Origin: Mytilus trossulus
Taxonomy: Eukaryota
Reading direction: 5' to 3'
Assembly: GCF_036588685.1 (NCBI RefSeq)
Contig: NC_086381.1
Span: forward strand, 44,268,001-44,332,000
Length of the DNA stretch: 64,000 nucleotides
In this document: in pieces, positions 1 through 64,000 of the stretch
Numbering within the stretch: the stretch's first letter is position 1
Layout of the letters: each line of letters opens with the position of its first letter
Notes under the pieces: generated by a model
The model's database searches: none
What the model saw: only the letters and a program-made list of their open reading frames with translations
What the model was told of the DNA's origin: nothing
Position numbers and translations under genes: made by a program

Positions 1-3000
1 CGCATATGTCTTGTCCACTTCAACATTGGCTATTTTTGTATTTTCTGAGTGAAGAAAGAAAGAAACTTGCGCACTTACTTCAAGTGTGTTTTCTGGAACA
101 AAAAACACTAATGCATAGCCTTCTGTGTTATATTATGCAATTTTGAGCATTTAAAGCTACTTTTGTCTTTTAATTAGTAAAGTGGCAGTCATTTCATAAC
201 AAAACTATACGTTGAATTAGGCCTTTAGATTTCTAAATTAAACTGACTCCTATTTTATTTTTGTCTGGGTTTTTTCGTAGCCGACTTTACGGTTTGGGTT
301 TTTCTCATTGTTGAAGACCGTACGATTGTCTATAATTACGTACATCGACTTCATTTGAACTTTTGTTGATAGTTCTCTCATTAGCAGTCTTTATTTATAT
401 ACATAATCGACTTGACTGCGCTGAAAAAATATCTTAATTTACATATTACAATGCACTGGTTCCAAAAAGTTGGGTTATATGAAAAATATATCAAAAAAAA
501 AACCAACCAGGTACTTCCGTCCCGAATGACAAGGCAAATATGACCCCTATCAAAGTATCAAATATTAATTTATTATTCAAGAGAAACTGTCATCGAGGAT
601 TCTACAGTGATCCCAAGACCTGGCGCTTTCATTTGACACAAAAATACCCCTCTTTTTGTTTACGTTTTGACAAAATTACAGCTACGCGTAGGAACTATTT
701 TGTTTAACTTATGTACTACTTTCTGGTATGTTCTTTTGTGACCGGGCCAGCATTTTTGCTTCAATACCTTATTGGTGTCAAGCGGAAAATGAAAGAACTG
801 ACACACTCTATTTTAATTTGGAAATTAGTGCAGACACCCCTTCAAACTTTAAATAAGTCTTACTAATTTCCTGGATAGAAAAGAAAAAAAAATTAAGCGA
901 TAATTAAAACAAATACTGTTATATGTTTTAATTCAACAAAATTCAGAATCTTTTTGAAAGGATTTTATTGACGTATAACTTGTATCTTCCTTTTTTCCTA
1001 TTAAATGTTTCAAAAAAGTTGTTTCCTTTTTACTAAAACATTGAAAATACGATCGCATTTGATAGCTGTTGATTATCAGGGGAATAAATCTATTTGACGG
1101 CAGCCCCCCCCCCCCCCCCCTTTTCTTAAATAAATCTAAAAGCAATGCAAAAAGCAAAAATAAAACATAAATACACTAAAAAAATCATTCGCCAATCATA
1201 ATACGAAACAAAACAAGCTTGTTCTTTCTGAACCCAGCATACATTGTATTGGGTTCGAAACCCTTATATAGTACACAATATGTAAAGTTTCCTCAGAGAA
1301 GGTATTGAAAAAATCTGGACAGAAATATACGTATTGTATACGTTTGTGGGTTTTGGGGCATTTTTCGTCTTTTTGGAAGTTGTGATCTGCAAAGTTTAAA
1401 ATTAGATAGTTGCAAAAAGAGTCAACAACGTATAAATCATGAAAGGAGTCTTTATCGTGGTTTTTTTTAGAAAACAATTCATAATTTTGCAAATCTGTGA
1501 ATTTATCCGTTTATTAGTATACCTTTTTCATTAAATAATGTTTACATATAAATTTGCAAAGAAACAGTTTCATGTTAACCACAGACTAGAAGTAAAGCTT
1601 TAGACCTGGTGGGAACTAATAAAGATAAAAAAAAAAAAGACCTGGTGGGAACTCTACCCTTGTTGGGTTTGAGTAAAACTCGTACGTCTAGGCGACGAGA
1701 TTAATTTTAAGACACAACTTTCTCCATTTCTCTCTTTGATACTTTTGCCAATGAAAAGGGGGATGATGGGAACCTATAACTGTTATATAACCCTGTTTAA
1801 CGGTTTTTTGTCTATGTCAGAATACTTGGCGATTGTTGTCTTTCGTCATATCGTATTGTCAGTACCGCCCCCCCCCCCTTTATTAATATAGAACTTAGAT
1901 TTGTTTTGTTGAATTTATATGTTTAAAAAAAAAGAAGATGTGGTATGATTTCTAATGTAACAACTCTCTACAAGAGACCAAAGGACACAGATATTAATAA
2001 CTATAGGACATCGTACGGCCTTCAACAATGAGCAAAACCCATATCGCATAGTCAGCTTTAAAGGAAATGTAATAGAATTCAAATAAAATAACTAACGGTC
2101 TCATCTATGTACAAAATAAGTAACGAAAAACAAATATATCTTTCATATAATCGAGACAATTAAGAGCAAGAAATATTGTGTGGTGACCTGACTATTGTCG
2201 CGGACTGTACGTATGCATCAAGATATTTATTTCCGTTAATTCTGTCGTTAGGTTATTGTTCCATTGACATATTATAACCCTCATCTGGTTCTCCTTCTAT
2301 TTCATTCTTAATTTTCCGTGTTCACTACTAGGTGAGAAAAAAATTAATATATAAATCTGATTGCACCTATATACCATATTGTCAGGACACCGGTCCATTT
2401 TTTAAGATTACACGTCCCTCTCTCGATGTCTTTTGGTTATTTGTGTAGTTGGATTGCTGTCTCATTGACGTATACTTCACATCAACTTTTATTCATGCAG
2501 CTTATGACTACAAAAAACATTATCATATCAGCCTGATAGTACACTGCTAATTTTTTTTGTCTTTGTTTATAATATAGCGGATTGACATAATTGTGTCGGG
2601 GTTTAACGTCCAGTGACAAATATTTCATGTATAGTCAAGGCCATTGTGTCAGCTAGAAATTAAATCGTAAAGATATTGCGCATATGTCTTGTCCACTTCA
2701 ACATTGGCTATTTTTGTATTTTCTGAGTGAAGAAAGAAAGAAACTTGCGCACTTACTTCAAGTGTGTTTTCTGGAACAAAAAACACTAATGCATAGCCTT
2801 CTGTGTTATATTATGCAATTTTGAGCATTTAAAGCTACTTTTGTCTTTTAATTAGTAAAGTGGCAGTCATTTCATAACAAAACTATACGTTGAATTAGGC
2901 CTTTAGATTTCTAAATTAAACTGACTCCTATTTTATTTTTGTCTGGGTTTTTTCGTAGCCGACTTTACGGTTTGGGTTTTTCTCATTGTTGAAGACCGTA

Positions 3001-6000
3001 CGATTGTCTATAATTACGTACATCGACTTCATTTGAACTTTTGTTGATAGTTCTCTCATTAGCAGTCTTTATTTATATACATAATCGACTTGACTGCGCT
3101 GAAAAAATATCTTAATTTATATATTACAATGCACTGGTTCCAAAAAGTTGGGTTATATGAAAAATATATCAAAAAAAAAACCAACCAGGTACTTCCGTCC
3201 CGAATGACAAGGCAAATATGACCCCTATCAAAGTATCAAATATTAATTTATTATTCAAGAGAAACTGTCATCGAGGATTCTACAGTGATCCCAAGACCTG
3301 GCGCTTTCATTTGACACAAAAATACCCCTCTTTTTGTTTACGTTTTGACAAAATTACAGCTACGCGTAGGAACTATTTTGTTTAACTTATGTACTACTTT
3401 CTGGTATGTTCTTTTGTGACCGGGCCAGCATTTTTGCTTCAATACCTTATTGGTGTCAAGCGGAAAATGAAAGAACTGACACACTCTATTTTAATTTGGA
3501 AATTAGTGCAGACACCCCTTCAAACTTTAAATAAGTCTTACTAATTTCCTGGATAGAAAAGAAAAAAAAATTAAGCGATAATTAAAACAAATACTGTTAT
3601 ATGTTTTAATTCAACAAAATTCAGAATCTTTTTGAAAGGATTTTATTGACGTATAACTTGTATCTTCCTTTTTTCCTATTAAATGTTTCAAAAAAGTTGT
3701 TTCCTTTTTACTAAAACATTGAAAATACGATCGCATTTGATAGCTGTTGATTATCAGGGGAATAAATCTATTTGACGGCAGCCCCCCCCCCCCCCCCCCT
3801 TTTCTTAAATAAATCTAAAAGCAATGCAAAAAGCAAAAATAAAACATAAATACACTAAAAAAATCCTTCGCCAATCATAATACGAAACAAAACAAGCTTG
3901 TTCTTTCTGAACCCAGCATACATTGTATTGGGTTCGAAACCCTTATATAGTACACAATTTGTAAAGTTTCCTCAGAGAAGGTATTGAAAAAATCTGGACA
4001 GAAATATACGTATTGTATACGTTTGTGGGTTTTGGGGCATTTTTCGTCTTTTTGGAAGTTGTGATCTGCAAAGTTTAAAATTAGATAGTTGCAAAAAGAG
4101 TTAAACAACGTATAAATCATGAAAGGAGTCTTTATCGTGGTTTTTTTTAGAAAACAATTCATAATTTTGCAAATCTGTGAATTTATCCGTTTATTAGTAT
4201 ACCTTTTTCATTAAATAATGTTTACATATAAATTTGCAAAGAAACAGTTTCATGTTAACCACAGACTAGAAGTAAAGCTTTAGACCTGGTGGGAACTAAT
4301 AAAGATAAAAAAAAAAAAAGACCTGGTGGGAACTCTACCCTTGTTGGGTTTGAGTAAAACTCGTACGTCTAGGCGACGAGATTAATTTTAAGACACAACT
4401 TTCTCTCTTTGATACTTTTGCCAATGAAAAGGGGGATGATGGGAACCTATAACTGTTATATAACCCTGTTTAACGGTTTTTTGTCTATGTCAGAATACTT
4501 GGCGATTGTTGTCTTTCGTCATATCGTATTGTCAGTACCGCCCCCCCCCCCCCCCCCTTTATTAATATAGAACTTAGATTTGTTTTGTTGAATTTATATG
4601 TTTAAAAAAAAAGAAGATGTGGTATGATTTCTAATGTAACAACTCTCTACAAGAGACCAAAGGACACAGATATTAATAACTATAGGACATCGTACGGCCT
4701 TCAACAATGAGCAAAACCCATATCGCATAGTCAGCTTTAAAGGAAATGTAATAGAATTCAAATAAAATAACTAACGGTCTCATCTATGTACAAAATAAGT
4801 AACGAAAAACAAATATATCTTTCATATAATCGAGACAATTAAGAGCAAGAAATATTGTGTGGTGACCTGACTATTGTCGCGGACTGTACGTATGCATCAA
4901 GATATTTATTTCCGTTAATTCTGTCGTTAGGTTATTGTTCCATTGACATATTATAACCCTCATCTGGTTCTCCTTCTATTTCATTCTTAATTTTCCGTGT
5001 TCACTACTAGGTGAGAAAAAAATTAATATATAAATCTGATTGCACCTATATACCATATTGTCAGGACACCGGTCCATTTTTTAAGATTACACGTCCCTCT
5101 CTCGATGTCTTTTGGTTATTTGTGTAGTTGGATTGCTGTCTCATTGACGTATACTTCACATCAACTTTTATTCATGCAGCTTATGACTACAAAAAATATT
5201 ATCATATCAGCCTGATAGTACACTGCTAATTTTTTTTGTCTTTGTTTATAATATAGCGGATTGACATAATTGTGTCGGGGTTTAACGTCCAGTGACAAAT
5301 ATTTCATGTATAGTCAAGGCCATTGTGTCAGCTAGAAATTAAATCGTAAAGATATTGCGCATATGTCTTGTCCACTTCAACATTGGCTATTTTTGTATTT
5401 TCTGAGTGAAGAAAGAAAGAAACTTGCGCACTTACTTCAAGTGTGTTTTCTGGAACAAAAAACACTAATGCATAGCCTTCTGTGTTATATTATGCAATTT
5501 TGAGCATTTAAAGCTACTTTTGTCTTTTAATTAGTAAAGTGGCAGTCATTTCATAACAAAACTATACGTTGAATTAGGCCTTTAGATTTCTAAATTAAAC
5601 TGACTCCTATTTTATTTTTGTCTGGGTTTTTTCGTAGCCGACTTTACGGTTTGGGTTTTTCTCATTGTTGAAGACCGTACGATTGTCTATAATTACGTAC
5701 ATCGACTTCATTTGAACTTTTGTTGATAGTTCTCTCATTAGCAGTCTTTATTTATATACATAATCGACTTGACTGCGCTGAAAAAATATCTTAATTTACA
5801 TATTACAATGCACTGGTTCCAAAAAGTTGGGTTATATGAAAAATATATCAAAAAAAAAACCAACCAGGTACTTCCGTCCCGAATGACAAGGCAAATATGA
5901 CCCCTATCAAAGTATCAAATATTAATTTATTATTCAAGAGAAACTGTCATCGAGGATTCTACAGTGATCCCAAGACCTGGCGCTTTCATTTGACACAAAA

Positions 6001-9000
6001 ATACCCCTCTTTTTGTTTACGTTTTGACAAAATTACAGCTACGCGTAGGAACTATTTTGTTTAACTTATGTACTACTTTCTGGTATGTTCTTTTGTGACC
6101 GGGCCAGCATTTTTGCTTCAATACCTTATTGGTGTCAAGCGGAAAATGAAAGAACTGACACACTCTATTTTAATTTGGAAATTAGTGCAGACACCCCTTC
6201 AAACTTTAAATAAGTCTTACTAATTTCCTGGATAGAAAAGAAAAAAAAATTAAGCGATAATTAAAACAAATACTGTTATATGTTTTAATTCAACAAAATT
6301 CAGAATCTTTTTGAAAGGATTTTATTGACGTATAACTTGTATCTTCCTTTTTTCCTATTAAATGTTTCAAAAAAGTTGTTTCCTTTTTACTAAAACATTG
6401 AAAATACGATCGCATTTGATAGCTGTTGATTATCAGGGGAATAAATCTATTTGACGGCAGCCCCCCCCCCCCCTTTTCTTAAATAAATCTAAAAGCAATG
6501 CAAAAAGCAAAAATAAAACATAAATACACTAAAAAAATCATTCGCCAATCATAATACGAAACAAAACAAGCTTGTTCTTTCTGAACCCAGCATACATTGT
6601 ATTGGGTTCGAAACCCTTATATAGTACACAATTTGTAAAGTTTCCTCAGAGAAGGTATTGAAAAAATCTGGACAGAAATATACGTATTGTATACGTTTGT
6701 GGGTTTTGGGGCATTTTTCGTCTTTTTGGAAGTTGTGATCTGCAAAGTTTAAAATTAGATAGTTGCAAAAAGAGTTAAACAACGTATAAATCATGAAAGG
6801 AGTCTTTATCGTGGTTTTTTTTAGAAAACAATTCATAATTTTGCAAATCTGTGAATTTATCCGTTTATTAGTATACCTTTTTCATTAAATAATGTTTACA
6901 TATAAATTTGCAAAGAAACAGTTTCATGTTAACCACAGACTAGAAGTAAAGCTTTAGACCTGGTGGGAACTAATAAAGATAAAAAAAAAAAGACCTGGTG
7001 GGAACTCTACCCTTGTTGGGTTTGAGTAAAACTCGTACGTCTAGGCGACGAGATTAATTTTAAGACACAACTTTCTCCATTTCTCTCTTTGATACTTTTG
7101 CCAATGAAAAGGGGGATGATGGGAACCTATAACTGTTATATAACCCTGTTTAACGGTTTTTTGTCTATGTCAGAATACTTGGCGATTGTTGTCTTTCGTC
7201 ATATCGTATTGTCAGTACCGCCCCCCCCCCCTTTATTAATATAGAACTTAGATTTGTTTTGTTGAATTTATATGTTTAAAAAAAAAGAAGATGTGGTATG
7301 ATTTCTAATGTAACAACTCTCTACAAGAGACCAAAGGACACAGATATTAATAACTATAGGACATCGTACGGCCTTCAACAATGAGCAAAACCCATATCGC
7401 ATAGTCAGCTTTAAAGGAAATGTAATAGAATTCAAATAAAATAACTAACGGTCTCATCTATGTACAAAATAAGTAACGAAAAACAAATATATCTTTCATA
7501 TAATCGAGACAATTAAGAGCAAGAAATATTGTGTGGTGACCTGACTATTGTCGCGGACTGTACGTATGCATCAAGATATTTATTTCCGTTAATTCTGTCG
7601 TTAGGTTATTGTTCCATTGACATATTATAACCCTCATCTGGTTCTCCTTCTATTTCATTCTTAATTTTCCGTGTTCACTACTAGGTGAGAAAAAAATTAA
7701 TATATAAATCTGATTGCACCTATATACCATATTGTCAGGACACCGGTCCATTTTTTAAGATTACACGTCCCTCTCTCGATGTCTTTTGGTTATTTGTGTA
7801 GTTGGATTGCTGTCTCATTGCCGTATACTTCACATCAACTTTTATTCATGCAGCTTATGACTACAAAAAATATTATCATATCAGCCTGATAGTACACTGC
7901 TAATTTTTTTTGTCTTTGTTTATAATATAGCGGATTGACATAATTGTGTCGGGGTTTAACGTCCAGTGACAAATATTTCATGTATAGTCAAGGCCATTGT
8001 GTCAGCTAGAAATTAAATCGTAAAGATATTGCGCATATGTCTTGTCCACTTCAACATTGGCTATTTTTGTATTTTCTGAGTGAAGAAAGAAAGAAACTTG
8101 CGCACTTACTTCAAGTGTGTTTTCTGGAACAAAAAACACTAATGCATAGCCTTCTGTGTTATATTATGCAATTTTGAGCATTTAAAGCTACTTTTGTCTT
8201 TTAATTAGTAAAGTGGCAGTCATTTCATAACAAAACTATACGTTGAATTAGGCCTTTAGATTTCTAAATTAAACTGACTCCTATTTTATTTTTGTCTGGG
8301 TTTTTTCGTAGCCGACTTTACGGTTTGGGTTTTTCTCATTGTTGAAGACCGTACGATTGTCTATAATTACGTACATCGACTTCATTTGAACTTTTGTTGA
8401 TAGTTCTCTCATTAGCAGTCTTTATTTATATACATAATCGACTTGACTGCGCTGAAAAAATATCTTAATTTACATATTACAATGCACTGGTTCCAAAAAG
8501 TTGGGTTATATGAAAAATATATCAAAAAAAAAACCAACCAGGTACTTCCGTCCCGAATGACAAGGCAAATATGACCCCTATCAAAGTATCAAATATTAAT
8601 TTATTATTCAAGAGAAACTGTCATCGAGGATTCTACAGTGATCCCAAGACCTGGCGCTTTCATTTGACACAAAAATACCCCTCTTTTTGTTTACGTTTTG
8701 ACAAAATTACAGCTACGCGTAGGAACTATTTTGTTTAACTTATGTACTACTTTCTGGTATGTTCTTTTGTGACCGGGCCAGCATTTTTGCTTCAATACCT
8801 TATTGGTGTCAAGCGGAAAATGAAAGAACTGACACACTCTATTTTAATTTGGAAATTAGTGCAGACACCCCTTCAAACTTTAAATAAGTCTTACTAATTT
8901 CCTGGATAGAAAAGAAAAAAAAATTAAGCGATAATTAAAACAAATACTGTTATATGTTTTAATTCAACAAAATTCAGAATCTTTTTGAAAGGATTTTATT

Positions 9001-12000
9001 GACGTATAACTTGTATCTTCCTTTTTTCCTATTAAATGTTTCAAAAAAGTTGTTTCCTTTTTACTAAAACATTGAAAATACGATCGCATTTGATAGCTGT
9101 TGATTATCAGGGGAATAAATCTATTTGACGGCAGCCCCCCCCCCCCCCCTTTTCTTAAATAAATCTAAAAGCAATGCAAAAAGCAAAAATAAAACATAAA
9201 TACACTAAAAAAATCATTCGCCAATCATAATACGAAACAAAACAAGCTTGTTCTTTCTGAACCCAGCATACATTGTATTGGGTTCGAAACCCTTATATAG
9301 TACACAATTTGTAAAGTTTCCTCAGAGAAGGTATTGAAAAAATCTGGACAGAAATATACGTATTGTATACGTTTGTGGGTTTTGGGGCATTTTTCGTCTT
9401 TTTGGAAGTTGTGATCTGCAAAGTTTAAAATTAGATAGTTGCAAAAAGAGTTAAACAACGTATAAATCATGAAAGGAGTCTTTATCGTGGTTTTTTTTAG
9501 AAAACAATTCATAATTTTGCAAATCTGTGAATTTATCCGTTTATTAGTATACCTTTTTCATTAAATAATGTTTACATATAAATTTGCAAAGAAACAGTTT
9601 CATGTTAACCACAGACTAGAAGTAAAGCTTTAGACCTGGTGGGAACTAATAAAGATAAAAAAAAAAAGACCTGGTGGGAACTCTACCCTTGTTGGGTTTG
9701 AGTAAAACTCGTACGTCTAGGCGACGAGATTAATTTTAAGACACAACTTTCTCCATTTCTCTCTTTGATACTTTTGCCAATGAAAAGGGGGATGATGGGA
9801 ACCTATAACTGTTATATAACCCTGTTTAACGGTTTTTTGTCTATGTCAGAATACTTGGCGATTGTTGTCTTTCGTCATATCGTATTGTCAGTACCGCCCC
9901 CCCCCCCCCTTTATTATTATAGAACTTAGATTTGTTTTGTTGAATTTATATGTTTAAAAAAAAAGAAGATGTGGTATGATTTCTAATGTAACAACTCTCT
10001 ACAAGAGACCAAAGGACACAGATATTAATAACTATAGGACATCGTACGGCCTTCAACAATGAGCAAAACCCATATCGCATAGTCAGCTTTAAAGGAAATG
10101 TAATAGAATTCAAATAAAATAACTAACGGTCTCATCTATGTACAAAATAAGTAACGAAAAACAAATATATCTTTCATATAATCGAGACAATTAAGAGCAA
10201 GAAATATTGTGTGGTGACCTGACTATTGTCGCGGACTGTACGTATGCATCAAGATATTTATTTCCGTTAATTCTGTCGTTAGGTTATTGTTCCATTGACA
10301 TATTATAACCCTCATCTGGTTCTCCTTCTATTTCATTCTTAATTTTCCGTGTTCACTACTAGGTGAGAAAAAAATTAATATATAAATCTGATTGCACCTA
10401 TATACCATATTGTCAGGACACCGGTCCATTTTTTAAGATTACACGTCCCTCTCTCGATGTCTTTTGGTTATTTGTGTAGTTGGATTGCTGTCTCATTGCC
10501 GTATACTTCACATCAACTTTTATTCATGCAGCTTATGACTACAAAAAATATTATCATATCAGCCTGATAGTACACTGCTAATTTTTTTTGTCTTTGTTTA
10601 TAATATAGCGGATTGACATAATTGTGTCGGGGTTTAACGTCCAGTGACAAATATTTCATGTATAGTCAAGGCCATTGTGTCAGCTAGAAATTAAATCGTA
10701 AAGATATTGCGCATATGTCTTGTCCACTTCAACATTGGCTATTTTTGTATTTTCTGAGTGAAGAAAGAAAGAAACTTGCGCACTTACTTCAAGTGTGTTT
10801 TCTGGAACAAAAAACACTAATGCATAGCCTTCTGTGTTATATTATGCAATTTTGAGCATTTAAAGCTACTTTTGTCTTTTAATTAGTAAAGTGGCAGTCA
10901 TTTCATAACAAAACTATACGTTGAATTAGGCCTTTAGATTTCTAAATTAAACTGACTCCTATTTTATTTTTGTCTGGGTTTTTTCGTAGCCGACTTTACG
11001 GTTTGGGTTTTTCTCATTGTTGAAGACCGTACGATTGTCTATAATTACGTACATCGACTTCATTTGAACTTTTGTTGATAGTTCTCTCATTAGCAGTCTT
11101 TATTTATATACATAATCGACTTGACTGCGCTGAAAAAATATCTTAATTTACATATTACAATGCACTGGTTCCAAAAAGTTGGGTTATATGAAAAATATAT
11201 CAAAAAAAAAACCAACCAGGTACTTCCGTCCCGAATGACAAGGCAAATATGACCCCTATCAAAGTATCAAATATTAATTTATTATTCAAGAGAAACTGTC
11301 ATCGAGGATTCTACAGTGATCCCAAGACCTGGCGCTTTCATTTGACACAAAAATACCCCTCTTTTTGTTTACGTTTTGACAAAATTACAGCTACGCGTAG
11401 GAACTATTTTGTTTAACTTATGTACTACTTTCTGGTATGTTCTTTTGTGACCGGGCCAGCATTTTTGCTTCAATACCTTATTGGTGTCAAGCGGAAAATG
11501 AAAGAACTGACACACTCTATTTTAATTTGGAAATTAGTGCAGACACCCCTTCAAACTTTAAATAAGTCTTACTAATTTCCTGGATAGAAAAGAAAAAAAA
11601 ATTAAGCGATAATTAAAACAAATACTGTTATATGTTTTAATTCAACAAAATTCAGAATCTTTTTGAAAGGATTTTATTGACGTATAACATGTATCTTCCT
11701 TTTTTCCTATTAAATGTTTCAAAAAAGTTGTTTCCTTTTTACTAAAACATTGAAAATACGATCGCATTTGATAGCTGTTGATTATCAGGGGAATAAATCT
11801 ATTTGACGGCAGCCCCCCCCCCCCCCCCTTTTCTTAAATAAATCTAAAAGCAATGCAAAAAGCAAAAATAAAACATAAATACACTAAAAAAATCCTTCGC
11901 CAATCATAATACGAAACAAAACAAGCTTGTTCTTTCTGAACCCAGCATACATTGTATTGGGTTCGAAACCCTTATATAGTACACAATTTGTAAAGTTTCC

Positions 12001-12318
12001 TCAGAGAAGGTATTGAAAAAATCTGGACAGAAATATACGTATTGTATACGTTTGTGGGTTTTGGGGCATTTTTCGTCTTTTCGAAGTTGTGATCTGCAAA
12101 GTTTAAAATTAGATAGTTGCAAAAAGAGTTAAACAACGTATAAATCATGAAATGAGTCTTTATCGTGGTTTTTTTTAGAAAACAATTCATAATTTTGCAA
12201 ATCTGTGAATTTATCCGTTTATTAGTATACCTTTTTCATTAAATAATGTTTACATATAAATTTGCAAAGAAACAGTTTCATGTTAACCACATACTAAAAG
12301 TAAAACTTTAGACCTGGT
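1..12318. repeat. Tandem array of a ~2.68 kb unit (4.6 copies visible, continues off the left edge)
   Basis: The string cgcatatgtcttgtcc recurs at 1, 2679, 5358, 8032 and 10710 (periods 2678, 2679, 2674, 2678). Copies differ mainly in homopolymer lengths plus a few substitutions. Identity stops after ...tttagacctggt at ~12318. Confidence 0.97.
1929..2135. mobile_element. Fragment of an abundant interspersed repeat (aagaagatgtggtatgatt... family), present in every full array unit
   Basis: Same sequence family as 42845-43275 and 56881-57250, and in reverse orientation 44135-44315, 22178-22362, 19228-19408 and 12445-12523. Confidence 0.75.
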
Positions 12319-12897
12319 ATTTAAATACACTGTAAAACATTATATAACTTACCTGTATGAATATTTGTGTGATGCAAGATGTATGAGAAATATTTTTGAG
12401 AAACACTTTTTAAAGAATAATTAAAACAAATACTGTTATATGATATAATGGTTTACTTTTATAAATTGTTATTTGCATGGAGAGTTGTCTCATTGGCACT
12501 CATACCACATCTTCCTATATCTATAACGAACATTAATTGTCTACAAATCAGACAATCAAATAACTGATATAATTATCCGAAATATCAGATAAATGATACA
12601 TAATTGATAATCAATAAATCTCTGAAAGATACTAACTTATACATCAGGACTTCAGATAAATAAGATAGTAATTTGTATAATATATACATATACATGTATG
12701 TGATATACGAGGGTTTTGTGGGGGCTTAAATAATGGACATATAAAGGGAATAATGGACTGAAAATTTGAAAAATGAACCAAACACATACAGAATAGAAAA
12801 TAATGGGGGTGACCGTGCTATTAATAAACAAAGAATAATGAACAACAAAATAAAGAATGCAGAAATTAAAGATCCTCCATTAATACCCTCATACAAA

Positions 12898-15800
12898 ATG
12901 GCTGAAAGTTGTCAGCGGTATAAAGACAAAGTAACTTTGATTACTGGAGGGTCCAGTGGTATCGGCAAAGGTTTATTAGAAGTATTCGGTAAGTCTACGT
13001 CGGGGAGAACAAATAATTACGTTATAATACATAGATCACGTGATATGTACAAGTTATTATTAGCTGCACAAATGACCCATATTTACTTACGTGTCAAACT
13101 TATCTCAACTACAATGTTCATTTGATTCTTAATATTATGTAAAGTATAGATTTTGAATAATTTTAAATTGATATTTTGTTTCTGGTAAACGAGAGAGTCT
13201 TGACAAAGGCATAGTATACGTATACGTCTGATATATTTGTTGAGTATTATATATGTAACAGTTGTGTCGCTTTTCCTGGTATAAAAATATATAATTTCAT
13301 ATTATTCCATAGAATTAAATTTTGTACATTTACCAATTGCATTTACGATTGATAAATTATGTGAAAGCCTAGAAACATGCACATAAAAAATCATTTGTAG
13401 TCAAGGTTAGGAACGTTTAAAAATGCAGTAAAAAGCTTAAATTAACTTTATGTTCTTAAATCTTCTATGCTTCGAATCTGATTTACTTGTCAGAATTTGG
13501 ATTTTCTTTATGTCCCCTTTAATTGCGTTTAATTTTTTTAAATATCGCTTTATGTTTTGAGAAAAAAGACTTTTTGCAGGTGTAATGTTTATAAGCATGT
13601 TAATTCTTCATTTACACGCTATCGTCTAGAAGGCTGTTTTGGATTGGATGTCGCCAGTTACAACTGCGACTAAAGGAACTCATTACATTGTGGATTCAAA
13701 ATTCTATCTTACTCGAACTTAGATTATAATAAGCCCTCAGCAAGCGAAGGTGTTCTTTATAATACAAAAAAAAAAATTGGCACGAAAGACGTCAATTTTC
13801 TGCAGTTGTTTTTAAGCTCAGTTTAAGTTACTAACTTTCATTAAGGATGATTAACGATAATATGAAAAATATGCTGAAATTGGATGAAGGTTTAGTAAAT
13901 TTCAATGAGACCATAACAGGCATACCCAATCAATCATTTAAATAGGCGCCAACATTCACCAAACCTGAAACATAAGTGTTATATCACAACATAAAAGGAT
14001 ACACTACAAACACTTGACTCTTTCAAAAGACATATGAACAAAAACATGTAACCATAAACTGAACGAATAAATTTGATCTATGACACAATGTAAATGCGAA
14101 ATCAATAAAAACAAGGGGGTTACATGTAGATGTCAAATAATAGCAGAAAGACAAAATCAGATAAACAAAAATAATTGTGCAGTAAGGTAAATAATGGAGT
14201 ACGGAAAAAGTAAATTCACAAACATACTGAACTCCGAGGAAAATTCAAAACGGAAAGTCCATAATCAATTGGCGAAATCAAAAGCTAAAACACACCAAAC
14301 GGATTGGTAAAAACTGTCATATTACCGACTTGGTACATGCATGTTCTTATGTAAGTAAAATATACATTACAAAATAGATAATTTTGTTGTTTCATAGTAA
14401 GAGAACAGAAGCGAAATTTATAATCATTCCAAACACCAATCACAGGTCGAAAATATAAAAACAAGAATGTGTCCAAAGTACACGGATGCTTAACTGGCAC
14501 TATCATTTTGGCTTTAAAATTAGAATGATCATATCATAAGCAGCAAGTGTACTAAGTTTCAAGTTGATTGGACTTCAGCTTCATCAAAAACTACCTTGAC
14601 CAAAACCTTTAACCTTTAACTTGAAACCCCCATTTTCATTTTCCATGTTCAGTTGACCGTGAAATTGGGGTCAAAAGTCTAATTTGGCTGTAAAATTAGA
14701 AAGATCATAACATAAGCAACAAGTGTACTAAGTTTCTAGTTGATTGGACTTCATCAAAAACTACCTTGACCAAAAACTTTAAACTTTAAGACGAACGAAC
14801 GAAGGACGGACGGACGGACGGACGAACGGAGCCACAGACCAGAAAACATAATGCCCCTCTACTATCGTAGGTGAGGCATAAAAATTAGTGAAACGAGATA
14901 TACAAATAAGTAAACGGACATTAACAAAAATGCATTACAAATAGTGTCAACAGATCAGATTAACACAAAAGTACGATTGAAGAGTACTCATAGTTACTTT
15001 AAGCCAAACATTATTAATAATAAGAAGAAAAGTCATGTATCAGAGACTCAAATCAATCAAAACACGTACATCTATGGACAGTCAAAGAAGACATGACTTG
15101 TGCAATACCAACACATAAGTATCGACAAGTAGGATAGTTCGTTAGAATCTTTGTCATCACTTCACACACGGGCATGACTAGCTAGTTAAGATATATAAAC
15201 ACTATATGATTGAACCAAGGAGCTCATTTTGTTCCCACAGGAATGCTCACTGTAATAATAATGAGTATTGTATGCTTACTGGATTGTTTTCTCTTTCAGT
15301 TCGACATGGATCTAAAGTAGTATTTTGTTCCAATGACGGTAAGTCAAATACAAGTCAGGAATAGATGAAATATTATCAACCATTTATAGGCGGTAATTGT
15401 CTTTGCTATTTGCATGTTTTAAGATTAATATATTTATTAGTGAGTCACCACGTTATAAACGATTTTAAAATCGCAGGAGTTGTAGGAACAGCGTGCGTTG
15501 ATACGTATACGTGCCGGTGTTTCTACAACCCATATCCCAGGGAGTTCCAGCTCCGATATCCGCATACTACTATACACTAAGGGCGAATTTGATTTACACT
15601 TTAAAGAAGAGTTTTGCTTATAACCATATCTGTTAGAATTAAGGCGGGGTCATAGAGTAAATATATGTAAATTAAGGGTATGTTATACAAAGTTTCCCAT
15701 TGAAACAGGAAGATGGAGAAATGTACCACGAAATAAGAGAATTTGTCCACTTTTTAAAGCTGGTCTTGGGGATGTGTAACACTATATATGTATATTATGA

Positions 15801-18800
15801 AGTTAACTGAAGATTTAAGAGGGAAGTTCATACCTCCATATTATTTAAAATATCCAAATATAAAAAAAGTACTGGGCATGATTAAATATTGTAAAAATAA
15901 TGTGCTGTCTAAGCTGTCAATTTTTATTCAAAAGGTAGAAAAGATGCTTGTCTGATTTAAAATTGCAATAAACCAAGATTTATTTCTGGAGATGTGTAAT
16001 TTAAAAATGTATACTGTATGTATTATGAAATATGTTGTGAATTATATTGTGTATATGTTCCTGTTACGCAGTCTTCTGCGGCTGAGTTTACTTTAATAAA
16101 CTATGAAACTAATTAGTAGCGAAATACAAATCCGAAACAGCATAAAGATCAATGTAAACAAAGTCATATATATACACGCTCCATGTTTGTTGCCAATTTG
16201 AACGTAGACATTCATCCATCGTAGAAATTTCTGTTCATTTGTTGCAAATATAATAATGTTGAAGGTTTTAAATGCAGTTGTTTTTTAAATTTATTTCCCT
16301 CGGATTTGTAACCCGGATTTGTGTGTCTCAATCGGTTTATTACTTTTGAACACCGGTATGCTACTGTTGCCTTTATTTATCCAATCAATTCTATTAGAAA
16401 AACAGGGTAAAGCTGTTGAGAAGGAAATAAATGCAGCAGGTTATGGCGGCGAAACAACATTTGTATTTGCAGATGTTACTAAGGAAACAGACGTCAAGGT
16501 AAGTTCAAAGGTTATTTAATAATTTTGAATTAAAAATTATACACTTGTATGTCATAATGCGCGTCATTGTTTACAGTAAAAAGTAAAATAAGAAAAATGA
16601 ACTCTAAGGCATATTCAAAACAGAAAGTCGATTATAAAACGGCAAAACCGAAGTTTAAACACATATAACGAATGGTGACCATCGGTCATATTCCTGTCTT
16701 TGTACAGACATTTCCTTATGTCGGAAGGGGTGGATTAAATCTGTTTTTATTTGGCTTAACCTTTCACGTATGACAGTCAGACGCATACATTTTTAAAAAC
16801 TTTTAACACTTTTTGTACTTAACTTTTAAGTCAATTTTCTGAAGATCTTATATAGCTGAAAACACTTTTTTCAGACCATAATAAAAAACAGACGCACGAT
16901 TTGTCACCGTTGAATAACAGAATTTACTGCACCCCTGCACTTATGACATATATGTATCCCATAATAATTTGTATTCTAAACGCTTTGCTAATTACTATTC
17001 CAGCTTTTGGTACAAGAAACAATAAACAAATATGGTTTATTGAACTGCGTCATCAACAATGCCGGATACCGTGAGTAACTTGTATGTGCGTCTGACGTGT
17101 CCTTGTGGTCTTGTGTGGAATTTATGTTTTGTCTTCATCGGCGGGAGTGGTATGCGGTTAAAACTTCATCGGCGGGAGTGGTATTCAGTTAAAACTTCAT
17201 CGGCGGGAGTGGTATGCGGTTAAAATAGTTTTTTTTTAATTTTTGCTTCTTTCATAAAAAAAAATAGTTTTACTATTGTTAAAAATATATAGCTGCATTT
17301 CTATGTTAAATGTGCGTACCGAGTCTTGGAAATTATCATCGATTGATAATTTGATAGCGGACATGCGGGTTTAGTTTGATGTAAAACAGTTTTTTTTATC
17401 AAAAATATTCACATCTTCGTACTTGACAGGCATACCACATCATATAATAATCTTATCAATTGAAACACCTTTGGTACAAATATTGCTGTTTTATATGTTA
17501 GTTTTATGATAAACACAAATAGAACAAATTATAATTAAATATAGTATAGCATTTTTGTTAGTACTCTTGCTTTTCTTTTATTTTTATAAAATGTTTGCCA
17601 CTGAACGTTAAGCAACCAACAATCAACATATTTCAGGTAGCTCCTTTAGAAATGAAATAGATAAAAGTGTAATAATTTCTCAGAATTGAATATAAACAAT
17701 TTGTACCTTTTCTTACAATCTGCAAAGAGCTTTGTCTTACGATACTCCATACACCAGAAATCAATCAAATTGCAAAAGAATTATTTTTTTATTCATCATC
17801 CATAAATTAGACGGCAGATAAAAAGATTTAGGGTAGAAATTTTGTCATTTATTCTTTTCGATATGTTAAAATATTATATTCGCCCAACTTTCTCTACATG
17901 TTTATTCGAAGAACAATTCTACGGAAATATTATGTTCGCCTAACTTTCTCTACTTGTTTATTCGAAGAACAATTCTATGGAAATATTATGTTCGCCTAAC
18001 TTTCTCTACTTGTTTATTCGAAGAACAATTCTATGGAAATATTATGTTCGCCTAACTTTCTCTTTTTTGTTTATTCGAAGAAGAAGAATATGGATATGCT
18101 GCTATCAAAATTTTAGAATTCCGTTTTCGACTTTAGCATTTTTTCTTTGTTGCAGATCCGCCATACCAAACAATAGATGATATATCCAAAGAGGATTTTA
18201 CTAAATTATTTGATTTAAATGTTGTTGGATATTTTCTGATCTCTAAGGTTAGTTTTGTGATTTTGTCTGCTATATGATGCAAACCAAACAGATTGGTTTT
18301 TATCCGAGTAACATTTTACTGCCGTCTTTTTTTTTTTTTTAATCTATACAATTTTACAGCTTTTGACGCTACACCGCGGCGTTTAAGATAGATGTGCGGA
18401 ATGATATAAATGTATGATAGCTTTTAGAGCATACACACTTATGGCCTGAATTAAAAGCCGCTCTTTCACCAGAAATATTATCATTCTTTGAAGTTTCGTT
18501 TTCTTTTGTTGTATTATAGGTTAACAGTCACGTGTACCCCTCTGTGTTATTGTGCTAGTGACAAAGTTTGCATCTAACAAACTTACAACTAGTATATATT
18601 TGTTTAGGGGCCAACTGAAGGACGCCTCCGGGTGCGGGAATTTCTCGCTACATTGAAGACCTGTTGGTGACCTTCTGCTGTTGTTTTTTTTTTATTTGGT
18701 CGGGTTGTTGTCTCTTTGACACATTCCCCATTTCCATTCTCAATTTTATTGTATAACTGTAAACTGTGTATCTCATTGTAGTATGCTTTACCACATCTAC

Positions 18801-20879
18801 GTAAAACTGAAGGCAATATCATAAACATTGCAAGTATGGACGGCCATCATGCTGCGGGAGGATCAACTAGTTATGTTGCAACGAAAGTAAGTAGATTTGA
18901 GGATTCTGGAGTAGTTACACGATAGCTCATCTTAAAACTAAATATGTGTTGTTTTAATTTCATGGTGAGGTACAAGTGTTGACGTTTCCTTATATCAGTA
19001 TCAGGCTATAAGAAGACTTACTAAAGATTGCACAGAAGAAATTCCGTAATTCGAATCATTCAGGTTGAATTTGGACTCTGGCACGATAAACACCAAAAGC
19101 TTTAGTTTCATAGATATTTATTTTATTTTATTTTCCTTTTCGAATTACTGTTATTTTTAAATTGCATTGTTTCCTTTTTATATCTTATAAGCCAAATCAG
19201 TCAATAAATAAATCATTTGAAAGATGAGTTTGAATGGTTTTACACTATTAATTTTGGGGGCCTTTTATAAGTAGCTGTGCCGTTCGGTGTAAGCCTAGGC
19301 TCTGTGTTGAAGATCGTAATTTTACCTAGTATAATGGTTTACTTTTATAAAATTTGACTTGGATGGAGATATGTATCATTTGCACTTATACCACATCTTC
19401 CTTTATCTGAATACATATTTTTCTTATTCGTTTTTGTTTTGTTTGTCTCTTGCTGCCGTGTTTTGGTGATGTCAATAGCATTTGTGTCCCTGAAAGTCTA
19501 TGAATAGTGGTGTTGTATTTTCTTTGTGAAATATCGATAAAAATTAAAATTTGTTAACTTTTTAACTTTTTGTTGACAGGGTGCTGTCCTAGCCATGACA
19601 AGAGCACTAGCCATTGACGAAGCGAAGTACAATGTACGAGTAAACTCGTAAGTTATTCTATATGTCAGATAGTTATTTGATCGTTTTCTTGTACAAGTAT
19701 TTCCTTATCAAGACAACTTTCCCATTTCTCCATCAAGTTGGAGGTAAAGTACATTTATCGGTATAGTTTCATTAGACTCGGGTATAGCTTCATTGATATA
19801 CAATCTTTGCGTTACAGTATGATACAAAAATTCGAGTTTCTTTCTGTGCAATTTTCAAAATCAGCAATATTTAACATCGAAGATAAGCGTGCTAACCAAA
19901 AGTTCATGCTGATTTTATATAGTAAACCTCAATTTTTGAAGCAAACAACAGTTAGAGGAATGGCAATGCCAAGAATATAGTACACTTATTTTTTTCAAGT
20001 TTTTATTCAATGCAATTCTAATATCATGACTCAGTTTAAACTATTGCATATATATTATTATTTCATAACTTATAAATTGTCATGGTTTCACTTTGTTTTT
20101 CCATGTTTGTTATAGAATTTCTCCTGGAGCTACAAGTTCTCCTCTCCTCTTAAAAATGGTCGATATATCTCCAGATCCTGAACAACAGATGCAGCGATAC
20201 AAAGATGTTTCTGTATGTATATTTTATACATTCTATAGTATATAAAATTGTAAAATTGTTAAATGCATGTAACACAAAAAGGGAAGTTCCAAAAGTTCAA
20301 TCCGTCTTTCGGTTTCTTCTTATACGTCAATCCATCGCACAAATTGATTTTTTATTGACTTTATTGAATAACTACAAATGAATCCAAGAAAAATGCCAAA
20401 TTTTAAAATTATTTGCTGAGAATATTAAGGTCAACTACATGTATACGAGTTTGCATCAAATTATGAATCTGAAAACGGAGAAGACGATAAAGTTCATTTA
20501 AAATGAAAATCATGAAGGACAAGACAAAACAGGAAAAATATTATAAAAAAGGTTATTTAAATGTTTTTGTAGATATATTAAAATTTGGTTTGTTTCACAG
20601 TTCCAGGATTTTTTTTCCTCGTTTTAGTTTTTGTTGCTGTATATGAAACGAGTCTCATAAAAACACCTCAGACTATGTGGTCATTTATCTATCAACTTGT
20701 AATGATTTATCTTAAAGGTGCTAGGAAGGATTGGACAGCCTGAAGAGATTGGGATGACAGCGTTATATTTGTCAGCTGATGCCACCTTTTGTACTGGGAT
20801 TGACATTCAAGTGTCTGGAGGGACACCATTGAACTATGCTGATAAAAATATGAGGAAGGAAAAGACACTGTTTATCTGA
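12898..20879 (+). CDS. HSD17B14: Short-chain dehydrogenase/reductase, 17-beta-hydroxysteroid dehydrogenase 14 / L-fucose dehydrogenase-like; 9 exons, 273 aa
   Basis: Exons 12898-12988, 15300-15338, 16398-16498, 17004-17070, 18156-18247, 18782-18886, 19580-19647, 20116-20212, 20718-20879, all GT-AG and phase-compatible, total 822 nt. Motifs: TGGSSGIG, ADVT, VINNAGYHPP, NIINIAS, YVATK, NVRVNSISPG, LGRIGQPEE, ATFCTGIDIQVSGG. The NNAG.HPP, YVATKGAV.AMT.ALA.DE and FCTGI...GG motifs match what I recall of HSD17B14. AATAAA at 20976-20981. Confidence 0.93.
14458..14884. mobile_element. Non-autonomous Helentron-associated (HINE/pearl-like) element in SDR intron 1
   Basis: A-rich ends, two internal ~110-170 bp core repeats (aagtgtactaagtttc...ctaccttgaccaaaa), a (GACG/GAAC)n microsatellite at ~14790-14830 and a terminal palindrome atgcccctctactatcgtaggtgaggcat. 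Confidence 0.7.
17133..17225. repeat. 31 bp minisatellite x3 (intron 4)
   Basis: cttcatcggcgggagtggtatgcggttaaaa at 17133, 17164 and 17195. Confidence 0.95.
17868..18083. repeat. 56 bp minisatellite x~3.8 (intron 4)
   Basis: Unit aaatattatgttcgcctaactttctctacttgtttattcgaagaacaattctatgg; cgcc recurs at 17881, 17937, 17993 and 18049. Confidence 0.93.
18586..18748 (+). mobile_element. Terminal fragment of the Penelope-like element (same as 48077-48247) in SDR intron 5
   Basis: actagtatatatttgtttaggggcca.ctgaaggacgcctccgggtgcggg...ccattctcaatttt is nearly identical to 48077-48247 and 49070-49227. Confidence 0.88.
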
Positions 20880-22177
20880 ATTGTTTTGCTAGACAAACGA
20901 TGAACGATCGATTGATAAAGTTTAACTAGCTTTGCACTTTTAAGATAATGTAAAAAAAAAATACTGAAGATTATAAATAAATATTAGATCAAGTCATACG
21001 TGATCATTTGTTTTCGTCTACGTCATTTGAACTCTTACTAATTATAGTTGTATGGGAGATATACCGTTGAACATGCAAGTTAGTGTCAAATATATAGTAT
21101 AAAATTTTATCAAACGTAGACCTATAACACTATAAGAAATACAAAGGAATAATAAGGAAATCAAATGTCTCTAATATAGTTTCTGTTTGTTGATTATTTG
21201 TACATGCCACAACTAAGAGGTGAATTTCCCTTGTTTCTGATTTTCAACGGTTTGTATTTTCTCACAGTATCACAATAAGAAGTAAACTACCTTGAATTTG
21301 AGTATTCAAAAATAAAACAAATGATCAGAAAAACAAACTTATATGTACATCAAATCAAAATCCTGTCGCATATATTTTTTTGGGGGAAAATAATATTAAT
21401 ATCAAGTTTGAGTTATTTAAGATTCGGTTTATACATGCACAATTTTCCATTGGATGACTTCTTAAGTTGAATCATTTTAAACATAATTTGATTTTGTTAA
21501 GGAATATTCCTACTGTTACACATCTTTTTAAAAATAAAATCAAACTTTGTGCAAAATGAATCTCTATGTATTATTACTTGATAAATTATTCTGATATACG
21601 CCAAAATATTGGTAAAGCTAATAATGTTCATATATTGATGTGAATTTTAGCAAACATTCATATGGATGCTTTTTCCGAATATGTACCTACTATGAAATAA
21701 ATTAAGGGGAAATAACCCTATCTCTTTCATTTATTTACTGATGCATTCTATAAAGAAATCATCATTTATTCTGTGTCTTCTCTCCAAACAACATAACACC
21801 AGATGTATATGATGATCAATTCATTTCCGAGTCAATGAATATTCCCGCTTTTTTTTCACATGTTAATATATGGAATCGCCTGTGGTCAAATTGTGTATTA
21901 CTTCATTGATGAGATCAATCAAGGTTTATTGACATATATTACACTGTTTACAATTCTTTCAAAACATACATAACGAAATACTTGTGAAATGACAAATGTT
22001 GTTGTTCTCAGGTGTCCATACTTAGCCGAAAAAAATCAGGAAAATAAATGATGATGATTCTTTAACGTAAATTTAATGTTGTTAATCACCTACTTAATCA
22101 AGTACTAATCGATCACTAATCGCTCGAATACGGATCTTGTTTTATAGTGCATAATATGAGATAAATAAACAGTAAAT

Positions 22178-22362
22178 TAGACCGTTGGTTTTCCCTTTTG
22201 AATGGTTTTACACTAGTAGTTTTGGGGGCCTTTACAGCTTGTTGTTCGGTGTGAGCCAAGGCTCCGTGTTGAAGGCCGTACATTGACAAGTAATGGTTTA
22301 CTTTTATGAATTGCTATTTGGATGGAGAGTTGTCTCATTGGCACTCACATCACATCTTCCTA
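22178..22362. mobile_element. Interspersed repeat fragment (SINE-like or non-autonomous retroelement tail)
   Basis: Similar to 19228-19408 and 12445-12523; reverse complement of 56881-57070. Confidence 0.75.
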
Positions 22363-22560
22363 TGTTGAAGTAAGAATTGCAACATAAATAAAAGATAAAT
22401 AAGTAGTCCAATGTTTAACAAATTTCTGATAAATAGTACCTATAATTTTCATTTATTTTGTTAATAACATGTGCACAATTTTGTATATGTATTGCCTCTG
22501 TCACAAAACGATCGTTCATGTTATAACTACTTTTTTGGTTGAATAACTTTTTTAGAAAAC

Positions 22561-24169
22561 TGTGACGTAGAAAATATTCGTTCAAAATAGAATAGAAGAA
22601 TATTTAATAAATGAAAGTATATTCAATAGATAGAACAAAGACTTGTTAAATTTACAATTAAATAAAGAGGTTCATATTTTAAGAGAAACATAATAAAATT
22701 GATTTAAAAAGTTTTAAACCAAGTTACAACGCAATGTTATGTAACAGGAAATTATAGAAAACATTATCAAAAAGATTGTGACATGTTAATCCCCCTGAAA
22801 TAAATTAAGCTTTAATAATTATGAAAAGGGGCACATTTTAGACAATAAATCATTATCAATAGGGATAGCGTCCCGCCGAAGGCAAAGCGATTATTTTATA
22901 AAAAAATAATCGTCTATTGTATAATAGGTTTTAGGGAGGAGTAACTCAAATTAATTTTAAATTGAGGAATAAATTATCTTGTGATTGGACAAACAAATTT
23001 AGGTTGATCTTTGAGTGACCACGTGGAAAAAAGGTTTTAAGGGATAAATTTTGATAATAAACTTCACTTGGTCACTTGATAGCAAGAATAAAGATATAGC
23101 CTGAATTTGTGTCCATTATATTTAAGGTATGTAAAGTATAAGTGTTAACAATTAATTAAGAATAATAATTTAACTCTTAATGGATTTATTTTGTTAAATC
23201 AAATTAAAGTAAAAGAACCTTTTCAGTTACGATAAGTATATTTATATAATTTGTAAAGTTTATAGGTTTGTTGAATATTAGGTAATTCAATCAAGAATTT
23301 AAGCATATAATAAGTTCCGTAAAGATTACATGTTTGCAGCTATTGGTTTTATTTTATAATATTAAAGGGACATAATTTGATATTGTTTAGAACGATACTC
23401 GTTTGAAGAAAACAATTTTAGAAATAATAAGAACCAAAGGAATATTTAAAATGATATTTATAGATAAGTTCAACTCTAAGATAGTCAGGAAACTGAACAA
23501 TAAGCAGTAAGTCTTGGGAAGGCGAAAATAATTAGGTTTGATCAACAAGAGAAAATGTTTATATCAACGGGATACTAGGACTGTAAAATAATGTTTATTA
23601 CTTAAGAATGCAAAGATATAAGTAAATATATATTGCTCGAAAGTCCTTAATTAATTATGTCTTTCAATTCGGATCATGCATTTTATAATATAAGTTATTT
23701 ATTTTTATAAGAAATAAAATATACTGCCAGTTCAATTTGAGCTTGAAATGTGAAGATTATATATGAGATTGAGATATACAATTTTACAATGTTCATTGTT
23801 AAAGGTTTATAATAAAGTATTTAGTTTGACAAATAGTCAGGGACTATCCAAATTGAGTGTTAACTCTAATTTCATATATATATTTAAGAATGTAAAGATG
23901 AGAGTTAGTTCCCTTGTTAAAAGATGATTTTGGAATATGCAGAATTTATATTTAAGGTTCTTTATATGCATGTATGTTTCTTTTATTTTTGATATCGTTA
24001 ATTCATAATGTATGTACAATTGTAATTAAATGTTCATGATGTTCACTTGGTCACTTGATAGCAAGAATAAAGATATAGCCTGAATTTGTGTCCATTATAT
24101 TTAAGGTCCAGCGGCAAAAAGTTATCAAGTATAGCACGATACAAAACACCCCCAAGTATCGACACAACA
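22561..24169 (+). repeat. 5' LTR (1609 bp)
   Basis: Starts tgtgacgtag, ends gacacaaca; repeated at a constant offset of 11184. Reverse CCAAT (gattgg ~22983), CACGTG (~23020) and GATAAA (~23043) precede Inr-like TCACTT at ~23064. Confidence 0.97.
23063..23128 (+). repeat. 66 bp LTR-internal direct repeat, copy 1 (copy 2 at 24042-24107; 3' LTR copies at 34247-34312 and 35226-35291)
   Basis: ttcacttggtcacttgatagcaagaataaagatatagcctgaatttgtgtccattatatttaaggt is identical in all four places and contains AATAAA. Copy 1 continues as the splice donor AAG|GTATGT. Confidence 0.95.
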
Positions 24170-24173
24170 GATT

Positions 24174-24182
24174 TGGTGGAGG
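24174..24182 (+). promoter_or_regulatory. Primer-binding site (TGGTGGAG; possibly tRNA-Ala)
   Basis: Lies 4 nt after the LTR end; complementary to a tRNA 3' end ...CUCCACCA. The tRNA identity is tentative because the match is short. Confidence 0.7.
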
Positions 24183-24214
24183 AGAGAGGAAAGAACGGTA
24201 CCTAAAATTTAGAA

Positions 24215-25483
24215 ATGCCAAGCACCCCCCTAAACAGAAACTTGCGGTCGACCAACAAAACCACAGAAGGAGACCAGCAAGCAACAGAAAGAATCATAAC
24301 AACTGAACCAACTCAACGTAGAACAGAAAGTGTTGGAACAACAGCTGGTACAAGTGGAATTTCAACAACTAGTACAAGTGGAATTTCAACAACTGGTACA
24401 ACTGGAACTACAACAACTAATAATAGTGACAACACAACAACTGGTACAACTCAAGTTACTACAGTGGAAATACATCCAGAAAGTGACACACAAGGAATAG
24501 TACAACATACAACCATGCAACAACAGGACCAAGCACAACAAAATCCACAGGTACAACCTTTTATATTTAATGCAACAGCACTCCTTCAACCGTCAATATA
24601 TGACGGATCTTCAAAACCTTCATCATGGATTTCCCAATTTTCATCATGGACTAAACTACAAAACCTAACAGACAAAAACGCCATAAATGCGTTAACATTC
24701 TATCTAACTGGTTCAGCAAAAATTTGGTTTCAAAGTTTGCCAGATTCAGCAAAAACAAATCTAGCATCAATTATAAAACTTCTAGAAGTAAGATTTACAA
24801 CATCAGATGATGAAGATATTCTAACAACACAAGCAACAAATGAAAGTGTACATGAATTTTTAGACCGACTTACTCTTAAAGCTACAAGTCAACGCATCCC
24901 AGAATGCTTAGTTCTAAAAATAGCAAGAAAAGGGTTTAAACAGGCCCTACAACAATCCATTATACAGCAAAATCCGAAAAACATGGCCGAATTAAGAGAA
25001 GCCGCAGTCATTGCAGAAAAATGCTTAGCATCAAACATCAGTCAACAAATTTCAATCAATGCCATTTCACAAAATGACTTTAAATCATTAAGTGATACAA
25101 TTAAATTATTATCTGACAAGGTAGAAAATTTAAATATTGAAAATCAAGAACTGAAGGCCAACTTTGGCAAGGCCAATCAAAATTATCAAAACAAGCCAAA
25201 TTGGCAAAATAATAGAGCGCCTGGCAGAAACTTTAATGGTCAAAGAAATTTTCAAAAGAATTCAACTTATCAACAAGCTAGACCAGCTTACAATTCAAAT
25301 GCCAGCTGGAACTCATATAATAAAACCAACACATGCACAGCATGTGGCAATATGTCATGTTCAGGCAAAAGGGAAACTTGCGATGCAAGTGATAAAAAAT
25401 GTTATAAATGTGAAAGAATTGGACATTACTCAAGGCAATGTCATAGTATCAGAAACATAAGAGGCGAAATTATTAGGCACTAG
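24215..25483 (+). CDS. gag: Gag (422 aa): Thr-rich N-terminus, capsid-like region, coiled coil, C-terminal zinc knuckle
   Basis: PSIYDG...W...F, LTGSAKIWFQSL and QATNESVHEFLDRL are retrotransposon-gag-like motifs; CYKCERIGHYSRQC is a CCHC knuckle; the ORF directly follows the PBS. Confidence 0.93.
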   Translation: MPSTPLNRNLRSTNKTTEGDQQATERIITTEPTQRRTESVGTTAGTSGISTTSTSGISTTGTTGTTTTNNSDNTTTGTTQVTTVEIHPESDTQGIVQHTTMQQQDQAQQNPQVQPFIFNATALLQPSIYDGSSKPSSWISQFSSWTKLQNLTDKNAINALTFYLTGSAKIWFQSLPDSAKTNLASIIKLLEVRFTTSDDEDILTTQATNESVHEFLDRLTLKATSQRIPECLVLKIARKGFKQALQQSIIQQNPKNMAELREAAVIAEKCLASNISQQISINAISQNDFKSLSDTIKLLSDKVENLNIENQELKANFGKANQNYQNKPNWQNNRAPGRNFNGQRNFQKNSTYQQARPAYNSNASWNSYNKTNTCTACGNMSCSGKRETCDASDKKCYKCERIGHYSRQCHSIRNIRGEIIRH

Positions 25484-28400
25484 GGACGCGAGCCTATTTT
25501 TAGGCGGCTGTCTAAAAGTGGGCATAGTGGCAAGTCTCCAAGAGTTAACTTAATTACCCCTATGGATAAAAATAAAATTTCAATAGAAGTTTATGATGTT
25601 AAAACAATAGGACTTGTTGATACAGGTGCCTCTATCTCATGTGTCTCAGAAAACTTGATAAATAAGTTAAGTAATAGTAAAATAGAACTTGAGAGAACAA
25701 ATTTTATGAATATTTATGGAGTAGGAGGTGAAGAACATAAAGTATTGGGTAAAGTTACGCTCCCACTTAAATTTCAAGGACTTGTCATTAAACATAGATT
25801 TCATGTAGTTCAAGATCTACAATATCCTGTAATTTTAGGTGATGAATTTTTATTACAAAATAAATGTAATATCCATTATCCCTCCCGTACATTGTATATA
25901 CATGAAGGGTCACTACAAGTTTCCCTCCTTAGTACAAAATCTGGAAAAGCAAGAACGGCTAAAAGATTTAAAGTACCTGCTAATAGTATGGCAAATGTTT
26001 CAGTAAAAATTTCAGATATTTTTTTGAATGATGTAGTGTTATTAGAACCACTACCTTTACTTAACAAATATGAACTGATAGGAGCCTCTTGTTTAGTAAA
26101 AGTTTCTAAATCGGGTTCAAAATTTCAAATTATTAACCCTACTGATATGGCAGTCACAATACCTAAATTTAGCATAATAGCAAATGTGATGCCAGTGGTT
26201 GAAGATAGTATTCAAAGCTTGTCTGATGATAAAAGTGAAAAACAAAAAAACGAATGTGTAGCAAATATAAATAGTTCAAAAGTGAAAAAGGAAAAAAGTA
26301 AAAGATCTAAAAGTAAAATAGATTTTGACCTTGACTCATCAGATATGACAAATGATCAGAAACAAAAATTTTTGAAATTTTTAAATGTAAATAGAGATGT
26401 GTTTGCAGCTGACTTGTCTGAACTGGGGAAATGTAATATAGGGGAACATAAAATTGAAACTACTGACAACATTCCTATTAGAGTACCCCCATACAGAGCA
26501 ACGCCCAAGGTTAAAGCTGAAATAGAAAAGCAAATCGACAAAATGTTAGATAACAAAATTATTGAACCGTCCACTTCCCCGTACAACAGCCCAGTTGTGC
26601 TTTGTCAGAAAAAGGATAAGTCCTTTAGATTTTGTATAGACTATCGCAAGCTAAATGCTAAGACAACTGTAGAATGCTGGCCTTTAGCAAGCTTAAATGA
26701 CGTTTTCGACGCTATTGGGGAAGCAAAAGCCACTATATTTACTAGTCTCGATCTTTGTCAGGGATATTGGCAAGTCCCACTACACAAAGACTCACGGGAA
26801 AAAGCTGCTTTTGTAACTCATTCAGGAATATATGAATGGACAAGAATGCCATTTGGTCTGAGAAACAGCAGTATTACTTTTTCAAGAGTTATAAGTCAAG
26901 TACTACAAGGTTTAAACTGGAAAAATGTATTGGCTTACATAGATGATATTTTGGTATTTAGTAAAAATTTAGAAGATCACATGCATCATTTAGATCAAGT
27001 TTTCGACCGACTTAAAAAGGCTAACCTCAAACTAAAACCAAGCAAATGTCACTTTGGAGTTAAACAAGTAAACTACTTAGGTCATATTTTGACAAAAGAA
27101 GGTGTTACAACAGATCCTGAAAAGATACATATTGTCAAAAATCACCCAGCTCCTAAAAACCAACATGAGGTACGACAATTTCTAGGCTTATGTAACTATT
27201 ACAGAAAATTTGTGGAAGGCTATGCAAAAATAACAATTCCATTAAATTCCCTACTACAAAAGGAAAGTGAATTCAAATGGACAGACAAATGCCAAGAATC
27301 ATTTGAATTATTAAAATCAAAGTTAATATCTGCACCAATTTTGGCATTCCCAGACATGTCAAAACCTTTTATTCTAACCACAGATGCATCAGGTCAAGCG
27401 ATAGGGTATATACTTGGTCAAAAAGATGACCAAAATAGGGAAAGAGTAATATCTTTTGGTGGTCGGGCCCTGAAAAAGGAAGAAAAGAAATGGACTGTTA
27501 GTGAAAAAGAATGTTTGGCTGTGTTAGAAGGAATTAAACACAATAGGGTCTATTTATCCCATGACAAATTCACTGTTTTCACTGACCACAAAGCTTTATT
27601 ATGGTTAAATAAGGTTAAAGATACAAATGCAAAATTAGGAAGATGGGCACTAGAGTTGCAGAATTTTACTTTTGATATAATCTTCAAAGAAGGTAAAAAT
27701 AACAAAAATGCAGATGCAATCTCAAGAATACCCTACCCACCCACCCCTGAAAAGGTAGATAGTAATCAAGTCGAGGTACTAGGCTTAGAAACAAAGGAAC
27801 CAGAAGATGTAGGTATGTTAACAGAAATTACATTTGAATATGAAATTCAAAAACCATGTATTGCTGCCATAAATGATGAAAATGACAATGAGGTAAGATT
27901 AAATGATATGTCGGAAATAGCAAAGCTACAAAGACAATGTACAGAATTGTCAGACTTAGTAACCTTTCTAGAAAGTGGTATATTACCTCAAAATGATAAA
28001 AAGGCAAAAAGTATAATATACGAAAAAGACCTGTACAGGTTCGGCACAGAAGGTGAGTTAATACATCAATACCTACCTAGAACGAAAGGAGTACCTAGAT
28101 CAGAAGTAATGATTGAACAAATTGTACTTCCAAAATGCATGAGACAAGAAGCTTTAGAAGCATACCATGATTGTAGAGCTGGTGGAGGTCATAAAGGTTT
28201 TCGTAGAACATATGCAGCTTTACAACAAAAATACTACTGGTCTGGTATGTATCAAAATGTGTACAACTATGTCATTTCTTGTGATGCATGTCAGAGAGCA
28301 AAAAGACCAACAAATAAACGACCAGCACCATTGATGCCTCTGCCAGTCGCAGAAACATTTGAAAGATGGCACATGGATATCTTATCAGGGTTTCCAACAA

Positions 28401-29608
28401 GTAAAGATAAGTATCAACATGTATTACTAGTGGTTGACAGTTTCTCACGATGGGCTGAAGCATTTCCGCTGAGAACACAAGAAGCTAAGGAAATTGCTCA
28501 TATTTTGTACAAAGAGGTATTTACTAGATTTGGAAGTCCTAAAACTTTGGTGTCTGATAGAGGTCAAAATTTCTGCTCAAAGCTAATACAAGCTTTATGT
28601 GAACTTTTCCATGTTACACGTCACACAACAAGTTCATATCACCCACAATCAAATACAACATGTGAAAGGATGAATAGTACAATAGCTCAGACCTTGCGTA
28701 CATATTGTACTAAAGACCAAATAAATTGGCCAGAGCTAATTCCAAGTGTTATGATGGCTTTACGGATGTCACCAAACACAGAGTCAACAGGATACTCCCC
28801 ATTTCATATGGTTTTTGGTAAGGAAATGAACATACCATTTGATATCTCAGTTAAACCGAAAGAAAACATAGGTAGGTCAGTGAAAGAACATATTAATGAT
28901 CTTATAGAACACTTAAAAGCAGTCCAAACAATTGCCAAGAATAATGTAAGTAAAAGTCAGGAGAAAACTAAGACATACTATGACAAAAAGGCAGCAAAAC
29001 CAAAATTTCAAGTAGGTGACAGAGTTTTGATGCAATGCATGAAAGTACCTAAAGGGTCAGCGCCTAAACTCCATGAAAAATGGGTAGGTCCTTTTTATAT
29101 TAACCATGCCAATGAAAACACTTATAAGTTAAGAAGGTTAAGTGATCATAAATTGATAAAGTCAAGAATCCATGCAAATAGAATAAAAATATATGTGGAT
29201 CCTAGGGACCATAGGCAACCCCAAGTAGATAGACAAGTAGACGAACAACAGACTGACAATACACATGACGGACAACAAAATAATGAAGAAAATATTCAAG
29301 AAAATGATAACAATGATGTTCAAGAAAATGATAATGATAATGTTCAAGAAAATGATAATCAGAATGAGAATGATGAATTAAATGATGATAATCAATTTGA
29401 AGCTGAAAAGCTAGTAGCAAAGAAAAGACAAAATGGGCAAAATTTTTACAGGGTCAAATGGGTTGGATATAAAAAAACAACCTGGATACCTGAAAAAGAC
29501 ATTGGTGAAGGTTTGTTGGTTGACTTTCACAATAAACATACCAAAGATGGAAAAATAAGAAAAAGAAAACATATGACATGTTTTCAAAATCAAAAACATA
29601 AAGATTAA
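25484..29608 (+). CDS. pol: Pol: protease, reverse transcriptase, RNase H, integrase, C-terminal chromodomain (first ATG 25562; frame open from the gag stop)
   Basis: LVDTGAS (PR), RMPFGL and YIDD (RT), TTDASG and FTDHKAL (RH), H..H..CDAC, WHMD / VSDRG / CERMN (IN), WVGPF, then FEAEKLV...YRVKWVGY...TWIPEKDI (chromo). Confidence 0.98.
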   Translation, partial: GREPIFRRLSKSGHSGKSPRVNLITPMDKNKISIEVYDVKTIGLVDTGASISCVSENLINKLSNSKIELERTNFMNIYGVGGEEHKVLGKVTLPLKFQGLVIKHRFHVVQDLQYPVILGDEFLLQNKCNIHYPSRTLYIHEGSLQVSLLSTKSGKARTAKRFKVPANSMANVSVKISDIFLNDVVLLEPLPLLNKYELIGASCLVKVSKSGSKFQIINPTDMAVTIPKFSIIANVMPVVEDSIQSLSDDKSEKQKNECVANINSSKVKKEKSKRSKSKIDFDLDSSDMTNDQKQKFLKFLNVNRDVFAADLSELGKCNIGEHKIETTDNIPIRVPPYRATPKVKAEIEKQIDKMLDNKIIEPSTSPYNSPVVLCQKKDKSFRFCIDYRKLNAKTTVECWPLASLNDVFDAIGEAKATIFTSLDLCQGYWQVPLHKDSREKAAFVTHSGIYEWTRMPFGLRNSSITFSRVISQVLQGLNWKNVLAYIDDILVFSKNLEDHMHHLDQVFDRLKKANLKLKPSKCHFGVKQVNYLGHILTKEGVTTDPEKIHIVKNHPAPKNQHEVRQFLGLCNYYRKFVEGYAKITIPLNSLLQKESEFKWTDKCQESFELLKSKLISAPILAFPDMSKPFILTTDASGQAIGYILGQKDDQNRERVISFGGRALKKEEKKWTVSEKECLAVLEGIKHNRVYLSHDKFTVFTDHKALLWLNKVKDTNAKLGRWALELQNFTFDIIFKEGKNNKNADAISRIPYPPTPEKVDSNQVEVLGLETKEPEDVGMLTEITFEYEIQKPCIAAINDENDNEVRLNDMSEIAKLQRQCTELSDLVTFLESGILPQNDKKAKSIIYEKDLYRFGTEGELIHQYLPRTKGVPRSEVMIEQIVLPKCMRQEALEAYHDCRAGGGHKGFRRTYAALQQKYYWSGMYQNVYNYVISCDACQRAKRPTNKRPAPLMPLPVAETFERWHMDILSGFPTSKDKYQHVLLVVDSFSRWAEAFPLRTQEAKEIAHILYKEVFTRFGSPKTLVSDRGQNFCSKLIQALCELFHVTRHTTSSYHPQSNTTCERMNSTIAQTLRTYCTKDQINWPELIPSVMMALRMSPNTESTGYSPFHMVFGKEMNIPFDISVKPKENIGRSVKEHINDLIEHLKAVQTIAKNNVSKSQEKTKTYYDKKAAKPKFQVGDRVLMQCMKVPKGSAPKLHEKWVGPFYINHANENTYKLRRLSDHKLIKSRIHANRIKIYVDPRDHRQPQVDRQVDEQQTDNTHDGQQNNEENIQENDNNDVQENDNDNVQENDNQNENDELNDDNQFEAEKLVAKKRQNGQNFYRVKWVGYKKTTWIPEKDIGEGLLVDFHNKHTKDGKIRKRKHMTCFQNQKHKD

Positions 29609-30042
29609 ATGAGAAAAATATAGAATAAAAATCAAATATTAAGCTTTAGCTATAAAAATTAGGAGGAAATAAAAATTAATCCTATATAGTCAAGCGAAAT
29701 GAAATTTGATAAGGAGAAATGGAAAAACTATTAAAGGAAAATAAGAAAATCTTACCCCAAAACTATGCGCATAGTAAAATATTGAGGGAAATAATGTGAA
29801 ATAATAATAAAAAAAAAAAGTATGATTTGTAGAGTGACCAAATACATGATAAATTTCATTACGGCAAACAAAACTAAAATTATCAAAACTAAAACAATAT
29901 TTGAACTTTCTTTGTTAGAATCATGAGAATAAATCAATTTAGGTAAAACTAAAAAGATAAATTAGTGCTTATACATAAGAAAAACGTACGATTTCTAATG
30001 TGTATATCTTGGATCTAACAGACAAAAATTCTCTCGTTGTAG

Positions 30043-32445
30043 ATAAAAAGACAGGTGTCTGCTTTGATCAGCCCAATTGCCATTTTGTTTTGGATATTCA
30101 TCATGTTAACAGCTTTCATTCAGTTAAGTGAAGCAAAGTCTACTCATAAACAAATTCTTAAACTTAATTATGGCATTATATTTGAAAAACAAGGTAGAAT
30201 TCATTTTGGAAAAGATGTCTGGAAACATACCTTTCAAATTAAAATGCCAATAAAGAGAGGAAGTGTAGAAATTCAGCAATGTAAACAAAAGCAAATATGC
30301 AAAAGATACAATGAAATGATTGTACAACTAGATTTGTTGCAAAAGCAAAATGTGGTTAATTTAAATGAAACCGTAAATGTGATAAAAGAATTAATACCAA
30401 CCAACAAACCAACACTAGTCAAAGGTAGAAGAAAATCTAAAAGAGCAATCTTATCTTTCGTGGGGCAATTATCAAAAACTCTATTCAATACAGCAACTAT
30501 GGATGATGTAAACCTATTAGCAAGGCACATAAATGCCCTAACTACTAGAACATTAAAGTTAACAAATACAATGGCTCAACATGATCAGCATGAATCTTCA
30601 TATATGGCTTCTGTGGATAAAAGAATTTCAAACCTAGTTACGCAAATATCAGACAATCATAATGAAATTAATATGATGCAAAAATCTGTATTAGACAATG
30701 TCAGAGAAGCAGAAAATTTATTTCTGCATCTTCAAGCAAAGATAATAGAATCATTTTCTTTATCTTCAAAAATTAATCAGCAACTGGAACAATTGAAATT
30801 GGGAATTTTTGATTTAGTACAGGGAAAATTGTCTCCCTTACTAATAAAACCTTCAACTATAACCAGCACACTAAACAGGATACAACAGGTATTAAACACA
30901 AAATACCCAGGATTTTATATTTCGCAAACTAGTCAAAATTTTTATTATGATACCAAAAATTTTGTATTTTCAAAACATAAATCTGATATATTTGTGATGT
31001 TAAACATACCATTAGCATATAAAATGTCAAAATTTGACTTGTATAAAGTAACGTCTTTGCCATTTCCACATAATTCAACAACTCATGCTACACAATTGTT
31101 AAATACCCCTAAATATATAGCTATTACAAAAGATAAACAATATTATATAACATTGTCAGACCAAGAAGTAGAAAAATGTACCAAATATAATGATAATTTT
31201 CATTGTCAGTTTACAAAATCATTTTCAACTAGTATAAACTCATGTTTAATATCAATATATAATAACCAAAAAGAGAAGGTAAACCAATTGTGTGACTTCA
31301 GATTTTTACATGATGTAATAAAACCAAAAATTGTTGCATTAACACAATCATCTGTAGTAATATATAAAACCCCACAGTTAAATATGGATTGTAATGGAAA
31401 ACAAATAATAAAACAAGGTTGTGATTTTTGTATAATTCAAATCCCATGCAGATGTTCTATTTTAACTAAAAACTTATATATTCCACCATCATTTACAAAT
31501 TGTAAAAGATCAAATAATATAACTACTATATATCCAATAAATCTTGCTTTATTACAACAATTTTTTGATGCTAAACAATTAAAAGATATTCAACCTAATT
31601 CTACATTTAGTACATTACCAAATATTGCAATTCCAAACTTTAAAATGTATAATCATTCTTTTTCAACATTTTTGTCAAATGATAGAAGAAATCATTTAAG
31701 CCTTACAAAGATGGCTGAAGCTACAAAGAAAGAAGGCATGGTTTTCCATAATTTGGCAGAGCCACTGCTAGAAGGAATCATAAATGTTAAAGATAGTTGG
31801 CCTGATTTAAATGGTATTTTAGGCATGATAGGAACAGTACTAGCATCCATATCATTTATTTTTGCTATATGGGCATTCTTTAAAATAAAAAACCTAACAA
31901 CAGCAATAATAATACTTCAAGGATCTTGCCATGTAAAAGCTATGACAGCACCATCATTTATTTATAAAAACATTCAAACAACAACATCAAACCCAATTTC
32001 ATCAAATTTTTTTAATGAACTAAAATTTAATCATATTTTGGTGGCCATAATTGGTATTTTGATTGTCATTGTGGTTTTTCTTGTATTATACAAAAAGAAA
32101 AAAAGTTCTCAACACACATTTATATCATTAGAGATAACCACAGGTTCAAACTGCTTAACTCTTCCCCTTTGCAAGCTACCACTATGTCCATCATATTGGA
32201 CTTTTTCAATGCCACCAGAAGTTGAAAGTCTCAGTGTTTCTGGAATTTTTAGACCTAGTTTACATATTAATTGGGAAGATTTTATCATAACAAATACTTT
32301 GACACAAAAATCTATAGTAGGTCCTAAAAGTATTAAAATTTCTTTCTGGGAAGCTTTACGCTTAAAACAAATTTTAAAACAACCATTTTTTGTTTATATT
32401 TTATTAAAACACAATAATATGTACAAAATCATAAACGAGCCTTGA
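30043..32445 (+). CDS. env: Env-like class I fusion glycoprotein (baculovirus-F/errantivirus type), probably expressed by splicing
   Basis: N-terminal hydrophobic signal, furin site RRKSKR (30427-30444) followed by the fusion-peptide-like AILSFVGQLSKTLFNTATMDD, heptad region, Cys-rich region and two C-terminal hydrophobic segments. The frame opens right after ctaac...ttctctcgttgtag at 30042. Confidence 0.9.
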   Translation: MKRQVSALISPIAILFWIFIMLTAFIQLSEAKSTHKQILKLNYGIIFEKQGRIHFGKDVWKHTFQIKMPIKRGSVEIQQCKQKQICKRYNEMIVQLDLLQKQNVVNLNETVNVIKELIPTNKPTLVKGRRKSKRAILSFVGQLSKTLFNTATMDDVNLLARHINALTTRTLKLTNTMAQHDQHESSYMASVDKRISNLVTQISDNHNEINMMQKSVLDNVREAENLFLHLQAKIIESFSLSSKINQQLEQLKLGIFDLVQGKLSPLLIKPSTITSTLNRIQQVLNTKYPGFYISQTSQNFYYDTKNFVFSKHKSDIFVMLNIPLAYKMSKFDLYKVTSLPFPHNSTTHATQLLNTPKYIAITKDKQYYITLSDQEVEKCTKYNDNFHCQFTKSFSTSINSCLISIYNNQKEKVNQLCDFRFLHDVIKPKIVALTQSSVVIYKTPQLNMDCNGKQIIKQGCDFCIIQIPCRCSILTKNLYIPPSFTNCKRSNNITTIYPINLALLQQFFDAKQLKDIQPNSTFSTLPNIAIPNFKMYNHSFSTFLSNDRRNHLSLTKMAEATKKEGMVFHNLAEPLLEGIINVKDSWPDLNGILGMIGTVLASISFIFAIWAFFKIKNLTTAIIILQGSCHVKAMTAPSFIYKNIQTTTSNPISSNFFNELKFNHILVAIIGILIVIVVFLVLYKKKKSSQHTFISLEITTGSNCLTLPLCKLPLCPSYWTFSMPPEVESLSVSGIFRPSLHINWEDFIITNTLTQKSIVGPKSIKISFWEALRLKQILKQPFFVYILLKHNNMYKIINEP

Positions 32446-32932
32446 GTTTTGTTGACAATTGCCTGAACATGAATATTTTCTATCTTGTCATCATATAAAT
32501 AATATATAGTAAGGTTAGGATTGTGAAAAATGGCACCGGATTATAAATGACATTAACATTAGTGGAAATGAGAAAAACGGAGGAATTCGAAGAAATGAAA
32601 TATATGTGAATATTGAAGAATACTAAAGCAACTACAAGATGTCATGTGTTATACGTTCAACATAGAAGGATAGGATTCAATAACATCATTATTTCGTGTG
32701 GAGAAACCAACTGTGTAGATATAATTCATGGATATTGTTACAAGAAATAACCGAATATAATGTATTTTTCCGTATATTGCGCGACCTTGTTACCTTTATA
32801 CAAAAATTATCTCGTATTCTGTTTTTACTTATTAACAAAAATGTAAATGTGTTTTATTTGTGAAAATGTATGATCATATATATGTTACATTATGTTTGAA
32901 TATTAATCATATGTTGTATTATTTTGTTATAG

Positions 32933-33595
32933 ATATTTAACCATAGTTACTTCTTTTCATCCAGTAGAGGACGTGGAATCAAACAACATATTAAATGCAA
33001 AGATTTTTTTGTTAAACCAGGTGCCAAACTTTTTGATCTTTGTGAAATAGCATTTCAAAAATTGAAAAATATAAAAGAAAAGAAATTAGTTTACATTATG
33101 GCAGGAATTCCTGACATGTGTGTTAAAGACAAAGACTACAAGAAAACATATGAAGAAGTATATTTTGACAAAAAAAGTGACAAAGTCATTGAAATTAAAC
33201 ATGCCTTAGAATTTATTACAGAAAGGTTAAGTAAAATAAATTGCTATATCATTTATGTTCCAATTACAACAATGAATATTGAAAAATGGAACTACCATAG
33301 ACTTTATATAAATAAAACAAAATTCCTTCTTCATACAGAAAACTATATGAAAATGCAAGACAACTTAAATTGGGCTGTTCATCAGATAAATATATATATT
33401 ATAAGCCACAATAAAACATCTGAATTGGCAACTCCATTAATACAAGCATATGTACACAAATCTACTGGATCAAAGAAAAGATATGCATATGCAAAACTGG
33501 TGGATGGTGTTCATCCATCAGAACAATTGATTCAATCATGGGTAAAACAAATAAAAAAAACCATGAGTGAAAATGAATCCAGGTTACAAATGTAG
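32933..33595 (+). CDS. ORF4: SGNH/GDSL hydrolase-fold protein (~220 aa) inside the retroelement
   Basis: The frame is open from 32933, upstream of the track's 33062 start: IFNHSYFFSSSRGRG (block I), FVKPGAKL (II), VYIMAGIPD (III), LVDGVHPS (V). It begins directly after the acceptor-like attttgttatag. Confidence 0.8.
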   Translation: MFNHSYFFSSSRGRGIKQHIKCKDFFVKPGAKLFDLCEIAFQKLKNIKEKKLVYIMAGIPDMCVKDKDYKKTYEEVYFDKKSDKVIEIKHALEFITERLSKINCYIIYVPITTMNIEKWNYHRLYINKTKFLLHTENYMKMQDNLNWAVHQINIYIISHNKTSELATPLIQAYVHKSTGSKKRYAYAKLVDGVHPSEQLIQSWVKQIKKTMSENESRLQM

Positions 33596-33744
33596 AATAG
33601 ATGAAAATTGATGTGCATGTATATATGTTATTGGTGTAATTTTTTTTATATATAGAAACAGTAACAATGAGTAATTTTATGTTATTTTATTTAGCATACA
33701 GTTAACTTTGAGGGACCAAAGTTTTTTTTGTCCGACAGGGTATT

Positions 33745-35353
33745 TGTGACGTAGAAAATATTCGTTCAAAATAGAATAGAAGAATATTTAATAAATGAAA
33801 GTATATTCAATAGATAGAACAAAGACTTGTTAAATTTACAATTAAATAAAGAGGTTCATATTTTAAGAGAAACATAATAAAATTGATTTAAAAAGTTTTA
33901 AACCAAGTTACAACGCAATGTTATGTAACAGGAAATTATAGAAAACATTATCAAAAAGATTGTGACATGTTAATCCCCCTGAAATAAATTAAGCTTTAAT
34001 AATTATGAAAAGGGGCACATTTTAGACAATAAATCATTATCAATAGGGATAGCGTCCCGCCGAAGGCAAAGCGATTATTTTATAAAAAAATAATCGTCTA
34101 TTGTATAATAGGTTTTAGGGAGGAGTAACTCAAATTAATTTTAAATTGAGGAATAAATTATCTTGTGATTGGACAAACAAATTTAGGTTGATCTTTGAGT
34201 GACCACGTGGAAAAAAGGTTTTAAGGGATAAATTTTGATAATAAACTTCACTTGGTCACTTGATAGCAAGAATAAAGATATAGCCTGAATTTGTGTCCAT
34301 TATATTTAAGGTATGTAAAGTATAAGTGTTAACAATTAATTAAGAATAATAATTTAACTCTTAATGGATTTATTTTGTTAAATCAAATTAAAGTAAAAGA
34401 ACCTTTTCAGTTACGATAAGTATATTTATATAATTTGTAAAGTTTATAGGTTTGTTGAATATTAGGTAATTCAATCAAGAATTTAAGCATATAATAAGTT
34501 CCGTAAAGATTACATGTTTGCAGCTATTGGTTTTATTTTATAATATTAAAGGGACATAATTTGATATTGTTTAGAACGATACTCGTTTGAAGAAAACAAT
34601 TTTAGAAATAATAAGAACCAAAGGAATATTTAAAATGATATTTATAGATAAGTTCAACTCTAAGATAGTCAGGAAACTGAACAATAAGCAGTAAGTCTTG
34701 GGAAGGCGAAAATAATTAGGTTTGATCAACAAGAGAAAATGTTTATATCAACGGGATACTAGGACTGTAAAATAATGTTTATTACTTAAGAATGCAAAGA
34801 TATAAGTAAATATATATTGCTCGAAAGTCCTTAATTAATTATGTCTTTCAATTCGGATCATGCATTTTATAATATAAGTTATTTATTTTTATAAGAAATA
34901 AAATATACTGCCAGTTCAATTTGAGCTTGAAATGTGAAGATTATATATGAGATTGAGATATACAATTTTACAATGTTCATTGTTAAAGGTTTATAATAAA
35001 GTATTTAGTTTGACAAATAGTCAGGGACTATCCAAATTGAGTGTTAACTCTAATTTCATATATATATTTAAGAATGTAAAGATGAGAGTTAGTTCCCTTG
35101 TTAAAAGATGATTTTGGAATATGCAGAATTTATATTTAAGGTTCTTTATATGCATGTATGTTTCTTTTATTTTTGATATCGTTAATTCATAATGTATGTA
35201 CAATTGTAATTAAATGTTCATGATGTTCACTTGGTCACTTGATAGCAAGAATAAAGATATAGCCTGAATTTGTGTCCATTATATTTAAGGTCCAGCGGCA
35301 AAAAGTTATCAAGTATAGCACGATACAAAACACCCCCAAGTATCGACACAACA
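33745..35353 (+). repeat. 3' LTR (1609 bp)
   Basis: Same length as the 5' LTR and no differences seen by eye; followed by TSD AAAC. Confidence 0.97.
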
Positions 35354-35564
35354 AAACTGTAAAAAAAAAAAATGTATATCGGATCTGGCCGTTCAATGAT
35401 AAAACATTTAGCCTGATATTTTCATTTTCATGATGAGTGTAGCATTCTTTTTTAGTGAAGGGAGAAAAAAGAGATAAAAAAGAAATACAGTATAGAGAAA
35501 AATGTACTTAAAATGTCAAGAATACATATTTAAGACCCTGTAAAATGGTGTTTGGAAAATACTT

Positions 35565-35935
35565 CTTTATGAAAGCCTACATACATGGAAGATATAGGAA
35601 AAGCCGGGCAAAACAAATGTGGTATACCATATATTTCAGAAAAATATACATTAAATTTCTACATACATTACATTATTTAAAAAAGATTTTTTTAATAGAA
35701 TGTCGTTTCACGTCATTAAATAGATTTTTTAATTGATACAGCAATGTTGTTTCAAAAATTATACTTTTATACATTTTATGAATGAGGCCAAGGAAGATAG
35801 TAAAAGCCGCGTAAAACGAATGTGGTATACCATATATTTTGATTAAAACAAATATACATCTTTTCTAATGCGTTACATTATTTAAAAAAAAATAGAATTT
35901 CGTTTCACATTAATATGAAAAAGATTTTTTAATTT
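35565..35935. repeat. Imperfect local ~210 bp tandem duplication
   Basis: ggaagata...aaaagccg...atgtggtataccatatattt...tacattatttaaaaa...tcgtttcac occurs at ~35590-35735 and ~35790-35935. Confidence 0.75.
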
Positions 35936-36193
35936 ATCATTTTCTTTTATTAAAGACAATGTCACACACAGTATCAAATAAGTTGGATTCAATCAAAAGT
36001 TATAATGATAACCATCATGTTCTGATGAATGAATCTAGTAGGTGGTACTAAGAACATCGCAATTTCCCATAAAACCTGCGTCAAGAAGTCTAGTGACTAA
36101 ACTGTCAAAATGACATCTATCCTGTTACTAACAAGGTAAACAAATGACAGTCATCATTCGGCCATTATACAACGTGACACCTTCATTATATCA

Positions 36194-36286
36194 ACCAATC
36201 AGATGTCTTGTATTAGAATGACGCGTGTAAAATATAATAAAAACGTAGTTTTAGCGTGCGTAATTGAGAAAAAAAAATATATAAAA
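36194..36286 (+). promoter_or_regulatory. Putative promoter (CCAAT and TATA box) of the secreted-protein gene
   Basis: aaccaatcag at ~36194 and tatataaaag at ~36278, about 60 nt upstream of ATG 36342. Confidence 0.5.
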
Positions 36287-36341
36287 GGAAATTTCTTTGA
36301 GAATAAGACAACTGGTAAAAGATTTTGAAACGATAACAGCA

Positions 36342-38099
36342 ATGAAGACAGGAACGTTTACATTCGTATTTGGAGTTTTATTTCTATATTGCGCAAATGG
36401 TAAGTTAACATTTAAAGTTAATTCGTATCATGTTAGTAATAAATTAATTATTCTTTAAAAATAATTTGAATAAGTAATTTAAGGTACCAATGAAAATGAC
36501 ATTTATATATTTGTTGCGCTTTTCTGGATATGTCTCAGTCATCAGTAACGCTCATGCTCCAAAATAGACAAGCAAGTCCATTATGATATATATATTCACT
36601 CTTAAATACAGATGCACTGTCATGTTTTGTAATTGTGAAAAATGCAACATCTTGAAAAGAGAACGAACTGCTGTACTTGTTAACTTGTTTTGTTGACCAA
36701 TTGACCCGTTAATGTTGATCTCTATATCTCTCTTTATTCACCTGAAATATAAAAATTTATATCAAAAACTTTTATTAAATTTATTTTTCATTTTTCAATT
36801 TTAGGTCATAAATATCACAGCTACCGCAGATATGGGAGGCACCACGTGAAACATCGACCTATTAAACAGGAAGGGTCCTTACTTCCGGTAAATCCTCCTG
36901 TAAACATATGTCCACCTCTTGTTTGTCCATTGATTGATATTCCAAACGAATGTCGAAAGGAAATATATACTAATGTGTATGGAGTACTTTGCAGAGGATG
37001 TGACAAAAATATATGTGTAAATAATAAAATAGTTCCAGACATTACAAAAATTCAACCGGACAATGGACCAAGTAGAGGTGACATTCCAAAAGTTCCAAAG
37101 TTTGTCAATCAAATGACCGGTAAACTTACCGGAAGTTGGCTCGATGCAAATCTGAATCCAAAGCCTGTATATATACCAAATAATCAATTTCAAATCAATA
37201 ACAACATTCCATTGCCAAACAATGTTCCGGTCTGGCAAAATAGTTTGAACACGCAGTGGACAAATAATGGGCCCCTGAATCCACAATGGCAAAGTAATGT
37301 TCCAGCAAATATCCAATGGCAAGATAATGTACCAATCAACTCTCAATGGCAAAATACAATACCAATGAACAACCAGTGGCAGAACAATGGAGCTGGTAAC
37401 AGTTTATGGCAAAATAACGTAGCTGGCAACAGTCTTTTGCAAAATAATGGAGCTGGCAACAGTCTATTGCAAAATAATATAGCTGGCAACGGTCTATTGC
37501 AAAATAATGTAGCTGGCAACGGTCAATGGCAAAACAGTGGAGCAGTAAATTCACAATGGCAAAATATTTTGCCAAATAATCAATTGCAGAACACACTGCC
37601 GATCGATCAAAACAACATGCAATTTCCTGTTAATAATCAATGGCAAAGTGCACCTGTGTTTAGACAGCAACCCAACACACTTACTGTACTTGGAACATTA
37701 GCACAAGGTGGACCGTCTCAAAACACACCATTTGTACGTGGATCTTTCCAATCACCAAACCAAGCTATCCCACAATTCAATCAGAACCCGTCAGGTAGTT
37801 CTTTGCCTGTTTTTAGAAACAATCAACAGATAGGGACACCAATATCTGGTCTACCTATTCAACTTACCGGAAAAGACGTGAAGTCGGTCCCGATTCGAAA
37901 AGAAAGTGATCAAAATGGGAAAATAGTCGAATCAGCTCCTGTTCTCATAAAAACTAGCGAAAATCTTGGATTTACCAATCCGCTATATAATGAATTACCG
38001 TTCGTTCAAACTATCGACAGTATAAACAGTAAAGTATATGATGCGAATGCACCCGAAGCTTTAATCACCAAAGCTGTAAACTCAGTTGGTGGCGTGTAA
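36342..38099 (+). CDS. Secreted Asn/Gln/Pro/Trp-rich repeat protein, 2 exons, 450 aa (possible shell-matrix or byssal-type structural protein)
   Basis: Exon 1 (36342-36399) encodes the signal peptide MKTGTFTFVFGVLFLYCANG and ends G|GTAAGT. Exon 2 (36805-38099) follows tttttcaattttag, phase 1, in frame with the 417 aa ORF. It has a His/Arg/Tyr-rich start, a 6-Cys module and decapeptide repeats ending QWQN/LLQN. Confidence 0.88.
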
Positions 38100-39816
38100 C
38101 CTGTTAATCTTTATACCAAAAATGTTATAGAAGTGCTTATTTCTTGCAGAAATCCAGACTTTTCAAAACATTGATAGTGAGCCATATTTAATGTATATAT
38201 TTTCTATTGTTTTATAATAAAATTATTTAAGATTTGAAAGTCGATGTTTGATTTTTTTGTTGTTTTCAATATATCTTTTTTTTTTGGTGGATCAAGTTCG
38301 TTCACAGGAAAAATGCATATTTCATTCTTTTTATCAAAACCATACCATTTGTACGATCTTGTGTAAATAGATTTTAAAGGATTCCACCTTTCACAATTTG
38401 TTTTTACCAATGAATAGTAAAAAATGAAGATTGGCGACAGATTTTCTCATTGACTAATGTCAACTTGTATAACTTGATATTTATGAAGCCGGTCAAGCAC
38501 ATGATTTATACTTTTCATGCATACTATATTAAGAACATTAAATATCATATATGTATACACTGCTGTCACATTTCATACTATATCACTGAACAAAATATGA
38601 TTTCATAAAAAAGTATTTCTATAATACAAAATAGTTGAGAATAATAAGGCCCGATATTTATCAATTAACAAGTGGGGGCATGTTTTTTTTCTAAATAAAG
38701 AATATTCGTTTTTTATACAAGAATATTTTAAAAAGGATACATGTCACTTTTGGCAAAATATTTCCGTGCAATTCAACTTTATAAAAAATATCTAAAAGGT
38801 CGCATTTTGACTATTAAATTGATCTGTTTCAAAAGCCTTAATCAAGCCTTAATCTAAGGTAAAACAGATATCTTCATTTAATAGAGTACCTACGTTCCAG
38901 TTTTTTCAGTAACAAAATATGTCCAAATTCAAATTCAATATTGATTTGATTGTTAAGGCAGAAACTGGTAAGTTAAACTTTGCTAACAGCTGTTAAGAAA
39001 TATTGTGAAATTGTGATATTGTACCAAAACTGACGATACAACTCAAATGATGCAAAGTTAAGGCTCCTTGTATTTAGAATGAGATGTGCCGGAAAGCAAT
39101 TATTTTTGTCAAAAGTTATTATATCACAATTATGTCTATTTAAAATTTGTACTCTTTTGGAAAGATAAAAAAAAGTTCCTAGCTTCCGAAGGTGTAATCA
39201 TTTTCTTGAAAACGTGTTATATACCTACTGTTTTCTCATTTTCATTATCACATTTTTTTTAAGTGTTCAGTCTCCTAAATATGCTCCTGAAAACAACAAA
39301 AAAAGACACAAGATCAGCAATCTCTTGTTCAATTTGATTATTTCATGTTTTGTATATATAATAAATAGAGCCCAAAAAATAGCAAACGATGCCAAAAAGA
39401 TATTCAAACACATAAGCCAAAACAACCTGACAACCCGATTGGCAAAATACGGAAACAATGAATGGAAATTGATTCAGAAAGATTAGAGTGCGTTTGTCGT
39501 AATTTGTAAATTTTGATCTTATTTCCTTCTTTATGAAAGAGTCGGAAGATACAAGCGAGAGCACACTCTCAAACCAAGAAATGACCGGCAAAATCTTGGC
39601 GACACAAAACGAAAAATACCAATTCACAAAACAATAAATACAAAAACTTAAAACTGATCAACTATAATTCCCCCACATCTCAAAATAATATTCGTGAAGG
39701 GTATGCATACCCTGTTCCACATCTAGCACCCGTCGTGCTGATCGTGTTCAGTACAAACCCGTCTTTGCGTTTCATTCGGTTATGTCGCTAGTTATATTAT
39801 GTATACAGAACATTTA

Positions 39817-40075
39817 ACAGCTGATTGCATTGAGCGTGTAGGCAATGGTAATATCGTTAGTTAGCTTGCTTGCGAGCTGAGTCGTGAAGTCATTATTAAA
39901 CCATCCTTCTTTAAGAGTAGACTAGTCCGACATATAACCAATATATCTGTCTGTATGAATAGACAACTTCGATCGGAGGGTAGTATACCTCACCTAATAA
40001 TGACTTCACGGTTCAGCTAGCATACAAGCAACCAAAGAGTCTACCTTTACCTACACTTTCAATGCAATAGGCTGT
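39817..40075. mobile_element. MITE-like foldback element with ~85 bp imperfect terminal inverted repeats
   Basis: acagctgattgcattgagcgtgtaggc pairs with acctacactttcaatgcaataggctgt; agctgagtcgtgaagtcattatta pairs with taataatgacttcacggttcagct. Confidence 0.75.
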
Positions 40076-42844
40076 AATACTCTTAAACACATTTACTTTC
40101 AGTTGTTCTCACTCTGTAATTGTAATGTTAATATGTTATTTATTTGGAACTATACATATAAATAGTATACAGTTTTTACTCCTCCTTTCCCGATACTTTA
40201 TCGATGAATACCTCTGATCCATTTATCAGTCATTATATGAATGTTTTGCTTATTATCCAAACGTAACACCTTGTCCTTACATACGCAGGTCAATGTATTA
40301 CATGTATGAATCACAATGAAGATTGAAAAGTAACATCGGCTTGTAATTATCTGCAACAATACAATTAATTATTGATAAAAAGAACATATTATTACAAAAG
40401 ATAATCTTATCTGCAACAATGTTATTTTAGTTTTCATTTATCTATTTTTTTCATTTAGCTAAACAGTTGCATAAATGTTTTTTTCTTTCTGTTTTTGTTA
40501 AAGACGTTTTACAATTCATGAAATTGATAAACACATTACATGAATAAGCGCGGCTGCTAAGGGATAGCATTTGGCAAGAATGAGTTGTGACCCCATAATG
40601 ACGAAATTTAGGTGCAGACGGATTTCTCCAAAGGAACTGATCGTTTAAATAAATAATTTGCCTTTGCTAGGATATAACTAAAGGAACCGGTCGTTCAAAT
40701 AAAGAGTGTGTCTTTGCTATGATATAATATATGTCTCGTGCTTAATTGCCAGCAGAATATCTATCTAATTGTCAGTGGTTGCTTCCTTGTAGTATACCAG
40801 CAATGAGTTTGTCCCTTTTTTCAATAAAAAACAATACGGTTTTCTCCAACAACTAACAAAAGATTCATGATGAAAAGTTCCTTATTGTATTTTATAAGAT
40901 TCCTTAAGTTGACTAGTGCTCATATGAAAAAAGTTTAATCCCCAATATTTTTGTTTGAATGTGAGTTAACTTGGTCTCCAATTTTATTTATTTTGATATT
41001 GCAAGGCAAGTGACACTTCTGTTACCTTCATCAGATACGCTCCGACAATAAATAACTTGCATGTGCAAAAAGGAGGGGGGGGGGGGGTAAACAAACGTGA
41101 CAAGTAACTATAAAAAAGGAAAGCCAAATTGTGTATGCTCAATGACGTTTGAGGAAATCCTGTCCATAGTTTTTTTTTATCGTTGATGGTCAGCGCACTT
41201 ATAATTCATTTAGTTAATTTTAGCCAATTAGTATTTAAACTAAAGTATCGAACAATAAAAAAGACTAATAGATACTAATGTCTGAGTCAATCGTTGTGAT
41301 CAAATTCAATATTTACTTATTCTTGTTATTCAAATTACTTTGGAGACATATGTTATACCTAACACAAAATCAATTCATAAAGTGAAAAATTATTTATATT
41401 TTCTGACGTGTTGCATTTCATACTTAAGTTTAAAGTGGAAATAAATAAATGACATCCGATTGGTAATTTTATGCATTTCGTGTTCTCTTAGACCTTTAAC
41501 ATGCTAAACAGGTCAAGACTCCAACCTCTTGATAGTGGAAAGTACCTAATTTAAACGGAAGCAGCTTTATAATTTCGTACTTTGACTAATTATACAAACA
41601 AGGATTTTAGTAAACTAATTACACTTATTATGCTACAATGATGTAAGGTGTATAAATTGTGAATGAAACAATGGAAATAAAAAGGAAAAAATAATAGAAA
41701 AAGGAGATGAAAAGTCTAGTGCTTGTTGTGAACCTTTTACTTTTGATATTTAAAAATGACGGTAAGACTTTTGTTTATTATCAAAATTTTATATTTTTTG
41801 GGGTTTTGGTGTCTAGTTATAAACGCTTATTTAGGTTATTCCGGTCTAACAGAAATACGCTGATAAGAACAGACAGTCATCACGAACTATAATCCATTGT
41901 GATATATGACAAGACAATACAATATTTTATTTAATTCTCACCTTTTCTTTGATAAAACATACTCATATTTGATAAAACAACATCATAAAACATACAAGAG
42001 CCTCTTAAAAAAATAGAAAGACTATCTTATAGGGACAGTTATTATCTAGTTATATCAATCCGTGACATAAGTTGTGATCCCTAACAGGACCCATTTGATT
42101 TTAGAGGAATATCAATTGTTGATAATATTAGTAAATTTTGATAATAGGCTGTCAAAGATTACTGAAAAAACATATGTAAAACAAAACTGAACAAACTGTG
42201 TATGTGGAAGGTTGAAATTTTTATTAATGTTTGTGCTGAGGGCACGATTAATTAATGCAGAAGTATGTGAAACACAGGTTTCAGCCATTTCGTTTGAATT
42301 CTTTTACATTTGTGATTACAGGACTTTTTATACCTTTCTATGCAGTATGGAATATGCTCGTTCTTGCAGGCCGTACGCTGAACTTAGTTGTTTATTTATG
42401 TGTCATTCGGTATTTTGTGGAGAGTTGTCTCTTTAGCAATAATGCCACATCATTACGGAACTCCAGTGGCAAATATTACATGTAGATAAAAATAAGAGTA
42501 GATCATGTTATATAAATATGAATAATCTATGGGGAGAAATGTGCTTTTAAAGCTACACACCTTACCCGCGCACACTATTACGACTCCGAGTCAAACAGTC
42601 TCTACTATTATAGATGCCGAATAGTTAGAGGAATAGGAGCAAATACATAGTCAAGTGTTTGATTTGTTTCGGATGCCTGAGATCTCTATAAATAAGGAAC
42701 ATTTAAATAGAATAAAATGATCAAGTAACAATCTGAAATAGTTTTTTCAAATGTCTGCGATTTGTTGACGTACAGTTGTTATAAATAATGTATTTCTGTA
42801 TTTTGATATTTTTTTTAATTGTTATTTGATATTTGTTAATATAA

Positions 42845-43275
42845 AAAAGAAGATGTGGTATGATTTCCAATGAGACAATACTTTACCAGAGACCAAATGA
42901 CACGGAAACTAACAGCTTTAGGTAACAGTTTAGTCTTCAACAATGCACAACGCTCATATTGCATAGTTAGCTATGCTGGAAATTCAACTTCAGTTTGTTG
43001 ATAGTTTTCTGTAACATAGAAGAAGAAGAAAAGGCCCCCAAATCACAAATGTAATTTTTAACAATTCAAACGAGAAAACGAACTGCATAATTAATGTACA
43101 AAAACAAATATGCAGCACAGCAACAAACGACAACCACTGAATTACTACATACTCCTTACTTTAGACAGGCACATGCATACAGAATATTAAGGGGTCATAC
43201 ATGTTAGAGGGGTCCCATCTCTCCTAACCTGTGACAGTGGTGTAACAGTTCAACGTTAACATAAGATCAAACTAT
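42845..43275. mobile_element. Interspersed repeat (aagaagatgtggtatgatt family); inverted partner at 44135-44315
   Basis: Shares sequence with 1929-2135 and is reverse-complementary to 44135-44315 and ~49730-50060. Confidence 0.78.
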
Positions 43276-44719
43276 AAGTCTGACTGTATTTTATTTTGGT
43301 AAGAATTGAGACTAGCCAGCATTGAAAAAAATGCGTAAAATCTACAACAATATAGGATATGTGCCAAAATTGCTAAAAATAGTAAGACACAAATTTGTCT
43401 TTCTCATTTAAGCCAAGATTGATTTTTCTAATAAAAAGAATAGACAGACAATAAGTGTGACGCATGATATATAATATGATGTGTTATCATTCAGAAATCC
43501 ATTTTATAATGCAAAATATAATTTATATCTGTCTGGCCATAACATTCAAGGTTGTGTGTCTATATATATATAAATATCTGACAGAATTGCTGTCCATAAA
43601 AGCTCAGAAATATAATGTTACTGTACGACTTAAATGTATGCAAGTCTCCAATTATCATGGCAATTTTTCACATTTTTTTTTCTAAAATATTGTTATTTTT
43701 CGGCATTACCAAAACTTCACAACAAGTATGAAATAACTTGGAAACATTGGTTTAAATGCTTAATAATCATTTTGTGAACTTTTTATTAGATGTATTTCCG
43801 ACCACCTTTGGTTTGAAATCGTTTAAATCCTCAACTAATTCGCTTTGCAATCTTTTCATAGCCATAGCGGAAGGAGTGTTCTCTGAGACGTCTGCATGAA
43901 GGTCTAAAAATGCTTATTAACGTAAAGTTCACAAACTAAGAAACATTTAATATGTATGTAACTCGATATACAATATGCATGTTAAATGTATAGAATGCAG
44001 TAGTTTGATCGCGTTTGATAGTACGGAAATATCAATGATGATGTCACTGCTGCAAACTGTAACACATTTATTTAATATGGCAGTTTACGTACACTTATGT
44101 TGTATTTTCTTAATATGGAAAATTTTACATAAATTGGACCGTTAGTTTTCTCGTTTGAATTGTTTTACATTGTCATTTCGGTGCCTGTTATAGCTGACTA
44201 TGCGGTAAGGGCTTTGTTCATTGTTGAAGACAGTACGGTGACCTATGTTAATTTCTGTCATTTTGGTCTCTAGCTGAGAGTTGTCTCATGAGCAATCATA
44301 CCACATTTTCTTTTTTAAATTTGATGCCAAAAATAATTTGACCCATCATCGTCGTTGTTAAAGAAACTTACTATTGTATAAATGTGATTGATGCACATCT
44401 CTGAATATCTCCAAGCATCTGGTGTTATCACCCAAAAGATCTCTTTTTACAAATTTTTAGTAAGTTTGATATCAGGATTTAAGGATCCAAAATGTAAGCG
44501 TTATCGTGGCTTTTCAATTAAACTACATAACACGCACTCAATGCTTTTCATACGTCAAATGTGCTATGTAACACCAAACACATTAGAATTCTTGAATCAG
44601 GCATTTTCAAAGGTGTCTATAATTGCTTTACATAAGTCCTTCATTGAAAGCTTTATCTTCTGCATGGGCTTTGCTTACTATTGACGGTTGTGTGTGTGGT
44701 GGCATATCGTTGTAAATTG

Positions 44720-45081
44720 TTTAGTTTTATTTTAGTTTTAAACATATTTATTTATAGTGGATTGGGAAACAAGTTTTGCAACTTATATCAATCCCTTTCC
44801 ACTTTGCGGGTGCGAGTACTGCCTTGTAGCGGCATTAGCCTACTCTTTTTCGAAATCTACAAGGGTGTCTTTAACGTGCAAGAAATATGGCTCTCTCTAA
44901 ACACGGGTCAGCCATTTATCGTCCCCGTCCGACGAACTATCATCGTTTCCTCAAGACCATACTCGCAAATGGTGTCAAGGGAGAGCCGAAAATTGAGTTC
45001 CTGAAATTTTCATCCCAAACGTGAATCGAACCAGGAACCTTTGTGTTAGTAGTCCGATGCGCTAACCACTACACCACGGCT
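44720..45081 (-). mobile_element. tRNA-derived SINE (~360 bp)
   Basis: The minus strand begins agccgtggtgtagtggttagcgcatcggactactaacacaaaggttcctggttcgattc, with Pol III A box (TGGTGTAGTGG) and B box (GGTTCGATTC), followed by a non-tRNA body and an A-rich tail. Confidence 0.85.
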
Positions 45082-46212
45082 GTCTTGTTTGCATCCTCGT
45101 TATTTATTCTATTGCGAATAATTGCCTCATTAGAAATTAAACTACATTTCCTTATTCCTATATTATCTATTCATCATGAACGTTAAGCAAGCAACACTCG
45201 ATCAATCAATTTACTCATTACAATATAAAATCTTCGGGACTAAGTTATGTCACAGATTTTTTTTGACGTTCCATAAATTATGACGATGGACATATAAGTA
45301 CCGAAAAAGGGGACATCGACATTTCTGTTTGTGTTGGGGTGGGGGTTTTGGGTGGATGACTATAAGTTATTGATTTGAAATACATGTACCAGTAACAAAA
45401 CCAGTTCTAGTTCGCATATGAAATAAACAGAACTATCATGGTATTATGTTTTCTTTATTTATTAAACTTAAATTTCAAACAGTGATTCATATATATACAC
45501 ATATATCTTCTTTATTATGATTTACTAGGGGTATGGGGGTAGCTGCAGTCATGGATGCCATTGTAATTAATATATATAATTATATCCCAACGCAAGATCT
45601 TTAAGTAAATATAAAAAATGTTGATAAAGCATTTTACTAAGTCAGTAAGGGGAAATGATACATGTATAAGTATACATTTATCTCTTTACTTAGAAAAACA
45701 GGATAGGACTAAACCGTTCTACACACAAAAATTTCCGTGGTATTCATAACGATTATGTTACTATATGCTACTTAATCCATTTAGTATGTATAAGGTGGGG
45801 ATGGTATTTTGGTGAGCTAACGAACCGTTAGATATGATTCATTTGCCCTTTGAACGATATGACAGTGAATAGTTATCAAAGGTACCAAGCTAATATTTTA
45901 TTACTCCATATTCCTTTCTAAAAATAAAGCTTTCGTATAAAAATGGAGACGATAGAAAGAACAACCAAAACTTTAAGTCGAAAAAAAAGGAGAACAGAAG
46001 AAAGACAAACGAAAGTCCACAAAACATATGTACACCAAAGAAAAACCAACGAGTTGGTAACCCCTAAAATACAGTGAGCGCTGAAGTCCGCTATACCTTC
46101 CTGGTTCACTAGTTACACCCGCCTTTTAACATATTTTAATATACCTGGTACGTTGATGAGTCATTTCCAGTGATTGTTTCTGGAAATACATGTATCAAAC
46201 ATGTATCAAACA

Positions 46213-47610
46213 CGTACCAAACATAGACTAAAAGAACTAGCCAAGGAATTTGTTTTTGTCCCGCCCGATAAAGCTGCTAATAATATTATTATTGTTTGAC
46301 GTAAATTTTACATTGAGGTTCTGAAAAAGGAAATCACCAATTCACCAACATTCCAACTGACTCCATTTTCAGAAAACGAAATCTGTAACAAACATTAAAT
46401 TTTAGCCACTGCTTTACAAGCAGAGCCAAATACAATGAAAGTTCCAACTATGCATTGGCTTCCGAAGCTACACAAAACCCCTTACAAATATAGATTTATT
46501 TCGTCTTCAAGCCATTGTTCAACTTCTAAATTGTCTATTCTTCTTACCAGCACACTTGGTACAATTAAAAACCTGATAATAAATTGTTCAAATAAGGCCT
46601 TCGAAAATAGAGGAATGAATTACTTTTGGAGTGTCAAGAACTCGATGGAAGTACTTGATAAATTGCATGCTCATATTGATTTTTCTACCCTGTATACCAC
46701 ATTGCCTCACATTCTCATTAAGAAAAAAATCACACACCTTATTAAATGGGCATTCAAAAAATCAGAATGTGAATATATATGTTCAAACTCTTTTAGGTCA
46801 TTTTTTAGTAGCAATAAACAAAAAAACTATGTTAATTGGACATGCTTTGATACTATATATGCCCTTGAATTTTTACTAGATAACATTTTTGTTCGCTTTG
46901 GGGATTCCGTATATCGTCAGATTATCGGAATTCCAATGGGGACTAACTGTGCACCACTTATTGCGGACCTGTTTTTGTATTGTTATGAGTTACAATTTAT
47001 GACAAAAATAAGCAAAGACCCTTCGAAACAACATCTGATAAACAAATTTAATAATACTTTTAGATATTTGGATGATATTTTGGCTCTCAATAATGACGAC
47101 TTCAGTATATCTATTAATGAAATTTATCCTGTTGAACTTACTTTAAATAAAGCTAATACTAACAATGACCACTGCCCTTTTCTCGATCTTGATATCTATA
47201 TCACTAACGGAAAGCTGAATACTAAAATTTATGATAAAAGGGATGATTTTTCATTTCCTATTTATCCGTTTTTAGTTGGTGACGTTCCCTTGTCGCCATC
47301 TTACGGGGTTTATACATCTCAACTTGTACGATTCGCTCGTGTATGTAACAATGTTTTAGATTTTAACGAGAGAAATGTATGTATAACTGAAAAATTATTA
47401 CACCAGGGTTTTCGATATCACAAACTAGTCAAAACATGCAGACTTCTAATACGTTCAGGTATTTCACATCCATTTTTTTATGGAAATATTCTCTATAAAG
47501 CACAAAGGTGTCAGTATTCACCTCAGAAACTTACAAAACCTTTGAATAGACTTATTAAGAAGGGATATAATAATATTGAGTCACTTATAGGGTCTTTGCA
47601 TCGGAACTAA
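46213..47610 (+). pseudogene. Penelope-like reverse transcriptase pseudogene
   Basis: In-frame TGA 46297-46299 (candidate Sec) and TAA 46396-46398 (probable lesion). It has small deletions relative to the copy at 53255-54350, e.g. it lacks GDFESVQSF before DFSTLY. Confidence 0.85.
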
Positions 47611-47648
47611 ACGCATTTATTCTAAAAACAGTTGTTGGCATGGCACGG

Positions 47649-47715
47649 TCATATATGTTATGATGGTATGATACTAAACCCCTAACTGGAAGGATTGTGC
47701 CTGATGTTCATATGA
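47649..47715 (+). promoter_or_regulatory. Putative SECIS element
   Basis: ATGAT (47660-47664), stem ggtatgatact, AAA (47676-47678), ggattgtgcc, TGAT (47702-47705), with a lower stem tcatat/atatga. It lies ~40 nt after the RT stop. Confidence 0.75.
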
Positions 47716-47910
47716 TGAAATCATAATCTTTCAGTCAGTTTAATTTAAGTCTGGAGCTGGCATGTCAGTTAACTGCTAGTAGTCTGTTGTTATTTATGTA
47801 TTATTGTCATTTTGTTTATTTTCTTTGGTTACATCTTCTGACATCAGACTCGGACTTCTCTTGAACTGAATTTTAATGTGCGTATTGTTATGCGTTTACT
47901 TTTCTACATT

Positions 47911-48000
47911 GGTTAGAGGTATAGGGGAGGGTTGAGATCTCACAAACATGTTTAACCCCGCCGCATGTTTGCGTCTGTCCCAAGTCAGGAGCCCCTGGCC
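47911..48000 (+). ncRNA. Putative twister ribozyme (type-P5 permutation)
   Basis: GGGGAGGG ... TAACCCCGCC - gca/tgc hairpin - G TCTG TCCCAAGT CAGG A, enclosed by ggttagaggt/gcccctggcc; matches the twister core motifs UAAC..GCC, UCCCAAGC and GGAGGG. Confidence 0.65.
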
Positions 48001-48747
48001 TTTGTTAGTCTTGTATTATTTTAATTTTAGTTTCTTGTGTACAATTTGGAAATAAGTATGGCGTTCATTATCACTGGACTAGTATATATTTGTTTAGGGG
48101 CCAGCTGAAGGACGCCTCCGGGTGCGGGAATTTCTCGCTACATTGAAGACCTGTTGAAGACCTGTTGGTGACCTTCTGCTGTTGTTTTTTTATTTGGTCG
48201 GGTTGTTGTCTCTTTGACACATTCCCCATTTCCATTCTCAATTTTATGTATATGAACAACTTTTTATAAATTCGGGAACTTTAGTTAGAATTATTATACA
48301 TAATCTTCATCTAGCATCACAGTTGAAGTACAATTTGTACGGGTATCTTTCGAAGCAGAGTTGGCAGCTTGCCAAAAATTTACTTCCAAATTGTGCGTTC
48401 AACGATTTTCGTGTGTACGAGCTTCGACCCATGTTTCGGAGTTTGTGTTGTGGGTGCTATTATGTTTTTATATTAGTGCATGTTTAATGTAATCCATCTC
48501 TTTTCATAAATGTTATTGATATGCAGACGCCTGTCATATCTCGTTGCAATTGATTGAAAAAGACCTAATAAATTAGAAAATGTCTACTAGTAACTTAATG
48601 CTTGATTCAGACATAATAATTGATTTTTACGTACTTTAACCGACACATGTACCATTGTTTTAAGAACACATTGCATGTATGAGAAAATAAATACTTACTT
48701 GGTATTAAGCTTTAACTTTTTATGTGTAGAATCTAATCTGGCATTTC

Positions 48748-49227
48748 ATGGCATGTCAGTTAACTGCTAGTAGTCTGTTGTTATTTATGTATAATTGTCA
48801 TTTTGTTTATTTTCTTTGGTTACATCTTGTGACATCAGACTCGGACTTCTCTTGAATTGAATTTTAAATGTACGTATTGTTATGCGTTTTCTTTTTTACA
48901 TTGGCTAGATGTATAAGGGCAGGGTTGAGATCTTTATAAACATGTTTAACCCCGCTGCATTTTTGCGCCTGTCCCAAGATAGGAGCCTCTGGTCTTTGTT
49001 AGTCTTGTATTATTTTAATTTTAGTTTCTTCTGTACAATTTGTAAATTAGTATGACGTTCATTATCACTGAACTAGTATATATTTGTTTAGGGGCCAGCT
49101 GGAGGACGCCTCCGGGTGCGGAAATTTCTCGTTACATTGAAGACCTGTTGGTGACCTTCTGCTGTTGTTTTTTCTATGGTCGACTTGTTGTCTCTTTGAT
49201 ACATTCCCCATTTCCATTCTCAATTTT
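48748..49227 (+). mobile_element. Second copy of the PLE 3' region
   Basis: Direct, diverged repeat of ~47758-48247 beginning tggcatgtcagttaactgctagtagtc. Confidence 0.9.
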
Positions 49228-50319
49228 GATAGTAAATGTTGTGCTGTTGGTTGCCTGGGTCTGACTGCCATTTTTTTTCAGAAAATGCATGTACCAAGTG
49301 AGGAATATAATAGTAACTGTTGTTTTTCATTCCGTTGGTTTATATCGTCGAGCATTTGATTTTATCTGGTGTTAAGGACTTCTCCTTTTTTGAATTTGCC
49401 TTGCAGTTCTACATTTGTGTTTACTCTTTTTTTTTATAGTTCATAGTAAAATTGTAACATTCGTGTCGACATATAAATCAAACCGTCTTTCACTATTGGA
49501 TGTTGGATGTGTACAAACTGACATCTTAGTCTTAGTTGCATGATTTTTTTTTATCAGTTATTATTGGCGTTAAACCAGCTGGTAGTAACTGCGAATACTT
49601 AGTGTCTTTCTTTGGAGATGTATAACTTTGTGTTTTTGATAGATTTATTTCTATTTGAAATTATTTCAATCCTTTTTAACAGCATTTTATAGTTTGTTCT
49701 TATAATGTATTGTTGAACCATTTCCATAGGTAAGGGAAAGAGGTGAGCGCTCACAAACAGATTTGACCCCGCAACATTCTCTATGTGCCTGTCCCAAGTC
49801 AGGAGCATGTAGTTCAGTGTTTGTTGTTGGTTCGTGTCTGTTATATTGGTTTTTCGTAAACTGTTTTGTTATGAATTAGGATGTTGGTTTTCTCTTCTTT
49901 TTTTCTATATCAAATGTTTCATATTTTTAAAGCCGTCAATGTGGTATGTTTTTTTAATTATTATTTAAGGCCTTATGGCTGCGTTTAAATGCTTACATCC
50001 ACTCCATTTGAACTTTGGTGGATAGTTGTCTCATTTGGCAAATCATGCTACATCTCCTTATGTTGATAAAGTATTTTTTCTCAAAAGTCGTCAAAACACA
50101 TTGAGAGGAAATTTGATTTGTCTCAGTTCAAAGCATATTATTGGTGGAGATAATATAAACATGATAAGTGATTTCCTTGATCAGCTCCTACATCATAGAC
50201 TACTGGCGTGTCCTCGATCTATTAAAAAAACCCTTAGGTATTCAAGCTCTGACTTATTCACGGCCTATTTTATTTCATTACTTGCATGTGCGATTGTTTG
50301 GGTTTAGTAATTAGTTATC

Positions 50320-50720
50320 CGAGAGAGTTGGTATCGCTTTGTTTCATAAAAAAGAATGGCAAACGTAGATACAAGTATCTTGTCTTGGGGAGCGATAAAT
50401 ATTACTTTCTAAAGAATAACTCTTTTTCATACAAAATATTCTCCGAAACTGACATTATCAAGATGCTTGATGTCTTGATTGAACATATTTATAACGTTTG
50501 AAGGACGTGTTTTTCAACAAATTGTCGGCATTCCAATGGAAATCAATTTTGCCCCTCTACTTTCCAAATTGTTTCTTTATTATTATGAGGCTGACTTCAT
50601 ACAAAAACTTCTAAGGAAGAAAAGATAAGAATATAGCAATATCCTTTAACTTAACTTTCCGCTATATAAATGATGTTCTCTCACTTAATAATTCAAAATT
50701 TGATGACCATGTTGAACGCA
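50320..50720 (+). pseudogene. Degenerate Penelope-like RT fragment (different subfamily)
   Basis: FSETDIIKMLDVLIEHI, RVFQQIVGIPME.NFAPLL..LFLYYYEADF and FRYINDVLSLNN, with stops and frameshifts. Confidence 0.8.
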
Positions 50721-50832
50721 CGACGGGTGCCATATCTGGAGCCGGTTCTGCTTACCCTTCCGGACCACCTGAGTTCACCCTATTTTTTTTGTTGTGTTCT
50801 TATTGCTTAGTCTTTCGTTTTCTATGATAATT

Positions 50833-51965
50833 ATGGCGTTTATACAAAATTAAACCTGGTTTCTATGATGAGTTTATTTACACCCATTTGGTCGATGCCA
50901 CTGTTAGTTGAGTTTTAACACTTCTGTGCTGTCATGAATTATCATTTATATGGTAATATTTGTAAATTGACTGTTGACAAAACTTTTGAATTTTTGAAAA
51001 ACTAAAGCTTTTCTACCTTAGGAATGGATTACTTTAGCTGTATTTCGCAAAACCTAAAGGAATTTTGGTCCTCAATGTTCTGCAACTTCGTACTTTATTT
51101 GGCCTTTTTTTTAACCTCTTTGGATTCGAGCGCCACTGATGAGACTTTTGTAGACGAAACACGCGTATAGAGTAAATTCAAAATTTAATCATGGTATCTA
51201 TGATGACGGTTTATTTTACTATTATTTGTCTGTTTGTCTTTTTGTTTTTTAGCCATGGCGTTATCAGTTTATTTCAATTTATGTGTTTGACTGTCCCTCT
51301 GGTATCTTTCGCCTATCTTTCAGCAACAGTTTCATAATTTATAGAAAATATTTTTTCTAAAAAAAAAAAGATATTTTTATTTCTTAGAGAGATAACTTGA
51401 TTTTTTTTTATGTTAAGTGTAATATTATATGTGCAAGATTATATAGTAATTTTTGGTCCTCAGTGCTCTTCAAATTCGTACTTTATTTGGCCTTTTTATT
51501 AACTTTTTTTTATTCAAGCGTCACTGATGAGTCTTTTGAAGACGAAACGCGCGTCTGATTCAAGTACAAAACTTTAATCCTGGTATATATGAAGAGTTTA
51601 TTTACAAAAACTGGGCCAATGCCACTTCTAGTAGAGTTTTACCCCCGAGGGTATCACCAGCTCAGTAACCAACACTTTTGTGCTGACATGGATTATCATT
51701 CATATGGTCATTATTATAAATTAACTGTTAACACAACTTTGAATTTTTGATATACTAAGGCTTTTCTTCCTCGAGTACCTTAGCTCTAGATTTAATAGGC
51801 AAAACTTTTTGGAGTTTTTGGTCCTCAGTGATCTTCAACTTCGTACTTTAATTGGCCTTTTTAATTAGTTTTTTTATTCCAGCGTCACTGAATTGTCATT
51901 TGTAGACGAAACGCGCATCTGGCACACATACATAATTCCAATCCTGGAATATGCAATGAATTTAT
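50833..51965 (+). mobile_element. Hammerhead-containing ~360-390 bp repeats (non-LTR retrozyme-like)
   Basis: Related monomers at ~50833-51205 and ~51450-51965, with hammerhead cores at 51131, 51519 and 51883 (the last two are tandem, 364 nt apart). Confidence 0.8.
51519..51560 (+). ncRNA. Minimal type I hammerhead ribozyme
   Basis: gtca CTGATGA gtc-ttttgaa-gac GAAA cgcgcG TC tgat: intact core, stem II and palindromic stem III. Confidence 0.8.
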
Positions 51966-52624
51966 TTATAATAAAAAAAAATAGCATACATTTTTTTTGT
52001 GTCGGGATTTTGATGTATATAAGGAATTAGACACCTCTAAGATGATACTAGGACTGCTTCAAATTAACACATTAGAATGCATACAGCACACAATCATTGA
52101 TTAAATTTATAGTGTACTCATTTTGTAATTTCTTGTCTTAAACAGATGGTGTTGAGATGATTAAGTATAACGTTTTGCATGTTGGTGTAAATCACTCTAC
52201 ACATCAATATTAAGCATGCTTATTTTAGTTTAGTTTCTTCAGCCGAATATTTGAATTCAAACATCAATGTTGTTTATACTGAAGTGCAACATAATATAAC
52301 GGTCCATTGACCAATAAACTGCCAAAATAAATCTGTACCGGATGCACTAAATGTAGCTGAAAGCAATAATAGTCAAAGATGTCTTTATGCCAATGATAAG
52401 AATAATAATACATACATATACATATATAGTATCATTTCTTCCTCTGGTCATACGAGTAATTTTAAATGATTTTTACCTTTGAAGAGAATGGTAAATTTTC
52501 TTTGATAGAAATCCAATATTTGATTACCAAGTAGTTTATTCATATGGACATGTTCTACTGTTCGATATTATCAATGATAAGAGAACTGCTAACATAATTT
52601 AGCAATTACTGGATACAAATTCAT

Positions 52625-52945
52625 TCCCCGAGGTTTCACCAGCCCGGGAGTCGTAGTCAACATTTCGGTGTTGACATGAATATCAGTAATGCGGTTATTT
52701 TTATAAATTTCCTGTTTACAAAACTTTGAATTTTACGAAAAACTAAGGATTTTCTTATCCCAGGCATAGATTACCTTAGCCGTTTTTGGCACAACTTTTT
52801 GGAATTTTGGATCCTCAATGCTCGTCAACTTTGTACTTGTTTGGCTTTATACATATTTTGAAATGAGTGTCACTGACGAGTCGTATGTAGACGAAACGCG
52901 CGTCTGACGTACTAAATTATAATCCTGGTACCTTTGATAACTATC
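52625..52945 (+). mobile_element. Retrozyme-like monomer
   Basis: Homologous to the 51560-51960 monomer (ccccgagg.t.tcaccagc...tgacatg.at.at...aactttgaattt...actaagg...cctcaatgctc); ends with a hammerhead. Confidence 0.8.
52868..52909 (+). ncRNA. Minimal type I hammerhead ribozyme (best-preserved copy)
   Basis: tgtca CTGACGA gtc-gtatgta-gac GAAA cgcgc GTC tgacg; predicted cleavage after 52904. Confidence 0.85.
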
Positions 52946-53254
52946 ATTACCGTCAATACAAATACAGTTCACTTGTTTATGTTTACATTACATATTCAGG
53001 GAGTGACGAAACCAAGGAACAATAAAGAAAATGAGTCAAATAATAGTAGAAAACAATTTAAAAACGTAAAAAAGACAAACAATAACAAAACTTGTGATAA
53101 ACGCATGTGCTCCGGAAGGGTATGCAGTTATTTTTCCGAATTTGTCATAATTTAACGATTTTTGAAATTGTAAGTGATATATTAAGCATAACACAGTCTC
53201 ATTTATGCGATTCACAAAAGTATAACTGCTCTTTGTGAGGAAACACATCAATTC

Positions 53255-54350
53255 TATGCAATCTTTAATGACCTGGCATCGTAACTATATCCCTTTTTAA
53301 TAATTCTATTTAAAGGTTTTGTTAGTTTCTGAGGTGAATAGTGACATTTTTATGCTTTATAAAGAGTATTTCCAAAATAAATTGTTTGTGAAATACGTGA
53401 ACGCATAAGATGTCTGCATGTTGAGTTATATTTACGAATTATTTCCTTATACCGGTGATAAAATTTAGTAAATGTTGACCAGTTTGTGATATCGAAAACC
53501 CTGATGTAATAATTTTTCAGTAATACATAAATTTCTCTCGCTAAAATCTAATACGTTGTTACATACACGAGCGAATCTTACAAGTTAAGATATATAAACA
53601 CCATAAGATTGTGACACCATCTAAAAATGGATAATTAACAATAGGAAATGAAAAATCATCTCTTTTATTATAAGTTTTTGTATTAAGCTTCCCGTTAATG
53701 ATATAGATATCAAGATCGAGGAGAGGGTAGTGGTCATTGTTAGTATTAGCTTTATTTAAAGTAAGTTCAACAGGATAAATTTCTTTAGTATACATACTGA
53801 AGTCGTCATTATTGAGAGCCAATATATCATCCAAATATCTGAAAGTATTGTTCAATTTTTATATCAAATATTGTTTTGATGGGTCTATGCTAATTTTAGT
53901 CATAAATTGTAGCTCATAACAATACAAAAACAGGTCCACAATAAGTGTTGCACAGTTAGTCCACATTGGAGTTCCAATAACTTGTCGATATATATAGTAT
54001 CAAAGCATGTCCAATTGACATAGTTCTTTTGTTTATTGCTACTAAAAATGATCTAAAAGAGTTTGAACATATGTACTCGTATTCTGACTTTTTAAATGCC
54101 CAGTTAATATGTGATGTGATTTTTTTCTTAATAAAAATATGAGGCAAAGTGGTATATAGGGTAGAAAAATCAAAACTTTGAACAGATTCAAAGTCACCAA
54201 TATATGCATGCAATTTATCAAATACTTCCAACAAGTTTTTTACACTCCAAAAGTAATTAATTCAACAATTTGCAAAGGCCTTATTTGAACAATTTATTAT
54301 CAGATTTTTTATTGTTCCAAGTGTTTTGTAAGTAAAACAGACAATTTAGT
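53255..54350 (-). pseudogene. Penelope-like RT relic, same family as 46210-48247, inside an intron or upstream of the mucin-like gene
   Basis: ORF fragments 53956-54234 (DFSTLYTTLPH) and 53559-53855 (RYLDDILALNNDD) are near-identical to the 46435 ORF, with frameshifts. Confidence 0.9.
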
Positions 54351-54422
54351 AACAAAACAGTTGGGTAAGGACTACTAGCCACCACTACGCTTTATCTAAT
54401 GAGCTCAATTATCTTTTTTCAG

Positions 54423-54743
54423 AACTTTTCATCGCTGGAGAAGTTTTTTCTGAGCAGAGCCTATTGGAACCCCATTCGTCAGCTATCGACGAAAATTTAC
54501 TATCAGAAAAGGGAATTACAGGGACATCATTACAATCAAGTCAGCTATTTTCATCCTTTGCAAACAATGAAAATTTTGCTTCAATATCAGTGGACGGCAG
54601 TTATGGGTCCAAATCTTTGGCTATTGAGAAGACAAATGAAATCAAACACACCGATATAGTATTATCATCAATTATTGACAGCGTGGTTACAGTAGAAAAT
54701 AATAGCCTAGTTTTAAAAGAAGGAAATTCTGAACAATCACCAG
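54423..54743 (+). CDS. Internal coding exon (phase 1-1, 321 nt), probably of the mucin-like gene
   Basis: Acceptor atcttttttcag, open Ser/Glu-rich frame LFIAGEVFSEQSLLEPHSS...EGNSEQSP, donor CAG|GTACAG; phase-compatible with the exon at 57754. Confidence 0.6.
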
Positions 54744-56880
54744 GTACAGTCTTTCTCTTTTCTAGATCTTAAGTGCACGAGGATAGATGGTATAAATAAA
54801 CGCAAAAAAAAAAAACACAATGAGAGCTTAAAAAATGTGTAAATATGCAAATGATATTGAAACAAACAACCCAAGGTTGTGTAACCTTTGAAGACCTTGA
54901 CATCTGTTGCCTATAAGTATATAAAAAATAGTTGCTTTATCCCATATATTTTTTTTCACTTGAACAGAAGTGTTATCATCAAAATATAAAATATGTAGGA
55001 TTTGGTAAATGAACCATTACAACACAGTTCATAACAGGCAACAATGATATGTTCTGTTATATAGTGATAGCAAACACGTTTTCATACCGTAGCAAGCACT
55101 CTTCCTGTTTTCTTAATATAGTTAATATGTCTGATGTCGATCTTCGCTTCACAATCAGGGTCTCCTTTGAGGATGGGAATTAGGTTTATATTTATATTTA
55201 CATTTTAGTAACTATAAATTTCGCCATTTTAAACTGGCGTAAGAAACCAAGTAATATAAATCGTTGTCAGAAAAAAAAGTTTTGTTTTGTTTTCGACACT
55301 GTGAAAGGGAACGGAAACCCACCCTTTCCCAAATTTCTGAGCCTCCTACAGAAAAGTGATATTTCTGACATTGACCTAATATTAATATTGTATACAAGTT
55401 TATCTTTCAATGTATACATATTTCGAAATCAATACAGAAAAACAACTTCTGTCAACAATGCGTTGATGCGAAGCTATTGTAATCTCCTTAAATACATTTT
55501 CTATCAATTTTAACAAAATAAACTGCTAAAACCATCTGATTATTGTGTTTAATGCTAAAGTAAGTCATCTCTGCAATCTAGAAATAGAAGTATGTTTAAT
55601 GTTGATTATTTTAATAAATAGTTTCTATGATTTCGATTTTTGACAGGAAATCGGCAGTCAAGTCTTTGTCAATTGATACATCATGTAATATTACGTAGTA
55701 GCAGAGAGACATCTTTTACCCATTCGTCACACCTCGCTAAATCAATAATTTAGGATAGCGGAAACTTTCAATTTCTTGATGTTTCTTTTCCAAAGAAATG
55801 TATATTTGAATTTATAACACCTGAAAATGTGTAATAGCCCTGATAATTCATAAGCGTCCTGTTATTTTGTCAATAGCCCTGTTCAGTCATATTGACCGGG
55901 TATTACTGTCCTGTTATTTTGTAATGGACTAGTTTTGCTTTTAGTAATAAAGGGACAGTTTTATACACAATGCACTAAAATTGTTCACAAAGCCTGTTAA
56001 AGGCCGCTTTCAAACAAATTCAAATACAAATTGAGGTGAAAATATCGCTGAACCCTTTCATTTTTCAAGGAATAGTACACTAGTATTGAAATATACGAGT
56101 CCTTAATATTTTCTAATTAAAATAGCAAACAAATAAATTTGGCATAAACTCATTAACCAGATTCATGTTGCTGATATAAAGAAAACATTTTGGGAGTTCT
56201 ATTCTAGACCAAAGTCAAATACATATTTAAGTTGGTACTTCTCATAACGAAAATTTCGAAATCTGACACTTCAAGTAGAATAAACAATTTATCCTACTAA
56301 GGTAGTTGAAATTCTTAGTATATTTATCCAACTTCTGGTGCACCATCTATGACAACCTGACTCATTGTATAAACAAATGATTATATGTACAATATAATGG
56401 CATTGTACCTTAATATATCAGTATGAAGATAATTATATTACCCTTTTATTGCCATATATCAATGAAAAATGTGACATCTCTTACGTATTTTGTTATAATT
56501 ATATATCGAAATATCGTTATATCTATACATCATAATAAATTATTGACCGTCAATTAATGATCATACATTTGTTACACGATAACGTTAGGCACACCCACAG
56601 AGAACAGCTGGGTAAATTTTTTAAATGGGGAAACTTAAATGTTCCTTTAATTTCAAACGATAGTTTTTCGCTTGGCTAACATAATTTGATTCTTATATTA
56701 AATCAATAAAGGCGTATTTTTTATTAAATACATGATCATGTATGGTAATATGATGATCAGGTTTAACATATGTATTGCATCGATTAAAAATATTGAGTAT
56801 TGTAACCAAACAAGTTACAACTAAAGGTGTGTAAATCGATATTTGTCTACATCAACTTAATACTGACTAAGCATTCAGAA

Positions 56881-57250
56881 ATATAGGAAGATGTAGTATG
56901 AATGCCAATGAGATATTTCTCCAACCAAGTCACAATTTGTAAAAGTAACCCATTATAGGTCAAAGAATGGTCTTCAACACGGAGCCTTTGCGCACACCGA
57001 ACAGCAAACCATAATTAAAGGGCCCAAAAATTGAAAGGTGTAAACCATTTAAATGGGGAAATAAACGATTTAATCTAAATACAGAAAAACGACAAACAAG
57101 AAACACTTATGAAACACATCAACAAATTTCAAATACTGAGCATCAGATTCCTGACGTAGGACAGGAGCAAACAAATGCAGTGGAGTTAAAGGAGGTACAA
57201 ACCTTCACCCTTATCTGAAATAATAGTGTAACATCACAACATTAAAAGAC
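56881..57250. mobile_element. Interspersed repeat (ataggaagatgt.gtatga family)
   Basis: Reverse complement of 22178-22362 and 19228-19408. Confidence 0.75.
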
Positions 57251-57753
57251 AAACTAAAGAATAACAATTGTAATGGCTTATCTCAATCAAGAGACATATT
57301 GACACAAGTGTACATACAGTGAACGAGTAAATTTGATGCTTAGTCTTTGGTGTTCTATATTTAGTGTTCTATTTTGTGTTTTATGTATTTTTGTTTGTCG
57401 TTTGGATTTTTCTTTTTGAGCTATGACGTTGTCTTTTGATTTTTAACATATGAATTTGAATGTTCCTCTGGGTTCATTTGCCCCTCTTTCGAAATATTTT
57501 GGAGTGGTTTTAAGTTTTAGCGGTGAAAATTCGCATTTTGTCATGCGATAAATGCTGAAACAGGACATGGCCTCTTATAGGGAAAAAACCCCACACACCA
57601 TAAAATGATAATAAGTTATATTGAAATGTTAATACATAACAGCATTTTTCATGATTTTCTTCAAAATGAGTATATGGGTTGTAATTAAAAGATGAACATC
57701 AGTTATCATATAAGACACAACAGTCGGTTTATTTTCTGATTTGTTTATTTCAG

Positions 57754-60700
57754 TGGCAGCATCAACATCAGTACTTGATGGAAAGAATGAGAGCATACCT
57801 GCACCAAGACCAATGTCTCTACAACAGGAACAACATACATCAGCATCACAAGAAAGTTATTCCTCATCTGTTTCTACATCACAATCAGATACAAATACAC
57901 ATTCACAACTTTCCACAGCCAGTTCTATTCATTTGATACCTTATCCTACAGAAAACTCAGTTATCACTTACAATAGCTTGCTGCTTAACTCACATTCATT
58001 CAATACAATAACAGAAAATAACACATCTGCATTAAGAAAAACACAAAATTCAATAGATAATACTTTAAGTAATGTACAAACATCCTCAATTGCAGCTACA
58101 TATAATTCATCTTTACCCAATGAAGCATTTTCATCATTACTTACATCTTCATTGCACAATTTTGATACATCATCAACTATATCAACAGATAAATCACATT
58201 TTTTAAATTCAGTTTCTATTGACACATTTTTACCGACACAGCTTATTACTGACTCACTAACATCTACACTTGTTTTAATTGACACACCAATTCTAGATGA
58301 CACATTACTATTTAACTCATTGTCAAATGCTATACAAACATCACAACAAGTATCGAAATCCACATTAACACCTACCTCATTATTAAATAAATATTCATCA
58401 ACCACCTCATTGCTGAAGAACACAATTACATCAAAACCAGTTATATCATTAAACACATTATCTTCAAAGCCGTCCATAAATTCTACATCTACACCGATAT
58501 TAGAAACTACATTTTCATCATCACAGATCATACATTTGGATTTTACCCCAGCACTGACAACAGGTACTCCAATGGTTGTAACTGCCACCAAAGAAGCTTC
58601 ATCCGTCATGCATGTCCCTAATATATTTCAATCAGTGATAAGTTCAACGAGCAAAACTTCAACTGACATTAATATCTCGATAGAGAATTCAATGCTCACA
58701 AAACAAACTTCAACAGTGATGAGCTCCCTGTTAGAGTCTTCACTGGAATTGAATGAAACTGTAAATTCCTCACCACTGCTGATTTCCAACATAGAGTCTT
58801 CACTAGTACTGCATGATATAATACCGACTTCATCAGAAATGAGTTCAACGATTGAGTCTGCATTAATTGTGAATGATAAAATACAGAGTTTGACAGTGAC
58901 GAGTTCTATGACAGAGTCTTTATCAATGAAGAATAAATCGAGAGAGACTATACATGTGATTGCTTCCATGGTTGAGTCATTATTAGGGAACAGTACCACA
59001 ATACAGGTTTCCCCAGTGTGGAATCCAACAATAGGGTCGTTTTTAATAATGAATTCCACAATACAAACTTCACCAGGCATGAGTACCACGATAGAGTATT
59101 CGCCGTTGATGAATGATACATTACAGACTTCACCAGTGATGAATTCCGCTTTAAAGTCTTCATCATTGACAAATGCTACAATACATACTTTACCAGTGAT
59201 GAGTTCAACGATACTGTCATCAATAGTGATGAGTTTCAAGATACTGGCATCCCAAGCGCAAAGTACTGCAATAGAGTATTCGCAAATGATAAACAATACA
59301 AAACAGATTTCACAAGTGATGAGTTCCAATAGACAGTCTTCATCTGAGATGACTAATACAGTACATACTTTACCATTGATAGGTTCAACAAACCAATCAT
59401 CATCAGTACCAAATGCTACAATACAGCTTTTACCAGCGATGGGTTCCGAGATAGAGTCATCATTAGTGATGAATGATATAATACAAACTTCATCAGTGAT
59501 AAGTTCTACGAAGGAGTCATCAACAGTGATGAATGACATACTACAGACTTCATCAGCAATGAGTTCAACGATAGAATCATCATCAGTGATGAGTGATACA
59601 ATACAAACCTCAACAGGAATGAGTTCAACGATAGAAGCATCATCAATCATAAATAATATAATGCAGACTTCGCCAGTTTTAAGCTTTGCAATAGCGTCTT
59701 CGCAACAGATGAACGATACAAAACAGATTTCACTAGTGAAGAGTTCATCAGGGATGAGTTCAAAGATAAAGTCATTACCAATGATCAGTGATACAATATT
59801 GACTTCAACAGCAACGATAGATACATCATCAGTTATCAGTGATACATTATATACTTCACCAGTGATGAGTTCAACGACAGAGTCATTTTCAGTGATGAGT
59901 GAAACACTTCAGTCTTCACCAGTAATGGATTCACCAATTGAGTCAGTATTAGTTATGGGTGATATAATACAGACCTCATCAGTGCTGGGGTCCACAATAA
60001 AGTCATCATCAGTGATGAGTGATACAATACAGTCTTCAATAGCAATGGATTCATCGCTAACGTCATTTTCAGTGATGAGTGATACAATACAGACTTCACC
60101 ATTGATGAGTTCATCGATAGAGTCATCACTAGTTATGCGTGATACAATACAGTTTTCCCAAGTGACGGGTTCAACAAAAAAATCCCAAACAGTGATGAGT
60201 GATACGATACAGAGTTCGCCAGATATTGATTCACCGATACAGTTATCATCGTTTATGAGTGATATAATACATATCCCAACAGCAATGAGTTCATCGATAG
60301 AGTCATCATCAGTAATGATTGATTCAATTAAAACTTCAATCGCAATGGATTCATCGCTAACGTCACCATCAGTTTTGAGTGATACAATACAACCTTCACC
60401 ATTGATTGATTCATCTATAAAATCATCATCCGTGATAAATGATACACTTCAAACTTCACCTTTGACCAGTTCTTCTAAAGAGTCATCCTCTTTTATGAGT
60501 CATACAGAACAAACGTCAGCAGCAATGAGTTCAACGAAAGAGTCATCATCACTGATTAGGGATACAGGACAAACTTCAACAGCAATGAATTCCACAATAG
60601 AGTCTTCATCAGTGATAAGTGATTCAATACAGGCTTCAACATCAATGAATTTCTCGATAGAGTCATCATCAGCAGAAATGAGTGATACGAAAAAAACTTC

Positions 60701-63700
60701 AGTAGAAATGGATTCATCACTAACGTCATCTTCAGTGATGAGAGATACAATACAGACTTCATCATTTGTGAGTTCAACGATACAGTCATCATCGTTTATG
60801 AGTGACACAATACAGACTACAACAGCAGTGAGTTCTTCGATACAGTCATCATCAGTTATAAATGATACAATACAGAATTCACTAAAGATTGGTTCGACAA
60901 TAGAGTCATCATCGTTGATTAGTGATACAATACTGACTCCAACAGCAATGATTTCCTCGATAGATTCATCATTAGTTATGAGTGATACAATACAGACTAC
61001 AACAGCAGTGAGTTCTTCGATAGAGTCATCATCAGTTATGAATGATACAATACAGAATTCACCAAAGATTGGTTCGACAATAGAATCATCATCGTTGATT
61101 AGTGATACAATACTGACTCCAACAGCTATGATTTCCTCGATAGATTCATCATCCGTAATGAGTGATACAATTCAAACTTCAATAGCAATTGATTCATCGT
61201 TAACGTCATCATCAGTGATAAGTGATACACTTCAAATTTCAACAGTAATGAGGGTTACATTACAAACTTCAATAGCAATGGATTCATCGCTAACGTTATT
61301 ATCAGTGAATTCACAATTGATGAGTTCAACAAAAGAGTCATCATCAGTGATGAGTGATTTAATAAAGTCTTCACTAGAGATGGTTTCACCAAGAGAGTCA
61401 TCAGTTATGAATTCTACAATTAAAACTTCATCATTAATGGATTCATCATTAAAGTCATCATCAGTGAAGACAGATACACTTCAAACTTCTACAGCAATAA
61501 GCTCCACGATAGATTCATCATCAGTATTGATTTATACATTTCAAACTGCACTTGTAACGGATTTATCGAAACCGTCATCTACAGTGATGAGTGATACAAT
61601 TCTGATTTCACCAGTGATAAGTTCAGAGATAAAGTCATCATCAGTAATTAGTGATACAATTCAAACTGAACTTGTAACGGATTCATCGAAACCGTCATAT
61701 ACAGTGAGGAGTGATACAGAACACACTTCACTAGTAATAGATTCATCGGTAACGTCATCACCAATAATTAGTGATACAATACAGACTTCACCATTGATGA
61801 GTTCAACGATAGAATTATCATCACTGATGAGTGACACAATTCTGATTTCACCAGTGATAAGTTCAGAGATAGAGTTATTATCAGTGGTAAGTGATACAAT
61901 ACAGTCTTCACCCGTGATAGGGTCAACAATAAGGTCATCATCAGTTATGAATGTTACAATACAGAATGCATCAGTGCTGGGGTCCACGATAAAGTCATCA
62001 TCAAAGATGAGTGATACAATAAAAACTTTATCAGTTATTGATTCATCTATCAAGTCATCATCAGTTATAAGTGATACAATACAGTCTTCACCAGTGAAGG
62101 GTTTAACAATAGAGTCATCATCAGTTATGAGTGATACAATTCAGACTATACAAGAGATTAGTTCGACGATAAAGTCATCATCGTTGATGAGTGATACAAT
62201 ACAGACTCCAACAGCAATGATTTCCTCGATACAGTCATCATCAGTGATGAGTGATAAAATACAAATTCCACCATTAATGGATTCATCTATCAAGTCATCA
62301 TTAGTGATGAGTAATACACTTCAAACTTCTCCAGTAACGGATTCAACAATACAAACTTCACCAGAGATGAGTTCAGCGATAGAGTCGTCATCGGTGACTA
62401 ATAATACAAGACAGACTTCTGCAATGCTGGATTCCACGATGGAGTCATCATCAGTTATGAGTTATACAATACAAACTTCATCATTAATGGATTCATCAAT
62501 AAAGACATTACCAGTGATGACTGATACAATACAAGCTTCAACAGCAATAAGTTCCAGTATAGATTCATCATTACTTATGAGTGATACAATACAGACTTCA
62601 CCAGAGATGAGTTCAACAATAGAGTCGCCATCAGTGAATAGAGATACAAGACAGACTTCATCAGAGATGAGCACAACGATCGAGTCATCATCAGTAATGA
62701 GTGATACAGTAAAAACTTCAATAGCAATGAATTCATCTTTAACGTCATCATCAGTGATGAGTTATACAATACAAACTTTACCATTGATTAGTTCAACAAT
62801 GGAGTCATCATCAGCAATGAGTGAAACAAAACAGACTCCAACAGCAATGCATTCCTCGATAGAGTCATCATCAGTAATAAGTGATACAATACAAACTTCA
62901 ATAGAAATTGATTCATCTCTAACGTCATTATCCTTGTTGAGTGATACAATACAAACTTTACCATTGATGAGTTTAAAAATAGAGTCATCATCAGTAATGA
63001 GTGAAACAATAAAAACTTCACCATTAATTGCTTCATCTTTAACGTCATCACCAGTGATGATTGGTATACTTCAAACCTCACCAATGATGAGTTCCACTAT
63101 GGAGTCAACATCAGTGAAGAGTGATACAAAACAGTCCTCACCAGCAATGAGTTCTACGATAGAGTCATCACCAGAAATAAGTGATACAATGCAATCTTCA
63201 CGAGTAATTGATTCATCTATCAAGTCACCATCAGTGATGAATGATTCAATACAGGCTTCAACAGCAATCAGTTCCACCATAGATTCATCATTAGTAATAA
63301 GTGATACATTACAAACTGCACCAGTAATGTATTCATCGAAAACGTTCTCATCACTTATGAGTGATACAATACAATTTTCAACAGCATTGAGTTCAACATT
63401 AGAGTCATCACCAGTGATAAGTGATACATTTCAAACTTCACCAGCAATGGATCCATCGGTATCGTCATCATTAATTATTAGTGATACAATACAGACTTTT
63501 CCATTGGTGAGTTCAACGATAGACTCCTCATCTATAAGCAGTGATATAATTCAGACTCCACCAGTGTTAGGTTCAACGACAGAGTCTTTATCTGTGATGG
63601 ATTCATCTATAGTGTCATCATCAATGATGAGTGATACAATACAGTCTTCACCAGTGAAGGGTTTAACATTAGAGTCATCATCAGTTATGAGTGATACAAT

Positions 63701-64000
63701 ACAGACCACACAAGAGCTGAGTTCGCCGATAAAGTCATCATCTTTGATGAGTGATACAATACAGACTCCAATAGCAATGAGTTCCTCGATACAGTCATCA
63801 TTAGTGATGAGTGATGAAATACAAATTTCACCATTAATGGATTCATCTATCAAGTCATCATTAGTGATGAGTGATACACTTCAAACTTCTCCAGTAACAG
63901 TAACGGAGTCAACAATACAAACTTCGCCAGAGATGAGTTCAGCGATAGAGTCGTCATTGGTGACAAATAATACAAGACAGACTTCTGTATTGCTGGATTC
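57754..64000 (+). CDS. Giant exon encoding a Ser/Thr-rich mucin-like repeat protein (>2080 aa, runs off the window)
   Basis: Acceptor tttgtttatttcag, then AASTSVLDGKNESIPAPRPMSLQQ... The same frame holds at both ends, and the ORF track has no plus-strand ORF terminating here, consistent with no stop. ~20 aa repeats such as SSTIESSSVMSDTIQTSPVM. Confidence 0.88.
58630..64000 (+). repeat. Degenerate 60 bp coding tandem repeat
   Basis: Consensus-like agttcaacgatagagtcatcatcagtgatgagtgatacaatacagacttcaccagtgatg, visible as vertical alignment in the 60-nt lines. Confidence 0.95.

What the first reader, a model, noticed from the sequence alone, without database searches (positions are those of the whole stretch)
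23063..24107. LTR with a duplicated 66 nt leader that could let an intron survive retrotransposition
Seen: copy 1 lies just after promoter-like motifs and ends TTTAAG|GTATGT (strong donor). Copy 2, 979 nt later, ends TTTAAG|GTCCAG. Both contain AATAAA (23087, 24066). Splicing 23127-24105 would give a 5' end identical to copy 2 plus U5. Inference: the spliced leader acts as R, while the RNA 3' end keeps copy 1 plus the intron as U3 and is polyadenylated in copy 2 (a U1 site could mask the copy 1 signal). Strand transfer would then rebuild the intron-containing LTR each cycle and keep both copies identical. An alternative is two promoters, one for genomic and one for spliced RNA.
Basis: partly seen in the sequence, partly recalled or inferred. 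Interest (0 to 1): 0.8.

Follow-up and report, generated by a model that had tools for sequence, protein, structure and literature searches.

The report
Retrotransposon end-repeat that regrows its intron
A jumping gene, likely of a mussel, carries an intron inside its end-repeats whose last stretch is an exact copy of the short segment just before the intron, a layout shared by 13 families in this genome that likely lets the element be spliced and still rebuild the intron each time it is copied through RNA.

Summary
Confirmed and extended. The 66-nt exact repeat lies twice in each of two identical 1,609-bp LTRs of an intact-looking env-bearing Ty3/gypsy element (22561-35353). Thirteen families in this genome (RT 51-69% identical to this one) and one outside contig share the layout with their own sequence: initiator, poly(A) signal, pyrimidines, AG; copy 1 is followed by a GT donor, copy 2 by the LTR end. 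Four independent lines support regeneration through reverse transcription. (1) RNA-like contigs use the acceptor at 24105 and a copy-1 donor. (2) A sister element has lost a precise GT-AG intron in both LTRs. (3) Copy 2 is preceded by G where copy 1 has the initiator C, the known cap-copying mark (9-12 of 14 families). (4) Variants are shared by both copies within single LTRs. Start and poly(A) sites are inferred, not seen; intron-less LTRs show that regeneration is leaky. I found no description in ten literature searches. The scan noted the same design earlier in fungal LTRs, without RNA data.

The parts
22557..22560 (+). target-site duplication AAAC (partner 35354-35357)
22561..24169 (+). 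5' LTR, 1,609 bp, TG...CA, identical to the 3' LTR
22561..23065 (+). upstream part of the LTR, inferred promoter; kept in intron-less copies
   Evidence: promoter role inferred (TATA-like box about 25-30 nt before copy 1 in 4 of 15 rows, not clear in this family)
23063..23128 (+). copy 1 of the 66-nt repeat; inferred exon 1 = 23066-23126 (initiator-like TTC-ACTT, AATAAA 23087-23092, T-rich tract, AG)
   Evidence: start site inferred
23127..23132 (+). splice donor GTATGT after copy 1
   Evidence: contigs of X1 and X2 leave the sequence at 23126; the continuation maps behind an AG 2.1 kb downstream of a copy-1-only truncated copy on C11
23127..24105 (+). 979-nt GT-AG intron, 24% GC, 24 ATGs, AATAAA at 23713, 23811 and 24066
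   Evidence: precisely absent from both LTRs of the C4 element
23507..23512 (+). second donor GTAAGT inside the intron
   Evidence: joint 23506^24106 GT..AG in X4 and X10, matching loose end in X12
24041..24041 (+). G just 5' of where copy 2 begins to match copy 1; likely footprint of cap copying at strand transfer
   Evidence: interpretation from PMC11998490
24042..24107 (+). copy 2 of the repeat = 3' end of the intron: AATAAA 24066-24071 and acceptor AG 24104-24105; four TGTA in the 100 nt upstream, none before copy 1
   Evidence: acceptor use
24106..24169 (+). exon 2 part of the LTR (64 nt, U5-like)
24174..24181 (+). primer-binding-site-like TGGTGGAG; tRNA not identified
   Evidence: similar motif after sister LTRs
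24215..25483 (+). gag (first ATG of the spliced leader; CCHC knuckle); env donor after 24550
25484..29608 (+). pol: protease, RT, RNase H, integrase, chromodomain-like tail
30043..32445 (+). env-like ORF, 800 aa; joined in frame to gag codon 112 by splice 24550^30043
32933..33595 (+). fourth ORF, 220 aa, no family found
33745..35353 (+). 3' LTR with copies at 34247-34312 and 35226-35291; predicted poly(A) cleavage inside copy 2 (about 35266-35285), before the AG
   Evidence: cleavage site is inference from AATAAA spacing

Best explanation
The LTR holds a GT-AG intron whose last 61-64 bases repeat the short segment before it, and reverse transcription likely rebuilds this intron in every new copy. 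Transcription likely starts at 23066. The 5' intron is spliced (acceptor and donor use shown in contigs), giving a 125-nt leader with no ATG before gag. At the 3' LTR the RNA is predicted to read through copy 1, whose AATAAA would be held off by U1 bound at the adjacent donor, and to be cut inside copy 2 before the AG, so the 3' intron would have no acceptor and be kept. The new LTR is then promoter + copy 1 + intron body from the 3' end, and copy 2 + U5 from the spliced 5' end. Copy 1 thus overwrites copy 2 each cycle. Transfer to copy 1 instead yields the intron-less LTRs that are seen. The likely benefit is intron-enhanced expression or escape from silencing of intron-less DNA (untested).
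For: Layout in 22 of 40 elements examined, 13 families of G000 with the window's, and in 1 of 52 outside loci (L185). Leaders of different families are only 50-77% alike (shuffled baseline 50%), yet copy 1 equals copy 2 in 47 of 68 LTRs of four families. Boundaries always run from the initiator A to AG|GT; the poly(A) signal lies 30-42 nt before the AG in 14 of 15 rows; TGTA is 2-5 per 100 nt before copy 2 and 0-2 before copy 1. Splicing: 23506^24106 in studies P2, P4 and P6, none in the DNA-like run X19; copy-1 donor joined to a host AG. Spliced RNA as template: element C12:43238221, TSD GTAT, lacks in both LTRs exactly AAG|GTAACA...TTCCAG|CAATT with only AG shared. Cap mark: copy 1 has C at -1 in 66 of 66 scored LTRs; copy 2 has G at -1 in 30 of 30 (C8 family) and 14 of 18 (C5 family), and G at -2 in 14 of 16 (C7 family). 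G precedes copy 2 in 9-12 of 14 families depending on the copy chosen. Intron-less LTR L316 has G in the promoter context. Shared variants in both copies of one LTR: three events in the C7 family, two sites in L314, one in the C20 family.
Against: Neither the start site nor the poly(A) site was observed. The main junction (23126^24106) cannot be told from unspliced copy 2 in these contigs; the one contig that skips 979 nt (X11) may be a graph chimera or an intron-less DNA copy. All runs are contigs only guessed to be RNA, from other individuals. Copies are not always identical: 21 of 68 LTRs differ, four times in both LTRs of one element (L253/254, L264/265, L273/274, L292/293). Intron-less LTRs are frequent (C4 element, L284, L287-L290, L316, L317, L335, C20:4082006), so the choice of copy 2 is not strict and its cause is unknown. 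The C14:69664308 family shows no G (0 of 3). The C12:7865397 family has only 27 nt and no poly(A) signal. This family's acceptor ends in AAG, a weak form (recalled). The families are related, so the binomial figures overstate independence.
Confidence: 0.85

Rival explanations
1. Two promoters: the genomic RNA starts at copy 2 like an ordinary LTR, and copy 1 drives a separate spliced mRNA. The copies stay alike by selection or gene conversion.
For: A start at copy 2 would also put a cap-derived G before copy 2. The leader sequence is conserved: no differences from the window in X19 while the intron body has 37 differences and 18 gaps in 965 nt, so selection alone could hold both copies.
Against: Copy 2 lacks the initiator C and is preceded by TGTA-rich sequence; TATA-like boxes lie before copy 1. 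It gives no route for the shared variants. C12:43238221 shows that upstream-started, spliced RNA was reverse transcribed and integrated.
Confidence: 0.07
2. HIV-2-like: only unspliced RNA is packaged, with a 1-kb R region, so the intron survives trivially. The duplication is a relic of how the intron arose (tandem duplication of an AG-GT segment) and is kept alike by DNA-level conversion.
For: HIV-2 keeps a 5'-UTR intron because spliced genomic RNA is excluded from particles (PMC3315320, passages). Contigs cover the intron body and run from the promoter part through copy 1 into it (X4 record 18).
Against: The cap mark would then fall before copy 1, which has C in 66 of 66 scored LTRs. Unspliced contigs are equally expected from the 3' LTR. 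Exact identity with the same boundaries in 13 old families and the precise GT-AG loss in C12:43238221 argue against it.
Confidence: 0.05
3. Neutral duplication by template slippage, or an assembly artefact, with no role for splicing.
For: LTRs often hold internal repeats (recalled); intron-less copies exist and one is young with intact frames (C20:4082006).
Against: Same layout in 13 families and in an independent contig with a 259-nt intron; splice junctions at the predicted sites; a DNA-like run shows the 66-nt unit at twice LTR depth (1,037 against about 500).
Confidence: 0.02

Closest known systems
Ancient errantiviruses (env-carrying Ty3/gypsy; PMC13524379, passages and the first 15 mollusc rows of Supplementary file 1 seen)
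   Same: gag-pol-env order, F-type env relatives (PF12259 on homologues), chromodomain-like tail; the paper reports a chromodomain-bearing clade from Cnidaria, Mollusca and Annelida; 7 of 10 bivalve rows with LTR coordinates have LTRs over 1.1 kb.
   Different: The main text has no occurrence of 'splice' and its one 'intron' is in the references. The layout also occurs here in families without an env match (C8:36093107, C5:11673268, C11:57508432), so it is not tied to env.
Split-intron retroviral vectors (engineered; Ismail et al. 2000, seen only as a passage of the review PMC3182074)
   Same: Reverse transcription copies a splice donor from the 3' LTR into the 5' LTR and so creates an intron.
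   Different: Artificial, works once and removes the packaging signal; here a natural element would renew the whole intron every cycle by a duplicated exon.
HIV-2 5'-UTR intron (PMC3315320, passages) and foamy-virus donor in R (PMC3694450, abstract)
   Same: Splice signals in or at the LTR; U1 bound at a donor suppresses a nearby poly(A) signal (foamy virus).
   Different: HIV-2 excludes the spliced RNA from particles; no duplicated exon in what I read of either. Here spliced RNA has been reverse transcribed (C12:43238221).
Penelope-like elements (PMC4209133, passages) and Drosophila TART (PMC1636488, passages)
   Same: Penelope-like elements keep spliceosomal introns though they move through RNA; for TART a template jump from the 5' to the 3' direct repeat was proposed to restore 5' sequence.
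   Different: Neither is an LTR element; Penelope has a telomerase-like RT and a GIY-YIG nuclease, this element a gypsy RT and DDE-type integrase.
Cap copying at first strand transfer (PMC11998490, passage)
   Same: C-to-G change at position -1 from RT reading through the cap, reported for HIV-1 and MLV.
   Different: Here the mark falls at copy 2, 1 kb downstream of the inferred start, which locates the transfer site.

Membership tests
Ty3/gypsy (Metaviridae) LTR retrotransposon | pol order protease-RT-RNase H-integrase | tested here: met
   protease 37-123 (below cut-off), RVT_1 375-536, RT_RNaseH 624-728, rve 959-1054
Ty3/gypsy (Metaviridae) LTR retrotransposon | paired LTRs with TG...CA ends and 4-6 bp target duplication | tested here: met
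Ty3/gypsy (Metaviridae) LTR retrotransposon | tRNA primer binding site after the 5' LTR | tested here: inconclusive
   TGGTGGAG at 24174; not matched to a tRNA
ancient errantivirus, F-type (PMC13524379) | intact env ORF after pol, glycoprotein F type | tested here: met
   800-aa ORF; many of its 46 homologues carry PF12259; the ORF itself had no such Pfam hit
ancient errantivirus, F-type (PMC13524379) | chromodomain after integrase (the Cnidaria-Mollusca-Annelida clade) | tested here: inconclusive
   PF00385 E 4e-5, 23.9 bits, under the 25.1 cut-off
ancient errantivirus, F-type (PMC13524379) | placement inside the published RT tree | not tested
   their sequences were not at hand; my tree holds only G000 elements
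standard LTR (promoter at the U3/R border) | start site directly upstream of the single R copy | tested here: inconclusive
   RNA joins from 23506 into 24106 show starts upstream of copy 2; no 5'-end data
HIV-2-type LTR intron | spliced genomic RNA is not reverse transcribed | tested here: not met
   precise GT-AG loss in both LTRs of the sister element C12:43238221
Penelope-like element | telomerase-like RT with GIY-YIG endonuclease | tested here: not met
self-renewing LTR intron (proposed) | poly(A) cleavage inside copy 2 upstream of the AG | not testable with these tools
   only contigs were served; they do not show RNA ends

The most novel reading that the evidence does not exclude
A self-renewing LTR intron is an old, widespread and repeatedly invented way for LTR retroelements to look like intron-bearing host genes. 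It would be ancestral to a large marine-invertebrate Ty3/gypsy clade, convergent in fungal copia and gypsy LTRs, and kept because intron-less copies are silenced by HUSH-like surveillance or are expressed less.
Probability: 0.3. Interest if true: 0.92.

Novelty: new variant of a known kind. Interest (0 to 1): 0.82.

Why it matters
Losing introns is treated as the hallmark of reverse transcription, and the HUSH complex uses intron-lessness to recognise invaders (PMC8770142, abstract). A natural LTR design that is spliced yet regains its intron each cycle is an exception to that rule, built only from ordinary strand transfer. It also changes how such LTRs are read: the promoter would lie 1 kb inside what is formally U3, and one 60-nt unit would serve as first exon, strand-transfer repeat, poly(A) signal and splice acceptor. 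Natural intron-bearing and intron-less sister copies in one genome make the benefit of the intron testable from existing data. Copy-1 donors also splice into host exons. A TASOR-type domain match exists in this genome (one exon, E 5e-5), which only shows that the HUSH idea is not excluded.

Tried and rejected
No run on record as RNA was listed; all eight runs laid were contigs, so RNA ends, strand and level could not be read, and depth was not used to rank parts. No poly(A) loose end was shown (two loose ends hidden); this says nothing either way. The contig look-up by protein was closed, so LTRs of Haliotis, Pinctada, Pecten, Argopecten and Ruditapes relatives could not be examined. Of 52 outside loci only L185 showed the layout; most end before an LTR, but five with overlapping ends (L186, L188, L197, L222, L229; env 23-28% identical) showed none. 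Of the 40 G000 elements, 15 more distant ones showed no duplication (two had no LTR pair found). A cassette exon at 23340-23506 was considered; no joint into 23340 was listed. Other LTR deletions have 0-18 nt overlaps without GT-AG ends and were not counted as splicing. The partner LTRs of six intron-less LTRs and of L335 were not found in the 7-10 kb stretches fetched. The base of the tree is unresolved, so single origin with losses cannot be told from several origins; C3:86351300 is not in the tree. The fourth ORF had no Pfam or PDB match; the atlas did not answer. Literature searches with no description of this layout: (listings only, open-licence PMC and bioRxiv; subscription papers and Repbase reports are not covered). 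PMC6238403, PMC12440569 and 10.1101/2022.12.06.519325 were seen as passages and did not mention it. Supplements of bioRxiv papers could not be seen.

Full report
1. Observation. The repeat is real: 66 identical bases at 23063-23128 and 24042-24107, again at 34247-34312 and 35226-35291. The longest repeat in 200 shuffled LTRs was 17 nt. It sits in the 1,609-bp LTRs of a 12.8-kb element with identical LTRs and an AAAC target duplication. The element encodes gag, pol (protease, RT, RNase H, integrase, weak chromodomain), an env-like frame and a fourth frame. The env-like protein is 95% identical to a protein named from Mytilus californianus and 33-39% to proteins of Haliotis, Pinctada, Pecten, Argopecten and Ruditapes, many with PF12259. 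The host is therefore likely a mussel (inference).

2. Own family. A search of G000 with the LTR gave 17 matches. Copies on C5 and C2 carry both repeats. The element on C4 has, in both LTRs, the promoter part, one repeat and U5, with 23127-24105 exactly absent; TSD ACAA, LTRs 96% alike. One C5 LTR (L003) reads TTG-ACTT in copy 2 where copy 1 reads TTC-ACTT.

3. Sister families. I picked 40 elements by hand, 39 from 150 RT matches and one from 44 env matches, and examined their ends. Twenty-two carry an exact or near-exact repeat of 27-72 nt whose first copy ends AG|GT and whose second copy lies about 40-140 nt before the LTR end; introns are 279-1,432 nt. Three more have a single leader or a shortened form (C20:4082006, C7:35321147, C12:43238221); 15 more distant ones show nothing. 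Intron-bearing members of the C20 family were found later (L353, L354). With the window's own, this makes 13 families, with RT-RNase H 51-69% identical to the window's where it was recovered. They fall in five of seven branches of a 31-row supported clade whose base is unresolved. Leaders of different families are 50-77% alike against a shuffled baseline of 50%, and whole LTRs share no meaningful similarity with the two nearest families. In 14 of 15 rows the leader has a poly(A)-type hexamer 30-42 nt before the AG and a pyrimidine-rich end; TGTA is enriched before copy 2. One of 52 outside loci, L185, has the same design with a 67-nt repeat, a 259-nt intron and a TATA box before copy 1.

4. 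RNA. Only contigs guessed to be RNA were served. Joint 23506^24106 (GT..AG) appears in X4 and X10 and as a loose end in X12, three studies; in X4 the same contig continues into the env splice. The DNA-like run X19 shows no joint. So the AG at the end of copy 2 is a working acceptor and RNA starts upstream of copy 2. Contigs of X1 and X2 leave the sequence at 23126; their continuation maps behind TTGACAG 2.1 kb downstream of a truncated C11 copy that has only copy 1, so the copy-1 donor works. The main junction cannot be told from copy 2 itself. X11 has a contig that skips the 979 nt, which may be a chimera or an intron-less copy. RNA ends were not seen.

5. Genomic records of reverse transcription. 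(a) Element C12:43238221 (TSD GTAT) lacks in both LTRs the stretch from an internal donor AAG|GTAACA to the acceptor TTCCAG|, with only AG in common. DNA recombination between repeats cannot make this; copying of a spliced leader can. (b) Copy 1 has C at -1 in 66 of 66 scored LTRs of four families. Copy 2 has G at -1 in 30 of 30 (C8 family; these include paired and tandem LTRs) and 14 of 18 (C5 family), G at -2 in 14 of 16 (C7 family), and no G in 3 of 3 (C14 family) (L310 and L327 dropped as truncated). Across 14 families G precedes copy 2 in 12 with the copies I first read and 9 with the alternative copies; chance per family is about 0.17 (families are not independent). A C-to-G change at -1 is the reported mark of RT reading through the cap (PMC11998490, passage). 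It places the transfer at copy 2 and the start at the initiator A. Intron-less LTR L316 carries the G in the promoter context, as expected for transfer to copy 1 (one case). (c) Variants shared by both copies of one LTR occur in L266/L267/L272, L276/L277, L276, L314 and L353; about 0.02-0.08 per LTR would be expected by chance. Against a strict version: 21 of 68 LTRs have unequal copies, four times in both LTRs of one element. This fits a one-cycle lag or later decay but was not tested further.

6. Mechanism. Shown: the layout, its spread, use of the acceptor and of two donors, reverse transcription of a spliced leader at least once, co-variation of the copies. Inferred: start at 23066; silence of the AATAAA in copy 1 (22 nt from the cap at the 5' end; U1 at the adjacent donor at the 3' end, by analogy with foamy virus, PMC3694450 abstract); cleavage inside copy 2 before the AG, which would leave the 3' intron unspliceable; transfer of a 125-nt first strand (1,104 nt if unspliced) to copy 2. 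The intron holds 24 ATGs and the spliced leader none before gag, so splicing is likely needed for translation. Intron-less LTRs (C4 element, L284, L287-L290, L316, L317, L335, C20:4082006) show the expected leak. That the long form persists in 13 families despite the leak implies a benefit; enhanced expression or escape from silencing of intron-less DNA (PMC8770142, abstract) is my guess and is untested.

7. Relation to what is known. The element belongs to Ty3/gypsy and resembles the chromodomain-bearing F-type errantiviruses of PMC13524379 (passages; 15 supplement rows); placement in that tree was not tested. Split-intron vectors (PMC3182074, passage), the HIV-2 leader intron (PMC3315320, passages), Penelope introns (PMC4209133, passages) and the TART repeat jump (PMC1636488, passages) each share one part. 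Ten searches found no description of a duplicated first exon that renews an LTR intron; the library lacks most subscription papers and Repbase reports. Earlier notes of this scan (20 findings, 8 shown, unchecked) describe the same design with short introns in fungal copia and other LTRs, without RNA data. I reached my reading before seeing them; they gave the HIV-2 paper and the tandem-duplication idea, and they are not evidence.

8. Verdict. Observation confirmed; interpretation supported at about 0.85. A new variant of LTR architecture within a known class; interest 0.82.

Noticed in passing
window 24550^30043: Contigs of X2 and X4 join gag codon 112 in frame to the env ORF, so env is likely made as a Gag-leader fusion from a subgenomic RNA.
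   Followed up: partly
window 32933-33595: Fourth ORF of 220 aa between env and the 3' LTR with no Pfam or PDB match; it ends in a DGVHP motif that recalls SGNH hydrolases (recalled, not shown).
   Followed up: partly
G000:C11:29605554 to 29603421 (minus strand; L013, L231): A truncated LTR copy donates its first exon to a host exon 2.1 kb away; an LTR-driven host transcript is likely.
   Followed up: partly
window 1-12318: Tandem array of a 2.68-kb unit, about 4.6 copies, 99.4% identical.
   Followed up: no
window 58700-64000: Long 60-bp minisatellite with open frames on the minus strand.
   Followed up: no
window 36753-38099: 448-aa open frame on the plus strand 1.4 kb after the element, with an internal repeat and no Pfam match; may be a host exon near the 3' LTR promoter.
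   Followed up: no
window 46399-47610 and 46526-54349: 403-aa open frame without Pfam match inside a 1.1-kb inverted repeat (77% identical).
   Followed up: no
G000:C1:37547416-37560012 (L240, L243-L246, L250): Tandem run of at least seven C8-family LTRs spaced 1.9 kb apart.
   Followed up: no
L010 1571-1629 (G000 C2): An older solo-like LTR whose copy 2 ends TATTTCAG while copy 1 ends TTTAAG, a stronger-looking acceptor than the window's.
   Followed up: partly
L112 4849-5515 (G000:C7:35321147 element): 667-bp LTR with one leader ending TTTTCATTACAG and no donor; intron-bearing members were not looked for.
   Followed up: partly
L119 3787-3813 and 4066-4092: Family with only a 27-nt repeat, a 279-nt intron and no poly(A) signal in the repeat; a minimal or decayed form.
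   Followed up: partly

Follow-up and report, generated by a model that had tools for sequence, protein, structure and literature searches.

The 64-kb stretch of Mytilus mussel DNA analyzed here (the window) probably contains a replication-competent-looking Ty3/gypsy “ancient errantivirus” that inserted very recently between two host genes, a reading that includes the mechanism proposed below. The core of the element, a Ty3/gypsy errantivirus with an F-type env, a chromodomain, and a gag-stop-pol arrangement, is of an already known kind. Chary & Hayashi (eLife 2026, PMC13524379) reported intact bivalve Ty3/gypsy errantiviruses with an F-type env, including five in M. californianus, along with a chromodomain clade whose members come from Cnidaria, Mollusca, and Annelida; the contrast with three-gene insect errantiviruses drawn in a preliminary description of this DNA is therefore out of date. 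That description also found the architecture unfamiliar. Gag-stop-pol is known from Tj1 and GDSL ORFs are known from rotifer LTR elements, and what stands of this claim is the combination of env with a fourth, SGNH ORF, of which no description was found in the literature on bivalve errantiviruses. The text and seven supplements of PMC13524379 do not mention an esterase, SGNH, GDSL, or readthrough, and its text does not mention splicing; the available portions of PMC6238403 and PMC8220671 contain nothing on env-bearing or esterase-bearing elements. A post-UAG hairpin at MLV spacing, an env spliced to a Gag leader, and an env polyprotein were likewise not found in print for bivalve errantiviruses.

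Terminal features, gag, and pol

The element is present as a single copy in the window, which contains 0 N. Its terminal features are:

22557..22560, no strand: 5' target-site duplication (TSD) AAAC (TSD comparison)
22561..24169, + strand: 5' LTR, 1,609 bp, TG...CA (LTR alignment)
24174..24188, + strand: candidate primer-binding site (PBS), whose first 8 nt fit a tRNA ending ...CUCCACCA
33707..33744, + strand: candidate polypurine tract (PPT) before the 3' LTR, weakly purine-rich (similar motif 3' of env in L001)
33745..35353, + strand: 3' LTR, identical to the 5' LTR (LTR alignment)
35354..35357, no strand: 3' TSD AAAC (TSD comparison)

The two 1,609-bp LTRs align with 0 mismatches, and the 9,575-bp interior between them holds four stop-free frames on the + strand (gag, pol, env, and ORF4), with intact gag, pol, and env in errantivirus order. 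Among duplication lengths of 3 to 7 bp, only 4 bp (AAAC) matches. The 5' LTR contains a 66-bp internal duplication (23063-23128 = 24042-24107). The Ty3/gypsy hallmarks present are the TG...CA LTRs, a short TSD, a PBS (8 nt), and a PPT (weak). The preliminary description was correct in reporting equal-length LTRs without differences, a clean TSD, and a bivalve host, and the recent insertion it proposed agrees with the identical LTRs, the TSD, and the intact motifs; its term “potentially active” is a reasonable inference. LTR identity can also be obtained through assembly polishing or gene conversion. Insertion within a host gene was considered and set aside: the last recognizable exon of an SDR-like gene ends ~1.7 kb upstream, so that the site looks intergenic, although it may lie in a UTR intron. 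An Rfam search of 22000-36000 returned 0 matches, and the 64-kb window has 0 tRNA genes.

The primer tRNA is presumably tRNA-Ala. Tf1-like self-priming was rejected, as the complement in the LTR is just 7 nt. Ala tRNA ends are listed in a table of PMC13524379 (eLife), and the purine run of the PBS agrees with that of Mcal_errantivirus_3 in 11 of 12 nt and lies a similar distance from the LTR. Judged by host, PBS, chromodomain, and lengths, the family of the mussel element is probably Mcal_errantivirus_3 (RT clade K, IN clade Y). Close relatives of the element's proteins are found among M. edulis and M. californianus proteins. The Gag core is 98.7% identical to M. edulis P0206 (236 aa) and 95.2% identical to M. 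californianus P0205 (310 aa); the contig of P0205 is the same size as that carrying Mcal_3 and Mcal_5.

The gag-pol region contains:

24215-25483, + strand: gag, 422 aa, with an S/T-rich leader, capsid region, zinc knuckle, and UAG stop (ORF and domain search)
25481..25523, + strand: candidate readthrough cassette, with UAG-G, an 8-nt spacer, and a 14-bp stem-loop at 25492-25523 (folding statistics)
25484-29608, + strand: pol, 1,374 codons in the same frame as gag, with protease, RT, RNase H, integrase, acidic linker, and chromodomain (~29396-29530)

The Gag N-terminus has no obvious membrane-targeting signal. As the preliminary description stated, gag ends in TAG and pol continues in the same frame. 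A nonsense mutation of one copy is ruled out because the stop position is conserved, being the same in P0205 (80% identical) and P0208 (55%), while in L002 (pol 43% identical) gag-TAG-G-pol likewise occupies a single frame. The 50 nt 3' of the UAG fold at -21.8 kcal/mol (z -3.9), a stability equaled in 2 of 1000 shuffles, and this fold ranks best among 1,905 windows of the internal region; the L002 hairpin does not reach significance (z -0.35). Gag would be translated from full-length RNA transcribed from the 5' LTR, and a minority of ribosomes, aided by the hairpin 8 nt downstream, would pass the UAG and produce Gag-Pol. The hairpin, the spliced Gag leader, and the probable second membrane protein in env (see below) were overlooked in the preliminary description.

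By domain search, Pol has the order PR-RT-RH-IN-chromo, and it retains the DTG, YIDD, RNase H D/E/D/D, HHCC, and DDE motifs. The best solved relative of Pol is Ty3-G (446 bits, versus 131 for a foamy-type chain and 114 for a gammaretroviral-type chain), a similarity ranking rather than a tree that agrees with the Gypsy lineage assigned earlier; the RT does not ally with Lokiretroviruses or Retroviridae, Ty3 being much closer. The chromodomain also named earlier is matched C-terminal to the integrase (PF00385, E 4e-5), at 23.9 bits just below the 25.1 gathering cut-off. RNase H and the integrase Zn domain are separated by ~150 aa; ancient errantiviruses have RNase H plus a “mini” domain in the bridge region (PMC13524379).

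The env frame

Features involved in the expression and processing of env are:

24548..24556, + strand: predicted splice donor CAG/GTACAA, after gag codon 112, phase 0, in frame with the env and ORF4 acceptors
30010..30042, + strand: predicted env splice acceptor, a pyrimidine tract plus TAG (P0011 enters env exactly at 30043)
30043-32445, + strand: whole env frame, 800 codons stop to stop (ORF)
30043..31941, + strand: F-type class I fusion part of env, with signal sequence (residues 3-31), furin-type site ending at R134, fusion peptide, TM1 (590-614), and an internal signal-peptide-like segment (615-633) (sequence and fold searches)
31942..32445, + strand: predicted second membrane protein, env residues 634-800, 167 aa (cleavage predicted)

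Both env and ORF4 start directly 3' of a splice-acceptor-like AG site. The M. californianus RefSeq model P0011 exits Gag at the residue equivalent to codon 112 and joins env at 30043; this gene model is without env residues 58-120 and is no clean copy. Gag sequence lies upstream of Env in 5 of 46 env homologues, with P0011 exactly at the predicted junction, and similar pyrimidine tracts are found 5' of env in L001 and L002. The leader of P0003 (LOC134721030) is Gag-like by motif likeness only, with no match in BLAST. Given the junction in the gene model of the sister species, Env is predicted to be made by splicing onto a 112-residue Gag leader. The spliced RNA would join gag codons 1-112 to env, and the product would enter the ER.

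The first part of Env has the F-type character, signal peptide, furin site, fusion peptide, and TM of an errantivirus env. Its earlier designation as F-type is upheld by a match to the PDB “fusion protein” 9w4d (E 1.8e-8), by Foldseek matches of the predicted model (mean pLDDT 69) to RSV, hMPV, and hPIV3 F (best E 8e-11), and by Pfam Baculo_F matches in 12 of 32 aligned env members. The env of the window itself has no Baculo_F match, a profile search of the PDB with env found no F protein, and in VIA-align the F matches of the model reach just Z 7-8.8, below helical-bundle matches. A furin-like motif occurs in 29 of the 32 env sequences (the three misses include N-terminally short rows). Cleavage by signal peptidase and furin would convert the precursor into an F2/F1 fusion protein.

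The published analysis of env extends just as far as the TM (PMC13524379). Beyond that point, Env appears to be a polyprotein: cleavage at an internal signal-peptidase site would probably free another membrane protein, one with a cytoplasmic beta-domain. Residues 634-800 comprise a ~30-aa S/T/P-rich outer part with a conserved PSF motif, TM2 (663-688), a polybasic patch, and a C-terminal cytoplasmic domain of ~110 aa that in the predicted model is beta-rich (pLDDT ~73-88), with conserved C704 and C715. A search of the ESM Atlas with the tail (686-800) gave no usable match, and whole-model fold searches of env barely test this domain.

Basic residues follow TM1 in 32 of 32 env sequences and TM2 in 30 of 32; therefore, both TMs are biased toward N-out/C-in, which requires an in-to-out segment between them. 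A small-x-small motif at the end of the intervening segment is conserved in 31 of 32 sequences. A hydrophobic stretch and the -3/-1 rule coincide at residue 633 in 30 of 32, more than at any other column scanned (runner-up 19 of 32), by our own heuristic, set after viewing the alignment of these related sequences. Without a second cut, Env would remain an F protein that crosses the membrane several times and ends in a long tail. In the AlphaFold model, residues 590-628 form a single unbroken helix, as that arrangement would have it, but the arrangement is rather unlikely given the charge bias at both TMs, which demands the in-to-out segment, and the conserved small-x-small end.

In the polyprotein reading, the second signal-peptidase cut after the anchor would yield a small membrane protein of type I; its cytoplasmic beta-domain most likely helps to couple capsids to the membrane at budding. 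That this protein is instead a FAST/sORF2-like cell-cell fusion helper, and not a matrix-like adaptor, is a distinctly unlikely alternative: conditional on cleavage at 633, the ~30-aa outer part, single TM, polybasic patch, and tail of <150 aa fit the size and topology criteria of a published screen (10.1101/2025.03.14.642691), but the N-myristoylation motif required by that screen is absent, there is no MG start, and the segment lies inside the env frame with no separate ORF. In addition, the tail is modeled as a folded beta-domain (pLDDT ~73-88), and the element already encodes F.

ORF4

The last frame of the element is:

32933..33595, + strand: ORF4, SGNH/GDSL hydrolase, 220 codons stop to stop (Ser11, Gly30, Gly58-x-x-Asp61, Asp191-x-x-His194)

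The preliminary description called this frame an accessory hydrolase, in keeping with its SGNH fold and conserved Ser-Asp-His columns. The ORF4 model (pLDDT 97.9) has SGNH fold matches of up to Z 17.5 (rmsd 2.3, 164 aligned), and the Ser of block I, Gly of block II, and Asp-x-x-His of block V are present. Among 124 family rows, the catalytic alignment columns hold Ser11 in 118, Asp191 in 123, and His194 in 123; block III has Asp in place of the canonical Asn in 109, as G-x-x-D with Pro or Cys at the Asn position. The ORF4 sequence alone has no match in the PDB and its profile a weak one, phage records gave no match, and Pfam GDSL is detected in 2 of 11 family members. The family comprises 1,639 clusters at E<=0.001, and in a quick tree of 51 rows (a subset) the support for a mytilid-like group is only 89, too low for a conclusion.

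The frame opens directly 3' of an acceptor-like TTATAG, an unremarkable site (12 of 18 pyrimidines, a score shared by many of 272 sites). Its first AUG (33098) is downstream of the putative catalytic Ser (32963), with none upstream of Ser11, so the open frame is no proof of independent translation; of the four uninterrupted ORFs first described, all are stop-free, but ORF4 is not thereby shown to be translated by itself. Since 92 of the 124 family rows have their own Met just upstream, ORF4 in this copy may be silent. If expressed here, it would most likely be made by splicing from the gag donor.

ORF4 is absent from L001 and L002 and is therefore dispensable for the clade. It is kept beside env in a lineage 42-47% identical (P0058, P0003), and in P0058 an integrase end is followed by a chromodomain, env, and then an ORF4 relative (42-56% identity). 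P0002 and P0012, for each of which the longest contig listed is 10,326 nt, probably represent a third such lineage. It is conceivable, if rather doubtful, that the element is an ordinary three-gene bivalve errantivirus and ORF4 a passenger SGNH gene from a wide mobile pool, gained by one mytilid sub-lineage and untranslated here. The absence of an AUG before the catalytic Ser, the size of the family, and the absence from L001 and L002 fit this account, as do 5 of the 10 closest relatives (P0001, P0004, P0005, P0006, and rows such as P0076), which start at an internal Met or without block I. The listed bivalve elements have a median internal length of 8.4 kb, too short for ORF4 (28 bivalve rows with LTR coordinates in PMC13524379, measured LTR to LTR, to the exclusion of gastropods and of entries lacking LTRs). 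A passenger gene is harder to reconcile with 220 open codons in 26% GC DNA that begin exactly at an in-frame acceptor, with the conserved triad, and with persistence beside env in the P0058/P0003 lineage and probably the third.

The preferred reading is that ORF4 is a lineage-restricted accessory gene for a soluble cytoplasmic SGNH esterase, as its fold and triad in silico suggest; the enzyme most likely acts on lipids or acyl groups in particle assembly or trafficking. Some RNA viruses have haemagglutinin-esterases, and by analogy ORF4 could be an extracellular receptor-destroying or glycan O-acetylesterase beside F. This is very improbable: its gene comes after that of the fusion protein, and the best fold matches include sialate O-acetylesterases and peptidoglycan O-acetyltransferase domains (Z 16.1-16.3), but these tie with generic GDSL lipases at 10-18% identity and so give no substrate indication. 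Furthermore, ORF4 has no signal peptide or hydrophobic segment, and no evidence was found for splicing that would join the env signal sequence to ORF4.

Proposed mechanism and known systems

In Drosophila errantiviruses, the passage of enveloped particles from somatic cells to the germline is established. Enveloped particles of the mussel element would take the same path, and the chromodomain integrase would guide insertion. More broadly, and tentatively, mytilid errantiviruses may be complex, still infectious enveloped viruses with at least five products from three RNAs: Gag, readthrough Gag-Pol, F plus a previously unrecognized membrane-anchored protein (matrix-like or a fusion helper, and common to mollusc errantiviruses) cut from an env polyprotein, and a spliced accessory esterase. 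If true, this would place an alphavirus-like envelope polyprotein in a Ty3/gypsy element, with an enzyme accessory gene alongside env. Catalogues of non-insect errantiviruses have so far treated them as three-ORF elements, with env examined just to the membrane anchor. An intact copy with identical LTRs leads to specific predictions (splice junctions, a readthrough signal, a second env cleavage, and an esterase with named catalytic residues) that make the budding and spread of such elements in molluscs testable. The env-tail architecture is common to nearly all homologues examined and would thus apply to the whole mollusc clade, beyond a single locus; ORF4 would place a large SGNH family, most of it unnamed, in a genomic context for the first time.

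The bivalve “ancient errantiviruses” (PMC13524379) share gag-pol-env(F) and LTRs in Mytilidae, and listed members of their clade carry a chromodomain, as here. Mvir_errantivirus_1 has a similar layout, with an LTR of 1,595 bp and an interior of 9.5 kb (versus 1,609 bp and 9,575 bp). Tj1 of Schizosaccharomyces japonicus (PMC4600332) also has gag and pol in one frame split by a stop, but is without env. Readthrough in MLV uses a UAG, an 8-nt spacer, and then a structure (PMC4178896); the spacer is common to both, whereas the MLV structure is a pseudoknot and that of the mussel element a simple 14-bp hairpin only. The Lokiretroviruses (PMC7947760) have a paramyxovirus-like F env with an RXKR site, and some carry an extra gene (smc). 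They are elements of vertebrates that form the sister group of retroviruses and carry a dual RNase H; the Pol of the mussel element is much closer to that of Ty3. The sORF2/FAST-like proteins of the MDG1 group (10.1101/2025.03.14.642691) resemble the predicted second membrane protein as small type-I membrane proteins with a short ectodomain and polybasic patch, but are separate, mostly myristoylated ORFs of env-less insect elements, whereas the mussel segment is the C-terminal part of env with a folded beta-domain. The ORF1p esterase of ZfL2-1 (PMC3905857, PDB 4c1b) is likewise a retroelement-borne SGNH enzyme, active and phospholipid-binding, and serves as a functional model for ORF4; ZfL2-1 is a non-LTR element with the esterase as part of ORF1p, and its fold match to ORF4 is weak (rank 50, E 6.7e-4). 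In the bdelloid rotifer Vesta LTR elements (PMC5408684), an SGNH esterase (GDSL ORF3) with intact catalytic residues lies downstream of pol, as in the mussel element. The Vesta esterase stands in place of env, whereas that of the mussel element follows an intact env.

Integrity and setting of the element

The window contains the following features, given with coordinates and strand:

about 12898-20880, +: host gene exons, with fragments near 12898, 17055, 18218 and 20793
22561-35353, +: the whole element, delimited by its LTR boundaries
36753-38099, +: ORF of 448 codons with many Q, N, P and W residues and 10-aa repeats
46399-47610 (+) and 53286-54349 (-): inverted pair of decayed RT-like copies, about 77% identical over 1.1 kb
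57714-64000, +: open frame of >2,000 codons running past the window end, S/T-rich and then repetitive

The analysis confirms the element as intact and young. Its LTRs, both 1,609 bp long with ends TG...CA, align with 0 mismatches, the 4-bp duplication AAAC lies on either side, and no stop interrupts the four frames, which are gag (422 aa), pol (1,374 codons), env (800) and ORF4 (220). Equal-length LTRs with no noticed differences, a clean TSD and four uninterrupted ORFs had been claimed in the preliminary description, as had a recent insertion, which agrees with the upper bound of 0.19% (95% confidence) on LTR divergence that follows from 0 differences over 1,609 bp. Such identity could also arise from assembly polishing or gene conversion. 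The interior measures 9,575 bp, and the element is present once in the 64-kb window. An exact 66-bp duplication in each LTR (23063-23128 = 24042-24107, likewise in the 3' LTR) includes an AATAAA and may be relevant to polyadenylation or to the R region.

The element lies about 1.7 kb past the last recognisable exon of the host gene, which from its motifs we take to be a short-chain dehydrogenase/reductase. The Q/N-rich ORF, for which no Pfam match was found, begins 1.4 kb beyond the element and is possibly an exon of a secreted or shell-matrix protein. The inverted RT-like pair is presumably Penelope-like, judging by motifs, and a 60-nt (20-aa) repeat, present in about 78 copies, follows the S/T-rich part of the last open frame. 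Across positions 1-12318 a 2.68-kb unit is repeated in tandem about 4.6 times (identity 99.3-99.5%), through either recent duplication or an artefact of assembly.

Gag, Pol and Env

By every tested feature, in an assignment based on features and not on a tree, the element is a Ty3/gypsy F-env errantivirus. The Pol domain order is PR-RT-RH-IN-chromo, with catalytic motifs present, and in comparison with PDB chains Pol is much nearer Ty3 than any retrovirus, consistent with the Gypsy lineage and chromodomain integrase first proposed. The pol frame is that of gag and begins directly after the gag TAG. Damage is ruled out as the origin of this stop, a conserved feature, because it is kept at the equal position in the M. 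californianus protein P0205 and the 55%-identical homologue P0208, and in the distant element L002 (gag-TAG-G-pol, single frame). Beyond the UAG and an 8-nt spacer comes a 14-bp hairpin. Among 1,905 windows of 50 nt across the interior, the one that holds it folds most stably (z -3.9; 2 of 1,000 shuffles equally stable), with no significant stability in the wider 101-nt window (z -1.5). L002 likewise has a stem 8 nt past its stop, but this is equal to shuffles (z -0.35), so the strong hairpin may be a lineage-specific trait. Of the readthrough claimed earlier, the in-frame stop is confirmed; translation through the UAG into pol is a prediction. MLV likewise spaces its downstream structure 8 nt from the UAG, that structure being a pseudoknot (PMC4178896) instead of a hairpin, and the gypsy element Tj1 is a precedent for gag-stop-pol readthrough (PMC4600332).

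The env product is F-type, as originally suggested. Its sequence matches PDB 9w4d, a "fusion protein" (E 1.8e-8), 29 of 32 rows have a furin-like motif ahead of the fusion peptide, and Baculo_F is matched in 12 of the 32 aligned members, the window's own copy not being among the 12. The Foldseek list for the predicted model (mean pLDDT 69) contains F proteins from pneumoviruses and paramyxoviruses throughout (best E 8e-11; TM, by query length, 0.22-0.26). Against the assignment, an env profile search of the PDB found no F chain, and VIA-align puts F chains at Z 7-8.8, amid helical bundles. The env frame opens directly 3' of a pyrimidine tract and TAG. In P0011, a RefSeq gene model of M. californianus without env residues 58-120, a Gag leader is fused to env at exactly the same residue, and its exit from Gag matches CAG|GTACAA after codon 112 in the window. 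Gag sequence lies upstream of Env in 5/46 env homologues (gene models). Four of these five (P0016, P0026, P0030 and P0053; scallop and abalone models) continue in Gag considerably further, to near the first Cys pair, which suggests that a spliced capsid-Env fusion may be made in some lineages.

Past the ectodomain, env has two hydrophobic segments and then a conserved 110-residue beta-rich domain (30/32 rows; pLDDT about 73-88 in the predicted model). Residues are acidic before and basic after the first segment in 32/32 rows and the second in 30/32, so both should be oriented N-out/C-in. Between the segments lies a signal-peptide-like layout (basic patch, short hydrophobic run, polar spacer, small-x-small). 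In a heuristic devised after viewing the alignment, the -3/-1 rule is satisfied at residue 633 in 31/32 rows, and, taken alone, in a handful of other columns with conserved Cys/Gly (757 scanned); with a hydrophobic-core condition added, residue 633 ranks top (30/32; runner-up column 19/32). Signal peptidase would thereby release a 167-aa type-I membrane protein. A matrix-like adaptor role is favoured for this product because the Gag N-terminus is a low-complexity, S/T-rich leader without an N-terminal Gly; the rival is a FAST/sORF2-like role (10.1101/2025.03.14.642691). A literature search found no description of signal-peptidase cleavage in errantivirus env, and the polyprotein is a probable departure from the described layout.

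The SGNH hydrolase ORF4

The accessory hydrolase noticed at the outset is well founded. The predicted ORF4 model (pLDDT 97.9) has structural matches among SGNH hydrolases (Z 17.5, rmsd 2.3, 164 aligned), and Ser11, Gly30, Gly58, Asp191 and His194 are kept in 117 to 123 of 124 rows of an alignment that took 114 of the 150 matches listed, short and fused rows omitted. Block III reads G-x-x-D in these rows, and no hydrophobic segment was found in ORF4. The family comprises 1,639 clusters at E<=0.001, with look-alikes in Atlas from Annelida and Mollusca. P0057, a homologue of 2,135 aa, has six ORF4-like repeats in which the catalytic DxxH is seemingly missing; ahead of them is a presumably RRM-like N-terminus, and the protein may represent domestication of the fold in the manner of Oskar.

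The homologue P0058 joins an integrase end, chromodomain, env and ORF4 relative in one protein, in that order, and P0002 and P0012, both with a longest contig of 10,326 nt, appear to link env and ORF4. ORF4 is absent from both distant elements examined as DNA (L001 and L002). The main rival to its expression, that it is silent in this copy, draws on the lack of an AUG ahead of Ser11 in the window, yet the reading frame begins at an acceptor-like site whose phase fits the gag donor. Because of this site, and because the M. trossulus model P0003 carries a 45-aa leader resembling the Gag N-terminus (by motif only), expression through splicing is the best guess and somewhat the likelier reading. 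By analogy, ORF4 is proposed to be a lipid or acyl-esterase that would act in assembly or trafficking; the ZfL2-1 esterase is active and binds phospholipid (PMC3905857).

Relatives and described systems

The Gag core shares 98.7% identity with a protein from M. edulis and 95.2% with P0205, and env shares 95% with M. californianus LOC127714723; the host is accordingly a Mytilus, probably from the edulis group, in keeping with the bivalve origin first suggested. L001 and L002 are mollusc-type errantivirus contigs within bacterial (Sedimenticola) MAG records, probably as host contamination; L002 is circularly permuted, and L001 pol is split across two frames near 2294-2334.

The core architecture is already published in bivalves: intact F-env errantiviruses are recorded in many of them (M. 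californianus has five), and a chromodomain errantivirus clade spans Cnidaria, Mollusca and Annelida (PMC13524379). In the same catalogue, Mcal_errantivirus_3 (7 copies) has a PBS purine run in common with the window element and a carrier contig equal in size to that of P0205, and Mvir_1 has similar LTR and interior lengths. By the catalogue's coordinates, the median interior among 28 bivalve rows is 8.4 kb, and four reach at least 9.5 kb (Mvir_1, Mvir_2, Mcal_3 and Dpol_2); judging by length, an ORF4 may be hidden there.

The architecture called unrecognised in the preliminary description is consequently familiar in its core, whereas the fourth, enzyme-like ORF is new relative to the described layout and, like the probable env polyprotein, apparently undescribed. 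The accessible portions of the PMC13524379 text and 7 supplements yielded no mention of esterase, SGNH, GDSL or readthrough, and the literature search found no element with env plus an SGNH ORF; a repeat-library entry for the family may well exist, since Repbase, Dfam and GyDB, like subscription journals and metagenome/viral contig collections, lay outside its scope. The extra features of the element are conserved and directly testable. An F-like env, at times accompanied by an additional smc gene, is also known from lokiretroviruses (PMC7947760); in rotifer Vesta elements a GDSL ORF3 replaces env (PMC5408684), whereas here ORF4 is present in addition to env.

Follow-up and report, generated by a model that had tools for sequence, protein, structure and literature searches.

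Results

An env-bearing Ty3/gypsy element carries a fourth gene

The window analyzed here is the 64,000-nucleotide stretch of the Mytilus trossulus genome at positions 44,268,001 to 44,332,000 of contig NC_086381.1 (assembly GCF_036588685.1), and coordinates refer to it unless another location is named. It contains an intact Ty3/gypsy element with LTRs, gag, pol, env and a fourth gene, an SGNH exon, with the following features.

22557–22560, no strand: target-site duplication AAAC, 4 bp, left copy (right copy at 35354–35357)
22561–24169, + strand: 5′ LTR, 1609 bp, TG...CA, matching the 3′ LTR exactly
24174–24189, + strand: primer-binding-site-like sequence, starting TGG
24215–25483, + strand: gag, with weak Retrotrans_gag and zf-CCHC matches
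24548–24556, + strand: splice donor CAG/GTACAA, after gag codon 112, phase 0 (env joint in runs X1 and X5)
25484–29608, + strand: pol, 1374 aa, with protease, RT, RNase H, integrase and chromodomain
30043–32445, + strand: env, 800 codons from a TAG/ acceptor, phase 0
32908–32932, + strand: SGNH-exon acceptor, pyrimidine tract and AG, with the frame beginning right after TAG
32933–33595, + strand: SGNH-fold exon, a stop-free frame of 220 codons between env and the 3′ LTR
32963, 33020, 33110, 33503 and 33512, + strand: key SGNH codons S11, G30, P60 (the Asn site), D191 and H194, respectively
33745–35353, + strand: 3′ LTR

AAAC is found at both ends of the element, and the LTR pair is identical at 1609/1609 positions; each LTR holds a 66-bp exact direct repeat with its copies 979 bp apart (23063–23128 and 24042–24107 in the 5′ LTR). 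The first 112 codons of gag form a Thr-rich leader. A single in-frame TAG separates gag from pol, and pol would be reached from gag by readthrough of this codon. The env product has an RKSKR cleavage-like site and hydrophobic segments at its C-terminus, and a Pfam search with it returned nothing above the cut-off. PF12259 was matched by 22 of 45 env relatives (E ≤ 1e-30), two relatives are named envelope fusion proteins, and the hosts are mussels, scallops, a pearl oyster, a clam and abalones. By sequence, we classify the window env as a probable F-type env placed after pol. The TG..CA LTRs, the target duplication and the PR-RT-RH-IN order of env-carrying Ty3/gypsy elements (ancient errantiviruses) are all present. 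The SGNH exon lies between env and the 3′ LTR, as first noted from the sequence, with noncoding flanks of 487 and 149 bases.

Three other features of the window were recorded. A tandem array with a unit of ~2.68 kb (1–12000) and a 60-bp-period tandem array with long minus-strand frames (58700–64000) are unrelated to the SGNH finding; at 36753–38099, an Asn/Gln-rich frame of 448 codons that contains 30-bp repeats and matches no Pfam family is probably a host exon.

The exon encodes a predicted SGNH-fold protein

The earlier note described an intact frame of about 220 codons with the SGNH blocks in order, and this description holds: the frame is free of stops, the motifs FFSSSRGRG, PGA, AGIPD and DGVHP follow one another along it, and 220 codons were reached in 0/2000 shuffles of the env-to-LTR interval (mean 73, max 173). 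The frame has no start codon of its own; its first Met is codon 56, past the catalytic Ser, with no ATG before block III.

By itself the window protein did not match Pfam GDSL or any entry in a PDB sequence search, in which a 19-row profile gave nothing under E 0.19; Lipase_GDSL was matched by 7 of the 19 aligned relatives at E ≤ 1 (best 1.2e-5). The AlphaFold2 model built from the 19-row alignment has a mean pLDDT of 94.7 and a pTM of 0.90. All 50 matches listed in the VIA fold search are SGNH/GDSL-type proteins (best Z 17.0, rmsd 2.5, 164 residues), the Oskar OSK domain (Z 14.3) among them, and Foldseek matches agree, including the ZfL2-1 esterase 4c1b (E 4.8e-4). Both searches returned bacterial sialate O-acetylesterases, and HE protein was absent among the fold matches listed. 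In the model, the window protein adopts an SGNH fold, a parallel five-stranded sheet flanked by helices, in keeping with the fold assignment that the earlier note had put forward for checking.

Active-site conservation was assessed in relatives from a profile search (1939 clusters at E ≤ 0.001, 1081 at E ≤ 1e-10). The alignment comprises 148 of the best 150 matches (two above 400 aa were left out), drawn from different 50%-identity clusters, and counts are over rows with a residue at the site. Ser11 is present in 123/123 relatives, Arg12 in 122/123, Gly30 in 121/130, Gly58 in 139/141, and Asp191 and His194 each in 140/143, so that the Ser-Asp-His set, another point raised earlier, is conserved. 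The replacement of the block III Asn by Pro, also read correctly at the outset, extends to the whole family: among 141 relatives the site holds Pro in 79, Cys in 46, Thr in 8 and Asn in 5, being replaced in 136/141, and these counts mark the Pro as a family trait and not as damage. As we read Table 2 of PMC10792757, NanS, DltD, AlgX, AlgJ and PatB1 carry other residues at the Asn site and BACUNI_01406 has Pro there; as the Asn is also absent in these listed superfamily members, its loss excludes the canonical GDSL subgroup but not the SGNH superfamily. Block I Ser, block II Gly and block V Asp-x-x-His are present in the window protein; the block III oxyanion Asn is not.

The subfamily has near-invariant residues of its own (R12, E75 in 146/146, N120 in 148/148, T129, Q142 and T167-P168) and a signature of x-S/T-S-R in block I and G-I/L-P/C-D in block III (1081 clusters, E ≤ 1e-10). 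Atlas look-alike clusters with recorded taxa, which are few, are mostly from Mollusca and Annelida. A eukaryote-like protein of 2135 aa (P0016) carries six tandem SGNH-like repeats of the same family after an N-terminus that appears RRM-like by eye.

A shared gag donor probably supplies the leader of the SGNH protein

The gag donor is in phase with both the env and the SGNH acceptors, in the family of the window element (family 1) and in a second env-bearing family (family 2) with donor GAAGAG/GTAAAT after gag codon 44, phase 0. An equivalent acceptor stands ahead of the SGNH frame in family 2 and in env-less gypsy copies. Two RefSeq proteins correspond letter for letter to the products expected from these sites: XP_063398000.1 is gag 1–112 plus the SGNH frame of family 1, and XP_063417676.1 is family-2 gag 1–44 plus the family-2 SGNH; both are annotation models identical to the genomic frames. 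Models from M. californianus and M. edulis join the gag leader to env.

Four sequencing runs were searched, of which X1, X4 and X5 are contigs taken as RNA by guess only, and X22 is a raw-read RNA run, about 6% of which was read. Contigs of X1 and X5 contain the joint 24550/GT..AG/30043 from the gag donor to the env acceptor. No joint to the SGNH acceptor (32933) was found in the 4 runs; X22 yielded 16 reads, in 7/30 bins and none across a splice joint, and the SGNH acceptor is crossed unbroken by contigs of X1, X4 and X5. As contigs drop rare forms, the missing joint is weak counter-evidence, and, set against it, the in-phase donor and the RefSeq leader-SGNH models make the splice likely. The SGNH protein is therefore likely to be produced by splicing the gag leader onto the SGNH exon. 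In X5, a single contig extends from the env acceptor across the SGNH exon into the LTR, which indicates that the exon is also part of the env message. Depth in X1 contigs is higher over the SGNH exon than over env; this difference was set aside, as contig depth is flat and 3′ bias could account for the excess.

An 11-bp direct repeat at 32607 and 33273 brackets the 5′ half of the exon (32607–33283), and one run-X4 contig appears to join the two repeat points, which would mean that deletion variants without the active-site Ser exist.

The window SGNH exon has a predicted pI of 9.5 and no membrane segment (hydropathy mean of at most 0.74 over any 19 residues). As the gag leader is polar, neither part of the predicted leader-SGNH protein provides a signal peptide or membrane anchor; six homologues from four transposon settings have similar properties (pI 9.0–9.5, best 19-residue hydropathy mean ≤1.6). 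These properties bear on another reading of the gene, in which a donor inside env would yield a fusion of the Env ectodomain with SGNH, displayed on the particle as an HE-like receptor-destroying esterase. A donor-like AAG/GTAAAC at 31278 is in phase with the SGNH acceptor, in the automated M. edulis model CAG2216651.1 SGNH is attached to family-2 env at the corresponding position, and the sialate O-acetylesterases among the fold matches would suit such an activity. However, the 31278 to 32933 junction is absent in the 4 runs, the same GT (within a Val codon) occurs in 8 of 17 env loci that have no SGNH, and many copies of the gene sit in env-less gypsies and DNA transposons (see below). Since the gag-leader form has no signal or membrane segment, a receptor-destroying role on the virion is highly improbable.

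The gene is not specific to envelope-bearing elements

A search of the same genome gave 44 SGNH matches, 41 of which were examined and resolve into 39 loci. Nine lie after env, in two families, and 10 after pol of env-less gypsies; three follow a P-like transposase, nine precede LINE ORF2, and the other 8 are fragments or host-like copies. Four further loci linked to P-like transposases lie outside those 39, bringing this class to 7. From 75 env matches, 20 other env loci were taken for lacking a nearby SGNH match (with an LTR pair in view for 16), and a profile search found SGNH in 0/20. The linkage to env in sibling elements that the earlier note called for does exist, and in families 1 and 2, which are 47% identical, the SGNH frame is open and occupies the same position. 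Nevertheless, the SGNH gene is not envelope-specific, and the envelope-related role initially proposed (budding, entry or HE-like) is not supported, given its presence in env-less gypsies and beside the P-like transposase, its absence from the 20 other env loci and the lack of a signal or membrane segment.

An SGNH protein (57%) and an env protein (59%), both with a longest contig of 10,326 bases, suggest a putative third family with env and SGNH. A close-alignment search yielded 0 viral loci and a single metagenome locus, where a 3′ fragment of SGNH lies antisense to a gypsy.

Several neighboring arrangements were noted during this survey. The spacer between env and the SGNH acceptor (32446–32932) holds short degenerate frames and one Cys/His-rich stretch; the frames vary by small indels among copies, with a faint likeness to the family-2 spacer. 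At G000:C3:75110586-75114637 (L051, − strand) lies a P-element-like transposase frame of 1080 codons, with TNP-like RNase H and GTP-binding domains, with an SGNH frame of the same subfamily immediately behind it; six decayed loci (L111-L114, L063, L029) show this pairing too, and no terminal inverted repeats of the P-like element were found. One env element (L084:2767-3845, G000:C4 near 14.638 Mb) has two similar frames of 125 and 210 codons after env and no SGNH. An Atlas BTB/BACK-like lead for these frames reaches 0.88 only, and they suggest that the slot after env may host other accessory genes. Three elements of ~4.7 kb (L086, L087, L088) have ~460-bp LTRs and an env-like gene with no gag or pol match, and a 6.3-kb family-2 derivative (L117-L118) keeps the env 3′ region and SGNH without gag or pol.

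In an RT tree of 18 rows (copies without an unbroken RT segment being omitted), families 1 and 2 group together (99/98), placed among env elements that have no SGNH and distant from the env-less SGNH carriers; an integrase tree does not resolve the two families as a clade. In a 48-row tree of SGNH proteins, those linked to env form a clade (100/98) inside a group with those of env-less gypsies (99/93), and the LINE proteins lie on a long branch. The trees fit a single transfer, between distant gypsy lineages, of a cassette made up of acceptor and exon. In AU tests on a 16-row quick tree, a LINE-sister position of the env-linked proteins, on its long branch, was not rejected (p 0.45), and a gypsy-only clade was not established (p 0.29).

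That AU result leaves some room for the exon to be a neutral passenger or a nested fragment of LINE ORF1, as does a LINE family of the same genome in which ORF2 is directly preceded by a related SGNH frame (26% identity, hhalign probability 97%). This origin is nevertheless contradicted by conservation, selection and the ORF2 search, and we give it almost no weight: the frame is open at the same position in two families 47% identical, its acceptor is conserved, dN/dS between the families is low (next section), and a tblastn search with LINE ORF2 at two env-linked loci gave no match next to the exon. The possibility of a nested LINE fragment, raised in the earlier note as grounds for rejecting the gene, finds no support here.

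The SGNH gene is under purifying selection

Between families 1 and 2 the SGNH exon has dN 0.46 and dS about 2.5, giving dN/dS of about 0.18, and the same comparison gives 0.25 for env, 0.23 for gag and 0.13 for pol; all of these ratios are rough, as dS is near saturation. The SGNH gene is under purifying selection, at dN/dS comparable to that of env and gag, so that the neutral evolution which the earlier note named as a possible refutation is not what was found. Near-identical copies differ by too few changes for their dN/dS (0.3–0.7) to be informative, and the dN/dS analysis gave no sign of positive selection on the gene.

Two SGNH exons without the catalytic Ser and His, at G000:C2:71370460-71371074 (L052) and C2:74259277-74259900 (L053), each lie downstream of an Arg/Asp-rich low-complexity frame and are under strong purifying selection (dN/dS 0.046). 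They are likely to be domesticated host genes, and selection on them implies that the fold is useful without catalysis in that setting. These copies, together with the Asn replaced in 136/141 relatives, could be taken to mean that the subfamily is a non-catalytic binder of lipid or RNA, in which the triad is structural and loss of the Asn leaves no useful turnover. A dead enzyme would be unlikely to keep both Ser and His across 50%-identity clusters as the aligned relatives do, however, and we regard a purely binding role as unlikely.

Discussion

A tentative function for the fourth gene

By analogy with the transposon esterase ZfL2-1, the function to which we lean, with a confidence somewhat short of even, is that the fourth gene encodes a spliced leader-SGNH protein that works intracellularly, hydrolyzing acyl esters of acidic membrane lipids at a low rate, and that aids assembly or trafficking. 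The gag donor would be joined alternatively to the SGNH acceptor, giving the 332-aa leader-SGNH protein of the RefSeq models, which, having no signal or membrane segment, would be confined to cytoplasm or nucleus. Acidic phospholipids would bind to its basic surface, as in the ZfL2-1 LINE esterase, and the protein would cut or hold an acyl chain such that particles or RNPs assemble on membranes or leave them. The acceptor and exon would constitute a portable cargo module, moved between distant gypsy lineages and restricted to one branch of the env-bearing clade. Two observations sit awkwardly with this proposal. The P-like DNA transposase with SGNH at 7 loci counts against a membrane role, as DNA transposase elements form no particles, and the chemistry may differ from that of ZfL2-1, as the block III Asn is gone and block I reads S-S-S-R instead of G-D-S-L.

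A counter-defence enzyme would serve transposons of any kind, and the distribution of the gene is what brings this alternative forward. Here the intracellular protein would target an acyl group carried by a host protein, a nucleotide or an RNA-linked substrate, and removal or transfer of this group would weaken silencing or innate sensing. One subfamily occurs in env gypsies (9 loci), env-less gypsies (10) and beside P-like transposases (3 + 4), with a distant branch in LINEs (9), and its presence is patchy, as the 0/20 result among other env loci illustrates. The family-specific near-invariant residues point to one defined substrate, the Oskar OSK domain shares the fold, and several Asn-less SGNH proteins covered by PMC10792757 are acyltransferases. 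Against this, positive selection was not seen, and the sole characterized transposon SGNH protein binds lipids, not oligo-(A) RNA, in the account of PMC3905857. We consider counter-defence possible but on balance doubtful.

A bolder reading we offer as speculative: this uncharacterized SGNH subfamily would be a portable cassette of env-bearing and env-less gypsies and P-like transposons of marine invertebrates, acting on a host substrate in general counter-defence, and in the window element it would be an accessory gene in the manner of complex retroviruses, alternatively spliced from the gag donor that also serves env.

Significance and comparison with known systems

The esterases of influenza C (HEF) and coronaviruses (HE) are surface glycoproteins with a signal peptide and a membrane anchor, in which an SGNH fold stands beside a fusion glycoprotein gene. 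The window gene resembles them in that an SGNH fold adjoins a fusion glycoprotein gene and differs in that its product has neither a signal peptide nor a membrane anchor. Alternatively spliced accessory genes are a layout associated with complex retroviruses, and the element described here, an env-bearing retrotransposon of an invertebrate, probably has such a layout, with an enzyme as its alternatively spliced accessory product.

SGNH ORFs are already known from rotifer LTR elements and from LINEs. In Vesta LTR retrotransposons of bdelloid rotifers, a GDSL/SGNH ORF3 replaces env (Rodriguez, Kenefick and Arkhipova 2017, PMC5408684; the case is repeated in PMC6431247). As described there, ORF3 has no membrane segment or coiled-coil, its invariant residues are intact, an auxiliary role is proposed for it, and an SGNH ORF is common to unrelated retroelements. 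The earlier view that a dedicated SGNH ORF has no precedent in LTR elements was accordingly too strong, although in Vesta the ORF stands in place of env. Vesta and the window element are alike in having an SGNH ORF downstream of pol in a gypsy-like LTR element, a likeness drawn from the published description, and the Vesta layout (SGNH directly after pol, no env) is that of the 10 env-less mussel loci, e.g. C13, C8a and C39. In contrast, the window element has an 800-codon env between pol and the SGNH exon, with a gag donor in phase with both, and the mussel family is without the block III Asn, whereas the Vesta residues are described as intact.

Ancient env-carrying Ty3/gypsy errantiviruses with an F-type env and a chromodomain have been described from Cnidaria, Mollusca and Annelida (Chary and Hayashi 2026, PMC13524379). 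They share with the window element the gag-pol-env order, the chromodomain past the integrase and mussel hosts, and two of the mussel errantiviruses listed resemble it in LTR spacing (about 11.1 kb) and in primer-site sequence. The window element differs in its fourth gene, and most mussel env loci examined have no SGNH; the main text and 7 supplementary files of PMC13524379 make no mention of SGNH, GDSL or esterase. The literature within reach yielded no LTR element with both env and SGNH, and no DNA transposase accompanied by SGNH; Repbase, subscription journals, figures and bioRxiv supplements lay outside it and may hold such annotations.

Another known counterpart is the ORF1 esterase ZfL2-1 of CR1/L2/RTEX LINEs, reported to hydrolyze and bind negatively charged phospholipids (Schneider et al. 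2013, PMC3905857; PDB 4C1B). It is likewise transposon-encoded, with an SGNH fold, a basic surface, block II PGA and block V DGxHP. ZfL2-1 keeps GDS and GTND and is itself the Gag-like ORF1p, whereas the window protein has SSSR and GIPD and is encoded by an exon of its own, after env. Since the ZfL2-1 and rotifer papers it has been asked why transposons should carry esterases, and the mussel case separates the hypotheses: the enzyme coexists with a complete env and so is not an env substitute, and it also rides with a DNA transposase, so that its job may not concern particles at all. The SGNH domain is small and confidently modeled, and directly assayable. Relative to these known systems, the novelty lies in the arrangement of four genes around a shared gag donor, in the Asn-less subfamily, and in the spread of that subfamily to a DNA transposon.
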